The notes beneath the pieces were generated by a model. It worked only from the letters and a program-made list of their open reading frames with translations, was not told the origin of the DNA and did not search any database. A stretch of 64,000 nucleotides of DNA from an uncultured archaeon (GTDB lineage: Archaea > Asgardarchaeota > Lokiarchaeia > Sigyniarchaeales > SOKP01), in the NCBI GenBank assembly GCA_964447495.1, contig CAYUTF010000001.1:96001-160000 (forward strand), read 5' to 3'. The translations under genes and the position numbers were made by a program. Below, in pieces: positions 1 through 64,000 of this stretch; positions within the stretch are counted from its first letter, which is position 1, and every line of letters begins with the position of its first letter.

Positions 1-1024
1 TTTGACTGGCTGTAGAAGCTATTTTATTCATATATTCCACCGAATTAATTGGATATTTACCTACGGCAGTTTCTGCAGAAAGCATAACAGCATCGGTTCC
101 ATCTATGACCGCATTAAAAATGTCGTTTGCTTCTGCCCTTGTAGGAACGGGAGTATTGGTCATAGATTCAAGCATTTGAGTTGCAACAATAACGGGCTTT
201 CCTTCTTTATTGCATTTATAAATAAGTTGTTTTTGCACAATTGGAACTTGATCTGGAGAAATTTCAACACCAAGATCTCCTCTTGCTATCATTATTCCAT
301 CTGACACTTCAAGAATCTGGTCGAAATTATCAAGGGCTATGGGGCGTTCAATTTTAGCTATCAATTTGATTTCATTGTTTCCATAATTCTCCAGAAGCTT
401 TTTAACTGTAAGCACATCGTCCCCACTAGATACAAATGATATCGCAACATATTCTGGATTTAAGTCTGCAATAAATTCAAGGTCCTTTATATCTTTCTCT
501 GTAGGAACTTTCTGTTCTAAATCACCAGAGGGGATATTAACTCCTTTATTATTGCTGATTAACCCTCCTGCAATTATCTCTCCGACAAGATGATCTCTTT
601 CCCTACTTTTAACTTTAATCTTTATTATTCCATCATTCACATAAAAATAATCATCTTTCTTCATTGATTTCAAAAAGCCTGGTAATGGAATGGCAAATTG
701 TGTATCATCTCCACCATCTTCCAGTTCATTTTCAAATATTTTTACTGTTTGTCCAACGTTCAAAATATATGCTTGATCGTCTTTAAACTTCCCAACTCTA
801 ATTTTAGGACCTTGGATATCTGCTAGTATCCCTACATAATTGTCAGTTTCACGGATTTTCTCAACTAATTCCCCTTTTTCTTCATGAGTACCGTGAGAAA
901 AGTTCAATCTAAATACATCGACTCCAGCATCTATTAACTTTCTGAGTACTGATTTCGAATCTGAAGCGGGACCTAAGGTGGCAATTATCTTAATTGGATT
1001 TTCATTAAACGGCATTATAATCAT
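1..1024 (-). CDS. pyk: Pyruvate kinase (3' end runs off the window; missing from ORF track)
   Basis: Manual translation from ATG 1024 (or 1015): [21 protein letters not shown]...VFRLNFSHG, later [10 protein letters not shown] and ATQMLESM, all pyruvate kinase signatures. Confidence 0.95.
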
Positions 1025-1106
1025 CTATCTAGTTTTTGTTTTTCTTTTCAAAAAAAAAAATTACAATAATATACTATCTTCTACTTCATTAATTACTTTT
1101 TTTGTA

Positions 1107-1547
1107 CTATTTTATGAAATTATTTAGTATCTCAATAAAATTTGATCTTAGTTTCTTTAGTAATTCTTTTGTCTCATTGATCCCAGTAAATTCATCAAGC
1201 TCTATAAGTAAAATCAAGCTCACTCTAAAATGTTTGGGATGAATAGAAAATTGAAGGATTCTAATGTTTTTCTGTTCTTGAATTATTTTTTTAGCTATTT
1301 TTACTAGTAAATCAGAACTCTGAGTTGCAAGCAAAATTGCTAGATAATATTTATTACGTTTTTGCTTTTTTTTCTCTTTGGTAATAATAAGAAAAAAATT
1401 TTTGAACTCGTCTTTTAGTTGATAAATATTCTTGATTTTTTGGATAATAATATTACCATTAAGTCGTTCGGATATTGAAGGATATTTATACTTTAATTTA
1501 GTCCCTTTGGGTATTAATTCTTTTTTAATTATCTCTGAAATATTCAT
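1107..1547 (-). CDS. Hypothetical protein
   Basis: ORF track 1107..1598. The ATG at 1547 (MNISEII) avoids overlap with the upstream AOR gene. No recognisable motif. Confidence 0.6.
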   Translation of the reverse strand: MNISEIIKKELIPKGTKLKYKYPSISERLNGNIIIQKIKNIYQLKDEFKNFFLIITKEKKKQKRNKYYLAILLATQSSDLLVKIAKKIIQEQKNIRILQFSIHPKHFRVSLILLIELDEFTGINETKELLKKLRSNFIEILNNFIK

Positions 1548-1573
1548 CTTTTTGTTTCCTTTTATTGTAATTA

Positions 1574-3550
1574 TTAATACAAATCTTTTATAATCCACTC
1601 CAGATCAAGCTTTTGTAAAGTCTTTTTTAATGGGTAGCCATTTTCTGGATTCCATCCCATTTCTTGGCAGTAGATCTTATAAAATTCTCTATAATCTACG
1701 GTTATTCCTTTATTCGGACCTTTAATATCAGGTGGTACTCCCACTACTCTTCCATGTAATTCATTATCACAAATATTTATTCCCTCCCTTATATTGAAAG
1801 CTTGTCTGAGGGTTTGAATTCGCAATCCAGATGTTATCAATTCTTCGATATCAACATTCCATCCTGTAAACGAGTTAATTAAATCAATAAGGGGATATGC
1901 CCCAAATTGAGGGGAAAAAGCACATAATCCCAAACAACTAATTATTTGATGAATGGCAGTGACTTTTTTTTGTGCTTTCTGCTTTCTCTTGGCACTTTTC
2001 TTCCATCTTATAGGGAATTTTAATTCACTAATAAATGATTTCATATTACCTATATCAAAAAAATCGATACTTGCTGTTGTATGTCGTCCAGGAGTAGGAT
2101 CATAAGCATAAGAAAAAGCTAAGGATTGCATCATTCTCGGATTATGCATAGGTAATTCAGAGCCTAATGATGTTATAGCATATCTTTCACTTCCTTTACC
2201 AATTTTTTGAGATGCTATTCTACAACCATCAGCTAATATATCACCAATACCTTCTCTATTGATTATCTTTTTTGTTAAAGCAACAATCGATTCTGAATTA
2301 CCCCATGTTAATTCTAATCCATCTGTATCACCTTTAGTTAGTAATCCGTTTTCAAAACATTCTATAGCAAAACCAATAGTCGCACCAGTAGAAATGGTGT
2401 CAATTGCTGCTCGATTACAAAGATCATTAATTTTAAAAATTGATAATAAATCATCATTTAATAAAAAAGGACCAAAAGAAGCACAAGTTTCATATTCAGG
2501 CAGATGCATCTCCTCGATTCCTAACTCAGGTATTTTTAAAACTGCACCACATTGAATTGGACAACTAAAACATCCATAATCTCTAACTTTATATTTAATA
2601 ATATTGGTTGATGAAATTTTTATTGATTTTTCGAATGGAAAATCGTACATTCCAATACCGTTCCAATTTTTTATAGGAGTATCCCCATTTTCTGCTGCAA
2701 TAGTATTTCCCGCAATAGTTCCAAGATGTCTATATACAGATCTGATGATGCTCGAAGGCCCTGACATTCCAACTTTAAGTCTTCTCAGTGTTTTAGCCAT
2801 ATTGGGTAATTGAAATAGAATGAATTTCATTGCTATTCCTGGATCTTTTATTTCAGCATTTTTATTGTACTTTTTTACATGGTTCATAAATTCTGTTTTA
2901 TTATGCATTTGAAGTTTCTTTTTTCCCACTAGAATTAGTGATTTCAGCTTTTTTGAACCCATAATAGCACCTAAACCGGATCTTGCTGCAATTCGTCCCT
3001 TATCATTGGCAATTCCTGATATTTTAGATACATTTTCACCTGCCCTCCCAATTGATGCGATTTTAATATTGGCTCCGAAATCCTTTTTTAATTTCTCTTC
3101 TGCTTTGATAATATCAATCCCCCAATACTTATCAGCATCTAAAATTTGGTGTTCATTTTCTCTAATTAAAATTATTTTTGGAGATACCGATTTTCCTTTT
3201 ATTAAAATCCCATCATATCCACATCTTTTAATAGCGGGTCCGAAAGTTCCCCCAGCATTTGCATCCCCCCAGGTATTGGTTAATGGAGATTTGCCTACGA
3301 CCATGTATCTACCGGTAAGTGGTGCTACTGTACCTGTTAAAAGACCTGGGAAAAAGCCTAATATTGAGTCTACTCCAAGAGGATCTGTGTTAGGAGGCAT
3401 ATTTTCATATATTAATTTGCATCCTAAGCCATAACCACCAATATATGCCTTATAATCTTTTTCGGGAATGATTTGCTCTTTAAAAATTTCATTTGACAAA
3501 TCTATCCACAATACTTTACCAAAAAGCCCTGAATTCATATCAAAAGTCAA
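1574..3550 (-). CDS. aor: Aldehyde:ferredoxin oxidoreductase family (W/Mo-pterin)
   Basis: KSPLT, DANAGG, ARSGLGAIMGSKKLK, GCFSCPIQC, PEYET, DTISTG motifs; 658 aa. Confidence 0.93.
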   Translation of the reverse strand: MTFDMNSGLFGKVLWIDLSNEIFKEQIIPEKDYKAYIGGYGLGCKLIYENMPPNTDPLGVDSILGFFPGLLTGTVAPLTGRYMVVGKSPLTNTWGDANAGGTFGPAIKRCGYDGILIKGKSVSPKIILIRENEHQILDADKYWGIDIIKAEEKLKKDFGANIKIASIGRAGENVSKISGIANDKGRIAARSGLGAIMGSKKLKSLILVGKKKLQMHNKTEFMNHVKKYNKNAEIKDPGIAMKFILFQLPNMAKTLRRLKVGMSGPSSIIRSVYRHLGTIAGNTIAAENGDTPIKNWNGIGMYDFPFEKSIKISSTNIIKYKVRDYGCFSCPIQCGAVLKIPELGIEEMHLPEYETCASFGPFLLNDDLLSIFKINDLCNRAAIDTISTGATIGFAIECFENGLLTKGDTDGLELTWGNSESIVALTKKIINREGIGDILADGCRIASQKIGKGSERYAITSLGSELPMHNPRMMQSLAFSYAYDPTPGRHTTASIDFFDIGNMKSFISELKFPIRWKKSAKRKQKAQKKVTAIHQIISCLGLCAFSPQFGAYPLIDLINSFTGWNVDIEELITSGLRIQTLRQAFNIREGINICDNELHGRVVGVPPDIKGPNKGITVDYREFYKIYCQEMGWNPENGYPLKKTLQKLDLEWIIKDLY

Positions 3551-3655
3551 AAAATTTCTTTAGTAATAATTAGTTTCTATTCTATAAGATGAAAATGTAG
3601 AATATAATTATTTAAATTTCATTATTCTTTAATTTTTGTTTTAAATAAATATTTT

Positions 3656-3882
3656 TAATAGAGACTACTCCGTTTGCATAAAAGTCGTAGCCTAATAGAA
3701 ATTCTGACAGATTAGAGCCACATTATTACGTCTCTTATTATTAGATATCGAAACCTATAAATATGTCGTTTTTTAGTAGTATAATGGCTGCAAAAAGTAC
3801 GGAAAAACATTGTCTAATATCGCTTTCATATAACTTTTTGATGAATTAAGGAAAACTTCAATAGGTTTAAGAGCGTATCTAA
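3656..3882. ncRNA. Candidate structured RNA or leader element
   Basis: Complementary blocks 3656-3665/3730-3740, 3741-3747/3876-3882, 3751-3758/3861-3868; crossing pairs 3669-3678/3789-3803. GC is higher than in the flanking intergenic DNA. Confidence 0.3.
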
Positions 3883-3930
3883 CTACTGATTATTTTTATT
3901 AAATTTATCATTATTTACAAGAGGAGATTT

Positions 3931-4146
3931 ATGGAAGTAGTACCTGCCTTAAAAGGAAAAGAGTTATCAGTTAATTTATTCATAGATTGGGATAAATATA
4001 AGAACAGATTCTATAATAATTTATATTTGGAAGATTTTAAAATTGTAATTAAAATGCCTCTAATTCATGAAAAAAAATTAGGAATGGATATAAAGATTAA
4101 GAAGTTTGACTTAACAAAGTATACTTATTTAATATCATATGAATAA
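3931..4146 (+). CDS. Small hypothetical protein (71 aa)
   Basis: ATG start preceded by GAGGAG Shine-Dalgarno-like sequence; fills an intergenic gap. Confidence 0.55.
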   Translation: MEVVPALKGKELSVNLFIDWDKYKNRFYNNLYLEDFKIVIKMPLIHEKKLGMDIKIKKFDLTKYTYLISYE

Positions 4147-4154
4147 GTTTCTAA

Positions 4155-4283
4155 TCATTTGTTTTTCTCGCTATTTATCTCCAATTTATTCCAACAGGTA
4201 AAACAAATATATTTTCCTGCTTCTAAATTTACAAGATCTTTAACAGAGCGAATCATTCCACATTTTACACATTTTCTTTTCAT
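4155..4283 (-). CDS. 42-aa CxxC/CxxC zinc-finger microprotein (not in ORF track)
   Basis: Manual translation MKRKCVKCGMIRSVKDLVNLEAGKYICFTCWNKLEINSEKNK*; lies just downstream of the RNase J-like gene on the same strand. Confidence 0.7.
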   Translation of the reverse strand: MKRKCVKCGMIRSVKDLVNLEAGKYICFTCWNKLEINSEKNK

Positions 4284-4345
4284 TTTTTGAGTACTTTCCT
4301 AATATATGTCAAAATTTAATGAAAAATGAAATTATATATCTTAGT

Positions 4346-5755
4346 TTATCCAAAATTAATTTTTTCGTATTTTTTTGGATTTAATATTTTAATGTCAAAA
4401 TCTTTTAATAAGGTTTCAAAAAAGTGGGGATTCTCTGTATGAATCGGGATTAGAATCTTGGGATTTACCTCAACAATAAAATTATAGAGATCATGTGGCA
4501 TTGCATGACCTGATGCATGAATTTGGTAAGAAGGTATTCCAAATTGCATTAGTTTTCTACTTATAGAATTGTTATTGTCTATATATTCTTCCGTATATGG
4601 GTCCAAGTGTGAGGAAATGAAAACTCCGTTGAATTTTGTAAAGAGCTGTTTAATCAAACTCATTGGCAATCTTGTTACATATAGTATGAATTTTCCATTT
4701 AACCTATTAATGTCCTGAGTTTTAAGAATTCTTTTTCCCTTTCCTGCTTTATATAGGTGAGTCCGAATTTTTTCTTGCCATTTAAATCTTACATCACCAT
4801 CCGCTATGATGAGAATATGATCATCATCGACTATGTTTGGATGAGTCATTGTAGCATATAATTTATCTTTGTTCATCAAATAATAAAAATAGGCATCTTT
4901 TTCTGTAATGATATAATTCCAACCATTCTTCTTTGCTATTACTGAATAAGTTCTAAATCTATCCCAATCTAATCTGTCGTATTTTACTAAGGCATAGTCG
5001 AAAGACATTTCTTTTAGCAATTGTTTCAAATGTTTTTTTACTTTATTCTCAGATTCCATTCGTCCTTGATGAACATGGGTTCCTTCACAAATTAGGGTTT
5101 TAACTTCAGATTTCTTAATTTCTTTTAAAAAATCATAAGTCATCCATGATAATGGTCCGTGCATACGAAAATCCCCGGTATATACCATATTTCCTGCAGA
5201 AGTTTTAATGATAAATCCATATGATGCAGGAATTGAATGATCAACATGAAATGGTATTATTTCTAAACCATTTATATTGATAATGTCTCCAGTTCGGAAT
5301 AAATTCCACTTGAGTCCCGTATAATTATTGATATTTGATCTTTTTGTGCATTTATAGTAAGCTGAAATAATTTTCTTTGTAAAAACTCCTGTATAAATTG
5401 GAATATCTCTGTTAAGAAAGGAAAGGCCTAAAAAATGATCTCTATGTGGATGCGAAATTAAAATTCCATCTATATTTGAGGATTTTTCTGACTTTTTGTT
5501 TTTAATTTTAATTGAATTTCTTTGATATAAGTTTATATAACCTAATTCTGCTTCATCTGGCATTAAACCTAACTTAATAAGTTCATCAACTGATTGAGGA
5601 GTTTGAGAATATTCATAATACTCATTATAACGTTTAATATTAATGCCAAAATCAATAAACAGTTTGACATTATATAAATGATCTTCTAGTAATACCGAAT
5701 TTCCACCGATTTCCCTTATTCCCCCACAAAAGGTTAAATCAACTTTAGTTGGCAA
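4346..5755 (-). CDS. Metallo-beta-lactamase/beta-CASP ribonuclease, RNase J-like
   Basis: GGIREIGGN, SHPHRDH, HSIP, YTGDFR, HASGHA, PIHTE motifs. Confidence 0.85.
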   Translation of the reverse strand: MPTKVDLTFCGGIREIGGNSVLLEDHLYNVKLFIDFGINIKRYNEYYEYSQTPQSVDELIKLGLMPDEAELGYINLYQRNSIKIKNKKSEKSSNIDGILISHPHRDHFLGLSFLNRDIPIYTGVFTKKIISAYYKCTKRSNINNYTGLKWNLFRTGDIININGLEIIPFHVDHSIPASYGFIIKTSAGNMVYTGDFRMHGPLSWMTYDFLKEIKKSEVKTLICEGTHVHQGRMESENKVKKHLKQLLKEMSFDYALVKYDRLDWDRFRTYSVIAKKNGWNYIITEKDAYFYYLMNKDKLYATMTHPNIVDDDHILIIADGDVRFKWQEKIRTHLYKAGKGKRILKTQDINRLNGKFILYVTRLPMSLIKQLFTKFNGVFISSHLDPYTEEYIDNNNSISRKLMQFGIPSYQIHASGHAMPHDLYNFIVEVNPKILIPIHTENPHFFETLLKDFDIKILNPKKYEKINFG

Positions 5756-5886
5756 ATATTTTCAGATTTTAAGCTAGGATTCTTATAATTAGGTTATAAC
5801 TAAACAATAATATTATAAGCTAAAATAATAAAAATTTAAGCAAAGTGGCAAATTTTTTTAAAATTTACTTATAAGAAGATACAGTC

Positions 5887-6308
5887 TCCTAATTTGTAAA
5901 AAAGAATCAATAAAAATTCTTTACTATCCTTTATGATTTATAGGAAAATTGCTCCTTATCATAATTAATCTGATTAAGATTAATAAAAAGGATAAGGAGA
6001 AAGGCTCCGTAATTTGAGCTAAATTTTAAAAGGGATAGAGAGAATTATACGTTAATATAAACGTATAATAGAGGGCGAAATCCAATGTTAAGCTCAAATT
6101 TTGGAATCCTTCAGTGTTACTAAATATACTATTTTCAAATTATTTAATAATTATATGGTCCGATTTTAATTTGTAGCACTAACACGCAAATCGAAAAATA
6201 AACCGACAAAAACTAGTATGTAATGAATGGATTTTTTGTTTTTAATTTATAAAGTAGGGCATTAGCAAATATAGGATTGTCATCCAATGAAAGCAGTTCA
6301 AATTAGGA
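5887..6308 (+). ncRNA. Large structured RNA candidate with RNase P-like features
   Basis: Perfect nested stems 5887-5896/6299-6308, 5952-5960/5991-5999, 6011-6020/6091-6100, 6044-6053/6060-6069. P4-like pairing of AAUUGCU (5947-5953, after AGGAAA) with AGCAGUU (6292-6298). Structure is well supported; identity is not. Confidence 0.5.
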
Positions 6309-6429
6309 AAGGAACATTATTTTTTATTAATTGAGAGTCGCAAGATTTTATTTTTTAAAGTTCATACTATCAATTCTTCAATAAAATATAAAGCAAACAT
6401 ACATAATTGGTTTTTGAGATAATTATACC

Positions 6430-7035
6430 GTGATTAAGATGTTTGAAAAAGAAATGGTTATGAATGGTTATAATACAATTGCAAATGACTATTATACTCA
6501 TAGAGATTTAAACAAATTTAATGAAGAATTGGAGAAAATTTCTACTCTGCTTCCTGGAGGAGGCCGAGTATTAGACGTCGGATGCGGGGCGGGAATTCCT
6601 ACTGCTAAATATTTGATTAAAAAAGGTTTAAAAGTAACAGGAATCGATATTTCAGATAAAATGTTAGAAATGGCAAAAAAAAACGTACCTGAGGGGGAAT
6701 TCATTAATAAAGATATGTTGCACATTGATTTTAGTGATAATAGCTTTGACGGAATTATATCAGTTTATGCTCTTTTCCATGTTCCAAAAGAAGAGCATCT
6801 TAAAGTTTTTCAATCCTTTTATAGAATACTAAAACCGAATGGAATATTGTTAATTAATACCGGAATTTCCGAATCTGAGGGAGTAAGTAACTTTTTTGGA
6901 GTGCCAATGTTTTGGAGTAATAACACACCAGAAAAAACATTGGATTATATTAAAGAATCTAACTTTTCAATTATTTTCGATGGAGTCTTAAGAAGAGGAG
7001 GAGAATATCAATATTGGATCATTGCGAAGAAATAA
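6430..7035 (+). CDS. Class I SAM-dependent methyltransferase
   Basis: VLDVGCGAG, GIDIS, FDGIIS, RILKPNG. Confidence 0.9.
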   Translation: MIKMFEKEMVMNGYNTIANDYYTHRDLNKFNEELEKISTLLPGGGRVLDVGCGAGIPTAKYLIKKGLKVTGIDISDKMLEMAKKNVPEGEFINKDMLHIDFSDNSFDGIISVYALFHVPKEEHLKVFQSFYRILKPNGILLINTGISESEGVSNFFGVPMFWSNNTPEKTLDYIKESNFSIIFDGVLRRGGEYQYWIIAKK

Positions 7036-7119
7036 CCTCACTTAGATATTTTTTCTTTTGAAGATTAGGTTTTTAATCCAAAAAATAAAAAGAAATATTA
7101 TTTCATTTAGAGTTATAAA

Positions 7120-7899
7120 TTAATCTCTAAAGCCATAATAAGCGTTAATGAAGAGCAATAACATTTCGCGGAGTGAAAGTTCAAACAGTCCAAATAAAGG
7201 AAGAGTATAATCTAGGTTAAAAGTATAGAACATTAGTCCGGTTGTTACCGCAGCAAATGTTAGGATTGATATTAAATTTCTCCAGGATTTTTTCCATAAG
7301 CTTGGTTTCCTTGTTTCAATTTTTTCAAGGATTTCATACTTAGATAGTGATTGATAATCAGGTATTAACTCTATCTTCTTTTTCATCTTTTTCTTCTGTC
7401 TAGAAAGGCCAATTGACCTAAAAAGCGTACCAATAAAGAAAACGATGACAAGTACTAAAATATCCAGTATCGTGTTTGTTACTTCAAATGGAACTTTCGG
7501 ACCATAAAAATTTATAATAACAGTGGCAATTAACAATACAACTAATAAAAATCTAACTGAATATTTTGGTAGGTAAAGTGGTTTCTTTTCTTTTTTTGTT
7601 TCTTCAGCATATTTTTCTGGATTTCGAATTTCTTTAATAAGTTTTATCTTATCTTCCCCAGTTTTTCTTGCTTCAAAATAAAAGGCAACCAAGAAAAAAA
7701 TGGAGTTTGTTATCATGCTTGGTATTTCTTGGTTAGTGAGTAAATAATTAAAGGGAAATGCAACGACCATTATGGTTATAATCGCTCTTACTGTCCCACG
7801 CGGAAAACCGAGAGGAAATTCTTCAATCTTGCCATCCTTACTAAATCTTCTAAATATACACCAAATAATTATGATTGTACCTAAAATCCAAGTTATCAT
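7120..7899 (-). CDS. Hypothetical multi-pass membrane protein with internal duplication
   Basis: About 7 hydrophobic segments; repeated motif PLGFPRGTVR / PLYLPKYSVR. Confidence 0.75.
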   Translation of the reverse strand: MITWILGTIIIIWCIFRRFSKDGKIEEFPLGFPRGTVRAIITIMVVAFPFNYLLTNQEIPSMITNSIFFLVAFYFEARKTGEDKIKLIKEIRNPEKYAEETKKEKKPLYLPKYSVRFLLVVLLIATVIINFYGPKVPFEVTNTILDILVLVIVFFIGTLFRSIGLSRQKKKMKKKIELIPDYQSLSKYEILEKIETRKPSLWKKSWRNLISILTFAAVTTGLMFYTFNLDYTLPLFGLFELSLREMLLLFINAYYGFRD

Positions 7900-8015
7900 T
7901 TTTGTGATTGAATATTCTAATTAGGATTATCAATAATATGAAACTTAACATTGATAAATTTAATCTTCGTTTCAAATTATTAGATTAAGATAGAATTAAG
8001 ATTTAGGATAGAAAT

Positions 8016-8831
8016 TTAAGATTTTGAAAAGCCGCCATGGTGAAATTCAATCTTATAACTTAAATCATATTCTTCGCAATAATCCTTAATATCTGCTTCT
8101 ATTAAATCCCACCTTGACCGATCAATTCTCAATTCTTTATAAATTGGCAATAAATCGGGAAAATGTTTCCTAATTATGTTTAATATTCGAGGAATATTAT
8201 GAGGACGAAAATTCAGATTTTCAAACATATAATCTTTTGTATATGCCATTGATTCTTGTATTATGTCTCTGAAATTAGTAATTCCTGGAAAAAAGGGAGA
8301 TATGAAAATATAGGACCTTATTCTATGTTCGTATAATTGTTTTATTGCATTCAATCTTTCATGAGGTCTTGAAGCGCCAGGTTCTAATAATTTAGCGACA
8401 TCTTTGTTTAGTGTACTAATGGATATGCCTACTTCAATATTTTCAAATTGCTTAAATAGATCAATGTCTCTGACAACGAATTTTGACTTTGTGAGAATGG
8501 TTATTTGAGCTTTTGTCCCAACAAGACTTTCCAGAATCCTTCTAGTATTTTGATATTTTAATTCTAAAGGAACATAAGGATCAGTTACAGAGCTAAGCAA
8601 TATCTTTTTCCCATTATATTTACTAGGTTTAATCTTGTTTAGGTCGAATTTCTTGACATCTAAAAAGGTTCCCCATTTATCACCTTTATGATTGGTGAAC
8701 CGAATCATAAATTCAGCATAACAATAAATACACCCATGCTGGCACCCAACATACGGGTTTATAACATAATCTATATCTGGAATATTACTTTGAACTATTA
8801 AGCTTTTAGCTTCTCTAGATTCAACTTTCAT
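8016..8831 (-). CDS. Radical SAM protein, spore photoproduct lyase-like family
   Basis: NPYVGCQHGCIYCYA (CxxxCxxC), SSVTDPY, ILTKS, LEPGAS. Confidence 0.88.
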   Translation of the reverse strand: MKVESREAKSLIVQSNIPDIDYVINPYVGCQHGCIYCYAEFMIRFTNHKGDKWGTFLDVKKFDLNKIKPSKYNGKKILLSSVTDPYVPLELKYQNTRRILESLVGTKAQITILTKSKFVVRDIDLFKQFENIEVGISISTLNKDVAKLLEPGASRPHERLNAIKQLYEHRIRSYIFISPFFPGITNFRDIIQESMAYTKDYMFENLNFRPHNIPRILNIIRKHFPDLLPIYKELRIDRSRWDLIEADIKDYCEEYDLSYKIEFHHGGFSKS

Positions 8832-8862
8832 AAGGATATTTTTACATAGATATTGATCAAGA

Positions 8863-10320
8863 TTAACTATCTTTATTTAAAGAGATTTTTTTTATATTTT
8901 TAGATTCATGTTCATTGTCAGCTATCAGAGATTCTCTTCCACGTTCTATATAATAAAATTCAGATATTTCCGGATTAAATTTTTCTTTTAAAATTTTCAT
9001 AACATTTAACCCCTTTGCATACTCGTCGCATACAAAAATATCAATGCTGATATATCCATGTTCTGGCCATGTATGGATAGCTGCATGACTTGATTTCAAT
9101 ATAGCTATAGCTGTATATCCGTATGGATGAAAATTATATTTAAATATATCAAGGATAACTATTCCAGAAGAAAATAGAGCGGTGAGGAATATTTTATGAA
9201 TCTCTTCATTTTCTAACAGTATTTTTTGGTTTTTAAAACGCATTTCCCCTACAAAATGATGTCCTATTGGACGAAATGGTAAATTAATCCCTTGTTTTAA
9301 TTCAGAAGTATAAATTGGACGAGCCTCTAAACTTAATTTACTCTCGTTCTCATGGACTTCTGCTAAGGTTAGATAATAAAGATCACTAAATTGCCCTAAA
9401 ATACTTGCTCCTTCATAATGATTGAAATCAGGAATCAATTCTTTAATTACAAATCCATGATCCAATATGGATAATTGAATCTTTTGCTTATCTTTCGGAG
9501 GTTTATTTCCGAAACAAAGAATACACCGTTTCCCTATTAAAGTATAATCTCTATTTTCAATTTTAATTGATGTTTTCAAAGCTTGCTTAGCTCTTTTAAG
9601 AAATAGTCGTAACCCTTGGTTTGTGTACGGAGGATCCATAATAACAATATCATATTTATTGAGAAGGTCATTAGGAAGAGGTTCTCGTAAATCATGCTGT
9701 ACAAAATTAATATTGTTTATAGAATTCAAATTTGAAATGTCTGCTAAATAATCTAATACTGCTTTATCTACATCAATTACCGTAATTTCATCTGCTAATT
9801 CGGTTAAACCCACTAAAATGGAAGTAGCATCGTCATCGCCTAAAAAGATAAGTTTTCTTCCTTCAATCTCACCCTTTTTCACAAGATATAAGGTTCGATT
9901 TATAACAGAAGGAATATCAGCGTGTGCTTGATCAAAAGAATAATTCGGATCTGGTCTTTTTTCTAGGTAATTATCACTAAATTTAAGAAAATAGAGTTTC
10001 TTAGGGAGATCTTCAAGTGAAGTTGTTAAATCCTTAGGAAGAGGATCAAAATTAAAATAAAGATTCACGTTTTCCTTTACCCAATTTTCCCCTTCTTGAC
10101 CGAGTCTATTTCGCTTTTCAATAATCCCTGCTTTTACTAATTCTGATCTGACAGCAGCAAGTGCAGGAATCGCAATTCCTGTTTTTTGGGCTAATTTTTT
10201 ATTCTTAAGAGTTGGAAAGCGATACATATAGAGAAGAATTGATCGTAATCCTTCCATTCCTTCAGCTAATTGGGCTTTTTCTGCAATTAGAGTAAGTAAT
10301 TTTTCCGTTTCTATTTGCAT
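8863..10320 (-). CDS. Fusion: HTH + BpsA/DUF43 aminopropyltransferase-like domain + pyruvoyl AdoMet decarboxylase (SpeD-like) domain
   Basis: RPDPNYSFDQ, FLGDDDATSI and DPPYT (DUF43/BpsA); C-terminal FHPYGYTAIAILKSSHAAIHTWPEHGYISIDIFVC (SpeD class 1B). Confidence 0.85.
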   Translation of the reverse strand: MQIETEKLLTLIAEKAQLAEGMEGLRSILLYMYRFPTLKNKKLAQKTGIAIPALAAVRSELVKAGIIEKRNRLGQEGENWVKENVNLYFNFDPLPKDLTTSLEDLPKKLYFLKFSDNYLEKRPDPNYSFDQAHADIPSVINRTLYLVKKGEIEGRKLIFLGDDDATSILVGLTELADEITVIDVDKAVLDYLADISNLNSINNINFVQHDLREPLPNDLLNKYDIVIMDPPYTNQGLRLFLKRAKQALKTSIKIENRDYTLIGKRCILCFGNKPPKDKQKIQLSILDHGFVIKELIPDFNHYEGASILGQFSDLYYLTLAEVHENESKLSLEARPIYTSELKQGINLPFRPIGHHFVGEMRFKNQKILLENEEIHKIFLTALFSSGIVILDIFKYNFHPYGYTAIAILKSSHAAIHTWPEHGYISIDIFVCDEYAKGLNVMKILKEKFNPEISEFYYIERGRESLIADNEHESKNIKKISLNKDS

Positions 10321-10854
10321 TCTGATTACCTTCAGTTATTACTAATTAAATAGGATGGCTTCCTTAAAGTTTTTTAGATCTAGAATTACTTTTACTAAAT
10401 CGATTACAGGTAATTCAAAACCATAAAAAAATGATAATAATATAAAAAAAAATCATGTTATTGCAAGTTATGATAAAATACTCCTTTTTTCGATTCTTTT
10501 CTTTTTCAAAGAATAATTTCTCTCATAACTGGTGTGTTTTATACGATTATGATATTTTGCGTTTCAAATAAAAACTTGTAACTTTTTCCAAGATGCATGT
10601 ATTTTGTATAAGATTTATAAAATACATCTTATATTAGACAAAATACAAATATGCTTTTTATAGCATAAAATATTTTTAAATAAAAAATAAAATACTTTTT
10701 GTTATTTTTTAATACTTAAAGTAAATTTTTAACTCAAACTCTCGGAAAAATTGAACAAGAACAGAATGAGTTGAGAAAATATTTGAAGGATGATATTAAT
10801 TCCGAAGCATAAGATAACAAAAATGTAGAAATAAAATGAGTTTAAGGTGTTTTT

Positions 10855-13095
10855 ATGGAGAAAGTTAGGATGATTAGGTTTACAAAACCCTATCTCATAA
10901 TGATTTTTATATCTATCGGGTTGTTATTTGCTCAAGCAAATTTCGACCTCACATTACCAGACTATCTTTCTAAGATCGTGAATGTGGGCATTCAACAAGG
11001 GGGCGTGGAAGATGCAGTCCCAGAAGCAATCCGGGAAATAGAAATGAACAGAACCTTAATGTGGCTTACTCCTGAAAATCAAACGGACGTGCTCAGTGCT
11101 TATACATTGGTGCATAATGGAAGTTCAGAAGCTAGCTTGTATGTCGAAAAGTATCCTGCCTTGCTTAACCAGTCAGTCTATGTATTGACTAACTCGGAGA
11201 GCGCGACAAACACGAATTTAAATCCGATTATGGCTAGAGCACTTTTAATCGTGTCTTTCGTTGAATTATTAATGATGAATGACACATTACGAATGCTTGT
11301 AAATGCGCAATTAGGACTTTCTCTCCCAGGCAACGGTACAGATTTGTTTGAATATATTAAAACACAACCTCCTTTGACATTATTACTGATTATGACTGTT
11401 GCCAACTCAAGATTTAGTGCACTTGGGGAAAAAATGATTATTCAAGCTGCGACACAAGTTGTTAGAGAGGAATATAAGGCACTTGGTATGGACATAAACC
11501 AATTGCAACTAAACTACATGTTTTACTATGGAGGATTGATGATCCTCTTAACTCTACTCTCAATGGCTTGTATGATTGCAGTAGGTTACTTGGCAGCAAA
11601 GGTTGCTACTGGAATGGCCCGTGATATGCGCCGGGATATATTCAAGAAGGTCGAACAATTTTCGAGCACTGAGTTTGACAGTTTTTCAACGGCATCTTTG
11701 ATCACACGCTCGACGAATGATATAACACAAGTTCAGATGGCGGTAATAATGATTATTCGTCTTGTGTTTTATGCCCCAATTTTGGGAATCGGTGGGATCA
11801 TTCATGCTCTTGATTTAGCTCCAACGATGTGGTGGATAATTGCAATGGCAGTGGGCATATTGCTTAGCTTAATACTTATGGTCTTTTATGTAGCTTTGCC
11901 CAAGTTTAAGAGTATCCAGAAGCTGGTGGATCGTCTCAATCTAGTGGCCCGTGAGGGCTTGACAGGGATAATGGTGATAAGAGCGTTTAATAAACAGCAA
12001 TTTGAAGAGATCCGGTTCGATAAGGCTAACATCGATCTCACCAAGGTATCCTTATTTATCAATCGTGTTATGGTAATTATGATGCCCGTGATGATGATGT
12101 TGATGAATGTTCTCGTGATCATAATCATATGGGTCGGATCGCACGAGGTAGCTAATGCAAATCTCCAAGTTGGTGATATGATCGCCTTTATGCAATATGC
12201 TATGCAAGTGACTATGGCCTTCCTCATGTTGTCAATAATGTTCATTATTTTACCGCGTGCTTCCGTATCTGTAAATCGTATTGCTGAGGTCCTAAAAGTT
12301 GATATTCTAATCCGTGATCCCGAGAATCCAAAACATTTTGATGAACCATTTAGAGGAAAAGTCGAATTCCGGAATGTTTCTTTCCGCTATACTGGTGCAT
12401 TAGAGGATGTCCTACATGATATTTCATTTACCGCCCATTCAGGACAAGTCACGGCTTTTATTGGACCTACTGGCTCTGGTAAATCTACACTTGTAAACTT
12501 GATACCACGTCTTTATGATGTCGTAACGGGAGAAATTTTAATCGATGATGTTGATATACGTGAAGTAAGCCAGCACGAATTACGTGATAAAATTGGTTAT
12601 GTGCCACAGAAGAGTGCGTTATTCTCTGGGACTATCGCGAGTAATCTTCTTTTTGCGAATGAAAACGCGAGCGAGGTCGACCTTAAATCTGCGATACAAA
12701 CCGCCCAAATTACCGAGTTCGTGAATGGTAAAACCGAAGGGATGGCTACTGAGATTGCCCAAGGCGGGATGAATGTGTCTGGAGGTCAAAAACAGCGACT
12801 CTCAATCGCTCGAGCCTTAGTTAAAAAAGCTCCAATTAATATTTTAGATGATAGCTTTTCCAATTTAGACTTTAAAACCGATGTTGCTTTGCGTAAAGCC
12901 CTCCGAGCATCCCTCTCAGTGAGTACAGTGCTTATAGTTACACAAAGAGTTTCCACTATTAAAAATGCAGACCAAATAATTGTTCTCAACGAGGGTAGAA
13001 TTGTCGGGAAGGGAACACATGTTGAACTGATGGAAAATTGTGCTATATATAAGGATATAGCAATGTCACAACTTAGTTTGGAGGAATTATTATGA
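10855..13095 (+). CDS. Heterodimeric ABC exporter subunit (TMD+NBD, degenerate site)
   Basis: SLITRSTND, GPTGSGKS, VSGGQKQR; Walker B LDD and switch Q (VTQR) are degenerate as in TM287. Confidence 0.93.
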   Translation: MEKVRMIRFTKPYLIMIFISIGLLFAQANFDLTLPDYLSKIVNVGIQQGGVEDAVPEAIREIEMNRTLMWLTPENQTDVLSAYTLVHNGSSEASLYVEKYPALLNQSVYVLTNSESATNTNLNPIMARALLIVSFVELLMMNDTLRMLVNAQLGLSLPGNGTDLFEYIKTQPPLTLLLIMTVANSRFSALGEKMIIQAATQVVREEYKALGMDINQLQLNYMFYYGGLMILLTLLSMACMIAVGYLAAKVATGMARDMRRDIFKKVEQFSSTEFDSFSTASLITRSTNDITQVQMAVIMIIRLVFYAPILGIGGIIHALDLAPTMWWIIAMAVGILLSLILMVFYVALPKFKSIQKLVDRLNLVAREGLTGIMVIRAFNKQQFEEIRFDKANIDLTKVSLFINRVMVIMMPVMMMLMNVLVIIIIWVGSHEVANANLQVGDMIAFMQYAMQVTMAFLMLSIMFIILPRASVSVNRIAEVLKVDILIRDPENPKHFDEPFRGKVEFRNVSFRYTGALEDVLHDISFTAHSGQVTAFIGPTGSGKSTLVNLIPRLYDVVTGEILIDDVDIREVSQHELRDKIGYVPQKSALFSGTIASNLLFANENASEVDLKSAIQTAQITEFVNGKTEGMATEIAQGGMNVSGGQKQRLSIARALVKKAPINILDDSFSNLDFKTDVALRKALRASLSVSTVLIVTQRVSTIKNADQIIVLNEGRIVGKGTHVELMENCAIYKDIAMSQLSLEELL

Positions 13096-14939
13096 TGCAA
13101 CGACCTGGAGGTCCAATGAGAGGGCGTGGTCCGATGGGAGCAACGGGTGTTGCTCGTGAAAAGGCTACCAACTTTCGTGGGACGATGGGTAAACTATTCC
13201 GTTATATGGGTAGGTATAAAGGGTTAGTATTGCTGGTCTTCATATTTGCTGCAGCATCTACAACTGCAAACATTATCGGTCCAAAGATTCTCGGAACTGC
13301 CACAACAACTCTTGTTACTGGCGTGATAGCCCAAATTAGTGGTACAGGCGTAATTGATTTTGCTAGTATTGGCGTAATTTTACTTGAAGTACTAGCAATA
13401 TACGTTATCTCAGCAATTTTTGGCTTTATACAAGGCTGGATTATGGCGGGTGTTTCAACTAATATTGCTTATCGATTCCGTCGGGATATTGCGGAAAAGA
13501 TCGACCACTTACCACTTAAATATTTTGATGGGACTACTTACGGAGAAGTACTTTCTCGTATTACAAATGATGTCGACACAATCAACCAGTCATTAAGCCA
13601 AAGTCTCACGCAGATTATTACATCAGTAGTAACAATCGTGGGAGTCTTGATCATGATGCTTAGTATAAGTTGGGTCATGACATTGGTAGCGCTTGCGATG
13701 CTTCCATTGTCATTATTACTAATGGGTGTAGTTATTGGTCGCTCACAGAAGTACTTTAAACAACAACAAGATAATTTAGGGCATGTCAACGGTCATGTCG
13801 AAGAAATGTATGGTGGTCATATTGTGATAAAGGCATTCAACGGGGAAGAAAAAAGCGTTGAAAAATTCAACAAATTTAATAAAAATTGGTATACAGGCTC
13901 TTGGAAAGCAAATTTCTTCTCAGGATTGATGATACCAATCATGTTATTCATTGGAAATTTGGGATATGTGGCTGTTACAATTTTCGGCGCATGGTTGGCA
14001 ATTCAAAACGTAATTACAATAGGGGATATTCAAGCATTCATTCAGTATGTCCGCTCGTTCACCCAACCTCTCAGCCAAATTGCTAATATTTCCAATGTTC
14101 TTCAGCAAACAGCTGCTGCTGCTGAACGCGTATTTAAATTTCTTGAAGAAGAGGAAGAGACTCCCGATGTAACTAACCCTATTAAGCTAGAACGCGTCAA
14201 AGGATTAGTGGAATTCCGAAACGTGCATTTTGGATATGATCCTAATAAGATTATCATCCAAAACTTCTCCGCTATAGCCCAACCTGGTCAAAAGGTTGCG
14301 ATAGTTGGACCAACAGGAGCAGGAAAAACCACTATTGTCAAACTACTTATGCGTTTCTACGATCTGAATAGCGGAACAATTTTAGTAGATGGTCATGACA
14401 CTCGAGATTTCACACGAGCAGATCTTCGCCGTATGTTTGGAATGGTGTTGCAAGATACTTGGCTTTATAATGATTCCATAATGAATAATATTAGATATAG
14501 CAATCAAGATGCAACTGACGAGGAAGTGCTTGCGGCTGCAAGTATTGCCCACGTTGACCCTTTCGTCAAAATGTTACCCGATGGATATAATATGGTGATC
14601 AATGAGGAAATAACAAATGTCTCTCAGGGTCAAATGCAGTTATTAACGATTGCCCGTGCCATCCTTGCGAATCCACCAATACTGATCCTTGATGAAGCTA
14701 CCAGTTCCGTCGATACGCATACGGAGATCTTGATACAAGAAGCCATGGATGCACTAATGCAGAATAGAACTAGTTTCGTTATAGCTCATCGTTTATCCAC
14801 TATTCGTAATGCAGATCTGATCCTCGTAATGCGGGATGGAGACATTGTAGAGCAAGGCAACCATAATGAGTTGCTAGCACGGGGTGGTTACTACGCTGAG
14901 TTATACAATAGTCAATTTGAAAAGTTGAATAATGACTAA
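13092..14939 (+). CDS. Heterodimeric ABC exporter subunit (TMD+NBD, consensus catalytic residues)
   Basis: GPTGAGKT, VSQGQ, ILDEATSSVD, IAHRLSTI; ATGA overlap with partner; TM288-like. Confidence 0.93.
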   Translation: MMQRPGGPMRGRGPMGATGVAREKATNFRGTMGKLFRYMGRYKGLVLLVFIFAAASTTANIIGPKILGTATTTLVTGVIAQISGTGVIDFASIGVILLEVLAIYVISAIFGFIQGWIMAGVSTNIAYRFRRDIAEKIDHLPLKYFDGTTYGEVLSRITNDVDTINQSLSQSLTQIITSVVTIVGVLIMMLSISWVMTLVALAMLPLSLLLMGVVIGRSQKYFKQQQDNLGHVNGHVEEMYGGHIVIKAFNGEEKSVEKFNKFNKNWYTGSWKANFFSGLMIPIMLFIGNLGYVAVTIFGAWLAIQNVITIGDIQAFIQYVRSFTQPLSQIANISNVLQQTAAAAERVFKFLEEEEETPDVTNPIKLERVKGLVEFRNVHFGYDPNKIIIQNFSAIAQPGQKVAIVGPTGAGKTTIVKLLMRFYDLNSGTILVDGHDTRDFTRADLRRMFGMVLQDTWLYNDSIMNNIRYSNQDATDEEVLAAASIAHVDPFVKMLPDGYNMVINEEITNVSQGQMQLLTIARAILANPPILILDEATSSVDTHTEILIQEAMDALMQNRTSFVIAHRLSTIRNADLILVMRDGDIVEQGNHNELLARGGYYAELYNSQFEKLNND

Positions 14940-15071
14940 TATATTTTTAATTTTTTTTTACATTATCTTTAATTTTCTTTTATGTTTATTTTTCTTTTAT
15001 GATTTTTGCTATAAAGTATGCTGTTAAAAATATAAATAAAGTAATTGCTGAAAGAACTCAAAAAGGAGGTT

Positions 15072-15404
15072 TCAAATTCCCATTACTGCGTTATTCAAAA
15101 ATCCAATACCTCTAGGGGTCGCTTTCCAACCATTTTTTGTATTCATGATATAAAATAATTGCTCTAACATGGATAAGTGATATCTAATTTGACTCTCTTC
15201 TTCTTGAAAGTTACTCTTTATTTGTTCAAGTGTTCTTGTATTAGTCCCAATGAATTTTAATAATTCTCTCCTAGTTTGATTCATCATCGTTCTATAAGCA
15301 CGACGATGATCTTCTTTATGGTCCATATCTTTTGTCATTTGTAAATACTCTTTCATCTCTTCTTCATTAAGTTGGCATAATTCCATAATTTCTTTCATAT
15401 TCAT
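15072..15404 (-). CDS. Winged-helix (ArsR-like) DNA-binding protein
   Basis: NQTRRELLKFI...QIRYHLSMLE...WKATPRG pattern. Confidence 0.75.
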   Translation of the reverse strand: MNMKEIMELCQLNEEEMKEYLQMTKDMDHKEDHRRAYRTMMNQTRRELLKFIGTNTRTLEQIKSNFQEEESQIRYHLSMLEQLFYIMNTKNGWKATPRGIGFLNNAVMGI

Positions 15405-15581
15405 TTGTGTTTCCCCTTCAATTCCTTCAAAGTAATTTTAATTTGTTTTTTTCCTAATTTATGTAATTCATTATCACATAAATAATCAATATTTAAGGAA
15501 TATTGAATTGAAATAGACCCTTAAAAATCTGTTTTCATTATAATGGAGGAGCGATATATTTAAATATGATTTTTGATATAT

Positions 15582-15609
15582 TCCTACATGGGATTATTCC
15601 CATATGAGA
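15582..15609 (+). promoter_or_regulatory. Tandem palindromic operator downstream of a TATA box
   Basis: TCCTACATGGGA (15582-15593) and TCCCATATGAGA (15598-15609) between TTTAAATA (15559-15566) and the PadR start at 15629. Confidence 0.55.
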
Positions 15610-15628
15610 CTATTAAAAATTGAAATAA

Positions 15629-16237
15629 ATGATAACTAATATGAAAAATGAATTGCAAAATGAACTAACCCATAAACAATTTACTCTGTTAGGTTTAGTT
15701 GCAGAAGGGGACCCTGAATATGGATATCGAAGTACATATCCATATATGATTAATAAGAAGATAAAGGAGAGAGGAATGGAAGCTTGGACAAAAATAGGTG
15801 AGATGGGAAGATCCTCCATTTATAGAATTCTAAAAGAGTTAGAGTCAATTAAATTGATTACTCATTATACTGAAGAAGTAGATAATAGAAAGCGAAAAAT
15901 ATATTCTATTACCCACTTAGGAATTAAGGCTCTTAAAAAAAGAATATTTGAAGTTTTAAGTAATTTTAAGGGAAAAAATGATGAGGATTTTTATGTTGCA
16001 TTTTCTATGCTTCCACTTATATCTCAAGAAGAGCAAACTGAAGCATTAACTAAATCAATCGAACTAATATCTAATAATATAAAGGAACTAGAAGAAATGC
16101 TAGAACAAAATTCTCGATTACCTATTAATGTAACTGGATTATTTATCCATCCAATTGAAATATTAAAAACAGATGTTAAATTTCTTAATTGGGTTATAGA
16201 CGAAATAAGAAAAGGAAAGGAGAGAATCTCGAAATGA
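15629..16237 (+). CDS. PadR-family transcriptional regulator
   Basis: LLGLVAE...YPYMINK...SSIYRILKELE...RKIYSITHLG with C-terminal helical domain. Confidence 0.85.
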   Translation: MITNMKNELQNELTHKQFTLLGLVAEGDPEYGYRSTYPYMINKKIKERGMEAWTKIGEMGRSSIYRILKELESIKLITHYTEEVDNRKRKIYSITHLGIKALKKRIFEVLSNFKGKNDEDFYVAFSMLPLISQEEQTEALTKSIELISNNIKELEEMLEQNSRLPINVTGLFIHPIEILKTDVKFLNWVIDEIRKGKERISK

Positions 16238-17370
16238 AAATTATAGTTAGGGATTTTATACACAGAATTGGACACCATTGCGAATCTTCTTCAATGAGGG
16301 ACTTATTTGAATTTTATGGATTTCCTATGTCTGAAGCAATGGCATTCGGACTAGACGGTACTCTAGGTTTTGGTTTTTTTAAAAATGATGTTCAAATATC
16401 TTTTATATCAGATTCTAATCTTCCTTTCTTTCTAGGAGGCAAACAGGGAACCATCGAACCTAATAGTTTGGCATGTCGTTTATTAGGGATAACAATTAGA
16501 AAGCAATCTTTTAGCAATGCAGATAAAGCTTGGGAGGAGTCTAAAAAGATATTAAATCAGAATCAACCTCTTATTTTAAGAGTAGATATTGCTTATATGC
16601 CATATGAGGGATTTGATCAACAACTTAATGAAGCTCATTTTGGGGGCCATGCAGTTACCTTAGCGGGATATGATGAGGAAAAGAAAGTAACTTTTATAGG
16701 GGACACCGAATTTGAGGGTTTTCAAGAAGTCAGTTTTGATGTTTTAAAGTTAGCGAGAAGCTCTACTTATGGACCAAAGTTTTTACATCCGAACAACACT
16801 CAATTCTCTATGATTCCTCGTCCTGATGGCAAACATCCACCTCTTGCTGCGGGTGTAAAAGTCGCAATCCAACAAGTTGTCAATAACATGCTTAGACCTT
16901 CGATGAATAATATTGGTATACAAGGCTTAAACCTTTTTGCAAAATCTATTCTTAATTGGAATGTAAAATTAAATAAAACTATTAAGAATTCACGAAATGA
17001 AGTGCATTCATTAGCTCAGGTTATGTTTGAGCTTACTTATGCTTATATTGAGACGTGGGGTACTGGAGGTGCGTTATTCCGGAAATTATATAAATCATTT
17101 TTAGAAGAAATTCTGAATCACCCTGAGATTAAAGATGGTCAGAGGGCATGGAAGAATGAGGAATTTGCATTAGTAAGCGATGCTATCCCACATATAACCC
17201 TATCTTCAGAGAAATGGACAGCAATTGCGAATATTCTTAAAAATGCAGCTATTAATTATAAAGAAGAATGTTTAAATTATGTAAATCTTAATGATTTGCA
17301 CACAATAATTCTGGAAATTATTTCAGAAGAAGAACAATTATGGAAAATATTATCAAAACTAAAAATATAA
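16234..17370 (+). CDS. BtrH-like (papain/C39-fold) protein
   Basis: HCESSSMRDL, MSEAMAFGL, HFGGHAVTLAGYD, GTGGALFRKLY; ATG 16234 overlaps the PadR stop (ATGA). Confidence 0.8.
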   Translation: MKIIVRDFIHRIGHHCESSSMRDLFEFYGFPMSEAMAFGLDGTLGFGFFKNDVQISFISDSNLPFFLGGKQGTIEPNSLACRLLGITIRKQSFSNADKAWEESKKILNQNQPLILRVDIAYMPYEGFDQQLNEAHFGGHAVTLAGYDEEKKVTFIGDTEFEGFQEVSFDVLKLARSSTYGPKFLHPNNTQFSMIPRPDGKHPPLAAGVKVAIQQVVNNMLRPSMNNIGIQGLNLFAKSILNWNVKLNKTIKNSRNEVHSLAQVMFELTYAYIETWGTGGALFRKLYKSFLEEILNHPEIKDGQRAWKNEEFALVSDAIPHITLSSEKWTAIANILKNAAINYKEECLNYVNLNDLHTIILEIISEEEQLWKILSKLKI

Positions 17371-17390
17371 GTTAAATTGGTCGTTAATTT

Positions 17391-18410
17391 ATGGAAAAAT
17401 TAAGTGATATTATTAAATCTGATACTATTGATTGGTTATTAGAAGAAAATAATCCTTCTGTTAGATATTTTGCATTGAAGGAACTCTTAGGAAAAGAAGA
17501 TAATTCTAGTGAAGTAAAAGAGGCAAAAGAAAAAATTATGGTAGAAGGGATTGTCCCAATAATTTTACGCAAACAATATAGTGGTGGTCATTGGGGCATT
17601 TCTGAAAATTTTTATGTAAGTGCGAAATATAAGGGAACAGTATGGCAAATTATCATACTTGCTGAACTTGGCGCAGATGGTAATGATACACGCATACAAA
17701 ATGCTTGCGAATTCATCCTTAGGATTTCACAAGACCCTACGAGTGGAGGTTTTGCGTACCGTTGCAATAATCAAGGTACTGGCGATCACTTAAAAGTTCT
17801 GCCATGTTTAACCGGCAATATGCTCTGGTCTTTAATTAAGTTTGGATATTTAGATGATCCGAGAGTTCAGAGTGGTCTCGATTGGATTATTAAATACCAA
17901 CGTTTTGATGATGGTAATGAAGAAAATCCAAAAGATTGGCCGTATAATATCGGATCAAAAAAAGGGGAAGCATGTTGGGGAAAACACACTTGTCATATGA
18001 ATGTAGTAAAGAACCTGAAGGCTCTCGCTGAGATCCCTTTGGAAAAACGATCAAGAGGAGTTAAAAAAGTAATTGGAGAAGCAGTTGAATTCATGCTTAA
18101 ACATCGCATTTATAAAAAAAGTCACGCGCCCTTTACAGTAGCTAAGGATGAATGGACACAATTTGGATTCCCACTGATTTGGAAGGTTGATGCCTTGGAT
18201 GTTTTAGGGTTAATAACTAAATTAGGATATAAAGATGATCGAATGCAGGATGCTGTTGATTTGGTTATTTCAAAACAAAATGAACATGGGAGATGGATAT
18301 TAGAAAAAACATTTAATGGAAGGATGATAACGAATATTGAACAGAAAGGTAAGGAGAGTAAATGGATAACTTTACATGCACTGAATGTGTTAAAGCGATA
18401 TTATAAATAA
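17391..18410 (+). CDS. Prenyltransferase/squalene-cyclase-like alpha/alpha barrel protein
   Basis: WLLEENNPSVRY, QYSGGHW, KYKGTVW, PCLTGN, QRFDDG, QNEHGRW (QW-like repeats), ESKWITL. Confidence 0.75.
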   Translation: MEKLSDIIKSDTIDWLLEENNPSVRYFALKELLGKEDNSSEVKEAKEKIMVEGIVPIILRKQYSGGHWGISENFYVSAKYKGTVWQIIILAELGADGNDTRIQNACEFILRISQDPTSGGFAYRCNNQGTGDHLKVLPCLTGNMLWSLIKFGYLDDPRVQSGLDWIIKYQRFDDGNEENPKDWPYNIGSKKGEACWGKHTCHMNVVKNLKALAEIPLEKRSRGVKKVIGEAVEFMLKHRIYKKSHAPFTVAKDEWTQFGFPLIWKVDALDVLGLITKLGYKDDRMQDAVDLVISKQNEHGRWILEKTFNGRMITNIEQKGKESKWITLHALNVLKRYYK

Positions 18411-18433
18411 ATTTTTCATAAAGTTGAGAGAAA

Positions 18434-19105
18434 ATGATTAAAGATTTCGAAAGTGAAATAAATATAGAAGATTTTAGAAAAATCTTCCTGAAATTTACTA
18501 GGGAGGCATTTCAAATGTTGCCAAAGATGGCGAATATGAAAATTCTAGATATTGGATGTGGTTCAGGAACACCAAGCATGGAATTAATTAAATTATTTGA
18601 TGGAACAGTTGTTGGAATTGATATTGATCAAGATGCTTTAAATAAGTTCAATTTAAAAATTAAAAGAGAGAGATATTCCAATAGGATATCTACTTTACAT
18701 TGTTCTATTTACGAGACACATTTCCAAGATAATAGCTTTAATATTCTCTGGGAAGAAGGCGTATTACATTTACTTAATTTAAAGAAGGCGTTAAAAGAAT
18801 GTAATCGATTATTAACTGTTAATGGTTTCTTAGTTATGAATGAAACGATTAAATGGTTTGATAAAAATAATGAGGTTTTTCTTGAATATGATTTTAAGCT
18901 CAATGAAAAGTTTTTATTACCAGAGAGATTTTGGTGGACGGATTATTATGAACCACTTGAAAAAAAGATCAAGCAATTACGTTATAAATATAAAAATAAA
19001 ATAAATTCTAATTTATTCAAGAAGTATGAAAGAGAGATTAAAATGGTAAAGAAGAACCCTACAGAATTTGATTGTGGTTTTTATATTATGAAGAAGATTA
19101 ATTAG
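18434..19105 (+). CDS. Class I SAM-dependent methyltransferase
   Basis: ILDIGCGSG, GIDID, ILWEEG, WWTDYYEPL. Confidence 0.88.
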   Translation: MIKDFESEINIEDFRKIFLKFTREAFQMLPKMANMKILDIGCGSGTPSMELIKLFDGTVVGIDIDQDALNKFNLKIKRERYSNRISTLHCSIYETHFQDNSFNILWEEGVLHLLNLKKALKECNRLLTVNGFLVMNETIKWFDKNNEVFLEYDFKLNEKFLLPERFWWTDYYEPLEKKIKQLRYKYKNKINSNLFKKYEREIKMVKKNPTEFDCGFYIMKKIN

Positions 19106-19117
19106 GATAAATGGAGA

Positions 19118-21622
19118 GTGAAAATGGACAAAATTAAAGTAGTCGGGGCAAGAATTCATAATCTTAAAAATATAGATGTAAATATTCCAAAAGGAAAAAT
19201 AGTCCTTATTACCGGAGTTTCAGGCTCAGGCAAATCAAGTTTAGCATTTGATATTTTATTTGATGAAGGAATGAATAGATATCTTCAATCGATTGGATTT
19301 CCCCCTAAATTTGAAGATGAGAAACCGTTTGATATTATTGAGGGATTAAGCCCAACCGTAGCAGTAGAGCAGAGAACTACACGCGTATTCAATCCCCGCT
19401 CAACAGTTGGGACTAAAACAGGTATTTACAGCCTTTTACGAATGCTTTTTGCGATGGAGGGAATTCTAATCTGCCCTATTTGCAAAGAACCTGTGAATGA
19501 AGCCACTTTAGAATGCAATTTGTGTGGAATGATTGTTGATCGTAAACAAATTAAGCATTTCTCTTTTAACGAGCCGTCAGGAATGTGTTTAGAATGCAAA
19601 GGGAGAGGGTATAAAATGTTTATTACTGAAGAAATGATTGTTCAAGATTATAATAGAACTCTTATAGAAATTACGAAAGCTGGTTCGGGAGTTTTTGCCG
19701 ATCAAATCCGGTTTGTAGAGCAATTACCGAATTTTTACCATTTTGATATCAACACCCCTTTTAAGGATTTACCAGAAGAGGTCAAACAAGTATATTTATA
19801 TGGCAGTGGAAAGAAACTCAAATTTCAATGGGAATCAAAAACTTTTAGCGGAGAGTTAGCCCGTGTTTTTGAAGGAATTATTCCACATGTGAGAAGAGCT
19901 TTAGCAGAGAGTAAGAGCGATTACAGGAAGCATAAGATACACAAGAATTTTATGGCAAAAAAGAAATGTGAGGAATGCAATGGATATAGAATTAATGATC
20001 AAGCTCGCGAGATAAAAATTAGAGAAAAACATATAGGAGAATTAGCGATGATGCCAATTGATGACTTAAAAGATTTTTTAGAAACTCTAACGGATAAAGA
20101 GATTAAAAGTCTGCAAGGTAAATCTATATTAGAAAGTATTTTACAAGGGCTTAATCGTTTAATTCATGTGGGTTTAAAATATCTCAATTTACATCGTTCA
20201 TTACCAACATTAAGTGGAGGAGAACTACAAAGACTCTCTTTAATGACGCATTTAGACGCAGGACTTGATTCATTAATTTACATCTTAGATGAACCAAGTA
20301 TGAGCTTGCATGAAAGTGAAAAAGAGTCATTGATTAACATTTTGAAACAATTGAAACAATTAGGAAATACCGTTATAATTGTCGAACATGACAAGCGATT
20401 TATTAATATTGCTGATGAAATAATTGATATTGGTCCTGGGGCGGGGGTAAATGGCGGCCAAATTGTTTTTCAAGGAAGTGTAAATGAGATTAAAAAGATT
20501 AAGGAATCACTAACTGGGCAATTTCTTGCTAAAAATATTATTTTACCTAAAAAGTCTGATGAGGATCGCAGATTTATTAATAGTAATACAAAATTCATAA
20601 CAATTGAGAACGCAAACACTAATAATCTCAAAAATGTGAAAGTAGATATACCCTTAGGTATGATGGTTGGAATAGCAGGGGTCTCTGGTTCGGGGAAAAG
20701 CTCTCTTGTATTAGATACTCTAGTTCCCCTGCTTAAACCACTTTTTAAGAGAGGAGGAAAAAAGGATACTAAAAAGAGGAATGATAATGCATACAATGAA
20801 GAGAATGATGAGGATATTTTGGAATATTCCGGAAATGTGGAAGGCTGGGAAAATTTAGATGGAACTGTAGTGGTTAATCAAAAACCAATATCTAGGGTAA
20901 AAACATCAACACCATGTTCTTATATCGGTATTTGGGATAAAGTACGTGATTTATTTGCTAAAACGGCGGAAGCAAAAAAAAGAAACTATAAGGCTGGACA
21001 TTTCTCCTATAATTCCGAAAATGGAAGATGTCCAGTATGTAAAGGAAGTGGGGAACAAGATTTACAGATATCATTCCTCAGCAGTTTTTCCATTCCCTGC
21101 AAAGAATGTAAAGGTTTAAGATATAAACCAGAAATATTGGAAGTAGTGTATAAAGGAAAATCAATAGCAGAAGTTCTTGATATGACTGTAAGTGAAGCAC
21201 TAGAATTATTTAAAACCCAATCCAATATCTCTAATGTTCTCGAAGTATTGAATGATATAGGTATGGGATATATTACGCTTGGACAACCCGCTCCAACTTT
21301 AAGTGGTGGGGAAGCACAACGTATTAAGTTAGCAAAAGAATTAGGAAAAATACGTAAAGGAAATTCACTATACATATTAGATGAACCGACTGTTGGTTTA
21401 TCATTTTATGATGTAGTTAAATTAATAGAACTTTTAGAAAAATTAGTCCAAGATGGAAATAGTGTTGTCATTATTGAACATGATCTTAAAATTCTCTCAT
21501 ATTGTGATTATATTATTGAATTAGGTCCCGAAGGAGGTCCTAAAGGAGGAAAAGTAATTGCTGAAGGTACTCCTGATGAAATTAAACAAAATTTGAAATC
21601 AAAATCGGGTCCATATTTATAA
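19118..21622 (+). CDS. uvrA: UvrA-family ATPase, class II (no UvrB-binding domain)
   Basis: GARIHNLKN, two GVSGSGKSS, two LSGGE, LDEP, Zn fingers; only 10 aa between CPIC and CNLC where the UvrB-binding domain normally sits. Confidence 0.9.
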   Translation: MKMDKIKVVGARIHNLKNIDVNIPKGKIVLITGVSGSGKSSLAFDILFDEGMNRYLQSIGFPPKFEDEKPFDIIEGLSPTVAVEQRTTRVFNPRSTVGTKTGIYSLLRMLFAMEGILICPICKEPVNEATLECNLCGMIVDRKQIKHFSFNEPSGMCLECKGRGYKMFITEEMIVQDYNRTLIEITKAGSGVFADQIRFVEQLPNFYHFDINTPFKDLPEEVKQVYLYGSGKKLKFQWESKTFSGELARVFEGIIPHVRRALAESKSDYRKHKIHKNFMAKKKCEECNGYRINDQAREIKIREKHIGELAMMPIDDLKDFLETLTDKEIKSLQGKSILESILQGLNRLIHVGLKYLNLHRSLPTLSGGELQRLSLMTHLDAGLDSLIYILDEPSMSLHESEKESLINILKQLKQLGNTVIIVEHDKRFINIADEIIDIGPGAGVNGGQIVFQGSVNEIKKIKESLTGQFLAKNIILPKKSDEDRRFINSNTKFITIENANTNNLKNVKVDIPLGMMVGIAGVSGSGKSSLVLDTLVPLLKPLFKRGGKKDTKKRNDNAYNEENDEDILEYSGNVEGWENLDGTVVVNQKPISRVKTSTPCSYIGIWDKVRDLFAKTAEAKKRNYKAGHFSYNSENGRCPVCKGSGEQDLQISFLSSFSIPCKECKGLRYKPEILEVVYKGKSIAEVLDMTVSEALELFKTQSNISNVLEVLNDIGMGYITLGQPAPTLSGGEAQRIKLAKELGKIRKGNSLYILDEPTVGLSFYDVVKLIELLEKLVQDGNSVVIIEHDLKILSYCDYIIELGPEGGPKGGKVIAEGTPDEIKQNLKSKSGPYL

Positions 21623-21705
21623 TAATTTTAATAAATAATGCTAACATTTTTGATGAATTAGTTATAGTTTGATTAAAAATTATTAAAAAATATCGCGAAA
21701 ACATC

Positions 21706-22320
21706 ATGGAAGATATAAATAAGAAAGAGTTTTTACCTCAGAGTCTTGTTGCTGAATCAATAAACAATCCGAAGATTCTTAAAGAATTAGTTAATAACCT
21801 ACTCGTAAAAGAGGATACAATCAGATACAATAGTCATAAAGTCCTACTTCTAGTTAGTGAAAGTAATCCTGAACTTCTCTATTCTGATTGGGATTTTTTT
21901 GTAGATCTTTTAAAAAGTAAAAATAATTTTCAAAAAGTAATTGGAATTCAAATTCTTGCCAATTTAACTAAATCAGATACCAAGAACAAATTTAATGATA
22001 TCTTCGAGCTATATTGTGAATTGATTGATTCTAAAAGTGTAATGACAGCAGCGCATATAGCTTTGAATTTAGGAAAGATTGCTAAATTTAAACCAAAATT
22101 TAGAGAGAAGCTAGTAGAGGTATTATTGAATATTGATAAAACACATCACGAGTCAGGTCGAAAAGATTTAATAAAAGCATCGGTAATCGAAGCATTCATG
22201 GAATTCTATACTGAAATTAAACAAAAGGAAAAAATTTTAAATTTTGTGAAGGATCAATTAAATAGCTCAAGCCCCAAAACGAGAAAATTAGCAGAGACGT
22301 TTGTGAAAAGATTTGCCTGA
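21706..22320 (+). CDS. HEAT/ARM-repeat helical protein
   Basis: Amphipathic helical repeats (DTIRYNSHKVL, LLKSKNNFQK, QLNSSSPKTRKLA). Confidence 0.65.
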   Translation: MEDINKKEFLPQSLVAESINNPKILKELVNNLLVKEDTIRYNSHKVLLLVSESNPELLYSDWDFFVDLLKSKNNFQKVIGIQILANLTKSDTKNKFNDIFELYCELIDSKSVMTAAHIALNLGKIAKFKPKFREKLVEVLLNIDKTHHESGRKDLIKASVIEAFMEFYTEIKQKEKILNFVKDQLNSSSPKTRKLAETFVKRFA

Positions 22321-22352
22321 TTTTATTGAGTGCAATTTTAAAAATAAAATAA

Positions 22353-22817
22353 TTAGTAAAGAGGAATTTCAGGATGCTTTTTTGCTTCCTCATAAATTGG
22401 CCCTTTAGCAATAAATCCAAGAGCTATCCCACTACCCCTTCCAACTAACAATTTAGTATTAATCTTAAAATTGAAAACTTTTAATAAAGACTCTGATAAT
22501 TTAATTGATCTATTTTGGTTTATTCCTACCCAAGAAAATATTCTTTTATTTATTTGTTTTATCTCACCCTCAGTGAGCTGATAATTTAATACATCTGGGT
22601 AATTAATTAGCATTTTTTCTATAGGGGTATTTTTTAAAAGACGTTCAGAACTTAACCCAAATCCACCTGAACGCTTACTACCTGACATTAATATGCCCTT
22701 ATCATCATAATTGAAAGCATATTCTAAAAATGCTTCATCGGGAATGTTTATCACTCCCTTATTACTAACCGCTGACCATCCAAATATATATTTTCCACCT
22801 TTAACAAGTTGAGGCAT
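22353..22817 (-). CDS. Conserved hypothetical protein, tandem AbrB/MraZ-like swapped hairpin
   Basis: GWSAVSNKGVINIPDEA and duplicated SWVGINQNRSIKLSESL patterns. Confidence 0.65.
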   Translation of the reverse strand: MPQLVKGGKYIFGWSAVSNKGVINIPDEAFLEYAFNYDDKGILMSGSKRSGGFGLSSERLLKNTPIEKMLINYPDVLNYQLTEGEIKQINKRIFSWVGINQNRSIKLSESLLKVFNFKINTKLLVGRGSGIALGFIAKGPIYEEAKKHPEIPLY

Positions 22818-22833
22818 TCAATCACATTTTTTA

Positions 22834-23526
22834 TTACTTATTATGAATCGTAATATCAAATAAATCAGCATTGATTACGTAATTACCTTTTAAATCAGTT
22901 TGATCAACTATATGCTTAACTTCATTAGGAGTATAACTTGCCATAATTGAACTTTTCCAGTAATAGCTCATAATATTGGATATGAACGGTTTGGCTAGGT
23001 TAAAAATAATTTTAGCTCCTAAACCTATATCTCGTCTTCCATCACCTATACAAAAGACTCCCTTTTCTTTCAAAACTCTGGCAATTTCATTTAAAATTTG
23101 AATGGGCTCTTCCCAGTGATGGAGACTATCATGAGAAATAACGGCATCAAACGAATTATCTTCAAACATATGCATATTATTAGCATTACCATTAACAAAA
23201 GTAATATTATTTTGCACTTTTTCATTATTTATATTCTGTTTTGCCACTCTTATCATATCATTAGATATCTCTAAACCAGTTAAATGAATAGTTGGATTTT
23301 CTTTAACTAATATGATGCTAATCCAAGCTGGACCTGGCCCGATTTCTAATACTTTTGCTCTATCTTTAAGATCTAAATCATTTAGAATATATTTCGCAAA
23401 ATGTTTATATTCTCTCATTCGCTTTTTAAATTGTCGGTTAAGCTCTTCCATTGACATTTCTTCATGATCGTCAATAGATTCTCCCTCTGGGATTCTAGGT
23501 GGTATTTTCTTCATAGTTATTTTCAT
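22834..23526 (-). CDS. Class I SAM-dependent methyltransferase
   Basis: VLEIGPGP, GLEIS, FDAVISHDSLHHW, RVLKEKG. Confidence 0.9.
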   Translation of the reverse strand: MKITMKKIPPRIPEGESIDDHEEMSMEELNRQFKKRMREYKHFAKYILNDLDLKDRAKVLEIGPGPAWISIILVKENPTIHLTGLEISNDMIRVAKQNINNEKVQNNITFVNGNANNMHMFEDNSFDAVISHDSLHHWEEPIQILNEIARVLKEKGVFCIGDGRRDIGLGAKIIFNLAKPFISNIMSYYWKSSIMASYTPNEVKHIVDQTDLKGNYVINADLFDITIHNK

Positions 23527-24326
23527 TTTAACTTTACCTCCGTGACGTAAAATCGCATATAATGGGATGTAAACTTAGCAATTAGACCCTTCATCAACAT
23601 TATAGGAATCATCTTCCATAATTGTTGAATCATTGGTTGCATAACAAGTCCTGAAGGTAAAACGACCATAGATTCTCTCAAACCGGGTAATACTTTATAT
23701 GGCGCTTCCAGTAATTTGGCTCCTCCTTCTAAAAGGTGATTTGTAGCCACTTCGACATCAATACATGCTAGACTAATTCGATGCCAACCTGCAACGTTAT
23801 GAGCTGTGTCTCGGAGACTTTTCACAATTTGATTTTCTAAGAGCCTATGCTGTGTATTTTTCAAAACAAATCGGATACCGGAGAATTCTAATATATCTTC
23901 ATGGTTATTTGAGTTGAAACCACATTGATTTATTAAAAAATCTCTATCTATTTCGATATTAATAGACTTTAGTTTGAGTTCTATAATTTTTGGTTTTTTA
24001 ATTTCCGAATTTTTACGTATTTCTATTTTAAGATTTGTTGAAAGCTCAAAGGACCCAAAATCATCATAAGGACTCTCAAATATCACTTTATCTATGCAAC
24101 TTATTCCACTTGGAATTTCTATATCTGAAAATTCCAATAATTCAATGGTGTATTTTCCACAGTTAATTAATACTACAGGGATAACAATTGATTTGGATAC
24201 TAAAAGCTCAAACCTAACGAAGGGTTTTAATTTTAAAAGTTCATATATTCTTTTCAAGGCAACTTCTAAGTTATTTACATTACCCACAATGCTATCCAAC
24301 CTAAATGGAACTATATTATTATTCAT
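23523..24326 (-). CDS. VOC/glyoxalase-like protein
   Basis: Two beta-alpha-beta-beta-beta units: LDSIVGNVNNLEVAL...TIELLE and GWHRISLACIDVEVAT...GAKLL. Confidence 0.6.
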   Translation of the reverse strand: MNNNIVPFRLDSIVGNVNNLEVALKRIYELLKLKPFVRFELLVSKSIVIPVVLINCGKYTIELLEFSDIEIPSGISCIDKVIFESPYDDFGSFELSTNLKIEIRKNSEIKKPKIIELKLKSINIEIDRDFLINQCGFNSNNHEDILEFSGIRFVLKNTQHRLLENQIVKSLRDTAHNVAGWHRISLACIDVEVATNHLLEGGAKLLEAPYKVLPGLRESMVVLPSGLVMQPMIQQLWKMIPIMLMKGLIAKFTSHYMRFYVTEVKLK

Positions 24327-24405
24327 AACATCACATATCTTTATAATTTTAAATCATCTTAATATCTAAACTAAGAAAGATAAGATTCATATTTAAGGAT
24401 ATGGA

Positions 24406-24429
24406 AGTTGTCAAGAAGATATGACAACT
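24406..24429. promoter_or_regulatory. Inverted repeat, probable operator in divergent promoter
   Basis: AGTTGTCA-N8-TGACAACT, a perfect 8-bp inverted repeat ending 15 bp before the TrmB-like start. Confidence 0.55.
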
Positions 24430-24443
24430 GAGATTGTATATTA

Positions 24444-25358
24444 ATGAAGAATGAATTATATAAATTAATGGAAAATGATTTTAACGATACTGAAGAAGAC
24501 AGATCCGAAGAATTTATCCGAAATTTACTGAACTTTGGACTATCTGAAGAAGAAGCTAAGGTTTACTTCTCTCTATTAAAGCGAGGCAAGAGAGGTGAAA
24601 TTGTAGGACGAATTAAAGATGAATTAGAAATCGGGCGAACTACTATATATGCAGTTATGGAACGATTAAATCAGAAAAAGTGGGTATATTCCGAAGAGAT
24701 TTCAGATTCCCCGAAAAGAATAAAATATATCGCTAACCCTCCAATGGAAATGCTAGGAAACATAATAAAAGAAAGAGAAGACAATTTAAGGAATTCAAAG
24801 GATATTAGTTTAAAAATTAGAGACAAATTGGACCTAAAATATCAAGGGGCTAAAAAACTTACAATTAATACCATTCATGTTGGAGGCTATAAATACTTAA
24901 AACCGCTTGTGGAAAAAGGATGGAAAATCAAATCAGAAGTAGTTGAGCATATAGAATCACTTGAATATTTGGTTCTTGATTATGAACTTAAAGGGAGCAA
25001 AGGTATACCAAAAGATAGTGGGCTAATTATCTTTTTTTATAATAAGAATATTGAAGATGACACTAAAATCGTACAAGAGGCCGTAGAAATGTTTAAAACA
25101 AAAACCGAATATGAAATTCGAAGGGATAAAATACCTGGTTTTCAAGATGTCAAGTTAGATGATACTAAATTCGGAGAGTATCCAGGAGCAGAAGTATATA
25201 TTAAATTGAAATTTAAAAAAAGTTGGTGGAATGTTGGACATCAAGCAGTAATTCCACTTAAGAATAAAATATTTTTAATTTTTGGTGCCCATGAAAATTT
25301 CCAAATACTAATGGATACGATTCTTAATGCTGAGAAATTCCATCATTTGATGGAATAA
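24444..25358 (+). CDS. TrmB-family HTH regulator with uncharacterised C-terminal domain
   Basis: LLNFGLSEEEAKVYFSLL...IGRTTIYAVMERLNQKKWV...PKRIKYIANPP. Confidence 0.8.
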   Translation: MKNELYKLMENDFNDTEEDRSEEFIRNLLNFGLSEEEAKVYFSLLKRGKRGEIVGRIKDELEIGRTTIYAVMERLNQKKWVYSEEISDSPKRIKYIANPPMEMLGNIIKEREDNLRNSKDISLKIRDKLDLKYQGAKKLTINTIHVGGYKYLKPLVEKGWKIKSEVVEHIESLEYLVLDYELKGSKGIPKDSGLIIFFYNKNIEDDTKIVQEAVEMFKTKTEYEIRRDKIPGFQDVKLDDTKFGEYPGAEVYIKLKFKKSWWNVGHQAVIPLKNKIFLIFGAHENFQILMDTILNAEKFHHLME

Positions 25359-25380
25359 TTAAATAATCAATTTGAGCGTC

Positions 25381-28300
25381 TTAATATTTTAATTCTACCC
25401 AATTTTCTAGTTCAAGATAGAGTTTTTTCAAATTGTTAATTTGATTATCATCTGCATCCCAGTAGCCTCTATTATTCGCTTGAAGCATATTTTTAATTAT
25501 ATCCATCATTGCAAAACGGTTATTCTCTTCTAACTTTTCTCTCAATTCTTCATTATGAATATATTGATCATAAGCTTTGTCCCAAATCCAGTTATCTACT
25601 TTATGTGTTGTAGCAGATAAGCCAAGAAGATTCTCTACGCGTTCAGCTATTTTTTGACCACCATGATATTTATGTTCGAGTAGACTCTTGATCCATTTAG
25701 GATTTAAAGAACGTGTAATTGCCCCTTCTCTGATACTTTCTTGTAGTGTGTTTACTTTTATCTCTTTACTAGAAGAATCTGCAATATATATATTTGCCTC
25801 CTTTCCACTTATTTCTTTATAGGTACGCGCTAGTCCACCAGTAAATTCATAATAGTGGTCTAAATCTGTTATTGAATATTCACTAGAATCCCGAATTTGG
25901 CTCATAATTTCAATTTCATTTATATTTTGGGAAAAATTCTCTACTAATTGCTTTACTTTTTGGTTTTTCATATAAGCAAAACTCATATTTCTAAGATAAT
26001 CCTTTGCTAATTCATTCTCCTCATCCCACTTTCCAGCAGATATAATCTCTGTTAAATTTGTATTATATTTCCCGGGAGGTGGTCCAAATACACGTGCATC
26101 AGCATTCTCTAATCCTTTATTTTTCAATGTTAAAATTGATTTTTTCACATAGTTATGTTCAAGACTTTCATCTAAATCTGCTACTAATTCAATTGCTTTA
26201 TTAATTAATTCTAAATGATAAGGAAATGTATCCCGAAAGATTCCACATATAGTAATTATAACATTGATTCTAGGATGGGTCATTTCTTCTAATGGTATAA
26301 CCTCTAACTCAGTAGTCCAAATAGATTTATTTTTAACAGGTTTAACTCCTAAATAATTAAAAATTTGACCAATAGTTTCTCCTCCAGTTTTCATAGTTTC
26401 AAACGCCCATAGAACTACGCTTACTGTCTCGGGCCAGCTATTGTGACTATTCTTATATTCTTGGATTAACTTTTCTGCGATTAGATCTCCACGTTTTAGT
26501 GCGGTAGAATTAGGGATAAGTCGGGGATCAAACCCATAGGAATTTTTCCCTGTTGGATAAATATGTGGAGAACGGATAGGATCTCCTCCTAATCCGGGTT
26601 CAATATAACCCCCTTCTAATGCATGGATAAGATTGTCTAATTCTAAAGTTTCATCGATTTTATTTGTTAAATCTTGTATCCAGAAAGTAACAAGTTCAAT
26701 TAAACCATCGGCAATATCATAAAGGGTTATTAAATTTTGATTAATATCTCCTAATGGAGTTTTCAAGGAATATAGTTCATAGTAATCTTTCAAAAAGCTT
26801 TCTAGTTTTTCCATATTTATAGATCCATTATCTATCCTAAAATAGAATAAAAAATCCTCTATATATGAAGGTTTTTCTGAAGAGTGAATTATGATATTTT
26901 TTATAAGATTCAGTTTTTGTTGAAGTGTGTATTGAATTCCTAAAGTATGTAAGCCCATAGGTATTATGCTTTCTTTGTATCGATAGAGTTTATCTTCTAA
27001 TTCTGAAATAGTATTATAATCAAGATTCATGGAATTAGCTAATTCTCTAACTTCTTGGGTCAAATCATTGATTCTTGTATCTTTTTGATCGGGTAATAAA
27101 TAAGAGTCTGAAGAAGGAACAATCTTCTGAAATTCCGATATTAATTCTTCTAATTTATCGAATTCATCGTATAATCCTGACTCTTGGAAGGTAGGTCCTG
27201 CATGGTTTATAATCAATGCGTTACCTCTTCTCTTTGCTATAGCAGACTCACTTGTGTTTGTTATATGGTAATAATATATATTTGGGAGTGACCCCAGTAA
27301 CTTTAAATTATAATCATCAATCCAACCAGCACATTCTTTCCCAGGGAGAAATTCCTCAGTTCCATGTGTACCCACATGGACTAATGCATCTATTTTTAAA
27401 ATCTTTTCAAGATAATAATAGAAAGCCAAATATTGATGATGAGGTGGTAAATTCTTATTATGATATTCATTACTATCACCTGCCACTTTACTTCTTGATG
27501 GCTGAACGCAGAGATATACATTGCCAAATTGAATTATAGGTAATTTAATATGCGAGTTAATCGTCATTATATCTCCCGGTGGTTTACCCCAATATTGAAT
27601 AATCTCGCTTTGTTTTTCTAAAGAAAAAGTTTTAAAGAATTGATTATAGAGTTGAAGATCTAATTTTATCCCTTTATAATCCTTAATATCAGTATATTTT
27701 GGTAGATTTACTATACCAAAATTTATAAATAAATCCATTAAGTTGCTATCATTCGAAAAATCTTCTATATGATATCCTTCGTCAATCATTTTTGTTATGA
27801 GTTTCTTTATGGATTCTGAAACATCCAAATATGCTGCATTTCCGATTTTATCTTCCCCTGGAGGGTAATTATACACAATTATCGCTATTTTTTTATCCCC
27901 ATTTTTTTTTAGTCTTAGTGCCAACCACTTTTTAATTCTTAGGCAATAGGCTGCTAAATTTTCTTTTAATGGCTTTACTTCTAAAATATTAGAGTTAACT
28001 TGATCTGAAAATCCTAAATCTTCAAGCAATCCTACAGTTGTCATCTCCAATCTGCCGTCTAATTCAGGCATAACAATTGCTATTAACTGATTAATTGGTA
28101 TAATTCCTTCCTTTGATTTGGAGTATTCTTCAAAAGACATATCATACTGAATAATTGGATTAAATTGAGGTACGTCCATTTTTTTAAATAAATTTAAAGT
28201 TTTCGAACTATCTCCGCCAAAAGGTCCACCATTTAATTGAAAATACTGAAGGTTAATGATAGCACTAACTAAATTTTTTCCGTCTTGGAAGAATAAAGTT

Positions 28301-29190
28301 TCATAAGCTTCCACGTTGGTTAATACATCAGAAAAAACGGGAAGAATATTAAATTCTGAAAGATTATCGATAAATTGCTCAACAATGGGGAGAGATTGTT
28401 CAAAATATAAACCACCGTAGTAAAAAATTCCTATGGTTTGTTTGGTAGGGTTAAATTTTTTCTTTTGAAAATACTCTTCAGAAGATTGAAAGTATTCATT
28501 TAATAATGGATCAAAGATCCCATATGGAGGAATTTTTTTTGGTTTCTCAACTTGAATACTTTTATGCCCAAGATAGTTTTTTAAAAGGAAAAGAAGCATA
28601 TTTTTATGATTAGCGGCAATACCACCTAATCCATGTACCCAATAATCCATCATCATAACCCAGGATCGGGCATGTTTAAGTGTTTTTACCGGAAATACTT
28701 TACCTAAGAATTTCAAGAAATTGGTCATTCTCTGACCAAATCTTACAGCATTAGTTAAATCAGGGACTTCATCAATGGAATATCCTTTAGTGCTTGGAGA
28801 TGGAATTTTGCGTGCTTGAAATGACCCCATTTTAGTTAGTCCTCTTATCTCACTATTTCCACCTACAAGAGCGATGATTTGGATTCTTTCAAATAAATCA
28901 GGAGTTTCTTCTTCAATTGTTTTGTATGTGTTTACCAAAACTTCGACTGTGGGGGTATTTCCACGAATATCAAGGAGCATAATATTCGATTTATAGATGA
29001 TATTAATTAATTCCTTCTCTGATATCCTTCCTGAGTCTAGATCTTTAAGAAAATAGATTTTAAACTCAAAAATCTTGCCTAATTGTCTATAAATATCATC
29101 AATTGCCTCGGTTAGCCATTTTAAAAAAACAGAAGCTGTAATTAAGGTTATTTGGGGCAACGTTTTTGATTTAATATCACTAGCACTCAT
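25381..29190 (-). CDS. CobN/magnesium chelatase H-subunit family protein (BchH-like)
   Basis: MPELDG, YNYPPG, VQPSR, HVGTHGTEEFLPGK, AKRRG, GGDPIR, PTGKN, GIFRD, DLDHYYE, LNPKW. Confidence 0.9.
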   Translation of the reverse strand: MSASDIKSKTLPQITLITASVFLKWLTEAIDDIYRQLGKIFEFKIYFLKDLDSGRISEKELINIIYKSNIMLLDIRGNTPTVEVLVNTYKTIEEETPDLFERIQIIALVGGNSEIRGLTKMGSFQARKIPSPSTKGYSIDEVPDLTNAVRFGQRMTNFLKFLGKVFPVKTLKHARSWVMMMDYWVHGLGGIAANHKNMLLFLLKNYLGHKSIQVEKPKKIPPYGIFDPLLNEYFQSSEEYFQKKKFNPTKQTIGIFYYGGLYFEQSLPIVEQFIDNLSEFNILPVFSDVLTNVEAYETLFFQDGKNLVSAIINLQYFQLNGGPFGGDSSKTLNLFKKMDVPQFNPIIQYDMSFEEYSKSKEGIIPINQLIAIVMPELDGRLEMTTVGLLEDLGFSDQVNSNILEVKPLKENLAAYCLRIKKWLALRLKKNGDKKIAIIVYNYPPGEDKIGNAAYLDVSESIKKLITKMIDEGYHIEDFSNDSNLMDLFINFGIVNLPKYTDIKDYKGIKLDLQLYNQFFKTFSLEKQSEIIQYWGKPPGDIMTINSHIKLPIIQFGNVYLCVQPSRSKVAGDSNEYHNKNLPPHHQYLAFYYYLEKILKIDALVHVGTHGTEEFLPGKECAGWIDDYNLKLLGSLPNIYYYHITNTSESAIAKRRGNALIINHAGPTFQESGLYDEFDKLEELISEFQKIVPSSDSYLLPDQKDTRINDLTQEVRELANSMNLDYNTISELEDKLYRYKESIIPMGLHTLGIQYTLQQKLNLIKNIIIHSSEKPSYIEDFLFYFRIDNGSINMEKLESFLKDYYELYSLKTPLGDINQNLITLYDIADGLIELVTFWIQDLTNKIDETLELDNLIHALEGGYIEPGLGGDPIRSPHIYPTGKNSYGFDPRLIPNSTALKRGDLIAEKLIQEYKNSHNSWPETVSVVLWAFETMKTGGETIGQIFNYLGVKPVKNKSIWTTELEVIPLEEMTHPRINVIITICGIFRDTFPYHLELINKAIELVADLDESLEHNYVKKSILTLKNKGLENADARVFGPPPGKYNTNLTEIISAGKWDEENELAKDYLRNMSFAYMKNQKVKQLVENFSQNINEIEIMSQIRDSSEYSITDLDHYYEFTGGLARTYKEISGKEANIYIADSSSKEIKVNTLQESIREGAITRSLNPKWIKSLLEHKYHGGQKIAERVENLLGLSATTHKVDNWIWDKAYDQYIHNEELREKLEENNRFAMMDIIKNMLQANNRGYWDADDNQINNLKKLYLELENWVELKY

Positions 29191-29199
29191 AATTATTAT

Positions 29200-31176
29200 T
29201 CATGTTTTTGTATTCATAATTCCTTCATTTGCTAATATTCTGCTCACACTTTCTTTATTCATGCTATCGATATGATAATATAATGCATTTGATGACTCTG
29301 CAAGCTTTTTATTCATTTCTAGTTTTATATCCGTAGTTTCAGTATCAATAATTATCATATCTATCTTATTTTTTTTAATTTCTTTTCCAATATTTAGTAT
29401 ATCATCGATTGGATCCTTAAAAAAGACATTTCCCCGCGCATCAGTTATAAGTGTAATCATTGGGATATATCCAGTATTCTTTCGTTTCTCTTCGAGAGCA
29501 ATATTTAAAGCTTTACTCAAACCTGTTACTAAAGGCGTTGTACCACCTGTTGGGATTTCCTTTAATAATTTATAAGCTAAATCAGTACTTTTAGTGGGAG
29601 GCAAGATAATTTCGGCAGTTTCTCCTCGAAAAACTACTAATGAGACCTTATCTCTATAGACATAATTAGATTGAAGGAGTGAAAAAATTACGCCTTTAAC
29701 TGTTTCCATCCTTTCATTTGCACCCATTGAACCTGAAGCATCTACACAAAAGATAATCAAATAACTTGATTTTCCGCTTCTATTTTTAATATGGATATGG
29801 TCATCTTTTACCTTTATTTTTCCACCATTTTTAATAATTTCTTTATTTTCAGATTCTAATGCCGCAGCATTAATGGTCTGAAGAACGGCAATATCTGTTG
29901 ATGTTTTAAAATTGAAATTTTTTGGCTTCTGTCCACTAATATATTTACCCTTTTTATCTTGAGTGGGATGTAATAATCGTTGACCAGAAGTGTTCATATT
30001 CTTTTTAATTCTTTTTTTTTCCAATACATCATCTGTTCTTATGCTTCGATTAATTCCAAATACTCTTTCTTTAATATTTATGATTTCCTTTTCATCTCCT
30101 TCATCAGAATCATACTGTATATTAGTTTCTTCCTCGATTTTTAGTTGTTCATCAAAAAATTTATCAATCTCATCTTCATTTATTGTATTTTCCTCAAAGG
30201 GAAGTTTTCTTAAGCGGTGAGCTAAAGCCAATTTAGTAGCAATTTTAATATCTTCATCCCATACTGTAATCCTCCCATTAAAAGCGGCAATAGTTTTTGC
30301 TGTTAAATTAATTGTAATATCTGCTCTATGACTGTCAATATCTAATTGAACTGATAGTTGAGCAATCCTTTTTAATTGTTCTTCAGTAATTTGAACCTTA
30401 TCCAAGATTTTACGAGCATTTATAATTCTAGAGCTCAATTCTTTTTGGCTATTCTCAAACTTATCATAAAATTCATGAGGATCGTTATGATACTGCTCTG
30501 CATATTTAATAATCTGGACTCGTTTATCTATATTTAAAATAGGTTTTGCTTCCATGCTTAATCCAAACCTGTCTAAAAGTTGAGGCCGTAAATTTCCCTC
30601 TTCTGGATTCATTGTTCCTACTAAGATAAAATTAGATGGGTGATGGACACTAATTCCCTCCCGTTCAATAATATTTATCCCCATCGCAGCACTATCTAGT
30701 AAAACATCTGCTACATTATCAGCTAGGAGATTTACTTCATCTATATAAAGAATATTTCTATTTGCCTCAGCTAAAATTCCTGGTTCTAATGCCTTCAAGC
30801 CTTCTTCTAAAGCTTTCTTGATATCAATTGTTCCGACGACTCTATCCTCAGTAGCATTTATGGGTAAATTAATAACACGCATTTTTCGCTTTTCTATATC
30901 ATTATCAGTTAATTTATTGTCAATTATTTTATGTTGACAAGAATGACATGACTCCTTAAGATTGTGAGGGTTGCAATTGAAAGGACAATCCTTAATTATT
31001 TCAATTTCGGGGAGTAGATCAGCTAGTGCTCTAACAGCAGTTGATTTCGCAGTTCCTTTTGTTCCCTTAATTAGAACGCCACCAATTTTTGGATTAATTG
31101 CGTTTAAAATCAATGCAAGTTTCATAAGGTTTTGTTCTACTATAGCAGTAAAAGGGTAGGCTTTAAAATGTGTCAT
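29200..31176 (-). CDS. chlD: Class I chelatase ChlI/ChlD subunit (AAA+ plus acidic linker plus vWA)
   Basis: [51 protein letters not shown]; v[21 protein letters not shown]. Confidence 0.92.
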
Positions 31177-31314
31177 TTTCGATCATTCTGACTCTTTAGA
31201 TTAAATTTAATATAAATTTATAAATTTTTCATACTTTATGAAAATGAACAAATCGTAGTTAAAAAAATTATTTTTTTTTAAAAATAAGTTTTAGTTATCT
31301 AATTTGAATAACTG

Positions 31315-31905
31315 CTAGATTTCACTCTTAATCTCTTTATAAAATAAATTTAAAATTTCAAGTCTTTTTTGAGCGATTTTTTTTGAAATATCAAGAAAAA
31401 GCATTTCTCTTAATTTGAAAATTTTATTTTCGAGATGATTAATAACATCATGGAGATTACCATTATTTTTTATGGTAAATCCAATGGTTCTGTATAATCC
31501 AATAGCACCAAGGGCATCTAATTTATCTGCATCTGAAAGAATTTTGGCTTCAAGTGTTTTTGGTGTAATTTTATTTGAAAATGAATGCGATTGAATGCTA
31601 TGATATATGTTTTCAATGTCACTTTTTTGAAAGGGAAAATTAGATGTATTTATATACTTCAAAGCTATCTCTGCGGAAACCTCAGCATGATTTTTATTTT
31701 TTTGGTTAAAATTCTCAGTGTATCGACCAGTATCATGCAATAACGCAGCTATTCTAAGAAGAAATAAATTTGCTTGCAATTTATGACCAATATATATACA
31801 CATATTATAAACTCTTTCTGTATGCCCAAAACCATGAATTTTATTAGAATCAGTTGAATTTTGGACAAATCTTCTAATATTATTTATGATTTCTTCTTCA
31901 TTCAT
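31315..31905 (-). CDS. HD-domain phosphohydrolase
   Basis: HGFGHTERV, ALLHD, HSF, DADKLDALGAIG. Confidence 0.9.
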   Translation of the reverse strand: MNEEEIINNIRRFVQNSTDSNKIHGFGHTERVYNMCIYIGHKLQANLFLLRIAALLHDTGRYTENFNQKNKNHAEVSAEIALKYINTSNFPFQKSDIENIYHSIQSHSFSNKITPKTLEAKILSDADKLDALGAIGLYRTIGFTIKNNGNLHDVINHLENKIFKLREMLFLDISKKIAQKRLEILNLFYKEIKSEI

Positions 31906-32013
31906 ATCTTATCATAATGAATTATTCGCTAGCAAAAGAAAAAGATTGTCATAAAAAATGAAAATAATGAAATATATATTAAAAAATAAGCAGAAAATAA
32001 AGATATGAAGAGC

Positions 32014-33699
32014 TTAGACTTCCTCTCCCCGCCTTCTTGCTTCTATTTCTTTTAAATCTTTTCTTAAAACTTTCCCTACGAGAGTTTCAGGAAGTTCTTT
32101 TCTGAATTCAATAAATTTTGGTATTTTATAGGGCGCAACAACTTTTCTACAAAACTCTTTTATCTCTGCTATCATCTCATCTGATTCTTTAAAACCATCC
32201 TTAAGGACTATGTATGCTTTCACTTTTTCACTGCCAGGTAGATTAGGATCTGGAACACCTATAACTGCTGCATTTTCTATAGCTTCATTTTCAAATAAGA
32301 CATCTTCAAGTTCTCTGGGATATACTTTAAACCCACTTACATTTATCATATCTTTCTTTCTATCTACTATGTAGAAATAGCCATCATCGTCCATCTTAGC
32401 GATATCACCTGTTAATAGCCAACGATCCTTTATCTGATTATCAGTTTCTTCGGGTTTATTCCAGTATCCTTTCATAACTTGAGGACCTTTTATCATTATT
32501 TCTCCTGATTCTCCTAATGGCATAATTTTAGTATAATCTTCAATATCAACAATTTTTACTTCTGTATCTGGAATAGGCATGCCTACTGATCCAATTTTTC
32601 GCTCTCCTTTAAATGGATTAGTGTGTGTTACTGGAGATGATTCAGTCATACCATACCCTTCAAGAATTTTACTTCCTGTTCTTTCCTCAAAATCTTTAAG
32701 TACCTCTGGTGGCATTGGAGCTGCTCCTGTATTGCAAATTCTTATAGATCTCATATCTTTTGCATAATCTTCGAGATCATCCCTTTCTAATAATCGCATA
32801 TACATTGTAGGCACACCAGGAAACATAGTTGGACTTGTTGATTTGATCATCTCGAATAATGATTTTTGATCACGAGGATCCGGATTAAGCGCAATAGTAG
32901 AACCAATATATACATGCATATTCATGCATACTGTTTGTCCATAAATATGGAAAAGTGGTAAGTTTGTCAGAATTGTCTCTTTTCCTCTTCTAAGTTCATC
33001 AGTACCCCAAGCAACAACAGCAACGCAATTTGAAACAAGATTATAATGAGTAAGCATTGCTCCTTTAGGTAAGCCTGTAGTCCCACCAGTATATTGAAGA
33101 CAAGCAATATCTTCTTTTGGATGAGTTTCAAACTTAGGAGGATTTGGTTTTGTATTAGTTATAAGGTTTAAAAATTGCAGAGTACCAGATATTTCTGGAG
33201 GATTTCTTGGAGCCATTGGTGAATAATCGAATACATTTGTGATGATTACATGTCTTAGTCGAGTTCTATCTCGAATATTATTTATTTTTTCGACTTGGTT
33301 ATCCCATGCTATTATTATTTCTGCTCCTGAATCATTTAATTGGTATGCTAACTCATGTTCTGTATGGAGTACGCTACAAGCAGTGACAATGGCACCTGCT
33401 TTTAATATTCCATAATAACTCATTATAAATTGCGGAAAATTTGGAATCATTATCGCAACAACATCTCCTTTTTTAACTCCAAGGTCTACTAATGCTGTTG
33501 CTAATCTATCAGTGATATCATCCAACTTTTTATAAGAAATTTTATTTTTCAAAAACCAAAGTGCTGTACGACCACCAAAATTTTTTGCAGAATTCACCAA
33601 AAATTCATAAATATTGATTTCTGGGTAATCTATATGCGCTGGTACACCTTTATCATAATTCTTTAGCCAAGGCTTTGTTTTATAGGCATCTTCACTCAA
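32014..33699 (-). CDS. fadD: Long-chain fatty acid--CoA ligase
   Basis: QYTGGTTGLPKG, EGYGMTE, TGD, DRKKDMI, LVGKVLR. Confidence 0.92.
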   Translation of the reverse strand: MSEDAYKTKPWLKNYDKGVPAHIDYPEINIYEFLVNSAKNFGGRTALWFLKNKISYKKLDDITDRLATALVDLGVKKGDVVAIMIPNFPQFIMSYYGILKAGAIVTACSVLHTEHELAYQLNDSGAEIIIAWDNQVEKINNIRDRTRLRHVIITNVFDYSPMAPRNPPEISGTLQFLNLITNTKPNPPKFETHPKEDIACLQYTGGTTGLPKGAMLTHYNLVSNCVAVVAWGTDELRRGKETILTNLPLFHIYGQTVCMNMHVYIGSTIALNPDPRDQKSLFEMIKSTSPTMFPGVPTMYMRLLERDDLEDYAKDMRSIRICNTGAAPMPPEVLKDFEERTGSKILEGYGMTESSPVTHTNPFKGERKIGSVGMPIPDTEVKIVDIEDYTKIMPLGESGEIMIKGPQVMKGYWNKPEETDNQIKDRWLLTGDIAKMDDDGYFYIVDRKKDMINVSGFKVYPRELEDVLFENEAIENAAVIGVPDPNLPGSEKVKAYIVLKDGFKESDEMIAEIKEFCRKVVAPYKIPKFIEFRKELPETLVGKVLRKDLKEIEARRRGEEV

Positions 33700-33800
33700 A
33701 TTATTTTCACTCCTTTTAGTATTATTTTTAATATTAAAGAATAGTGTCTTATTAATTTTATTTTAAATAAAATAATATAAAAAGAAATTATATCGTAATT

Positions 33801-35399
33801 TTATGTGTTTTCTTTTATATTATCAATAGCTAAATCAGCTGCTTCACATACATAATCGCATTCATCATGAATCATACCTTGTAATGCAGTTATTACTTCA
33901 TTAGTATCCACATTAATTTTACCTAATGCTTCTGTTGCTCTCCATCTTACATCTTTATTCTTATCGGATAAAACCCCAATTAGAGAGGGAATTGCATCGA
34001 TGGCAAATGGACCGAGCTTTCCAAGAGAGAGTGCTGTCTCTCGTCTTACATTAGCTTTAGAGTCTTTTAAAGTCACTTCCAAAGCTTTAAGAGCTTCTTT
34101 AGAGTTAATTCCTATTTTTCCTAAAGTTCTTGCGGCTTCTAGTCTTATATATTTTTTTTTACTTTTCAGTTGTTTAATTACGAAATTTATTGGTTCTTCT
34201 TTACTTATGCCAATTCCCCCTATGGAAGATATCAACAAAACTTTATGTTTGTTACCTAGATCTAATAGCTTATGAAACCATAAATAATCTCCAAGACTAA
34301 ATTTTACGATATCAATAATGCTAAATATACAATACAATATGATATAAATTACACAAATAGAATATATTAAGTCATATATAAACCACAAATTTAAAATATC
34401 GAGTATAAAAATTAGTGATGGAGGATATAGGGTGAATAATAAACTTATAGCTAGAATGATTAAATAAATGAAAAAGCTAAAAGAAGTTTTAATATTAAGA
34501 GGAATGTGTGTTTTATCATAAGCCTTTATAATGAATGGAATACTGGGTTCGCCAATATTTCGAAGGGCATCAGCTGTTTTGCCTCTTACAGTTTCTTTTT
34601 TATCACGGAGTAATTTGGCCATTTTTTCTATAATTTCTGGATTTGACACCCTCAATTCGCCTAAAGTTTCAATTGCTCCTTCTCTTACAACTCTCTCTTT
34701 ATGTTCAAGAATATCAAGTAAATAAGGAATCGTTGGTTCTCCAATTTCTGATAATGTATTAATTACTCTATTTCGAACTCTCCAATCATCATCATTAAGA
34801 GCATTAATTAGAGTAGGTATTGCTTTTATAGTATTTTTTCCTATTCCACTTATAGCTTCAGCTGAGGCTGTTCTTACAGTCCAGTTGGGATCTCTCATAC
34901 TTTTTGCTAAGTCAGGAATTACTTCATAGGCATCAGGACCTAATAAACCTAAAGATTTTGCTGATTCCTTTCGAACTTCTTCCTCTCCATCCTTTAAACC
35001 GTTTTTTAAAATTTCAATACATTCCTTAGTAGCAGCACAAATTTTGCCTAAAGAGGTAACAACAGCGGTACGAATGCTTATTTCCTTATCTTCTGTAAGG
35101 TCGGCTAGTGTTGGAATGGCTTCAGATGCAATAGGTCCAATTTTACCAAGAGATCTTGCAGCTTCACGTCGAATACTCCAATCTTCATCATGAAGATATT
35201 TAGAAATTTTTGATACTGCGTCACGTCCAGCTTTTTCTCCTAATTCTCCAAGTACATAAATGGAGTTAAACCGTATGGATCTAATTTCATTATCTACTTG
35301 AGTTATTACTTCATTAATGATAGAAGTATCTTTTTCAATTCTCGATAATACCAAATCAATTCTTGCATCTCTTAATAATTGTTCTAAAGAAGCAGACAT
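33801..35399 (-). CDS. HEAT (PBS-lyase) repeat protein with an internal transmembrane hairpin
   Basis: Repeated L.D.dw.VR..AA.aLG.iG units interrupted by about 60 hydrophobic residues (FSFFIYLIILAISLL...CVIYIILYCIFSII). Confidence 0.85.
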   Translation of the reverse strand: MSASLEQLLRDARIDLVLSRIEKDTSIINEVITQVDNEIRSIRFNSIYVLGELGEKAGRDAVSKISKYLHDEDWSIRREAARSLGKIGPIASEAIPTLADLTEDKEISIRTAVVTSLGKICAATKECIEILKNGLKDGEEEVRKESAKSLGLLGPDAYEVIPDLAKSMRDPNWTVRTASAEAISGIGKNTIKAIPTLINALNDDDWRVRNRVINTLSEIGEPTIPYLLDILEHKERVVREGAIETLGELRVSNPEIIEKMAKLLRDKKETVRGKTADALRNIGEPSIPFIIKAYDKTHIPLNIKTSFSFFIYLIILAISLLFTLYPPSLIFILDILNLWFIYDLIYSICVIYIILYCIFSIIDIVKFSLGDYLWFHKLLDLGNKHKVLLISSIGGIGISKEEPINFVIKQLKSKKKYIRLEAARTLGKIGINSKEALKALEVTLKDSKANVRRETALSLGKLGPFAIDAIPSLIGVLSDKNKDVRWRATEALGKINVDTNEVITALQGMIHDECDYVCEAADLAIDNIKENT

Positions 35400-35410
35400 T
35401 TTATATCACC

Positions 35411-36124
35411 TTATATTCCTAAATAGACTTTTTTTATTCGTGGTTCTTTCTCAAGTTGTTCTTTCGTGCCCCTCATTTCAATCTTACCTTCTTCGAGTAC
35501 ATGAATGTTATCAGCTACATTCATAGCAAGGACCGCGTCTTGTTCCACTAATAATGTTGTAGTACCTTCACGCTTAATTTTATTAATTGCTGTAAAGATG
35601 GAATCTTTAAGTTTAGGAGCTAAACCTAGTGATGGTTCATCAAGTAAGAGTAATTTAGGGTTAGCTAATAAAGCTCTTGCTATAGCGAGCATTTGCTGTT
35701 CACCTCCACTAAGAGTTCCTGCTCGTTGTTTTCTTCTTTCTTTAAGGCGAGGGAAGATTTCAAAAACAAAATTTAATATTTCATTAAATTTGTTCTTATC
35801 CTTAAGAGAAAAAGCTCCCATATCAAGGTTTTCCATTACAGTCATATCATAAAATAGTCTTCGCCGTTCTGGACAATGAGCAATTCCTTTTTTCGCAATT
35901 TTATGCGCTTTTAATCCATCAATTCGTTCTCCTAAAAAAATCACTTTTCCCCGATCTGGTTCTTCTAAACCAGATATTACTCTTAAAAGGGTAGATTTTC
36001 CCGCACCATTTGGACCGATTACAGCATCAAGATTTCCCTCTTCTACTTTTAAATTTATCTCTTCTAGTGCTTTTGCTTTTTCATAATAGTGATAAATTTT
36101 TTTCATTTCAAGCAAATGTTCCAC
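35411..36124 (-). CDS. livF: HAAT-family ABC transporter ATPase
   Basis: GPNGAGKS, LSGGEQQMLAIAR, LDEPSLGLAP, VEQ. Confidence 0.93.
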   Translation of the reverse strand: MEHLLEMKKIYHYYEKAKALEEINLKVEEGNLDAVIGPNGAGKSTLLRVISGLEEPDRGKVIFLGERIDGLKAHKIAKKGIAHCPERRRLFYDMTVMENLDMGAFSLKDKNKFNEILNFVFEIFPRLKERRKQRAGTLSGGEQQMLAIARALLANPKLLLLDEPSLGLAPKLKDSIFTAINKIKREGTTTLLVEQDAVLAMNVADNIHVLEEGKIEMRGTKEQLEKEPRIKKVYLGI

Positions 36125-36848
36125 CTCTTCCTAAATATGCTTCTAAAACAATTTTATTATTTGCAACCTCTTCTGGAGGACCATCAGCAATAAATTTCCC
36201 TTGATGCATTGCGATTACTCTTGGCACAAGATGCATCAATTCACGCAAAACATGGCCCGTAACAAACACAGTTACTCCATCAGAATAAAGACTTTTTATT
36301 AAATCTGTAATTACATCCGCTTCTTCATGCGATAATCCACTAAAAGGCTCATCAAGAAGCAATAATTTGGGATTAGTTCCCAATGCTTTCCCAATTTGCA
36401 GTTTTCTTAGATCTCCATGCGGTAAAATTACGGGGGGGAGTCTTGCCTTATCTACAAGCCCTACAGAGGCTAAGATGGTGCTAGAATATGCATCAATACC
36501 ATATTCTTTAGCTATTTTTTTTCCTCTGGGTGATAAGCAAGAAACATTAATATTATCAAGTAAACTCATGTACTTGAATGATCTTACCAACTGAAAAGTT
36601 CTGACTAAACCGAAATTAACAATTTTGTGAGGTTTCATTCCAGTAATATCGCGTCCATCAAATCTGATCTTTCCAGATGTTGGTTTTTCAATACCAGAGA
36701 TACAATTAAATACTGTTGTCTTTCCCGCACCATTTGGTCCGATTAAGCCAACAAACTCTCCTCTATGAATTTCAAAACTAAAATCGTTAACGGCGGTTAA
36801 ACCACTAAATTTTTTTGTTAAATTTTTTACCTCTAATATGATTCCCAA
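36108..36848 (-). CDS. livG: HAAT-family ABC transporter ATPase
   Basis: FSGLTAV, GPNGAGKTT, RTFQ, LLLLDEP, VLEAYLG. Confidence 0.92.
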   Translation of the reverse strand: MGIILEVKNLTKKFSGLTAVNDFSFEIHRGEFVGLIGPNGAGKTTVFNCISGIEKPTSGKIRFDGRDITGMKPHKIVNFGLVRTFQLVRSFKYMSLLDNINVSCLSPRGKKIAKEYGIDAYSSTILASVGLVDKARLPPVILPHGDLRKLQIGKALGTNPKLLLLDEPFSGLSHEEADVITDLIKSLYSDGVTVFVTGHVLRELMHLVPRVIAMHQGKFIADGPPEEVANNKIVLEAYLGRGGTFA

Positions 36849-36875
36849 TTTTTTTACACATTCCTTTATTTTTAT

Positions 36876-37997
36876 TTATCTTCCTAGTACAAGATCCCAT
36901 ACATTTTGTAATCGTTCTAAAGCTGGTTGTAATATTCCATGTTCTGCAAATCGGATTATTAAGATTAAAATGATTGAAAAAACAAAGATTGGTTCAACAA
37001 AACCTCCAATTGCTCCCGTAATATTCGGATTGTCCCCTAAAAGTCTTAGAAACTCTCCTAAAAACACAAAAATGAATGCTCCAAGTGCTGATCCTGAGAT
37101 CGTTGCAATTCCACCAATTGCAGCCATTATAATGCCATAAAATGAATAGATTGGTTGGAAAATACCGGGATTAACGCCACTAATACGCAAGGACCACAAA
37201 CTCCCTGCGATTCCAGCTATAAATCCACTTATCATAAATGCAATAATTTTATATTTAGTAGTATTGATCCCAGAGGCTTTTGTACCCGTCTCATCATCCC
37301 TTATTGCTTTAAATATCGTACCAGTATTTGATTTGACAAGATGAGTTAAAAATGCCATTGCAGTACACATTATAAGAAATATAATAATGTATTGTATTAT
37401 TGGATCTTGAGATATAGGAGGCACTTGTCCTATTCCGTTAGTTCCAAATAATACTGTTCCAGGAAATAGGTTACTCCATAGAGTTCCTAAACTAGACATT
37501 TTAAAAATCTCATATAGAATTAAACTCATTGCGAGAGTTCCTAAAGCTAAATATGGTCCTTTTAATCGTAAAGAGGGTATGCCTACAATCAATCCAAATA
37601 ATACAGCGATGAAAGCACCTAGTAATAATGTAATCCACCATGGCATTGGACCAATTATGACCCATTGTGAAGTAGAAAAATCCCAGAATGCCAAGGGAAT
37701 AAATCTCGTAGTATAGGCAGTTACATAAGCTGCTACACCTAAAAAAATGGCATGCCCAAAGCTCACTTGTCCAACATAACCCGCCAGAAAATCCCAAGAT
37801 GCAGCAAAAATCGTATATATCATAAAAGTATAAAAAATTCCTAAAATATATGTATTAGTTGTAATAAATGGAATTATAAATAGACCAATCAAACAAACTA
37901 AGGTCACTTTTCCTCTAAAGGTAGTAATCCAAGATTTGAAATATAATTTAAAATCAACCAAATAATTTCTTTTATTTTGATTTTGCAGCATTTTCAC
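36876..37997 (-). CDS. livM: HAAT-family ABC permease
   Basis: GYVGQVSFGHA, LRLKGPYLAL, AIRDDE, IIMAAIGG. Confidence 0.92.
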   Translation of the reverse strand: MKMLQNQNKRNYLVDFKLYFKSWITTFRGKVTLVCLIGLFIIPFITTNTYILGIFYTFMIYTIFAASWDFLAGYVGQVSFGHAIFLGVAAYVTAYTTRFIPLAFWDFSTSQWVIIGPMPWWITLLLGAFIAVLFGLIVGIPSLRLKGPYLALGTLAMSLILYEIFKMSSLGTLWSNLFPGTVLFGTNGIGQVPPISQDPIIQYIIIFLIMCTAMAFLTHLVKSNTGTIFKAIRDDETGTKASGINTTKYKIIAFMISGFIAGIAGSLWSLRISGVNPGIFQPIYSFYGIIMAAIGGIATISGSALGAFIFVFLGEFLRLLGDNPNITGAIGGFVEPIFVFSIILILIIRFAEHGILQPALERLQNVWDLVLGR

Positions 37998-38016
37998 ATC
38001 CTCTTTTAATAATTAG

Positions 38017-38916
38017 TTATTTTATTTCCTTTTTTCCAAAAAGCCCTCTTGGTCTTATTACCAACATCACTACGATTACAACAATAGGGATTAAAGCTCC
38101 AAAGATAGGATCTATAAAACTATCAGTAAATTTACTTGCAAAAGCAAGAATAAAGGCACCAATTACACTTCCAGGTAAACTTCCTAAACCGCCAAGTACT
38201 ACTATTGCAAACGAATTAATTAATATGGGCCATCCAATATGAGGAGCAACAGTCCCAAGAGGACCATTTATAATTGCTGCTACTCCAGCTAAAAATGCAG
38301 AGATCATCAAGGTATAAGCAAGAATTTTATCAACATTAATACCCATTAACTCTGCTGCTTCTGAATCTTGAGCTACAGCACGTATAGACTTTCCTAATTT
38401 TGATTTTTTGATGAATATTGTGGTCAAAACCACTAGCACTATCGCTACTATTATGATTATAAGAGATTGATATTGGATATCTACCCCCAATACAGTAAAA
38501 TATTCAGGATCTACTCCAAAATATAAAAAATAATCAGGAATTTTATGATAAATTTTATCTACAAGAATTCCAACAATTTGTTCTATGAAAAAAGCAAATG
38601 CAAAAGTAACTATAACTACACCAACATGACTTTCTTTTAAGGGTTTAATAAGTAGTAAATACATTAACCCTCCTATTATTGTGGTAATACCCAATCCAAA
38701 AATTATTCCTAAAATAAATCCTAATCCCGCAACATCTTTAATAAAAACGTACATTAAGTATGTAGCTATAACATAGAATGCTCCGTGAGCTTGATTTAAA
38801 ATCCCTCCAACTCCATAAACTAAAGAAAAACCTAAAGCTAGTAAGGAATAAATGGATCCTTGTATTGCTCCACTTATTATAAAACTTAACAATTCTTCAA
38901 TCAAATTTACGTTCAC
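38017..38916 (-). CDS. livH: HAAT-family ABC permease
   Basis: YSLLALGFSLVYG, NQAHG, GKSIRAVAQD, VVLGGLGS, RPRGLFG. Confidence 0.92.
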   Translation of the reverse strand: MNVNLIEELLSFIISGAIQGSIYSLLALGFSLVYGVGGILNQAHGAFYVIATYLMYVFIKDVAGLGFILGIIFGLGITTIIGGLMYLLLIKPLKESHVGVVIVTFAFAFFIEQIVGILVDKIYHKIPDYFLYFGVDPEYFTVLGVDIQYQSLIIIIVAIVLVVLTTIFIKKSKLGKSIRAVAQDSEAAELMGINVDKILAYTLMISAFLAGVAAIINGPLGTVAPHIGWPILINSFAIVVLGGLGSLPGSVIGAFILAFASKFTDSFIDPIFGALIPIVVIVVMLVIRPRGLFGKKEIK

Positions 38917-39173
38917 CTAGAACAAATTATCTCTTTAGGAATTAATTACTAAATAATTTTGTTTTTATTTTATTCTTTTATTTTGTTTTCATTATATAAA
39001 AAACTATATTAATTTTACGGCAACTTGGTGTTTTTTTTTTTTAAAATTTAATTTATAGTTAAAAATATGATCATAAATCCATTTTATTCATCAAAAAAGT
39101 ATAATCTTTAAATACATCTTTAACCGAAATTAACTTGTTAATCTTAATTTATATATAAAAGTGACGAACTAAA

Positions 39174-40571
39174 ATGGAACAATTAACAAAAAGAATTCTA
39201 GCTATCGTATTGATTGCTGTTATTGGAGTGGGCATTGGTATAACCGTCTGGGTTTTTGTTGCACCCTATTCGTGGGGAGCTAAAGATGTACCTGGATTAG
39301 AGGATCAAGATATTCCTGAAGACCAAATTATAAGAATGGGTGTTATCAGCGGACTTTATGATATACAAGGAGACGCCGAATTAAAAGCAGCAAGATTAGC
39401 TGCTAAGCATATTAACTTGGATGGGGGCATCAATGTAGGAGGCAAGGATTATTTTATTGGAATTACAGCGGAAGATACGGATGAATCTAATCCAAACTTA
39501 GACACTACTAAAGGGGTTGCCGCTGCTGAACGAATCATTAGTTATAAGCGTGTTCAATTCCTTTTGGGAGGGTTTAGAACAGAATCCTTAGACGTATACT
39601 TAGAGACGATTTTAAATGCTCAAATTCCATTTATTAGTGTTGGAGCTGCCACAGATTCATTCTGTCAAAATGTTCTTGATAATTACCCTAGATACAAGTA
39701 TTTCTTTAGAATTATGCCCATCAATTCAACTTCATTAGGAGCAGAGATATTTCACTATCTTTTAACTTTTGCTGCCATGAATGGTGTAAATAAGTTCGGA
39801 CTCCTCTACGAAGATTTAGATTGGACAAAACCAACAGTAGCTGGCCTTAAAGCAGGAATACCGTATTACGGTTCTGCCCTCGGTGCCCAAGTAGTAGCTA
39901 GTGTAGGATATCCTACTACAGTTAATCAGTTGAATATGGACGATTATATTGATGATATTGATCTTAATGGTACTCAAATTCTTATCCCGATCATCTCGGC
40001 TCAAGGGGGCATCTTGATGATGGATTCCTATGCTAGAAAACAACCGGGATTTGTAATTAGCGGTATTGATGTCCAATCTCAATTAGATACGTTCTGGGAC
40101 GATACTAATGGAGACTGCTTATATGAAACTGTTTTACAAGCTGTTTATAATATATCTAAAACAGCTTATACAGTTGACTTCTGGAATGCTTATGCTGCTG
40201 AATATGGATTTGATCCACTTTATACGGGAGTTGGAGCTTATGATGCAGTGAATTTGTATGCTCAAGCAATTAATGAAACTCAATCATTTGCAGCCGATGA
40301 TATTATTGATTATTTGGAAGGTTATGACAAGGCAAACTATTATGAAGGTGTGAGTGGTCGATTAGCATTTACTCCAAGTCATGATCAGTATGAGGGTTAT
40401 CCTTATGGGTATACATTATTCGTTCAGTGGCAACCAGGTGATACCCCTGGAACGGGAAAGAAAGTAGTAGTACCTTCTCCTACTGGTGCTACTACTTGGA
40501 TTTATCCACCTTCAATGTGGACAGGAGCTTACTTATTACCAGAGTGGTCAGGTTGGGCTTTCAATACATAA
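39174..40571 (+). CDS. livK: HAAT-family ABC substrate-binding protein, N-terminally anchored
   Basis: N-terminal TM helix; INLDGGINVGG, GGFRTE, YKYFFR, AYDAV; divergent from livH. Confidence 0.85.
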   Translation: MEQLTKRILAIVLIAVIGVGIGITVWVFVAPYSWGAKDVPGLEDQDIPEDQIIRMGVISGLYDIQGDAELKAARLAAKHINLDGGINVGGKDYFIGITAEDTDESNPNLDTTKGVAAAERIISYKRVQFLLGGFRTESLDVYLETILNAQIPFISVGAATDSFCQNVLDNYPRYKYFFRIMPINSTSLGAEIFHYLLTFAAMNGVNKFGLLYEDLDWTKPTVAGLKAGIPYYGSALGAQVVASVGYPTTVNQLNMDDYIDDIDLNGTQILIPIISAQGGILMMDSYARKQPGFVISGIDVQSQLDTFWDDTNGDCLYETVLQAVYNISKTAYTVDFWNAYAAEYGFDPLYTGVGAYDAVNLYAQAINETQSFAADDIIDYLEGYDKANYYEGVSGRLAFTPSHDQYEGYPYGYTLFVQWQPGDTPGTGKKVVVPSPTGATTWIYPPSMWTGAYLLPEWSGWAFNT

Positions 40572-40637
40572 ACTAAATTATTAATTTTTTTTTTTAATTT
40601 TATTGATTATACACACTAATTTAAATCAATTTTTAAC

Positions 40638-41597
40638 TTATGTTAAAGGATTTTTTGCGTGTAAGTTAAATCCTTCAGATTTATCTATTATTTTATGTGT
40701 CCTTTTATCATATTTTATTTGAAATCCGTATCCTCTGCCTCGATAATAACTTTCAGCAAGAAGAATTGTGATTTCCATTATAGATTCCGATTCTTTTATA
40801 AAGGGAATTTTATATTCCCATTTGGAAAAAAATGCATAATTCTGTGCGATTATCAATGCTTCTTCAAACAATTTGGCTTGAAGGGAATTCTTTTCAAGGG
40901 TAGTTTCGATGAGAAGGTTAGAATGTGAATTAAATGAAAGTTTTTTGATAAGTTTAAAATTTGTTTGTTGTTCATGAAAATCAGTAGTATAAATTAAATA
41001 AGAAAAAGGATTTATTCCAGGAATAAAGTGAGAGTTTTTTGGTAATTTAAACTGAACCCATATTTTAATGATAATTCGATATGAAAAATATAGGATATAA
41101 AAAGCTACCAAGAAAAAAATAAGCTTAGAAAAATAGAGCGCAGGCCATACAAAGAAAATGATAAAGTAAAACAAAATCATTCCGCCCGAAACTAATGCTA
41201 AATTAAAGTTAATTGCTCTATCGATAAAGAATCTTACTTTTTTTTTATAAAATGGATAAAAGAGTGGAATTTTTGAAGCGCATAAAGCATCTAAAGACAA
41301 ATGTAGACTATAGAATAGAAAACCAACTATCCATGCTAATAGAAAGGGCTCATTTGTGATAAATGAGAAAATTACGCCTGTTAAACCAGACACAAGAAAA
41401 GCAAAGAAATAGGAATGGGAAATACCCTTATGAGAAAGAAGGGGAGTATTCTTTATTCTTTTAAGAGGATATAAGAATATATCGAAATCAGCTAACACAG
41501 CCATTACTATCGCATACATTACAATGCTGAAACTAAATGAATTTAGTGTGAATAGACTTAGAAATATCCCTAATAAAAAATGCGTAAAAAAATCCAT
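40638..41597 (-). CDS. YdjM-family membrane metal-dependent hydrolase
   Basis: MDFFTH, LADFD, HKGISHS, HLSLD, PLFYPF. Confidence 0.85.
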   Translation of the reverse strand: MDFFTHFLLGIFLSLFTLNSFSFSIVMYAIVMAVLADFDIFLYPLKRIKNTPLLSHKGISHSYFFAFLVSGLTGVIFSFITNEPFLLAWIVGFLFYSLHLSLDALCASKIPLFYPFYKKKVRFFIDRAINFNLALVSGGMILFYFIIFFVWPALYFSKLIFFLVAFYILYFSYRIIIKIWVQFKLPKNSHFIPGINPFSYLIYTTDFHEQQTNFKLIKKLSFNSHSNLLIETTLEKNSLQAKLFEEALIIAQNYAFFSKWEYKIPFIKESESIMEITILLAESYYRGRGYGFQIKYDKRTHKIIDKSEGFNLHAKNPLT

Positions 41598-41884
41598 CTT
41601 TGCAGCATTAAAAAATTCTCTCGTCCTTTTTAACTTTAATATTATTTTTTATAGTGATGTCATATTAAAGCCATATTTGAAAATTTTATCTTAACTCACT
41701 CTTAACATAAAGGGGGCAATCCCTTTGTCGCTCTTTCACTAACATTTTTTAAAAGAGTTCATTCCATAGTTTAATTTTAACTCTTTTTAAAATAATGAGC
41801 AAAATATTCATTATTTTTCCCAAATTTCTTTCTGATAGTCGTTTTAAATGCACCAATAGCGAGTCGATTTTTCACTTTTTCTCA

Positions 41885-42253
41885 TCAACAGCCTACATCT
41901 GGTTGTAATTGAATTTCACTCTCGGGATATACGTTGAATTCGATATTATCCCTAATTGGATTGAATTTCTGCATAATACCATTCTCATCTGGGGCATATG
42001 CATATATTCCAACATCTTCATATATCGAATTCGTTTCAAAATTTACTAATAGTTGCATATAATTATGAATATACCCCTCATTAATCGGAAATATTGTCGT
42101 CTCTGAATTCATTGCTTCGATTTTATCGACCATTGCTAAGCATTCTAAAAAGGAGGCATCCTCTTTTATGTTGATCGTATACTTCTTCCCTTTTTGAAGT
42201 CCCTTTATTGGGAGACTTATTTCAAATTTAATTGTTTTCATATTTTCCCTCAT
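41885..42253 (-). CDS. Ubiquitin-like (MoaD/Urm1 beta-grasp) protein with C-terminal Gly-Cys
   Basis: Beta-grasp pattern KTIKFEI...YTINIKEDASFLECLAMV...VYPESEIQLQPDVGC; fold inferred by eye. Confidence 0.65.
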   Translation of the reverse strand: MRENMKTIKFEISLPIKGLQKGKKYTINIKEDASFLECLAMVDKIEAMNSETTIFPINEGYIHNYMQLLVNFETNSIYEDVGIYAYAPDENGIMQKFNPIRDNIEFNVYPESEIQLQPDVGC

Positions 42254-42276
42254 TTTAATAAATATTATTAAATTAT

Positions 42277-42597
42277 TTAGCTACAGCAAGAACCGTTCTT
42301 TTTTGTTATTCTTTGTCGAGCATCCCAAAGGCATCCGCATCCTTTTTGTTCAAACATACTTATAGCACCTACAGGACAATTTCTCTTACATGCACTACAC
42401 TCCGTACATAATGCTGGATCACTAATTCTATATTTATTATTAGCTTTTTTTTGCGGAAGTCCAAATGGACATACTTCGGCACAAACCCCACATCCGATGC
42501 AAATTGATGTTATTATTGAAATGCGGATATTGTTTAATGAAGGGATGCTACAACAGGAATTTTTTTCTAATTGCTTTATATTTATCTTTTCAATCAT
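42277..42597 (-). CDS. hgcB: HgcB-like 2x[4Fe-4S] ferredoxin with extra Cys clusters
   Basis: CIGCGVCAEVCP, CTECSACKRNCP, GCGC, C-terminal SCCS; immediately after the hgcA-like gene. Confidence 0.8.
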   Translation of the reverse strand: MIEKINIKQLEKNSCCSIPSLNNIRISIITSICIGCGVCAEVCPFGLPQKKANNKYRISDPALCTECSACKRNCPVGAISMFEQKGCGCLWDARQRITKKNGSCCS

Positions 42598-42622
42598 AAT
42601 TGATTTTCCTATAATTTTTAAT

Positions 42623-44305
42623 TTAAATTAATAAAATGCTAATTAATGAAGATATGACGCTAATAACCAATAAAATTTTATTAACTTTTGTAAATAAACC
42701 ATATTCTTCTTGAATTTCTCTTGGACTGGTACTCATTGAATATCCACTAAAGGACATCGTAGAAAAAAAGGAAATCCAAAATATCATAGGCGTATTTAAT
42801 AAAATATATGCGAAAGGCTTTTGTAATATCCAAAAAGTTCCTCCTAAGATTATAATGGTAATGATACCAAACACTAATCCTTTTAAGATAAATTTTCTGG
42901 TGAAATTTGAAAGGGGAAATAAAAATGAAATAATCAAATTTGAAGTAATAATCCATAAAATGAAATCTATCACCCAATATAGTTTATTGAACCAAGGGAA
43001 TACTACTAAAAAAATAATTAGTGATGCAATAATAGGATAAAAAAATACTTTTCTTAATAAGAAAGTGGTATGTGTTATGAAGGCTCTTGTTCTATGGAAT
43101 ATATTAAATTTTGCAAGCTTCATATTTGCTGGTTTTTGAACGGGCTTATTTTTTAGATATTCTGGTATATATTTTGACCATATAGGTCCATATTTAGCTT
43201 TGAATGGAAAATTTTTTGATTTCTTTGATAGATTTGGCATTGAAACGCCTCCTGCGGAAAGTTGAGGAAGCAATAATAGTTCATTTTTTGTATAATTTTG
43301 AACTCCCGTCGCTTCAATGGCTTCAAGAACCTGTTGGTTGCCGAAATCATTACCTCTAGCAGCACACCATACATTAATACCATTTGTATCAATAACTAAG
43401 ACCCATACATCAATATCTTTTAAATCTCTCATTACCTTAATGTATGTAAAATCATAGTTAGCAGTGACAATTATAGGTGATTTCCTTGTTGGATTTCCAG
43501 ATTGATATATTCCTGGTTCAATAGGAACTCTATCGATTTGACCAGTGAATATACACCTAAATATTCTAAATTGAGATAAAATACCTTTATATTTTTTCAT
43601 TTTGGGTTGATAGTAGCCAGGTTCTTCTTTTCCTTCATTATTAAATTTCACTAATTCAATTACTTGAATCGAATTATGCTTCCAAGTCTTTTTATCAGTA
43701 ATCTTGAACCCAATCGGGTTTAAATAGTTAAAAAAATATTTATTGAGTTGTGTATTTTTCAAGCGATATCTTCGGATTTTCTTTTTATATCGCCACCTTC
43801 TTAGACTAAAACCTATTTTCCAAATCCCTAAGGGCATAAATTCGGTAGCAATTATTAAACGCCCTCCTTTTTTTAGGATTTTCCACACATTCCGCAGAAA
43901 AATTTGTTGTTCTAAAGGCCTAAGTTCAGAAAGCATAAAAGTACTGATTACTAAATCCTGTGAACTGTGAAAGACAGTCAAGTTATTAAAAGAGCCAATC
44001 TGATAAAGTAGTTTTCCTGCTATATCACTTGGATAATTAGCCATCGCATAATTAATCATTTGAAAATTTTTATCAATTGCTATTACATTTTTTCCTTTTT
44101 GTTTCGCAATTCTAGCGGCTAATGTACCTGGACCGCAGCCTATCTCAAAAATTGAATTATCATTATTAATACGGTCTATTATCCAATCATTTATCTCAAG
44201 GTTTATTCCTTTAGTTAGATTTGTGAACTCTTGCTCGTAAGTTTCAGGTTCCTCTTCTAACTTTTTCATATAAGTTACTGCCATAATTCTCAGATCATAA
44301 TTCAT
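42623..44305 (-). CDS. hgcA: SAM-dependent methyltransferase fused to HgcA-like corrinoid membrane protein
   Basis: N-terminal EIGCGPG / IAID / KILKKGG; then IEPGIY, SPIIVTANY, DTNGINVWCAARG, LPQL, about 5 TM helices and MSFSGYSMSTS. Start may be ATG 44284. Confidence 0.88.
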   Translation of the reverse strand: MNYDLRIMAVTYMKKLEEEPETYEQEFTNLTKGINLEINDWIIDRINNDNSIFEIGCGPGTLAARIAKQKGKNVIAIDKNFQMINYAMANYPSDIAGKLLYQIGSFNNLTVFHSSQDLVISTFMLSELRPLEQQIFLRNVWKILKKGGRLIIATEFMPLGIWKIGFSLRRWRYKKKIRRYRLKNTQLNKYFFNYLNPIGFKITDKKTWKHNSIQVIELVKFNNEGKEEPGYYQPKMKKYKGILSQFRIFRCIFTGQIDRVPIEPGIYQSGNPTRKSPIIVTANYDFTYIKVMRDLKDIDVWVLVIDTNGINVWCAARGNDFGNQQVLEAIEATGVQNYTKNELLLLPQLSAGGVSMPNLSKKSKNFPFKAKYGPIWSKYIPEYLKNKPVQKPANMKLAKFNIFHRTRAFITHTTFLLRKVFFYPIIASLIIFLVVFPWFNKLYWVIDFILWIITSNLIISFLFPLSNFTRKFILKGLVFGIITIIILGGTFWILQKPFAYILLNTPMIFWISFFSTMSFSGYSMSTSPREIQEEYGLFTKVNKILLVISVISSLISILLI

Positions 44306-45335
44306 TGCTTTGATTTTGTGATTTCCAAAATCCTTTCTTCATTAAATATCTCCCTAAGTATACTATAGAGAGCATTACCGGGACTTCCCAGAAGAGACCC
44401 ATGGTTGTTCCTAATGCTGCCACAGATCCAATCCCATACATTGCAATAGCAGTTGCGATTGCAATCTCAAAATGACTCGATGAACCGATAATTACTGTGA
44501 TTATTGCTTCTCTATATCGTAATTTGAATACTTTAGTTATGATTACATTATATAATACAACAATAACAAATCCAAGCAATAGAGGTGCTGAAACCAATAA
44601 TAGGAGGTCAGGGTTAGTAATTAGGACATTCCCATTCAATGAAAAGAGTACGATTAAGGTTACTAATAATGCGCCAATAGATACCTTTCCCACAAATGGA
44701 CGATAGGAGTTATTAAACCACTCATCTCCCTTAGTTGATATAATTAATCTCTTAGAGATTATACCTAATAGTAATGGAATACCGATAAAAACTATAAGAG
44801 ATATTAGAAGCAACATAACGTCAATAGGGATATTTTGAATACCCGTGAGTAATGATACCATGCCCACATATAAAAAGATAATAGTTATGGTATTTAAACT
44901 GGTATTAACTACATTCTGTTCTTGATTTCCACGAGCCATCCACCCCCATACAAGTACCATCGCAGTACATGGGGAACTTGATAATAAAATAACTGCAACA
45001 GATAATTGTTCATTTCCTTGTAAAAATAGCTTCACCATGGCAAGCCCTACAAAGGGGGCAACTAACCAATTAGAAACTAATGTTAAAATTATTGGTTTTG
45101 GATTTTTACCTAACTTTTTTAACTCGGATGCTTGTAGATTGAGCATCGCAGGATACATCATTAAAAATAAACATATGCCTATAGGAATGGATATTTGTCC
45201 AATTTTTAATGAATCAATAGCTTGACTTATTTGTGGTACGAGTTGAGAAAGTAAAATTCCAATGAAGATACATAAGGCAACCCATAATGGGAGAAATTTT
45301 TCGAAATAACCAATTTTTTTCTCATCCTTACTCAT
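44295..45335 (-). CDS. acr3: Acr3-family arsenite efflux transporter
   Basis: FEKFLPLWV, MMYP, NWLVAPF, PCTAMVLVW, SSHFEIAIA, EVPVM. Confidence 0.93.
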   Translation of the reverse strand: MSKDEKKIGYFEKFLPLWVALCIFIGILLSQLVPQISQAIDSLKIGQISIPIGICLFLMMYPAMLNLQASELKKLGKNPKPIILTLVSNWLVAPFVGLAMVKLFLQGNEQLSVAVILLSSSPCTAMVLVWGWMARGNQEQNVVNTSLNTITIIFLYVGMVSLLTGIQNIPIDVMLLLISLIVFIGIPLLLGIISKRLIISTKGDEWFNNSYRPFVGKVSIGALLVTLIVLFSLNGNVLITNPDLLLLVSAPLLLGFVIVVLYNVIITKVFKLRYREAIITVIIGSSSHFEIAIATAIAMYGIGSVAALGTTMGLFWEVPVMLSIVYLGRYLMKKGFWKSQNQSNEL

Positions 45336-45340
45336 TATTC

Positions 45341-45394
45341 ATCAAGGATTTCAAATCTTTGATCATATATAAACTTAATCGACATATATCGATT
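45341..45394. promoter_or_regulatory. acr3 promoter with candidate ArsR operators
   Basis: ATCAAGGATT-TCA-AATCTTTGAT (45341-45363) and AATCGA-N6-TCGATT (45377-45394) flank a minus-strand TTTATATA box (45366-45373). Confidence 0.6.
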
Positions 45395-45484
45395 TGGGGG
45401 AATAGAGACTTGGTAATAGCTTAAATTTATATTTATCGATGTATTTAATATTATAGAGAATAAAAAAATATAGGAAATTTTAAT

Positions 45485-45874
45485 ATGAAACCCCAGAGAA
45501 TTCCTGAAATTAAAAAAATGTTGTGCTCTTGTCAAGAATGTTACGAAACAAACGGATATTTCACACAATTACATGATTTAGGGAAATCTTTAAATCAGAA
45601 TGAGAATTTAAATAGACTCATTATGTTTGCTTCAGCTTTATCTTCAAAAGACCGATTGATTATCCTTAGGACTTTAAAGGGAAGAGACAAATGTGTATGT
45701 GAATTAGAAGTAGTGTTAAACAAATCTCAATCTACTATTTCACATCATATTGGGAAGCTTTTAACTGCTGGCTTAATTGAAGGGTATAAAAAAGGGAACT
45801 TCACTTATTATCACCTTTTAGAGGACAATTTAAAAAGTCAAATAGAAATATTAAATAAAGAGCTTCAAGTTTAA
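45485..45874 (+). CDS. arsR: ArsR/SmtB metalloregulator
   Basis: ALSSKDRLIIL, KCVCEL (alpha3 Cys pair), SQSTISHH, N-terminal CSCQEC; divergent from acr3. Confidence 0.92.
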   Translation: MKPQRIPEIKKMLCSCQECYETNGYFTQLHDLGKSLNQNENLNRLIMFASALSSKDRLIILRTLKGRDKCVCELEVVLNKSQSTISHHIGKLLTAGLIEGYKKGNFTYYHLLEDNLKSQIEILNKELQV

Positions 45875-45919
45875 TACTATAAAATTAACTAATAAAAGTA
45901 TAAATAATAGATTAAAGTA

Positions 45920-48175
45920 TTAGACTGGTTTTAATTTTTGCTTAGATTCAATATTTTTACTAATTGCCTCTTTTGTGAAAAGAAAAGGAATATACTTTCC
46001 CGTGACCCATAATTTGATTAAATCTTTATAGTGTTTATGAAAGGGAAGACCAGATTGTCCACCTGGAAGAGCTCCAATGGAATTATCCCAGTTGGATAGA
46101 TCATGAATTTGGCGATAAGAGGGTCCAGATATCACGTTAAAATTATCAGAAGGATCATATGAACCGGGATTTAGAGTGTTTCCATCTCCTCCTAATTTAA
46201 AAGGACCAGCATTTAAAATTTTAGCTTCTTTATTAGCACTGGAAAAAGGGTGTTCTAGTGTGAATTTGTGAAGATTCCCCCATGCCCACTTTTCAGGTTT
46301 AGAACCATATGAAGTAGTTAAATATTCTATGGTATTTTCTAATGCATTAAGAAGAATTTTTGAAATTTTATCCTCATTATTCATAAAATATAAGTCCCAA
46401 ATACGTTTTAAGTCGAATGGCCTGCTGCCGGCGAACATTTGGAAAACATTTTTACCAATTAATGGTTCAAGTATAGCTTTTTGAGTTTTATGATGCCAAA
46501 TCTTAAAAAGAGTACCAGCGATGCTATTTTTAGTTAAAAAATAGTCCCAATTTTCTAAATAGGATATGATTTCTCTATAATTATTTAGGTTTTTATTTTT
46601 TTTTAAGAATGTGAGCATAATTGGTAATAATTCTGCTGCTTCTTCCGTATATCTATCAAGTTGAAAAACTTTAAAATCTTCAATGGAGAAGATGGTTTTT
46701 GATTGGAGTAATTTCTTTAATCTTACTTGTCTATAGGGAGATATTTGGTCTTCACCAATTAATAATCCATTTGGAGATTTTTCTTCATTATAATTCGCGG
46801 TATATACAAATCCACATTCTGGATTATAGAGAGAAAATAGTTGATCAAATGATGAAATTCCTTTCCAATCATATTTTTCATCATTTCCTTGATTTATGAC
46901 TGCTCCATTTCCATATTTTCTTACCGGAATTTTACCACCGTGTTGATGCCCTATATTACCTGCAACATCACCGTAAATAAAGTTTTGTGGATTTATAGTT
47001 ATATATGCTAAAGCTTCTCGAAATTCTTGCCAATTTGAAGCGACATTTACCCCCTTAAACCCTTTTAAATTATTGATAAGGTTAGCATCAGAGCTTGACC
47101 ATTTTAAAGCATATTTACCCGGAATAAAAAATTGAAATATTCGATCATATCCTTCAAAAAAATTAATTACAGGACCAAATTTGCTTATTAATATAGGATA
47201 AGTTATTGGTTTTGATTTTCCTTTCAAATAAATGATTTCTTCTCTAATTTCAAAATCAATCCAATTACCATTATATTTATATTGATGTTCATTTTCAGGA
47301 TTTATTTCTAATTTAAATAAATCTGTTGTATCCGCCATTACATTTGTAAGCCCCCAGGCAATTTTATCGTTATGACCTATTATAACTGCTGGCGCACCGG
47401 GAAGAGAGGTACCAATTACATTAAGACCGGGACAATTCAAATGGATTAAAAACCATAAAGCTGGATTTGTTAAGGGAAGATGTGGATCGTTAGCTAGTAA
47501 TACTGATTTTGATCTTGACTTTTTTGGGCTTACTGCCCAAGCATTACTACCTAAAGATTCATTAACATTCATTTCTGAATCAATTGGAATAATTTTATTG
47601 GCAGTTTCTTTTCCAAGTTTAGATAAGATATGTTCTCGCAGGATTTCATAGGGATAATTCCAACTGCTTAGTGACCATTCAATCATGCTAATAATTTTAA
47701 AAGTATCTTCAAATTTCCATTCCTTAGGCTTAAAATTTAGTATATGAAATTCGATTGGTAGATTTTCTTGCACATCTTCAATTCGTTTATTCACACCTTT
47801 AACATATGCATCCATGAATTTATAATCTTCAGAATTCTTATTCTTTTCAATATTTTGAGCACATTTTTGAGCAATTTGATATAAACTAATTTCTCTATAA
47901 TGTTTATCACTCAACAAAGAGCTTTCTCCTGTGATTTCAGAAAGAGTTCCTGATACTAATCTTTTGAAGGTTTCCATTTGCCATAATCTATGACTTGCAT
48001 GGATATAACCTTGAGTGAAATAGAGATCATATATATTTTCGGCAAAAATGTGAGGAATACCCCATTTATCCCATAAAATTTCCACATTTGCTTTTAATCC
48101 ATTAATTTTTTCTTCTTCTTGCATGGATGGAAAAGATTTTTTAGCGATTTCTAATAATTCTTCCATAAATTTCAC
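45920..48175 (-). CDS. Penicillin acylase family Ntn-hydrolase (S45)
   Basis: WDKWGIPHI, RLWQM, GSNAWAV, LANDPHL, PGGQSG. Confidence 0.92.
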   Translation of the reverse strand: MKFMEELLEIAKKSFPSMQEEEKINGLKANVEILWDKWGIPHIFAENIYDLYFTQGYIHASHRLWQMETFKRLVSGTLSEITGESSLLSDKHYREISLYQIAQKCAQNIEKNKNSEDYKFMDAYVKGVNKRIEDVQENLPIEFHILNFKPKEWKFEDTFKIISMIEWSLSSWNYPYEILREHILSKLGKETANKIIPIDSEMNVNESLGSNAWAVSPKKSRSKSVLLANDPHLPLTNPALWFLIHLNCPGLNVIGTSLPGAPAVIIGHNDKIAWGLTNVMADTTDLFKLEINPENEHQYKYNGNWIDFEIREEIIYLKGKSKPITYPILISKFGPVINFFEGYDRIFQFFIPGKYALKWSSSDANLINNLKGFKGVNVASNWQEFREALAYITINPQNFIYGDVAGNIGHQHGGKIPVRKYGNGAVINQGNDEKYDWKGISSFDQLFSLYNPECGFVYTANYNEEKSPNGLLIGEDQISPYRQVRLKKLLQSKTIFSIEDFKVFQLDRYTEEAAELLPIMLTFLKKNKNLNNYREIISYLENWDYFLTKNSIAGTLFKIWHHKTQKAILEPLIGKNVFQMFAGSRPFDLKRIWDLYFMNNEDKISKILLNALENTIEYLTTSYGSKPEKWAWGNLHKFTLEHPFSSANKEAKILNAGPFKLGGDGNTLNPGSYDPSDNFNVISGPSYRQIHDLSNWDNSIGALPGGQSGLPFHKHYKDLIKLWVTGKYIPFLFTKEAISKNIESKQKLKPV

Positions 48176-48372
48176 GAGTATTTTGTAAATTTAAAATGTG
48201 TAATGAATTATATTATGATTTTTTGTAATTTAAAGATCTTTTATAGTATAATTAAATTTAAAGAATTTTATCTAAATAAAGCAATAAACAAATGATATTT
48301 GATTCCTTTCAATCGCTAAATATATATGCCTTAATTACCATGTAGATAATATTCAAAATAATTCCGAAGATA

Positions 48373-49647
48373 TTGTTGAATTTCATTATGGATGACGATA
48401 ATACAAATTTTGACAGTACACAGTTTCTTAAAGTTATCAATTCAATAGAGATTCGAATTGAAAGAGAAGATATATTTTATCGGGAGAAATATAATGACAT
48501 TATGAATTATTTTAAGGTAATGTTAACCGAAAATACCAACGCTTTAATCAATGATTACTCAAAAATAATTAATCTAAAGGGCGTACTATTAATCAACATT
48601 GGTCAAAATAGTGATATCAATGATTTCTTAAAACTAATATGCAAAAACTATTACCTAGACTTTATTGAATTAAATTATGAAAAAGTTTATTTTAATCAAG
48701 AAGTTTTCCTACAAAATTTTAATGCGATTATGGAAAATATCATAAGTATAGAAACTAATAATAAAAAACCTAAAGATGATAATGATAATTCCTTAAATAT
48801 GGAATATGAATCTCATATAAAAAAATTAATAATAATTGATGAACACAAGCTGAAATTAAGGTCAAATAAAGAAATAAATCTCTTGGAAGTTTTTATAAAT
48901 TCTAAATTTAGTGAGAGAAATTTTATTGAGAGTAAAACCATATTAATTTGGATTAATGATTTAATGGAAAAGGTAGCTCGAAATTCGCAAAAGATATTCA
49001 ATATTTTTGATCTTTTTATTAACATTCCTGCTTTAGACCAAGTCGAAAGAGAAGCTGTTTTAAGGCATTTTTCCGAAGTATTTCCAAAGATTGTATTTGA
49101 TCTTGATATGATGGTTAATTATACTAAATTTTGGGAAGTAAATGACATCAAAAATTTAATAAAATTAGGAATTTTTAAGCATTTTCTTAAATCTGAATTG
49201 AATGAAAAGTCAAATGAAATTACTGATTTACTAATTGAGTTAATTGAGTCAAGGGAATTCATTCCTTCAATAAATTTTGATACAAAAAATAATCAATTAA
49301 TCATAAGTGAAAATCATTTAATCCAAAAGCAAAATAAAGGTAATATAAAAATGATGGATATGAAATATGTTGAAGAAATTAACACATATCTCGAAGAAAT
49401 AAAAGGTGAAACCATTTCGGATTTTATGCTTAGCCAATTATATGAAAATGCAGCTTCAAAAAATTATAAAGAATTACAAATAATTATAGAGAAAATTAAT
49501 AAAGGGGAAATTCTCGAAGAAAATGATAGGTTGATTTTAGCAAGATATCCCTTTATCTTAAATGAAAATCCTAATAAAGCTTTAATAGCCCTTGAAAAAG
49601 CAAAAAAAACAATTAGTCGAATAAGTCAGATATTTAGAAAAGTATAA
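48373..49647 (+). CDS. Hypothetical protein with degenerate AAA+ domain
   Basis: KGVLLINIGQNSD (no P-loop), LIIIDE, FDLFINIPALDQVEREAVL, DLDMMVNYT...NDIKNL follow the classic AAA order. Confidence 0.65.
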   Translation: MLNFIMDDDNTNFDSTQFLKVINSIEIRIEREDIFYREKYNDIMNYFKVMLTENTNALINDYSKIINLKGVLLINIGQNSDINDFLKLICKNYYLDFIELNYEKVYFNQEVFLQNFNAIMENIISIETNNKKPKDDNDNSLNMEYESHIKKLIIIDEHKLKLRSNKEINLLEVFINSKFSERNFIESKTILIWINDLMEKVARNSQKIFNIFDLFINIPALDQVEREAVLRHFSEVFPKIVFDLDMMVNYTKFWEVNDIKNLIKLGIFKHFLKSELNEKSNEITDLLIELIESREFIPSINFDTKNNQLIISENHLIQKQNKGNIKMMDMKYVEEINTYLEEIKGETISDFMLSQLYENAASKNYKELQIIIEKINKGEILEENDRLILARYPFILNENPNKALIALEKAKKTISRISQIFRKV

Positions 49648-49689
49648 AATGTAATTTTTCAACTTTAAGCTTTTAAATTTTAAAATTAC

Positions 49690-52600
49690 CTGAAAAGGGG
49701 GATCAAAGTTTCGCAAGTCAAAAATACAACATTTATTAAAAAATTAATCTTAGAAAACTTTTTATCCTTCCAAAGAGATGAAATTGATTTTTCAAACAAT
49801 TCCCAATTCGGATTTCCAAGATTAATTTTAATAATTGGACCAAATTGGTCTGGTAAAACATCGATATTTCAAGCAATTAAATTTGTTCTAGGAAGCAATG
49901 AAAGAGATGAACGATATAAAAAATGGTCAGATTTTATTAGGAATGGTCAAGATCATGCGATGGTAGAAATCGAAATTCAAAATCAAGATGAATTAATAAA
50001 TATAAAAAGGTATGTTCTCAGAGATAAATCCCCCTATTTTGAAATCCAAAAGCATAAAGATTCAAAATTTAAGAAAGTACAAGCGAATACAGTTCAAAAA
50101 ATTATAAGCGATTTGAAGTTTAATCCTGATAATCACTTTGCTTTTGTAAGTCAAGGTAAAATCGATAGTATTAAAAATTTAAAACCTTTTGAATTGAGCA
50201 ATTTTTTAGAAGAGGGAATTGGGCTCAAAGGATTACGAGAAGAGATTTTAGAAGAAAAAATTTCAATAAATAATCTTAATCAAGATTTTCAATCAATTTC
50301 TACAAAAAAGAATGCTTTAAAACTTAATTTAGAGCTTCTCACACCAAAGTTAAGAAGACTTGAAGAAAAAAAAACACTTTTAGATCAAAAAAAAAACCTA
50401 AATGATGAGTTATTATGGGCAAATAAAGAAAACCTTCAAAAGAAGATTAAAAGTCTACGCATTGAAATTCATCAAATCGAGGATTTACTTAATTCAATAA
50501 ATCATGAGTTGGAGAGTTATAAAAAAATAATAGATCGCAAAGAAGAAGAGATTAATGAGATCATAGAAAAAATAAATCAATTTTCAAAGAAATTGGGAGA
50601 ATTAGAATATAAGAAAAAGGATTTCATAAATCAAATTCAAAATTGGCAACAAGAAAAAGTAGCATTTAAGCAAGAATTAGATAATATGGCAGAGATTATC
50701 TCTCAAGAGAAAATTGAATTAGAAAAATATGTAAATAAGAAGGAACACATTAATAAAGAGATTAAAATACTTGATAATGAGAAAGTTTTACATTCTAACC
50801 ATATTGATGAACTTATTAAGGAACAAAAGAATCTAAGCATAAAGATAAACGAAAACAGAGATTTTTTAGAGAAGTATAACAAGTTAGTATTTGAAAAGGA
50901 GAAGCATTCTAGAAAAATTGAAGATATCCTGACGAGAAAAGAAGATATTAATCATGATATTGAAGACATCTTTCAGAGTTTACAAGACATTGATCATAAG
51001 CTAAAAAAAAATAAATGGTTTTTAGAAAATCCGTCTAAAGATTTGTTGAAACAATTAGATCAAGATTTAAAGAAATTTACAAGGAATGTTTTTGAGCTTG
51101 AGGGAAAAATAGAACAATTAAACTATAAAAAGTCTGAAAATTTAGAAAAATTCAAATTTCTTCAAAAATCCATTCAAGAGAGGCGTATTATACTACCTTC
51201 GAGTATCATTTTATTAAAAGAAGAAATAAAAAAGCGAGATTTGGATAGCAAAGTAAAAGGTCCGATCATTGAATATCTAAAATATGATGATACTCTAAGT
51301 TATGCTATCGAATCTGTATTAGGTGAAAGATTACTTTATAGTTTTGTAGTAAATGATTGGGATACTCTTAGTTTATTGAATCGCCTAAAAAATAAGTTTA
51401 ATGCATATTGTAATATTTATATTACAAAAAAGCTCATAATTTCTTCTTATCCTCAGTTTTCTGCTGAGGGGCTTATTGGTTATTTGGTTGATTTAATTCA
51501 CATTATAAGTGAGGATATTGATATTAAAAAAGTGATTTATTCAAAAGTTAAAAACTGTGTTGTTGTCAATAACTACTATTCAGGCAAGGAACTTTATACT
51601 AAAATGGATTATAAGGGCAAATGTGTGACATTGAAAGGAGAACAGATAGTCTCATACAAATATGTTTATGAAACACCGTATCTGAAAAAACTTAAAGGTT
51701 TTCTTAGTACTGGAACGCAGAAGGAACAAGTAAGAATTTTAGAAAGTGAGATTGAAGCTCTAAATGAAAAAATCAGTAATTTAAGGATCGATTTAACTCA
51801 TCTGGATAATTATCAAAAGGAATTATATAATAAAAAAGACTCGTTTAATGATTTACTTTATAATTTCAATCAAAAACAGCGCCTTACTACAAAAAAAAAT
51901 GAATTATACTCTTTATTATATTCATTAGAAAATGATCAAGAAAACTGTAAAAAAGAAATCACCAATTTGAATGATTTGATTAAAGATTTTAAGGCTCAGA
52001 GAGATCCTGAGTTTTTCAATTGGAATGAAAGATTAAAAGAAATTCCGATTCAAATAAATGATTTAAATGATAAATTAAAAATCATTGGCAAGAAATCAAA
52101 TGAAAATAGAGAAATTTTCGATGAACTAAATAAAAAAATTATTAATTTCCAAAATAAAATAATGCTTAAATCATCTGAATATGAAAACAAGCAAAGACAT
52201 TTTCGTAAAGCTGATAAAAAAGCGTTTTTAATTTATCAAAATTTAGAGCATGTTGAAGAAGAAATTCAAAATGTGGATAAGTCTGTTTTGGAACTGCAAG
52301 AAGTAAAAAAGAGATTTCAAGAAGAAAAATTTGATGTAGAAAAGAACACACTTCATTTTAAAATAAAATTTGAACAAGAAAATTTCAAACTAGATTCTCT
52401 AAATCAAGATTTAATTATTAAAAAGCAAAATTTAGAACGTGTTAACTCTGAAATTGATCCTTTATTTTCTTCTCTTGGAACACAAATTAGGCCGATTGAA
52501 GATATAGAGGGAGATTTAGAAAAAATTGAAAGAGATTTAATAAAATATATTGATATTGATGATACGATTTTAGTTGAAAAGGAAGAAATCCTTAATAATT

Positions 52601-53157
52601 TAAATCAAATTAGTAAAAATCAAAATGATTTAGAAAGAGATATAAATGCCGCTATAGATGCTGAAAAAAAAATGGAACACACATATTATGATAAGTTTAG
52701 TGAAATATTGGTTGAATTACAAGAAAAGATAAATCATAAATTTAAAACTGCAAACATTAAGGCATATTGTTCACTCGAATTAATGGGCAATTTTGAAGAG
52801 CTAGGAATAAATATTAGAGCAGCAACGTCAAAAGACCAATTAAAATCATGTACTGCCTTAAGTGGGGGTCAGATTTCTATGATATCTATTTGTTTAATCC
52901 TTTCTTTGCAAGAAATTAAGCCTTCCCCATTATGTATGTTTGATGAAGCAGGAATGTTTTTAGATGATAAAAATTCAGAAGCTTCTTATCAGATGATTAA
53001 ATCTACACTTGAACAAAATCCAATCCAATTATTCATGTTTTTACCCAAATCATCTAATCATTTGTTTCTATTAGCGGATAAATTAATAGGAGTCGCTAGA
53101 GTGGGAAAAAATGAAGTATCAACAATATTTAACCCAAAAATTATTAGGGGAGATTGA
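49690..53157 (+). CDS. smc: SMC-family ATPase, SMC5/6-like; true start upstream of the ORF-track start
   Basis: Frame is open from 49684: FIKKLILENFLSF...IIGPNWSGKTSI...DFIRNG, Q-loop FVSQGKI, coiled coils, hinge, LSGGQ, MFDEAGMFLD. Exact start uncertain. Confidence 0.88.
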   Translation: MKRGIKVSQVKNTTFIKKLILENFLSFQRDEIDFSNNSQFGFPRLILIIGPNWSGKTSIFQAIKFVLGSNERDERYKKWSDFIRNGQDHAMVEIEIQNQDELINIKRYVLRDKSPYFEIQKHKDSKFKKVQANTVQKIISDLKFNPDNHFAFVSQGKIDSIKNLKPFELSNFLEEGIGLKGLREEILEEKISINNLNQDFQSISTKKNALKLNLELLTPKLRRLEEKKTLLDQKKNLNDELLWANKENLQKKIKSLRIEIHQIEDLLNSINHELESYKKIIDRKEEEINEIIEKINQFSKKLGELEYKKKDFINQIQNWQQEKVAFKQELDNMAEIISQEKIELEKYVNKKEHINKEIKILDNEKVLHSNHIDELIKEQKNLSIKINENRDFLEKYNKLVFEKEKHSRKIEDILTRKEDINHDIEDIFQSLQDIDHKLKKNKWFLENPSKDLLKQLDQDLKKFTRNVFELEGKIEQLNYKKSENLEKFKFLQKSIQERRIILPSSIILLKEEIKKRDLDSKVKGPIIEYLKYDDTLSYAIESVLGERLLYSFVVNDWDTLSLLNRLKNKFNAYCNIYITKKLIISSYPQFSAEGLIGYLVDLIHIISEDIDIKKVIYSKVKNCVVVNNYYSGKELYTKMDYKGKCVTLKGEQIVSYKYVYETPYLKKLKGFLSTGTQKEQVRILESEIEALNEKISNLRIDLTHLDNYQKELYNKKDSFNDLLYNFNQKQRLTTKKNELYSLLYSLENDQENCKKEITNLNDLIKDFKAQRDPEFFNWNERLKEIPIQINDLNDKLKIIGKKSNENREIFDELNKKIINFQNKIMLKSSEYENKQRHFRKADKKAFLIYQNLEHVEEEIQNVDKSVLELQEVKKRFQEEKFDVEKNTLHFKIKFEQENFKLDSLNQDLIIKKQNLERVNSEIDPLFSSLGTQIRPIEDIEGDLEKIERDLIKYIDIDDTILVEKEEILNNLNQISKNQNDLERDINAAIDAEKKMEHTYYDKFSEILVELQEKINHKFKTANIKAYCSLELMGNFEELGINIRAATSKDQLKSCTALSGGQISMISICLILSLQEIKPSPLCMFDEAGMFLDDKNSEASYQMIKSTLEQNPIQLFMFLPKSSNHLFLLADKLIGVARVGKNEVSTIFNPKIIRGD

Positions 53158-53808
53158 ATGCCAGATTCCATGATCTTACCAGAAGAGATTCATAATCAGC
53201 TAATTAAAGTAAAGGAAGATATCTTATCAGGTAAGATCTATTTATTAGAATTAGAATTAAACCCTATCTTTCAAAGCATCAAAGATTCAGTCAGTAAGAA
53301 CAACATTTTTCAATATTCTCAACTTTTCAAAGAAACTTACCTGATTTTAAATCAAAAGTTTGAAGAATTAAAAAGCCTGCTTATGAGGATGGATAATGAG
53401 CAGAAATTTATAAAATACTTAGAAACAAATCCTAAGGATTTAGAAATTGCGGTTTTATATGAAGGGTGTTGGAATGGCTCTCTACAGGTTGAATCCTTAT
53501 CATTTGAATATTTACAAATGAGTAGAAATAGATTATTAAATTTTCTTAAAGAACCAATAAATATAAAGGAGTTATCAAGATTAGATTTTAAGGATCAATT
53601 TTTTTTAGAAATACCAAAACTAAAATTTACCGAAAAAATGAATGAATATCTCCAGACAATAATAGATAAGCTACCTTGTCAATTTGGAGATATTTTTGAA
53701 AATGAGAAAGATCAAATGTTATTATATGAACATTTTATTTTTCTTTTGCATCTTCTTCAATTAGGAAAGATTAAATATCAAAAAGAAACAAAAACATTAT
53801 ATATATGA
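53158..53808 (+). CDS. Kleisin (ScpA-like) subunit
   Basis: Directly abuts SMC; C-terminal winged helix FIFLLHLLQLGKIKY resembles ScpA FLALLEL...GKI. Confidence 0.7.
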   Translation: MPDSMILPEEIHNQLIKVKEDILSGKIYLLELELNPIFQSIKDSVSKNNIFQYSQLFKETYLILNQKFEELKSLLMRMDNEQKFIKYLETNPKDLEIAVLYEGCWNGSLQVESLSFEYLQMSRNRLLNFLKEPINIKELSRLDFKDQFFLEIPKLKFTEKMNEYLQTIIDKLPCQFGDIFENEKDQMLLYEHFIFLLHLLQLGKIKYQKETKTLYI

Positions 53809-53811
53809 GGA

Positions 53812-54342
53812 GTGAATGATATGAATGAGCTTTCAATAATAATGCATTTATTAAGTAGACGTATTAATAAGCATCAGATTGGTGCAACAGAAGATGAGAT
53901 TTGCGAAATATTAAATATTTCTGGGAAAAATCAATCACTTTTATTTAACCAATTAATGATAAATCTATCAAAATACATTGAGATATTGGGGTTAATTATA
54001 AAATTTAATTCAATCGATTCTCATTGGTTTATATCCTTTGAAGCTGAAATGTCTGATATAATAAAAGCTAATCCCTTTGAAAATAAGCCAAGGCTAGCAG
54101 CTACTTTGTTTTGTGTTATAATAAGTTGCATAACCAATTTTGGAAAAACCACAATTTCAGAAATAGTAAAATTAAGGAAAAAGAAGGGGATTCTTGTAGA
54201 TTTAAGAGAATTAGAAAATTATGGATATATTATATTAAATAAAGATTCTGGAGAAATAAAGCTTACACCCTTAATAGGATATCAATTAGATATAAATAAA
54301 TTATTTATAAATTTGGCTTTAAAATTAAGAGAAGAAAATTAG
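53812..54342 (+). CDS. Kite (ScpB/Nse1/Nse3-like tandem winged helix) subunit
   Basis: 176 aa with two WH-like halves (NLSKYIEILGLII; LAATL...DLRELENYGYI...IKLTP); third gene of the SMC operon. Confidence 0.65.
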   Translation: MNDMNELSIIMHLLSRRINKHQIGATEDEICEILNISGKNQSLLFNQLMINLSKYIEILGLIIKFNSIDSHWFISFEAEMSDIIKANPFENKPRLAATLFCVIISCITNFGKTTISEIVKLRKKKGILVDLRELENYGYIILNKDSGEIKLTPLIGYQLDINKLFINLALKLREEN

Positions 54343-54363
54343 TTCATTTTAGAGTCTTCTAGA

Positions 54364-54999
54364 CTAATGGGTTGTAGTGACATTTAAAATCATTTCGGCG
54401 ACACGATTATTATATTTCTCAACATCGATAAAGTTGTCAATAGTCTCACCACAAGTTACATATACATCGTTAATTTTAATCTTTCTTGCTGTGAAAAAAT
54501 CAATTATATCTTTTTTCATTGTTTCAAGCTTCTTCTCTCTGTCTCCGTCTAATAAATCAATTTTATTAATACATACATAAATCTTATCTGGGAAAAATCG
54601 TACATCATTAAAAAAGTCAAATTGTTCATTTAATTCACGGTCACAAGAAAAAATAGCGATTATCTGAGTTGCGATCCTACTTATAGTTATAATTCCCATT
54701 TTCACTACGGCTCGCTTTCGATCTCCTCCCGGAGCGAAAATTGTATGAGCTTTGCCAGAGTCTACTTCTCGAAAAACTACTCTATTTGGATGGATAGTTT
54801 TAGTTTCTTTTTCATTAAGAGTATCATCTTTATTTCCTGAAGGTACTGTTGCCTCGCCTGAGAAATCCGTTTTTAGAACTGTACATTTTTTCCCACCTTC
54901 TACTTTTTCAATATCTCCTTTGCTCAAATACCTAACAAAAAGACGTAAAATAGAAGTTTTACCCGCTGATACATCTCCTAGGATTCCGATATTAACCAC
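54364..54999 (-). CDS. Ras-superfamily small GTPase, MglA-like G3
   Basis: G1 GDVSAGKTS, G2 TKTI, G3 FAPGG, G4 NKID, G5 TCG. Confidence 0.82.
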   Translation of the reverse strand: MVNIGILGDVSAGKTSILRLFVRYLSKGDIEKVEGGKKCTVLKTDFSGEATVPSGNKDDTLNEKETKTIHPNRVVFREVDSGKAHTIFAPGGDRKRAVVKMGIITISRIATQIIAIFSCDRELNEQFDFFNDVRFFPDKIYVCINKIDLLDGDREKKLETMKKDIIDFFTARKIKINDVYVTCGETIDNFIDVEKYNNRVAEMILNVTTTH

Positions 55000-55811
55000 T
55001 AAACTTCACCCTCCAATAATTTGTTAAGTAATAATTCATAATCTGGAATTAAAAACTGTTCCAAATATGCATTATTATGAGATTCAATTAGCGCAATTAA
55101 TACTTCTTTTAAGTTTTTAGCTTTCTCAGCATATTGAATTATATGTTCAGGTGACGGATCACTATTAAATTCTCTAACTTTTTCATCAAATCCAAATTTT
55201 GAACGATCAGGTAAGCTATTAAAGAAACCAAAAGCAGAATATCCTTGATATTGGAAAAATACAAAAAATCGTGTTTTGATAGATCTTATTATTTTTGTGA
55301 GATATGCTGAAGGATAAATTTCTCCTAATGTGAGTTCTTCATCTTGTTCGATTACAAAATATGGAGATATAGGAGAAACTTGGTTTCCATACATTTCCTT
55401 AGGAGGTAATGATATGAATGGAAGTTTTTCAGCTACAATTGTCCACAAATCTTCTCGTTTTTTATCCAATAAAATATCTTTTATTTCATCGTAAGCAAAA
55501 TAAAAATCAGATTGCAAAGCTAACAATGAACTTAGATACACTGATAAAGAGGCAAATGTGGCTTCCAATAATGGTCTTCTACCTTCATCGCTATCTGAAG
55601 GCTTAACAGCGCCTTTCCATGCTCTAAGCCCAGTATATACAAAACCTTTTATATCAAAGAAGCTTCCTGAAAGAAAGATAAAAGAAGGGATGAATCCTTG
55701 TTCCTTCGTAAGAAAATCTCGTGATTTATTAATCAAGACTTCTTCAAGATACTTATCATTGAATTTCGAATGAATAATAGGCATTATTAGCCATTTTTTC
55801 TCTTTTGGCAA
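54999..55811 (-). CDS. Hypothetical protein, translationally coupled to the GTPase
   Basis: 270-aa ORF whose TAG overlaps the GTPase GTG by one base. Confidence 0.75.
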   Translation of the reverse strand: MPKEKKWLIMPIIHSKFNDKYLEEVLINKSRDFLTKEQGFIPSFIFLSGSFFDIKGFVYTGLRAWKGAVKPSDSDEGRRPLLEATFASLSVYLSSLLALQSDFYFAYDEIKDILLDKKREDLWTIVAEKLPFISLPPKEMYGNQVSPISPYFVIEQDEELTLGEIYPSAYLTKIIRSIKTRFFVFFQYQGYSAFGFFNSLPDRSKFGFDEKVREFNSDPSPEHIIQYAEKAKNLKEVLIALIESHNNAYLEQFLIPDYELLLNKLLEGEV

Positions 55812-55956
55812 AGTTATCTCACTTCACATGTTATTTAAGAATATAATAAAAATGCTGAATAATTAATTTTTTGCATTTTTATTAAACAATATGTTATACC
55901 AATATATTTATTCCTATTAGATAAATAATTTTTAATTCCAATTTAAGTTTTGAAGA

Positions 55957-56595
55957 TTAATTGGAAATTTTTTCGCAAGCTAATAATTCTCGTATTTTTT
56001 CAGTAATTAAATCGTAATCATTTATTGAGTGCAAATTAGAAATGTGGATATATTCAATTTTATCCGTGTTCTTGAAGAAGCTATAACTCACACTTAAATT
56101 TGGGTTATTTTCCTTTATCTTGATGAGAGCCCCTCTTAAAAAGAGATTTATAAAATTTTCAGACGTTTCTCTTATAGCCCTTATTTCAGGATTCATGAAC
56201 TTAATTTCTACTTTTTTAAAATCATACAAGTTGAGGATACAAAGAAGATCTTCTTCTTTTTGCTTTTCATCTGAAAATATCTTGCGTTTTATATTAGTTC
56301 CCTTGAATTTTTCTTCTGAGATATCTTCCTTAAAATAATCTTCAACAGAAATAGTTTCCTTTTTCACTAAATCGGAGTATAGTTTATCTGCACTAGAAAA
56401 CGATTTATTCGTTATTATTGAATTGAGATAATTTAAGATTGTATGAATTTCAGAAATTTCTGTTTGTAATTCTTCTAATTGGTCTTTTTTCTTATAATAA
56501 AGACTTTGGAGCATAGAAAGTATTTGAGTTAATTTTTCCGTTTCCGTTTCTTTATTGGTATGGTCCGAGGTCTTCATATATATTTTTAAAGACAT
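55957..56595 (-). CDS. Hypothetical protein with N-terminal coiled coil
   Basis: 212 aa; heptad pattern over roughly residues 15-60. Confidence 0.75.
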   Translation of the reverse strand: MSLKIYMKTSDHTNKETETEKLTQILSMLQSLYYKKKDQLEELQTEISEIHTILNYLNSIITNKSFSSADKLYSDLVKKETISVEDYFKEDISEEKFKGTNIKRKIFSDEKQKEEDLLCILNLYDFKKVEIKFMNPEIRAIRETSENFINLFLRGALIKIKENNPNLSVSYSFFKNTDKIEYIHISNLHSINDYDLITEKIRELLACEKISN

Positions 56596-56644
56596 TTATT
56601 TTATTTATTTATTTAGTATTATTTGTATTAATCAATAATTTTTA

Positions 56645-57526
56645 ATGGAAAAAATCATGCATACAATGATTATAACACCTAAACCAAATGACAACGAAGT
56701 AAAGATTCTTGCAAAAGAATTTAATAACAGGGGGTATAGTGTTGAATATTTTATCCCTGAAAAAGTTAAGGTTACAGTAAATCTTAATTATTTTGGAAAC
56801 CTTTTTGAAACACTTGAACCTAAAGCAGCATTAGTAAGAGGTTTTGGCGCTGCTGCAACCCAGAAAATCTTTTTTAGACTCGATCTATTAAGTGCAATCG
56901 AAGAATATGGAATAACTCTTATTAATTCTAGGACTGCATTAGAAATTTCAAGTGATAAATTCTTAACATCTGTATACTTGGAAAGACATAATGTGCCTAC
57001 TCCAAAGACTGTCGTATGTGAAGATCCAGAAGAAGCCTTATCTTCATTTGCGGAACTTGGAAGTGATGTGGTGATAAAACCACTATATGGATCGAAAGGT
57101 ATCGGTATCTCCCGCTTGAACGATAAAGGCTTAGCAGAAAATGTAATTTATACTTTAGCAGAATTAAATGAAATATTCTATCTACAAGAATTTATTGATC
57201 ATAATAACCGAGATATTCGCATTCTCGTTATAGGTGGTAGAGCTGTAGCGGGGATGTATAGAGTAAGTGATAATTGGAAAACAAACATTCATGCCGGAGC
57301 TCATATGGAACCAATAGAATTAACTAAAGAATTGAAAAATATTGCGATTAAAGCAGCTAAAGTCACAAAAACCGAAATTGCGGGTGTAGATATAATTGAA
57401 ACGGAGGATGGATTAAAGGTGTTGGAAGTGAATTCTATACCTGGTTTTACAGCATTGCAAAAGGTAACTGATATTAATCTCGCTGCGGAAATAATTTCTT
57501 ATTTTCTTAAAAATGCAAAATCATAA
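56645..57526 (+). CDS. RimK/LysX/MptN-family ATP-grasp alpha-L-glutamate ligase
   Basis: SDKF, VPTPKT, VIKPLYGSKGIG, QEFI, DIRILV, WKTNIHAG, AGVDII, LEVNSIPG. Confidence 0.9.
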   Translation: MEKIMHTMIITPKPNDNEVKILAKEFNNRGYSVEYFIPEKVKVTVNLNYFGNLFETLEPKAALVRGFGAAATQKIFFRLDLLSAIEEYGITLINSRTALEISSDKFLTSVYLERHNVPTPKTVVCEDPEEALSSFAELGSDVVIKPLYGSKGIGISRLNDKGLAENVIYTLAELNEIFYLQEFIDHNNRDIRILVIGGRAVAGMYRVSDNWKTNIHAGAHMEPIELTKELKNIAIKAAKVTKTEIAGVDIIETEDGLKVLEVNSIPGFTALQKVTDINLAAEIISYFLKNAKS

Positions 57527-57565
57527 AAAAAAGAGTAAAAAATTAATTATTCAGTAATGCTGAAA

Positions 57566-57913
57566 TCACAATTCTTCAATCAATCCAATTAAAGCAGCAA
57601 TAATTAGCAACACACATGCCCATATTCCTGCTAGAAATATCACTAATAATATTCCAAGAATGAACAACACTAGCCAATGAAAGGGAAATGGTTTATCTGG
57701 TTTAATCCCAACTAACAAGGTTAGTACAACAATAACTAGTCCAATAATTAAAGTTAAAAACCTTTCAAGAGGTATTATATTTGGTACAATTATAGGAACA
57801 AAACCTAATCCTGCTAGAGAAGCAAAACCAGAAATTATCCAAACTAAACCAACTAATCCACCTAATATAGTTAAAAATTTCATAATTCCTTCATTTTTAT
57901 AATGTTTCGCCAT
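57566..57913 (-). CDS. Small membrane protein
   Basis: 115 aa, 3-4 hydrophobic helices. Confidence 0.75.
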   Translation of the reverse strand: MAKHYKNEGIMKFLTILGGLVGLVWIISGFASLAGLGFVPIIVPNIIPLERFLTLIIGLVIVVLTLLVGIKPDKPFPFHWLVLFILGILLVIFLAGIWACVLLIIAALIGLIEEL

Positions 57914-58097
57914 TTTAAATCAATCACCATGTATTTATTATTATTTATAAGATAATTAGGGATAAAAATATATAATATTTTAAAAAGAAGTATGTCATTT
58001 AAAAATAAATTTTGGTAAATGACACCTCATTATGTAATATTACAATAATATCCAGATATTTTCAATTTTTAAATAAAATCTATTCTGCAAGAATTAT

Positions 58098-58262
58098 GTG
58101 ATAGAAGAAAAATTAACTAAATTTAGAGACGAATTACAAACTGCTAAAAATCTAATAAATAACAGATATGCAGATCGCGATTATTATAAAGAAATGATAT
58201 CTCACTTAGAAAAAATGATTAAATTTTATGAAAGACTAAAACTTTGGAAAGAATATATTTAA
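58098..58262 (+). CDS. Small helical hypothetical protein (54 aa, not in ORF track)
   Basis: GTG start: MIEEKLTKFRDELQTAKNLINNRYADRDYYKEMISHLEKMIKFYERLKLWKEYI*. Confidence 0.55.
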   Translation: MIEEKLTKFRDELQTAKNLINNRYADRDYYKEMISHLEKMIKFYERLKLWKEYI

Positions 58263-58285
58263 AAATTGAGTTCTTAAATTAGTTT

Positions 58286-58888
58286 TTAAAGATCAAATAA
58301 ATTAAGGTTAAATTCGTATTTTAGTATGTTAAATATTTTATGCATTGGTAGACCCACAACATTTGAGGGAGAACCATTAATACTTTTTATAAAGATACTA
58401 GCTTTATCTTTAATTGAATAAGCTCCAGCTCTCCCTTCCCATTCGCCTGTATCAATATACTTTTGAATCTCATCATCAGATAGCTTCATAAAAGTAACTT
58501 TTGTTTGATCAAAATCTTTAAGAATTTTATCATTGTTATTTTGAGTTATTGCAATACCAGATATTAAATTATGAGTAGAATTGTTCAAAGTTTTTAATAT
58601 CTCAAATGCATGCTCTTTATTCGTTGCCTTTCCAATGATTTTTCCGTTATATTCTATGATCGTGTCAGCAGCAATCACAATGGCATTGTCACTTCTTTTC
58701 ATTAATTTTTTTTTAGCTTTAAGTGCTTTAATTTCTGACAGTTTCATCACAAGTTCAAACGGATCTAAATTTTGATCTTTATACTCATCCTCATCAACAT
58801 TTGTAATTATTATTTCAACGGGGATTCTAATTTTTTCAAAGAGTTCTCTACGATCAACTGATCTTGAAGCGAGTATTATTTTTTTCAT
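58286..58888 (-). CDS. maf: Maf nucleotide pyrophosphatase
   Basis: ILASRS..RR, IAADT, GRAGAYSI, GSPSNVVGLP. Confidence 0.92.
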   Translation of the reverse strand: MKKIILASRSVDRRELFEKIRIPVEIIITNVDEDEYKDQNLDPFELVMKLSEIKALKAKKKLMKRSDNAIVIAADTIIEYNGKIIGKATNKEHAFEILKTLNNSTHNLISGIAITQNNNDKILKDFDQTKVTFMKLSDDEIQKYIDTGEWEGRAGAYSIKDKASIFIKSINGSPSNVVGLPMHKIFNILKYEFNLNLFDL

Positions 58889-59033
58889 ATTTTAAAACGA
58901 AATTGATTATTATTAAAATAATTATTAATAAGATGAAAATAATTGTAAATTTATCGGGAGAATAAAACTATTTTAATAAAGATTTTTAATTTAAATTAAT
59001 AGCATAAATTATACTAGGTTTCATTAGGAGAAA

Positions 59034-60146
59034 ATGGTCTATTTTGTTCTTTGTTTCATTTTAATTATGTTTTCCTATCTCGTTATTCTTTATGCCTATT
59101 TATATTTTTCAGATAAATTAGAAGCAATAAATAATTTTTTTGGATTTTCAGCGCTTTTTATCGTTTTTGCAAATATTTTAATAGTAAACATAAAAATGTA
59201 TCAAGATATCTCGCTTCGTTTAGACTTAGTACCTGGATTTTTATTTGGATTTGGATTTCCAATCATTTTAAATGGTCTATTGGTAGTGATTTCGACATTA
59301 ATTGTCATCTCATATAAAAGATTTTTTAAGTCTATAGATCTTAAAGATTTCAAATTAAGGATGGAAAGGAAGTTAGCGGAAAGGAGTAAAACTAAAAACG
59401 ACACTTATCGTAAGATTCCACATGTCTTAATATTTATTGGATTACTTCTCTTATGGTTAATTGGAGCTATATTTGTAATTAATCTTACTGGATCAACTGA
59501 AGGAATGATCCCTTCTGAAAATAATATACTATATCTATATATCCAAATTTTAACTGAAACAGGCAATATAAAACCTATCCTTCTTTCATTAGGGTGGTTC
59601 TATTATTTGCTTTTTTTCTTTTTCTATATCTTTTGTATCTTTATGCTGTTTAATGAATTTACACGAAAAATAAACTCGTTATCTTATCCATTTAATCTTT
59701 TCTGTACTATTTTTTTATGTGATAATGAAAAGAAAAGTTATGGTACTTATCTACATTTCGCCATTGGCTTGATGATTGCTTCTTTTATTTCCCCTCCAAT
59801 GGTATTATTTTCCATTTTAGGGATATGTTCCATTTCAGATTTAATGACTAGTCAAATTGGAATTCGATATGGCAGAAAGCATATTAAGTGGAACAAAGAT
59901 AAAACCTGGGAGGGTGCAATTGCGGGAATAATATCATCATTTATCATATGTTTCTTTTTCATCGGAATTATATGGGCAATAATTTTTACACTTATCTTTT
60001 TCATTTTTGATATTTTAACCATGAAACCTCTTAATATATCTGATAATCTAATAGTACCAATAGCTTGTAGTGCTATTTATTTTGTAATTCGATTTACTTT
60101 TAATTTAGATTACATAATTCCAATTATAGAACTATTAGGGATCTAG
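59034..60146 (+). CDS. CTP-dependent polyprenol/diacylglycerol kinase family membrane protein
   Basis: RKIPH, SD...SQIGIRYG, KTWEG, SDNLIVP. Confidence 0.82.
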   Translation: MVYFVLCFILIMFSYLVILYAYLYFSDKLEAINNFFGFSALFIVFANILIVNIKMYQDISLRLDLVPGFLFGFGFPIILNGLLVVISTLIVISYKRFFKSIDLKDFKLRMERKLAERSKTKNDTYRKIPHVLIFIGLLLLWLIGAIFVINLTGSTEGMIPSENNILYLYIQILTETGNIKPILLSLGWFYYLLFFFFYIFCIFMLFNEFTRKINSLSYPFNLFCTIFLCDNEKKSYGTYLHFAIGLMIASFISPPMVLFSILGICSISDLMTSQIGIRYGRKHIKWNKDKTWEGAIAGIISSFIICFFFIGIIWAIIFTLIFFIFDILTMKPLNISDNLIVPIACSAIYFVIRFTFNLDYIIPIIELLGI

Positions 60147-60214
60147 ATTGATTGAAAGTATGAATAAAATCTACTCTTTTGTATTGCTAAACATTTTTAA
60201 GGTATTCAACTTTA

Positions 60215-61258
60215 GTGATTAAGATAATGTATTTCTTACCAACCAGTATTATTTTTATTGCATTTTCTATAGCAACATTGTTGTATGCCGTAAAAGTTCG
60301 GAAAAAAAAAGTGAAAAACCATCAATTTATCAATGAAATCCTTTTAGCATTACTATTACTAACTGCGGGAATTCTTTTTCCATTTATGTATCAATTTCAT
60401 ACACCCTATCTCTCTTTAGATATTTTAAATATTTTATGGTTATTATCATCACTCATATTTTTAATAGAGATGGCTGTATGGATTCTAACTTTGACCTATA
60501 ATGCTGCAGTCTCTATAGAGAATCCCGAGATTATGGCAAAGCGTAATTATAATAAGTATAAAGAGATTGTGAGGAGTAATTGGAGTGACAATATTAAAGA
60601 TGAATTTGGACGAAAAATATTACACTTATTTACATGTTCTGTTGTTTTCATTTTTTGGATAATTGGTATGATCCTTGACCAATTTGGGATTTTGGAAATG
60701 ATGAATCTAGAGATATACACTTTTTCTTATTGGTGGATAATCACTATCGGTTATGCATTTGTATTTATGTTTCAGATTGCTGATTTAGCGCGCTTAAATT
60801 ATTTTTATATGCTTCCTAAATGGGCTAAGAAATGGTATTTATCAATGCGACCCAGTGAATTAGATACGTTTATTGCGTCTACTCCGTTGGTATTATCATT
60901 TGTGCCTTTTACTTTTGCACCATTCCCTATTTTTGCTTCTGTTGCATTAATCACAACTGCTGCTGATGCTGCGGCATGTTTAGTTGGCAAAAAATTTGGA
61001 AAACACCAACTTAAAAAAGGATCTGATAAAACTGTTGAAGGTTTTATAGCAGGAGGTATATGTACTTTTATTATTGTATTTGGTATCATGCATTTATTCA
61101 ATCAATATATCTTAGTAGACAGTGTTAAAATCATTTTAATGGCAACAATTTCAACAATACTGTTTCTAATGGTCGATTATTTTATAAAAAATATATCAGA
61201 TAATATATTAAATCCAATATTGACAGGGTTTGGAATGTGGATAATTTATCTACTCTAA
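60215..61258 (+). CDS. CTP-dependent polyprenol/diacylglycerol kinase family membrane protein
   Basis: RKILH, ADAAACLVGKKFG, KTVEG, SDNILNP. Confidence 0.82.
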   Translation: MIKIMYFLPTSIIFIAFSIATLLYAVKVRKKKVKNHQFINEILLALLLLTAGILFPFMYQFHTPYLSLDILNILWLLSSLIFLIEMAVWILTLTYNAAVSIENPEIMAKRNYNKYKEIVRSNWSDNIKDEFGRKILHLFTCSVVFIFWIIGMILDQFGILEMMNLEIYTFSYWWIITIGYAFVFMFQIADLARLNYFYMLPKWAKKWYLSMRPSELDTFIASTPLVLSFVPFTFAPFPIFASVALITTAADAAACLVGKKFGKHQLKKGSDKTVEGFIAGGICTFIIVFGIMHLFNQYILVDSVKIILMATISTILFLMVDYFIKNISDNILNPILTGFGMWIIYLL

Positions 61259-61263
61259 TAAGC

Positions 61264-61557
61264 CTATCCACCAAAATAGAGATAAAGAAATGTTATATCA
61301 TCATTATTTTTTAAAATTGTATCTAAGAAGCCTTCCTTCCTATAACTCATTCCATTAATGATAATTGAGAGAAAAGAACTAAAATCCCCTGTATTTTTCT
61401 TATCCCAGAGTAGATTATGGAAATCTTCGCCATATTCCTTTTTCAGATACTCTATTAACTCTCTTAATGTAATTTCATTTTCAAACTTGAGTTTCTTATG
61501 AAGGCTTTTTGTCAATTCATTGAATGGAGGTTCAAATGAAAGAGAAAGTTCTATCAA
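61264..61557 (-). CDS. MoaD/ThiS/SAMP ubiquitin-like protein
   Basis: ITLRELIEYL, IIING, LKNNDDITFL, C-terminal GG. Confidence 0.88.
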   Translation of the reverse strand: MIELSLSFEPPFNELTKSLHKKLKFENEITLRELIEYLKKEYGEDFHNLLWDKKNTGDFSSFLSIIINGMSYRKEGFLDTILKNNDDITFLYLYFGG

Positions 61558-61806
61558 TTTAGGTACTCATATTCATATTTTATTTAATCTTAATTCTAGT
61601 GAATTGGGGGATGTTTAAATTTTTGTTGATTATTATATATAGCGAAGTAAATTAAAAGGAAATACGATAAAAATGTTCTATGTATTAATAATTTCAATAT
61701 AAATATCCTTAAATAATGAATGAAAATGAATTTTGTTAAAGTTTTAACAATTAGATTATAAAGTTAGGAATGATATTTTGATTAATGTTAAAGATAGGTA
61801 ATTATT

Positions 61807-62820
61807 ATGGCTCAAGTTATATTTATATCAAGCAGTAATGTCCGTGATGCATGGCTTTCAGCTCTAGCTCAGGTTTTGTATAACGGTGATGATATTAAGA
61901 CAGAATATGATAAAGAGAAAGATCCTCCTTCTAAAGATGCATCAGTTCTAATAGAAATTAAGGAACCAATGAGTGATCCTATTACGAGAAGGGATAAGAT
62001 CATAAAAATAAAAACCAAATATGGAAATTCATTTGAAGTCTATGGATGTATGGCCGACACGTATTTGATTGGTTCAATTCAAAGTGGTTATATCGAAGAA
62101 ATTGTAGAGGGTGTTAATGATCATTACATATGGGAATCGGGCGCAAGTTTTCCCTATTCATATCATGATAGAATATTCAATTATACCCCATTTTCTTTAG
62201 AAGATAGTATTCATGTTAATTATGATTTAGAATTAGTTGATAAAGAATTTGTTAAGACGCATCAAAAATTAGCATATGCAAAGAAAATTATAAAGACGCC
62301 AGAGGGTTTAACGTGGAAATTGAAGGATCGTGTAAATTATAATTTAGACAAGAAAATTTCAGAACAAGTTGGAATCGAAAAAATCCCAATTGGTGTTATA
62401 GATTTCCCCAAAATAAACCAGATTGAGTATATCATTCAGAAATTAAAAGAAAAGCCGTATTCTCGTAGAGCACAAGCAATTACATGGAGACCTCTTGTTG
62501 ATCCCTTCCATTCAGATCCTCCTTGCCTGCAACGTATTTTTATGCGAATTAAAAATAATAAGCTTATTATGCAAACTACCTGGCGGAGTCGAGATTTATT
62601 TAGAGCATGGGAAGCTAATGTAAATGGTATGATCAGAATCCAAAAATATGTAGCGGATCAGCTAAGTGTAGAAATAGGACATTACTTAGATTTTAGTAAT
62701 TCTCTACATATTTACGGAAATACAATAGCAGAACTTGAAGATATGCTAAAACGCATGAAGAATAAGGGCGAAGAATTCCCTAAAGACATTTTAGAATTAA
62801 TTGAAAGAAATATTCCTTAA
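61807..62820 (+). CDS. thyA: Thymidylate synthase, archaeal type, with insertion
   Basis: YSYHDR, SRRAQAITW, DPPCLQ, RSRD, SLHIYG. Confidence 0.88.
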   Translation: MAQVIFISSSNVRDAWLSALAQVLYNGDDIKTEYDKEKDPPSKDASVLIEIKEPMSDPITRRDKIIKIKTKYGNSFEVYGCMADTYLIGSIQSGYIEEIVEGVNDHYIWESGASFPYSYHDRIFNYTPFSLEDSIHVNYDLELVDKEFVKTHQKLAYAKKIIKTPEGLTWKLKDRVNYNLDKKISEQVGIEKIPIGVIDFPKINQIEYIIQKLKEKPYSRRAQAITWRPLVDPFHSDPPCLQRIFMRIKNNKLIMQTTWRSRDLFRAWEANVNGMIRIQKYVADQLSVEIGHYLDFSNSLHIYGNTIAELEDMLKRMKNKGEEFPKDILELIERNIP

Positions 62821-62824
62821 TCAA

Positions 62825-63589
62825 TTATTCTTTATTAAATAGACGTGGGAAAATATTTTTGGTGTTTTGCAGGATTATTTCTTCTAGTTCGTCAATTAGT
62901 ACTTTTTTTATCAAAGATATTTCGTTTAATACATCTTTAATCATAGCCGGAGTCCCTAACTTTCCAGAAAATTTAACAGGACCATCACTTTCTAATAATA
63001 AATGGTTATTATCTAATAATGAGGCTGTTTTTTTAACAGCTGGTGAATATTTTATTGCAGGTGTTATCGAGAAATAATATCCTCGATCGATACCTAATTT
63101 GAGATATTTTTCTGGACCAGAATACCAGTGTATGTTTACATTAGTTAAATTATAAGATGTAAGCGTTTCAAAAATTAGCTTTTCAGCGCCCTTAGTATGT
63201 ACATTAACAGGTAATTGTAATTTCTGAGCTAATGCGAGCATTTGGTTAAATATTTTAATTTGAAGAGGATATAACTCTTTCTCTTTAATAAAATGATGAT
63301 CTAAGCCAATTTCACCGATAGCACACAACTTACTTCCGTTTGAAGTAATCAAATCAATAACAGAATCAAGCTCAGATTCAATATTTTTATTCATTTTTAC
63401 TTCTTCAGGATGAATTCCTAAAGCAGGATATACTGATTCGTATTGTTCCGCAATCTCTAATATTCTTTTTTGACTTAACGCACTCATTCCAACTACAATT
63501 ATTTTATCAATTCCAAAATTTTTGGCTTCATTTATTATTTCATCAATATTTAAGTAAAGATTCATATGACAATGGACATCAATTAACAA
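62825..63589 (-). CDS. tatD: TatD-family hydrolase/DNase
   Basis: DVHCH, GIHP, IGEIGLD, HWYSG, LESDGP. Confidence 0.92.
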   Translation of the reverse strand: MLIDVHCHMNLYLNIDEIINEAKNFGIDKIIVVGMSALSQKRILEIAEQYESVYPALGIHPEEVKMNKNIESELDSVIDLITSNGSKLCAIGEIGLDHHFIKEKELYPLQIKIFNQMLALAQKLQLPVNVHTKGAEKLIFETLTSYNLTNVNIHWYSGPEKYLKLGIDRGYYFSITPAIKYSPAVKKTASLLDNNHLLLESDGPVKFSGKLGTPAMIKDVLNEISLIKKVLIDELEEIILQNTKNIFPRLFNKE

Positions 63590-63646
63590 ATTAAATACCT
63601 TTATGATGATTTATGATATTATACAGAATACAAGTTGATCATTAAC

Positions 63647-63988
63647 TTATAATTGATTTATTTCTTCTCTTAATTTGACAATCTTCATAACCAACTTAAA
63701 TTTACCTTGCGGATATTCTTGTTTTTCTAAATAATTTTTGAACGTTTCCAATTCTTTTAATAAATAGTTTTTAATATCTTCTTTTGTCACAAAACCTAAA
63801 ATTTTAGGGAGAGGTTCAAATTTCTCAATTCTCTTGATTCTCAAGCTTGATATTGCTTTAGCTAATTGTGCTTGAAACCCTTTTGCCTCAGAGATATCTG
63901 CTCCGTCTAACATATCTAAGGAAGTTTGTAAACCGTCAATAAATGCTTCTAAATCTCGGATATCAACCTTTTTATCATCCATAATCAA
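63647..63988 (-). CDS. Hypothetical helical protein
   Basis: 113-aa ORF with host-like codon usage; no motif recognised. Confidence 0.65.
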   Translation of the reverse strand: MIMDDKKVDIRDLEAFIDGLQTSLDMLDGADISEAKGFQAQLAKAISSLRIKRIEKFEPLPKILGFVTKEDIKNYLLKELETFKNYLEKQEYPQGKFKLVMKIVKLREEINQL

Positions 63989-64000
63989 AACTGACGAAAT

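Follow-up and report, generated by a model that had tools for sequence, protein, structure and literature searches.

A CpaM-like SAM methyltransferase fused to an HgcA-like corrinoid and membrane protein, encoded behind an arsenite permease gene in an Asgard archaeon

The stretch of archaeal DNA analyzed here (the window, 64,000 nucleotides) carries a minus-strand gene, at 42623..44305, in which a CpaM-like class I SAM methyltransferase is joined to an HgcA-like corrinoid domain and a membrane domain. Sequence comparisons place the product in a distinct, mostly Asgard-archaeal clade of the HgcA superfamily, outside bona fide HgcA. What we observe is an architecture, its conservation, its family placement, the order of the genes, and SAM and Cys motifs that are intact. 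On balance, we think it probable that the protein is a membrane-anchored corrinoid methyltransferase with a built-in CpaM-type SAM donor, which would relay a methyl group from SAM via Co(I) to a soft metal(loid).

The gene is a single ATG-started open reading frame of 560 aa with no internal stop. The surrounding DNA has a G+C content of ~30%; 560 open codons at this composition, together with hundreds of full-length homologues, put the frame far beyond chance. Translation probably begins at M8 (44284), giving 553 aa, since alignments with homologues start at residue 8, the copy in the database (P0001) has 553 aa, and a stop directly precedes the equivalent Met in one relative. Pfam detected Methyltransf_25 at residues 52–148 (E 8.7e-13) and CdhD at residues 242–351 (E 4.8e-16). 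The AlphaFold2 model (pLDDT 78.8, pTM 0.79) consists of a Rossmann-type domain to residue ~220, an alpha/beta domain at ~258–395, and six long helices spanning 402–559. Thus, apart from the probable start at M8, the ORF listing, Pfam and AlphaFold2 agree with an earlier note on this DNA, which had described an uninterrupted 560-aa frame with a Rossmann methyltransferase, a corrinoid domain and a transmembrane bundle. Between the first two domains lies a linker (residues 226–257; 43535..43630, minus strand) with a predicted helix at 242–253 and a Cys, Cys251, that is kept in 117 of 121 family members. When residues 1–225 and 240–560 were modeled as a complex with SAM included, in a prediction run without controls, the scores were 0.21 and 0.01, under the mark of 0.32, values that we weigh neither way.

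The methyltransferase domain occupies residues 8–225 (43631..44284, minus strand; translation confirmed). It matched the CpaM model (NF043040) nearly end to end, over profile positions 3–213 of 216, but at 120.1 bits it scored under the cut-off of 180. CpaM was nonetheless the top NCBIfam family by far (E 8.8e-35, versus 1.6e-10 for the next). Across the genome, the fusion was the second-best match to the CpaM profile (121.9 bits), and the methyltransferase ranked below it reached 72 bits over positions 32–148 only. The association with an HgcA-like corrinoid protein that characterizes CpaM is present too, and here it is covalent. NCBIfam labels CpaM ('corrinoid protein-associated methyltransferase') a 'hypoth_equivalog', and our literature search under either name found no relevant paper. 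The class I Rossmann fold was evident from structural comparison (Z 20.1 to 1ve3_B, rmsd 3.4, 186 residues aligned), with many other matches at Z 17–19. SAM motif I reads EIGCGPG (residues 54–60), and G56, G58, G60 and D78 do not vary among 76 sequences. A basic insert at residues 156–184 was modeled with low confidence. Its structural neighbors methylate small molecules at C, O or N atoms; Coq5, UbiG and ChlM are among them. As the earlier note had maintained, the Cys set of ArsM is absent, because residues 1–225 contain a single Cys, inside the GCGPG motif; ArsM-type NCBIfam models scored 21–40 bits on the fusion protein against cut-offs of 240–575 (29.4 versus 263 for NF008823).

The corrinoid-binding domain (residues 258–395; 43121..43534, minus strand) is homologous to HgcA, to HgcAB-like proteins and to the C-terminal domain of the CFeSP large subunit. 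It is followed by the membrane domain (residues 396–560; 42626..43120, minus strand), for which AlphaFold2 predicts helices at 402–420, 422–435, 443–465, 472–493, 498–520 and 528–559. The top Foldseek match was the HgcAB integrative model 9a0b_A (E 8.7e-11). Two motifs singled out in the earlier note, a cap helix reading NVWCAARG and a C-terminal SFSGYSMSTS, were located at residues 311–318 (43352..43375, minus strand) and 518–527 (42725..42754, minus strand), respectively. The cap contains the presumed Co-ligating residue, Cys314. This Cys was said to be kept, and it occurs in 121/121 family members, ligation itself being presumed. The whole octapeptide is found in 119 of the 121; judged from these sequences, the variant cap is a signature of the family and not a one-off change. 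AlphaFold2 modeled the cap helix (residues 310–319) at pLDDT <50. The core of the cap, GINVWC, is identical in the fusion and in HgcA, yet true HgcA has AAGK where the fusion has AARG (G in 45/45 and K in 43/45). SFSGYSMSTS aligns with NFTG[SA][TS]TFTS of true HgcA.

Twenty-five nucleotides downstream of the fusion gene is a gene for an HgcB-like 2x[4Fe-4S] ferredoxin of 106 aa (42277..42597, minus strand). The protein has two CxxCxxCxxxCP motifs, a GCGCLWDAR segment and a C-terminal CC, and it scored 53.9 bits on NCBIfam HgcB_ferredoxin (NF040864; cut-off 99). In the alignment, its Cys-rich tail shows a conserved GCGC and a C-terminal CC or CNC. Of 28 related loci, 24 have the ferredoxin gene downstream of the fusion and four end at or inside the fusion gene; the ferredoxin gene is likewise downstream in 12/12 distant fusion loci.

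How close is this pair to HgcA and HgcB? Both systems have the GINVWC cap with its Cys ligand, a helical membrane domain with an xFxGx[TS]xx[TS][SN] motif, an adjoining 2x[4Fe-4S] ferredoxin ending in CC, and frequent ArsR and ars neighbors. SAM is moreover the reported donor for HgcAB (PMC11588087). Apart from the ArsR and ars neighbors, these shared features, and the Foldseek match to HgcAB, are what would be expected if the pair were a divergent but functional HgcAB that methylates Hg(II), the methyltransferase domain being an accessory that speeds SAM use. We consider this quite improbable. The fusion scored 172.5 bits on NCBIfam HgcA_corrinoid (NF040863), matching the profile up to position 322 of 325, whereas the cut-off is 275 and all 88 true-HgcA representatives scored at least 309. 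In a quick maximum-likelihood tree, 45 true-HgcA rows formed one clade (SH-aLRT 100) with the window protein outside it. The GK of every accepted cap motif is missing, and the ferredoxin reads CTECSA in place of the C(M/I)ECGA of HgcB, with an extra, invariant GCGCLW. A 220-aa N-terminal methyltransferase domain was found in none of the 88 true-HgcA representatives (NCBIfam scan, with Pfam on seven N-terminally extended ones). Finally, organisms with HgcA-like genes outside true HgcA made no methylmercury when tested, according to work cited in PMC10087281. The earlier note had called the protein a full-length HgcA. The cap-helix Cys and the C-terminal multi-helix membrane domain are indeed present, but membership in that family was not borne out, given the score, the separate clade with its variant cap as signature, and the lack of an N[VI]WC[AS][AGS]GK cap in any of its six accepted variants. 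Its prediction that strict-motif hgcA screens would miss the gene did hold: NVWCAARG falls outside the six high-stringency cap motifs of the consensus protocol, as given in PMC10087281, and the protein scores under the NCBIfam HgcA cut-off.

The same quick tree put the window protein in a clade of its own (SH-aLRT 98). In the free tree this clade adjoins true HgcA with a support of 84, but a tree holding it with the HgcAB-like rows was not rejected (p-AU 0.58) and was 6.1 log units better. Because both placements stand, we make no claim as to which group is the sister or whether the methyltransferase was gained or lost. The fusion is also not an HgcAB-like fusion protein in the NCBIfam sense (NF043039): it scored 170.8 bits against a cut-off of 285, over profile positions 14–251 of 350, and its ferredoxin is encoded by a separate gene.

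The corrinoid domain carries the Pfam name CdhD, and homologues come mostly from metagenome-assembled genomes. We therefore considered whether the fusion might be an artefact of assembly or gene calling, or its corrinoid part a CdhE/AcsC-type subunit of the acetyl-CoA pathway; both now appear virtually inconceivable. All 120 listed homologues (541–578 aa) carry both the methyltransferase and the CdhD domain, and such a single frame recurs in 120/120 of the listed clusters, from several sources that include 535-kb and 1.28-Mb contigs. The fusion gene occurs in 28 independent MAG loci, and matches to it are present in 165 of 400 genomes of the phylum; for the family to which the window belongs, the figure is 102 of 134. 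Full-length matches free of internal stops were found in many of these genomes. These data show that the fusion is real, as the earlier note had taken it to be. Selenocysteine in relatives was also considered and rejected: of seven relatives flagged for an in-frame stop, six had none inside the aligned gene, and in the seventh it was a TAA just before the start Met. As to the acetyl-CoA pathway, the CFeSP large subunit 9fzy_F matched residues 239–348 (E 1e-7), consistent with a homologous corrinoid-binding domain. Yet the fusion scored 68.8 bits on the CFeSP large subunit/ACDS gamma model (NF003195; cut-off 306), by its C-terminal domain only, while the genome's own full CdhE, on another contig, scored 461.5. 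Unlike AcsC/CdhE, the fusion lacks the N-terminal 4Fe-4S/TIM-barrel part and has a Cys cap and a membrane domain; and CFeSP receives its methyl group from methyl-tetrahydrofolate or -pterin via a separate TIM-barrel methyltransferase. Together with the tree, in which the fusion branches with HgcA and HgcAB-like proteins, these scores uphold the earlier assignment of the corrinoid part to the HgcA/HgcAB-like superfamily and not to CdhE/AcsC.

The same genome holds a second arrangement of these modules. On contig C2, the gene for a stand-alone CpaM (251.5 bits, cut-off 180) overlaps by 4 nt that for an HgcAB-like fusion protein (355.3 bits, cut-off 285); no ars genes were present in the 3.8 kb read around this locus. 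The two loci have the same three tightly linked modules, with 33% identity between the methyltransferases and 38% between the corrinoid parts. They differ in what is fused: at C2 the methyltransferase is separate and the corrinoid part is fused to the ferredoxin, whereas in the window the methyltransferase and corrinoid parts are fused and the ferredoxin is separate. The cap differs as well (AARG in the window versus GACG and others), and only the window protein is under both cut-offs. Among 114 scanned representatives, 14 were methyltransferase–corrinoid fusions, of which six passed the CpaM cut-off of 180 bits; one of the 14 (P0229) has methyltransferase, corrinoid/membrane part and ferredoxin all in one chain, a triple fusion. 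Bacterial members (Abyssubacteria, Anaerolineae) are among the fusions. None of seven N-terminally extended canonical HgcA representatives scanned with Pfam carries a methyltransferase domain, so the domain tracks the non-canonical branches.

The occurrence of these modules as adjacent, fused and triple-fused genes speaks for the methyltransferase and the corrinoid protein being functionally linked. In combination with the reported methylation of HgcAB Co(I) by SAM (PMC11588087), it makes it plausible that the methyltransferase domain loads a methyl group onto cob(I)alamin, as the earlier note had proposed. The same report provides a reason for caution. Purified HgcAB had its Co(I) methylated by SAM and not by methyl-THF; canonical HgcAB thus takes the methyl of SAM with no extra domain, and a Rossmann domain joined to such a protein may do something other than load cobalt. 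The two halves could then perform separate chemistry, with the corrinoid protein and ferredoxin catalyzing reductive or other cobalt reactions (dehalogenation, demethylation) and the methyltransferase acting on a small molecule or product instead of cobalt. A 2026 preprint describing CCl4 dechlorination by expressed HgcAB (10.64898/2026.04.26.720869), and the small-molecule methyltransferases among the structural neighbors, fit such a division. We nevertheless regard it as rather unlikely. One methyltransferase family recurs with one corrinoid family in three arrangements across archaea and bacteria, which points most simply to one pathway on one cofactor, and the operon contains no other conserved enzyme able to supply a substrate.

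The gene neighborhood is of an arsenic type. Upstream of the fusion lies a gene for an ACR3-type arsenite efflux permease (346 aa; 44295..45335, minus strand), which matched TIGR00832 (acr3) over profile positions 2–325 of 327 with 274.9 bits, slightly under the cut-off of 282.8, and Pfam SBF at 1.6e-37. The acr3 gene stops 10 nt ahead of the fusion's M8 and shares 11 nt with the longer fusion ORF. Divergent from it is a gene for an ArsR/SmtB-family regulator of 129 aa (45485..45874, plus strand; HTH_5 at 8.4e-13; NF033788 at 64.4 bits, cut-off 55). The regulator has an N-terminal CxCxxC and a CVCE in the DNA-binding region, and all five of its Cys are kept in 17/17 aligned sequences. The arsR–acr3 intergenic region of 149 nt holds a palindrome (45377..45394, no strand assigned) with 9-nt arms, AATCGACAT and ATATCGATT, that are 89% complementary with no spacer, a candidate operator. 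In metatranscriptome run X1, the arsR portion and several bins of the stretch were without cover, from which we draw no conclusion. Rfam and tRNA scans found no RNA genes in the window.

Downstream, 23 nt beyond the ferredoxin gene, a conserved protein of 122 aa is encoded (41885..42253, minus strand), by what is probably the last gene of the operon; it is present in 13 of 28 loci. The protein had no Pfam or NCBIfam match, and for 10 members Pfam returned nothing at E 10. Its AlphaFold2 model (pLDDT 73.7) had no Foldseek match at E <= 0.001; beta-grasp-type folds alone were retrieved, transcobalamin ranking 27th and haptocorrin 30th. DUF4430, a lead from the Atlas, reached 0.87 where the mark is 0.9.

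Among the 28 related loci, ACR3 is upstream of the fusion in 15 and ArsR is present in 16; 20 have one or both and eight have neither. ACR3 is absent from all 12 distant fusion loci. At four of these 12, upstream genes of ~130 aa were evaluated as ArsR candidates and set aside: tblastn gave 32–41% identity, but no Pfam family was detected at E 1e-6. No ArsM over the cut-off was found in the window's genome, which is 98.4% complete (best match 68 bits versus 263). The fusion thus resembles ArsM in being a class I SAM methyltransferase in a putatively ArsR-controlled operon beside an arsenite pump, but differs in lacking the As(III)-binding Cys; were arsenic the acceptor, it would receive its methyl group via cobalt.

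From this we infer a scheme that covers the chemical steps, where the methyl group goes once SAM has donated it, which acceptor receives it and how the genes are regulated. The operon would begin with the gene for the ACR3 arsenite pump, have the fusion and ferredoxin genes in its distal part, and face a Cys-rich ArsR-type sensor; given this layout, As(III), or another soft metal(loid) resembling it, probably induces expression. The HgcB-like ferredoxin next door would reduce the Cys-ligated cobalt to Co(I). The Rossmann domain would bind SAM and hand its methyl group to Co(I), yielding methyl-Co(III) and SAH. The methyl group could then pass to a thiophilic metal(loid) held on the Cys-rich tail of the ferredoxin (GCGC...CC), and the ferredoxin would reset the cobalt. 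Transfer of a methyl group from SAM to Co(I) occurs in MetH reactivation and in class B radical SAM enzymes, whose SAM modules are not of the class I Rossmann UbiE/CpaM type. To our knowledge, protein-bound cobalt as the target of a Rossmann methyltransferase would be a new pairing.

The earlier note also suggested that the altered cap may go with a different acceptor. That the acceptor differs from the canonical one is plausible and fits the arsR–acr3 context, in which As(III) would be the leading candidate. Links of canonical hgcAB with ars genes have been published (PMC7438021; bioRxiv 10.1101/2022.10.17.512643). In the model bacterium ND132, loss of hgcAB is described as causing no significant drop in As(III) resistance, and the available account does not report methylarsenic as a product. 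According to PMC10087281, Hg was not methylated by cultured organisms that carry fused HgcAB-like genes, so any methyl acceptor named for relatives outside true HgcA is a candidate. A bolder version of the relay seems to us doubtful. It holds that the CpaM–HgcA-like protein and its ferredoxin form an ArsM-independent, ferredoxin-driven, cobalt-mediated methylase for arsenite or soft metalloids in anoxic sediments. The methyl cation of SAM, loaded on Co(I) by the Rossmann domain, would be delivered with inverted polarity to thiol-bound As(III), giving methylarsenite with no As(V) intermediate. In addition, a CpaM-type loader would be ancestral in the HgcA lineage and would have been lost by canonical, Hg-methylating HgcA.

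We found no title or abstract describing an hgcA–methyltransferase fusion; the supplementary tables of PMC10083202 and PMC10060404 may list such sequences. For gene surveys, the family has practical consequences. Searches for hgcA that depend on the GK motif or on curated cut-offs will leave these genes out of the tally, and searches with looser HMM cut-offs may wrongly include them as hgcA. Asgard methyltransferase genes beside acr3 should be checked for fusion before they are read as arsM.

What the HgcA family does natively and where its methyl group comes from have long been open questions in mercury biogeochemistry, and SAM was unexpectedly shown to be the HgcAB donor in 2024 (PMC11588087). 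A large natural family that joins a SAM methyltransferase to an HgcA-like protein provides an independent genomic argument for a SAM–cobalt relay, and the fusion is a convenient construct for testing it. Here the gene follows that of an arsenite pump, with a Cys-rich ArsR that would control it, in a genome with no recognizable ArsM; this makes the published link between HgcAB and arsenic directly testable in a new system. More broadly, the fusion family may point to how the HgcA enzyme family is loaded with methyl groups and to its original substrate.

The earlier note had described, from the nucleotide sequence, an uninterrupted 560-aa frame carrying the cap-helix motif NVWCAARG and a C-terminal motif, SFSGYSMSTS. 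The ORF listing of the window bore this out, with the frame at 42623–44305 on the minus strand, in DNA of about 30% G+C, and the two motifs at residues 311–318 and 518–527. The true start is probably M8, since homologues align from residue 8, the database copy of the protein has 553 aa, and one relative has a stop codon directly before the equivalent Met. Pfam assigned residues 52–148 to Methyltransf_25 (class I methyltransferase; E 8.7e-13) and residues 242–351 to the CdhD corrinoid domain (E 4.8e-16). All three informative NCBIfam matches fell below their curated cut-offs: HgcA_corrinoid (172.5 bits versus 275; residues 262–556), HgcAB_like (170.8 versus 285) and CpaM, the corrinoid protein-associated methyltransferase (120.1 versus 180; residues 11–217, profile positions 3–213 of 216). 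Only one Cys is present in the methyltransferase part, within GCGPG, so the Cys set of ArsM, the As(III) SAM methyltransferase, is absent, as the note had stated. In an AlphaFold2 model based on 76 family members (mean pLDDT 78.8, pTM 0.79), a Rossmann domain is joined by a linker helix to an alpha/beta corrinoid domain, and six long helices follow; confidence is low for a basic insert (156–184) and the cap helix (310–319). In this model, residues 7–223 adopt a class I methyltransferase fold (VIA-align Z 20.1 to 1ve3_B, with many more matches at Z 17–19). The best Foldseek match of the whole model was 9a0b_A, a published integrative model of HgcAB (E 8.7e-11). By sequence, the closest solved chains were a generic SAM methyltransferase and the CFeSP large subunit.

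A word-indexed search with the fusion protein matched 461 proteins at E ≤ 0.001. The 120 listed from these, besides the window's own copy, are 541–578 aa long and 58–66% identical, and every one contains both the methyltransferase and CdhD domains. They come from Lokiarchaeota, Promethearchaeota, Hermod-, Hod-, Odin- and Heimdallarchaeota MAGs, where they are annotated only as 'methyltransferase domain-containing protein' or 'UbiE'. Among 121 close members, Cys314 is invariant, the NVWCAARG cap is kept in 119, and the C-terminal motif has the consensus S[FL]SGY[TS]M[AS]TS. In a scan of 400 genomes from the window's phylum, 165 gave a match at E ≤ 1e-30, including 102 of 134 from the window's own family; other families had full-length fusions at only 30–35% identity. 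Cluster look-ups placed distant fusions in Hodarchaeales and Kariarchaeaceae, some named CpaM by NCBI, and bacterial fusions in Abyssubacteria and Anaerolineae. The fusion gene is real and conserved, and constitutes a family of its own; recurrence of the same architecture in the 120 listed homologues, and at 28 loci in species-representative genomes, excludes an assembly artefact.

For comparison, residues 240–560 were used in an exhaustive HMMER search, which matched 950 representatives at E ≤ 0.001. The NCBIfam scan took in 114 of the 150 listed, 36 short entries being left out. Most of these (88) exceed the HgcA cut-off, each with at least 309 bits; the others comprise 14 methyltransferase–corrinoid fusions, 7 HgcAB-like fusions without methyltransferase, and 5 truncated or unclassified proteins. 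Pfam detected a methyltransferase domain in none of seven representatives of N-terminally extended canonical HgcA. In a quick maximum-likelihood tree (78 rows, 296 columns; own-genome CdhE as outgroup), true HgcA forms a single clade on a long stem (SH-aLRT 100), and the window protein lies within a separate 13-member clade (support 98) that has the AARG cap throughout. Cap alignments are consistent with this separation: true HgcA reads AAGKGTFGT and the window clade AARG[NG][DN]FGN, with HgcAB-like proteins and other fusions variable. An alternative tree joining the window clade to the HgcAB-like rows was not rejected (p-AU 0.58). Because the tree search was short and the outgroup a single long row, we treat only one result as firm, namely that the window protein falls outside true HgcA, in agreement with the bit-score gap. 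The note's assignment to HgcA stands for the corrinoid/membrane part as a member of the HgcA superfamily, but not for membership in true HgcA.

The same genome encodes a split system (locus L002, contig C2 78328–82110). Here, a stand-alone CpaM (ORF 761–1447; 228 aa, 251.5 bits, above the cut-off) is followed by an HgcAB-like fusion protein (ORF 1444–2544; 366 aa, 355.3 bits, above the cut-off), whose start overlaps the CpaM stop by 4 nt and whose cap reads GINVWCGACGDDF. Next comes a deazaflavin-dependent nitroreductase-family gene. The N-domain of the window protein is 33% identical to this CpaM, and its corrinoid domain 38% identical to the HgcAB-like protein. Among 26 own-genome methyltransferases matching the CpaM model, the window domain ranks second, with 121.9 bits over nearly the whole length; the next one (72 bits) matches over the Rossmann core only. 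Among the 14 methyltransferase–corrinoid fusions, P0229 (591 aa) combines all three modules, with CpaM and HgcAB_like scores (265.8 and 381.1) above the cut-offs and Pfam in agreement. Together with its cluster members P0278–P0281 (metagenome proteins, 585–591 aa), it joins CpaM, the HgcAB-like corrinoid/membrane part and a 2x[4Fe-4S] ferredoxin as a triple fusion. The methyltransferase can thus be separate and followed by a corrinoid protein fused with ferredoxin, fused with the corrinoid protein and followed by ferredoxin, or joined with both in a single chain. As a matter of gene architecture, three modules in three arrangements are the classical pattern for proteins that work together. NCBI curators evidently noticed the methyltransferase–corrinoid association when naming CpaM; our literature search for it found no paper.

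In the window, the fusion gene is preceded by a gene for the arsenite efflux permease ACR3 (44295–45335, minus strand; 274.9 bits versus a cut-off of 282.8), first in order, and followed after 25 nt by an HgcB-like ferredoxin gene (42277–42597, minus) and after a further 23-nt gap by a gene for a 122-aa protein of no family (41885–42253, minus). A divergent ArsR-family gene (45485–45874) lies 149 nt from ACR3, and the stretch between them contains a perfectly spaced palindrome (45377–45394). Among the 28 related loci, ferredoxin is downstream of the fusion in 24, the remaining 4 ending at the fusion gene; ACR3 is upstream in 15, ArsR present in 16, one or both in 20, and the 122-aa gene in 13. 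The eight loci with neither ACR3 nor ArsR form a subgroup at 55–58% identity and have a divergent ~195-aa gene of no Pfam family. This gene takes the regulator's place (loci L021, L022–L027 and L029, e.g. L024:3000–3587, minus strand), and several of these loci have two ~760-aa genes, also of no Pfam family, beyond it. Five others have ArsR without ACR3, with flavin reductases downstream and, in the annotated locus, an EamA transporter. All 12 distant fusion loci have ferredoxin downstream and none has ACR3. At one of these (L039, genome G067), a B12-binding radical SAM enzyme gene (8033–9565) lies ~1.3 kb from the fusion; on the opposite side, a nitroreductase-family gene lies past the ferredoxin gene.

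Two CxxCxxCxxxCP motifs are common to the ferredoxins, which also have GCGCLW[DN]AR without exception and carry CC or CNC at the C-terminus. All 17 ArsR sequences compared keep an N-terminal CxCxxC and, in the recognition region, CVCE; sites of this kind, rich in thiolates, are typical of ArsR/SmtB members that sense As(III) or Cd/Pb. No ArsM above the cut-off was found in the window's own genome, which is 98.4% complete (best 68 bits versus 263). In one sediment metatranscriptome library, 11 short contigs, 90–99% alike, cover parts of the acr3, fusion, ferredoxin and 122-aa genes, a weak hint of operon transcription in this or a related strain, as DNA carry-over is possible.

The 122-aa protein is conserved, ends in ...QPDVGC, and gave a beta-grasp-like model. 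It has a weak lead to DUF4430, the transcobalamin-like C-terminal domain; transcobalamin and haptocorrin appear far down its fold list. A role as a small protein that handles corrinoids is conceivable. A YdjM-family membrane protein gene (40638–41597, minus; Pfam 1.3e-17) is found 287 nt beyond the downstream end of the operon, its position kept in 7 of 28 related loci, with branched-chain amino-acid ABC transporter genes next. Elsewhere in the window, positions 48000–54000 have a G+C of 0.24–0.26 versus about 0.30–0.32 and contain a 424-aa ORF and a 1065-aa ORF (49960–53157) rich in Lys, Glu and Asn, and positions 12001–14000 form a local G+C peak (0.403 versus about 0.30). No rRNA, tRNA or Rfam families were found across the entire window.

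The function of the fusion protein is inferred. According to PMC11588087, SAM, but not methyl-tetrahydrofolate, methylates purified HgcAB that has been reduced to Co(I); it is proposed there that HgcB provides the electrons and that its C-terminal cysteines take care of the metal. The simplest reading, and one we somewhat favor, is that the fusion family runs the HgcAB cycle with a dedicated SAM-binding module. Ferredoxin would generate Co(I), the Rossmann domain would present SAM, and Cys-on methyl-Co(III) would transfer its methyl group to a soft metal(loid) carried by the ferredoxin thiol tail. The Rossmann domain could instead have a task other than cobalt loading, since canonical HgcAB works without one. 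Under the HgcAB-like cycle, As(III) is the leading, if tentative, candidate acceptor in the ACR3/ArsR subgroup, because the operon includes ACR3 and a Cys-rich ArsR and there is no ArsM. In published reports, hgcAB is flanked by acr3, arsC, arsM and arsR (PMC7438021), and its expression is under ArsR control and responds to arsenic and SAH (bioRxiv 10.1101/2022.10.17.512643). Several points speak against arsenic: ACR3 is missing from 8 of the 28 close loci, those also without ArsR, and from all 12 distant ones; in the study of ND132, As(III) resistance was not significantly reduced without hgcAB; and none of the relatives outside true HgcA has a proven acceptor. What survives of the earlier interpretation is a real, conserved fusion with a SAM–cobalt relay as its simplest reading; membership in true HgcA does not.

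In its working the fusion system would most resemble HgcAB, and its parts are those of the CpaM and HgcAB-like pair. It scores below the curated thresholds for HgcA, HgcB, HgcAB-like and CpaM and departs from their defining motifs. Within a known type of system, we class it as a new clade and architectural variant. Under the consensus protocol, the gene's class would be 'hgcA-like gene of unknown capability' (PMC10087281). Lin et al. found some Asgard sequences within the fused-HgcAB clade and dropped 327 poorly aligned N-terminal columns (PMC10083202); their supplements may include members of the fusion family. For Asgardarchaeota, arsM and acr3 are reported from a cold-seep study (PMC10060404), and some of these 'arsM' calls could be the fusion's methyltransferase domain. 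The fusion provides a natural Rosetta-stone argument for a SAM–cobalt relay in the HgcA superfamily, and its operon a testable link to arsenic.
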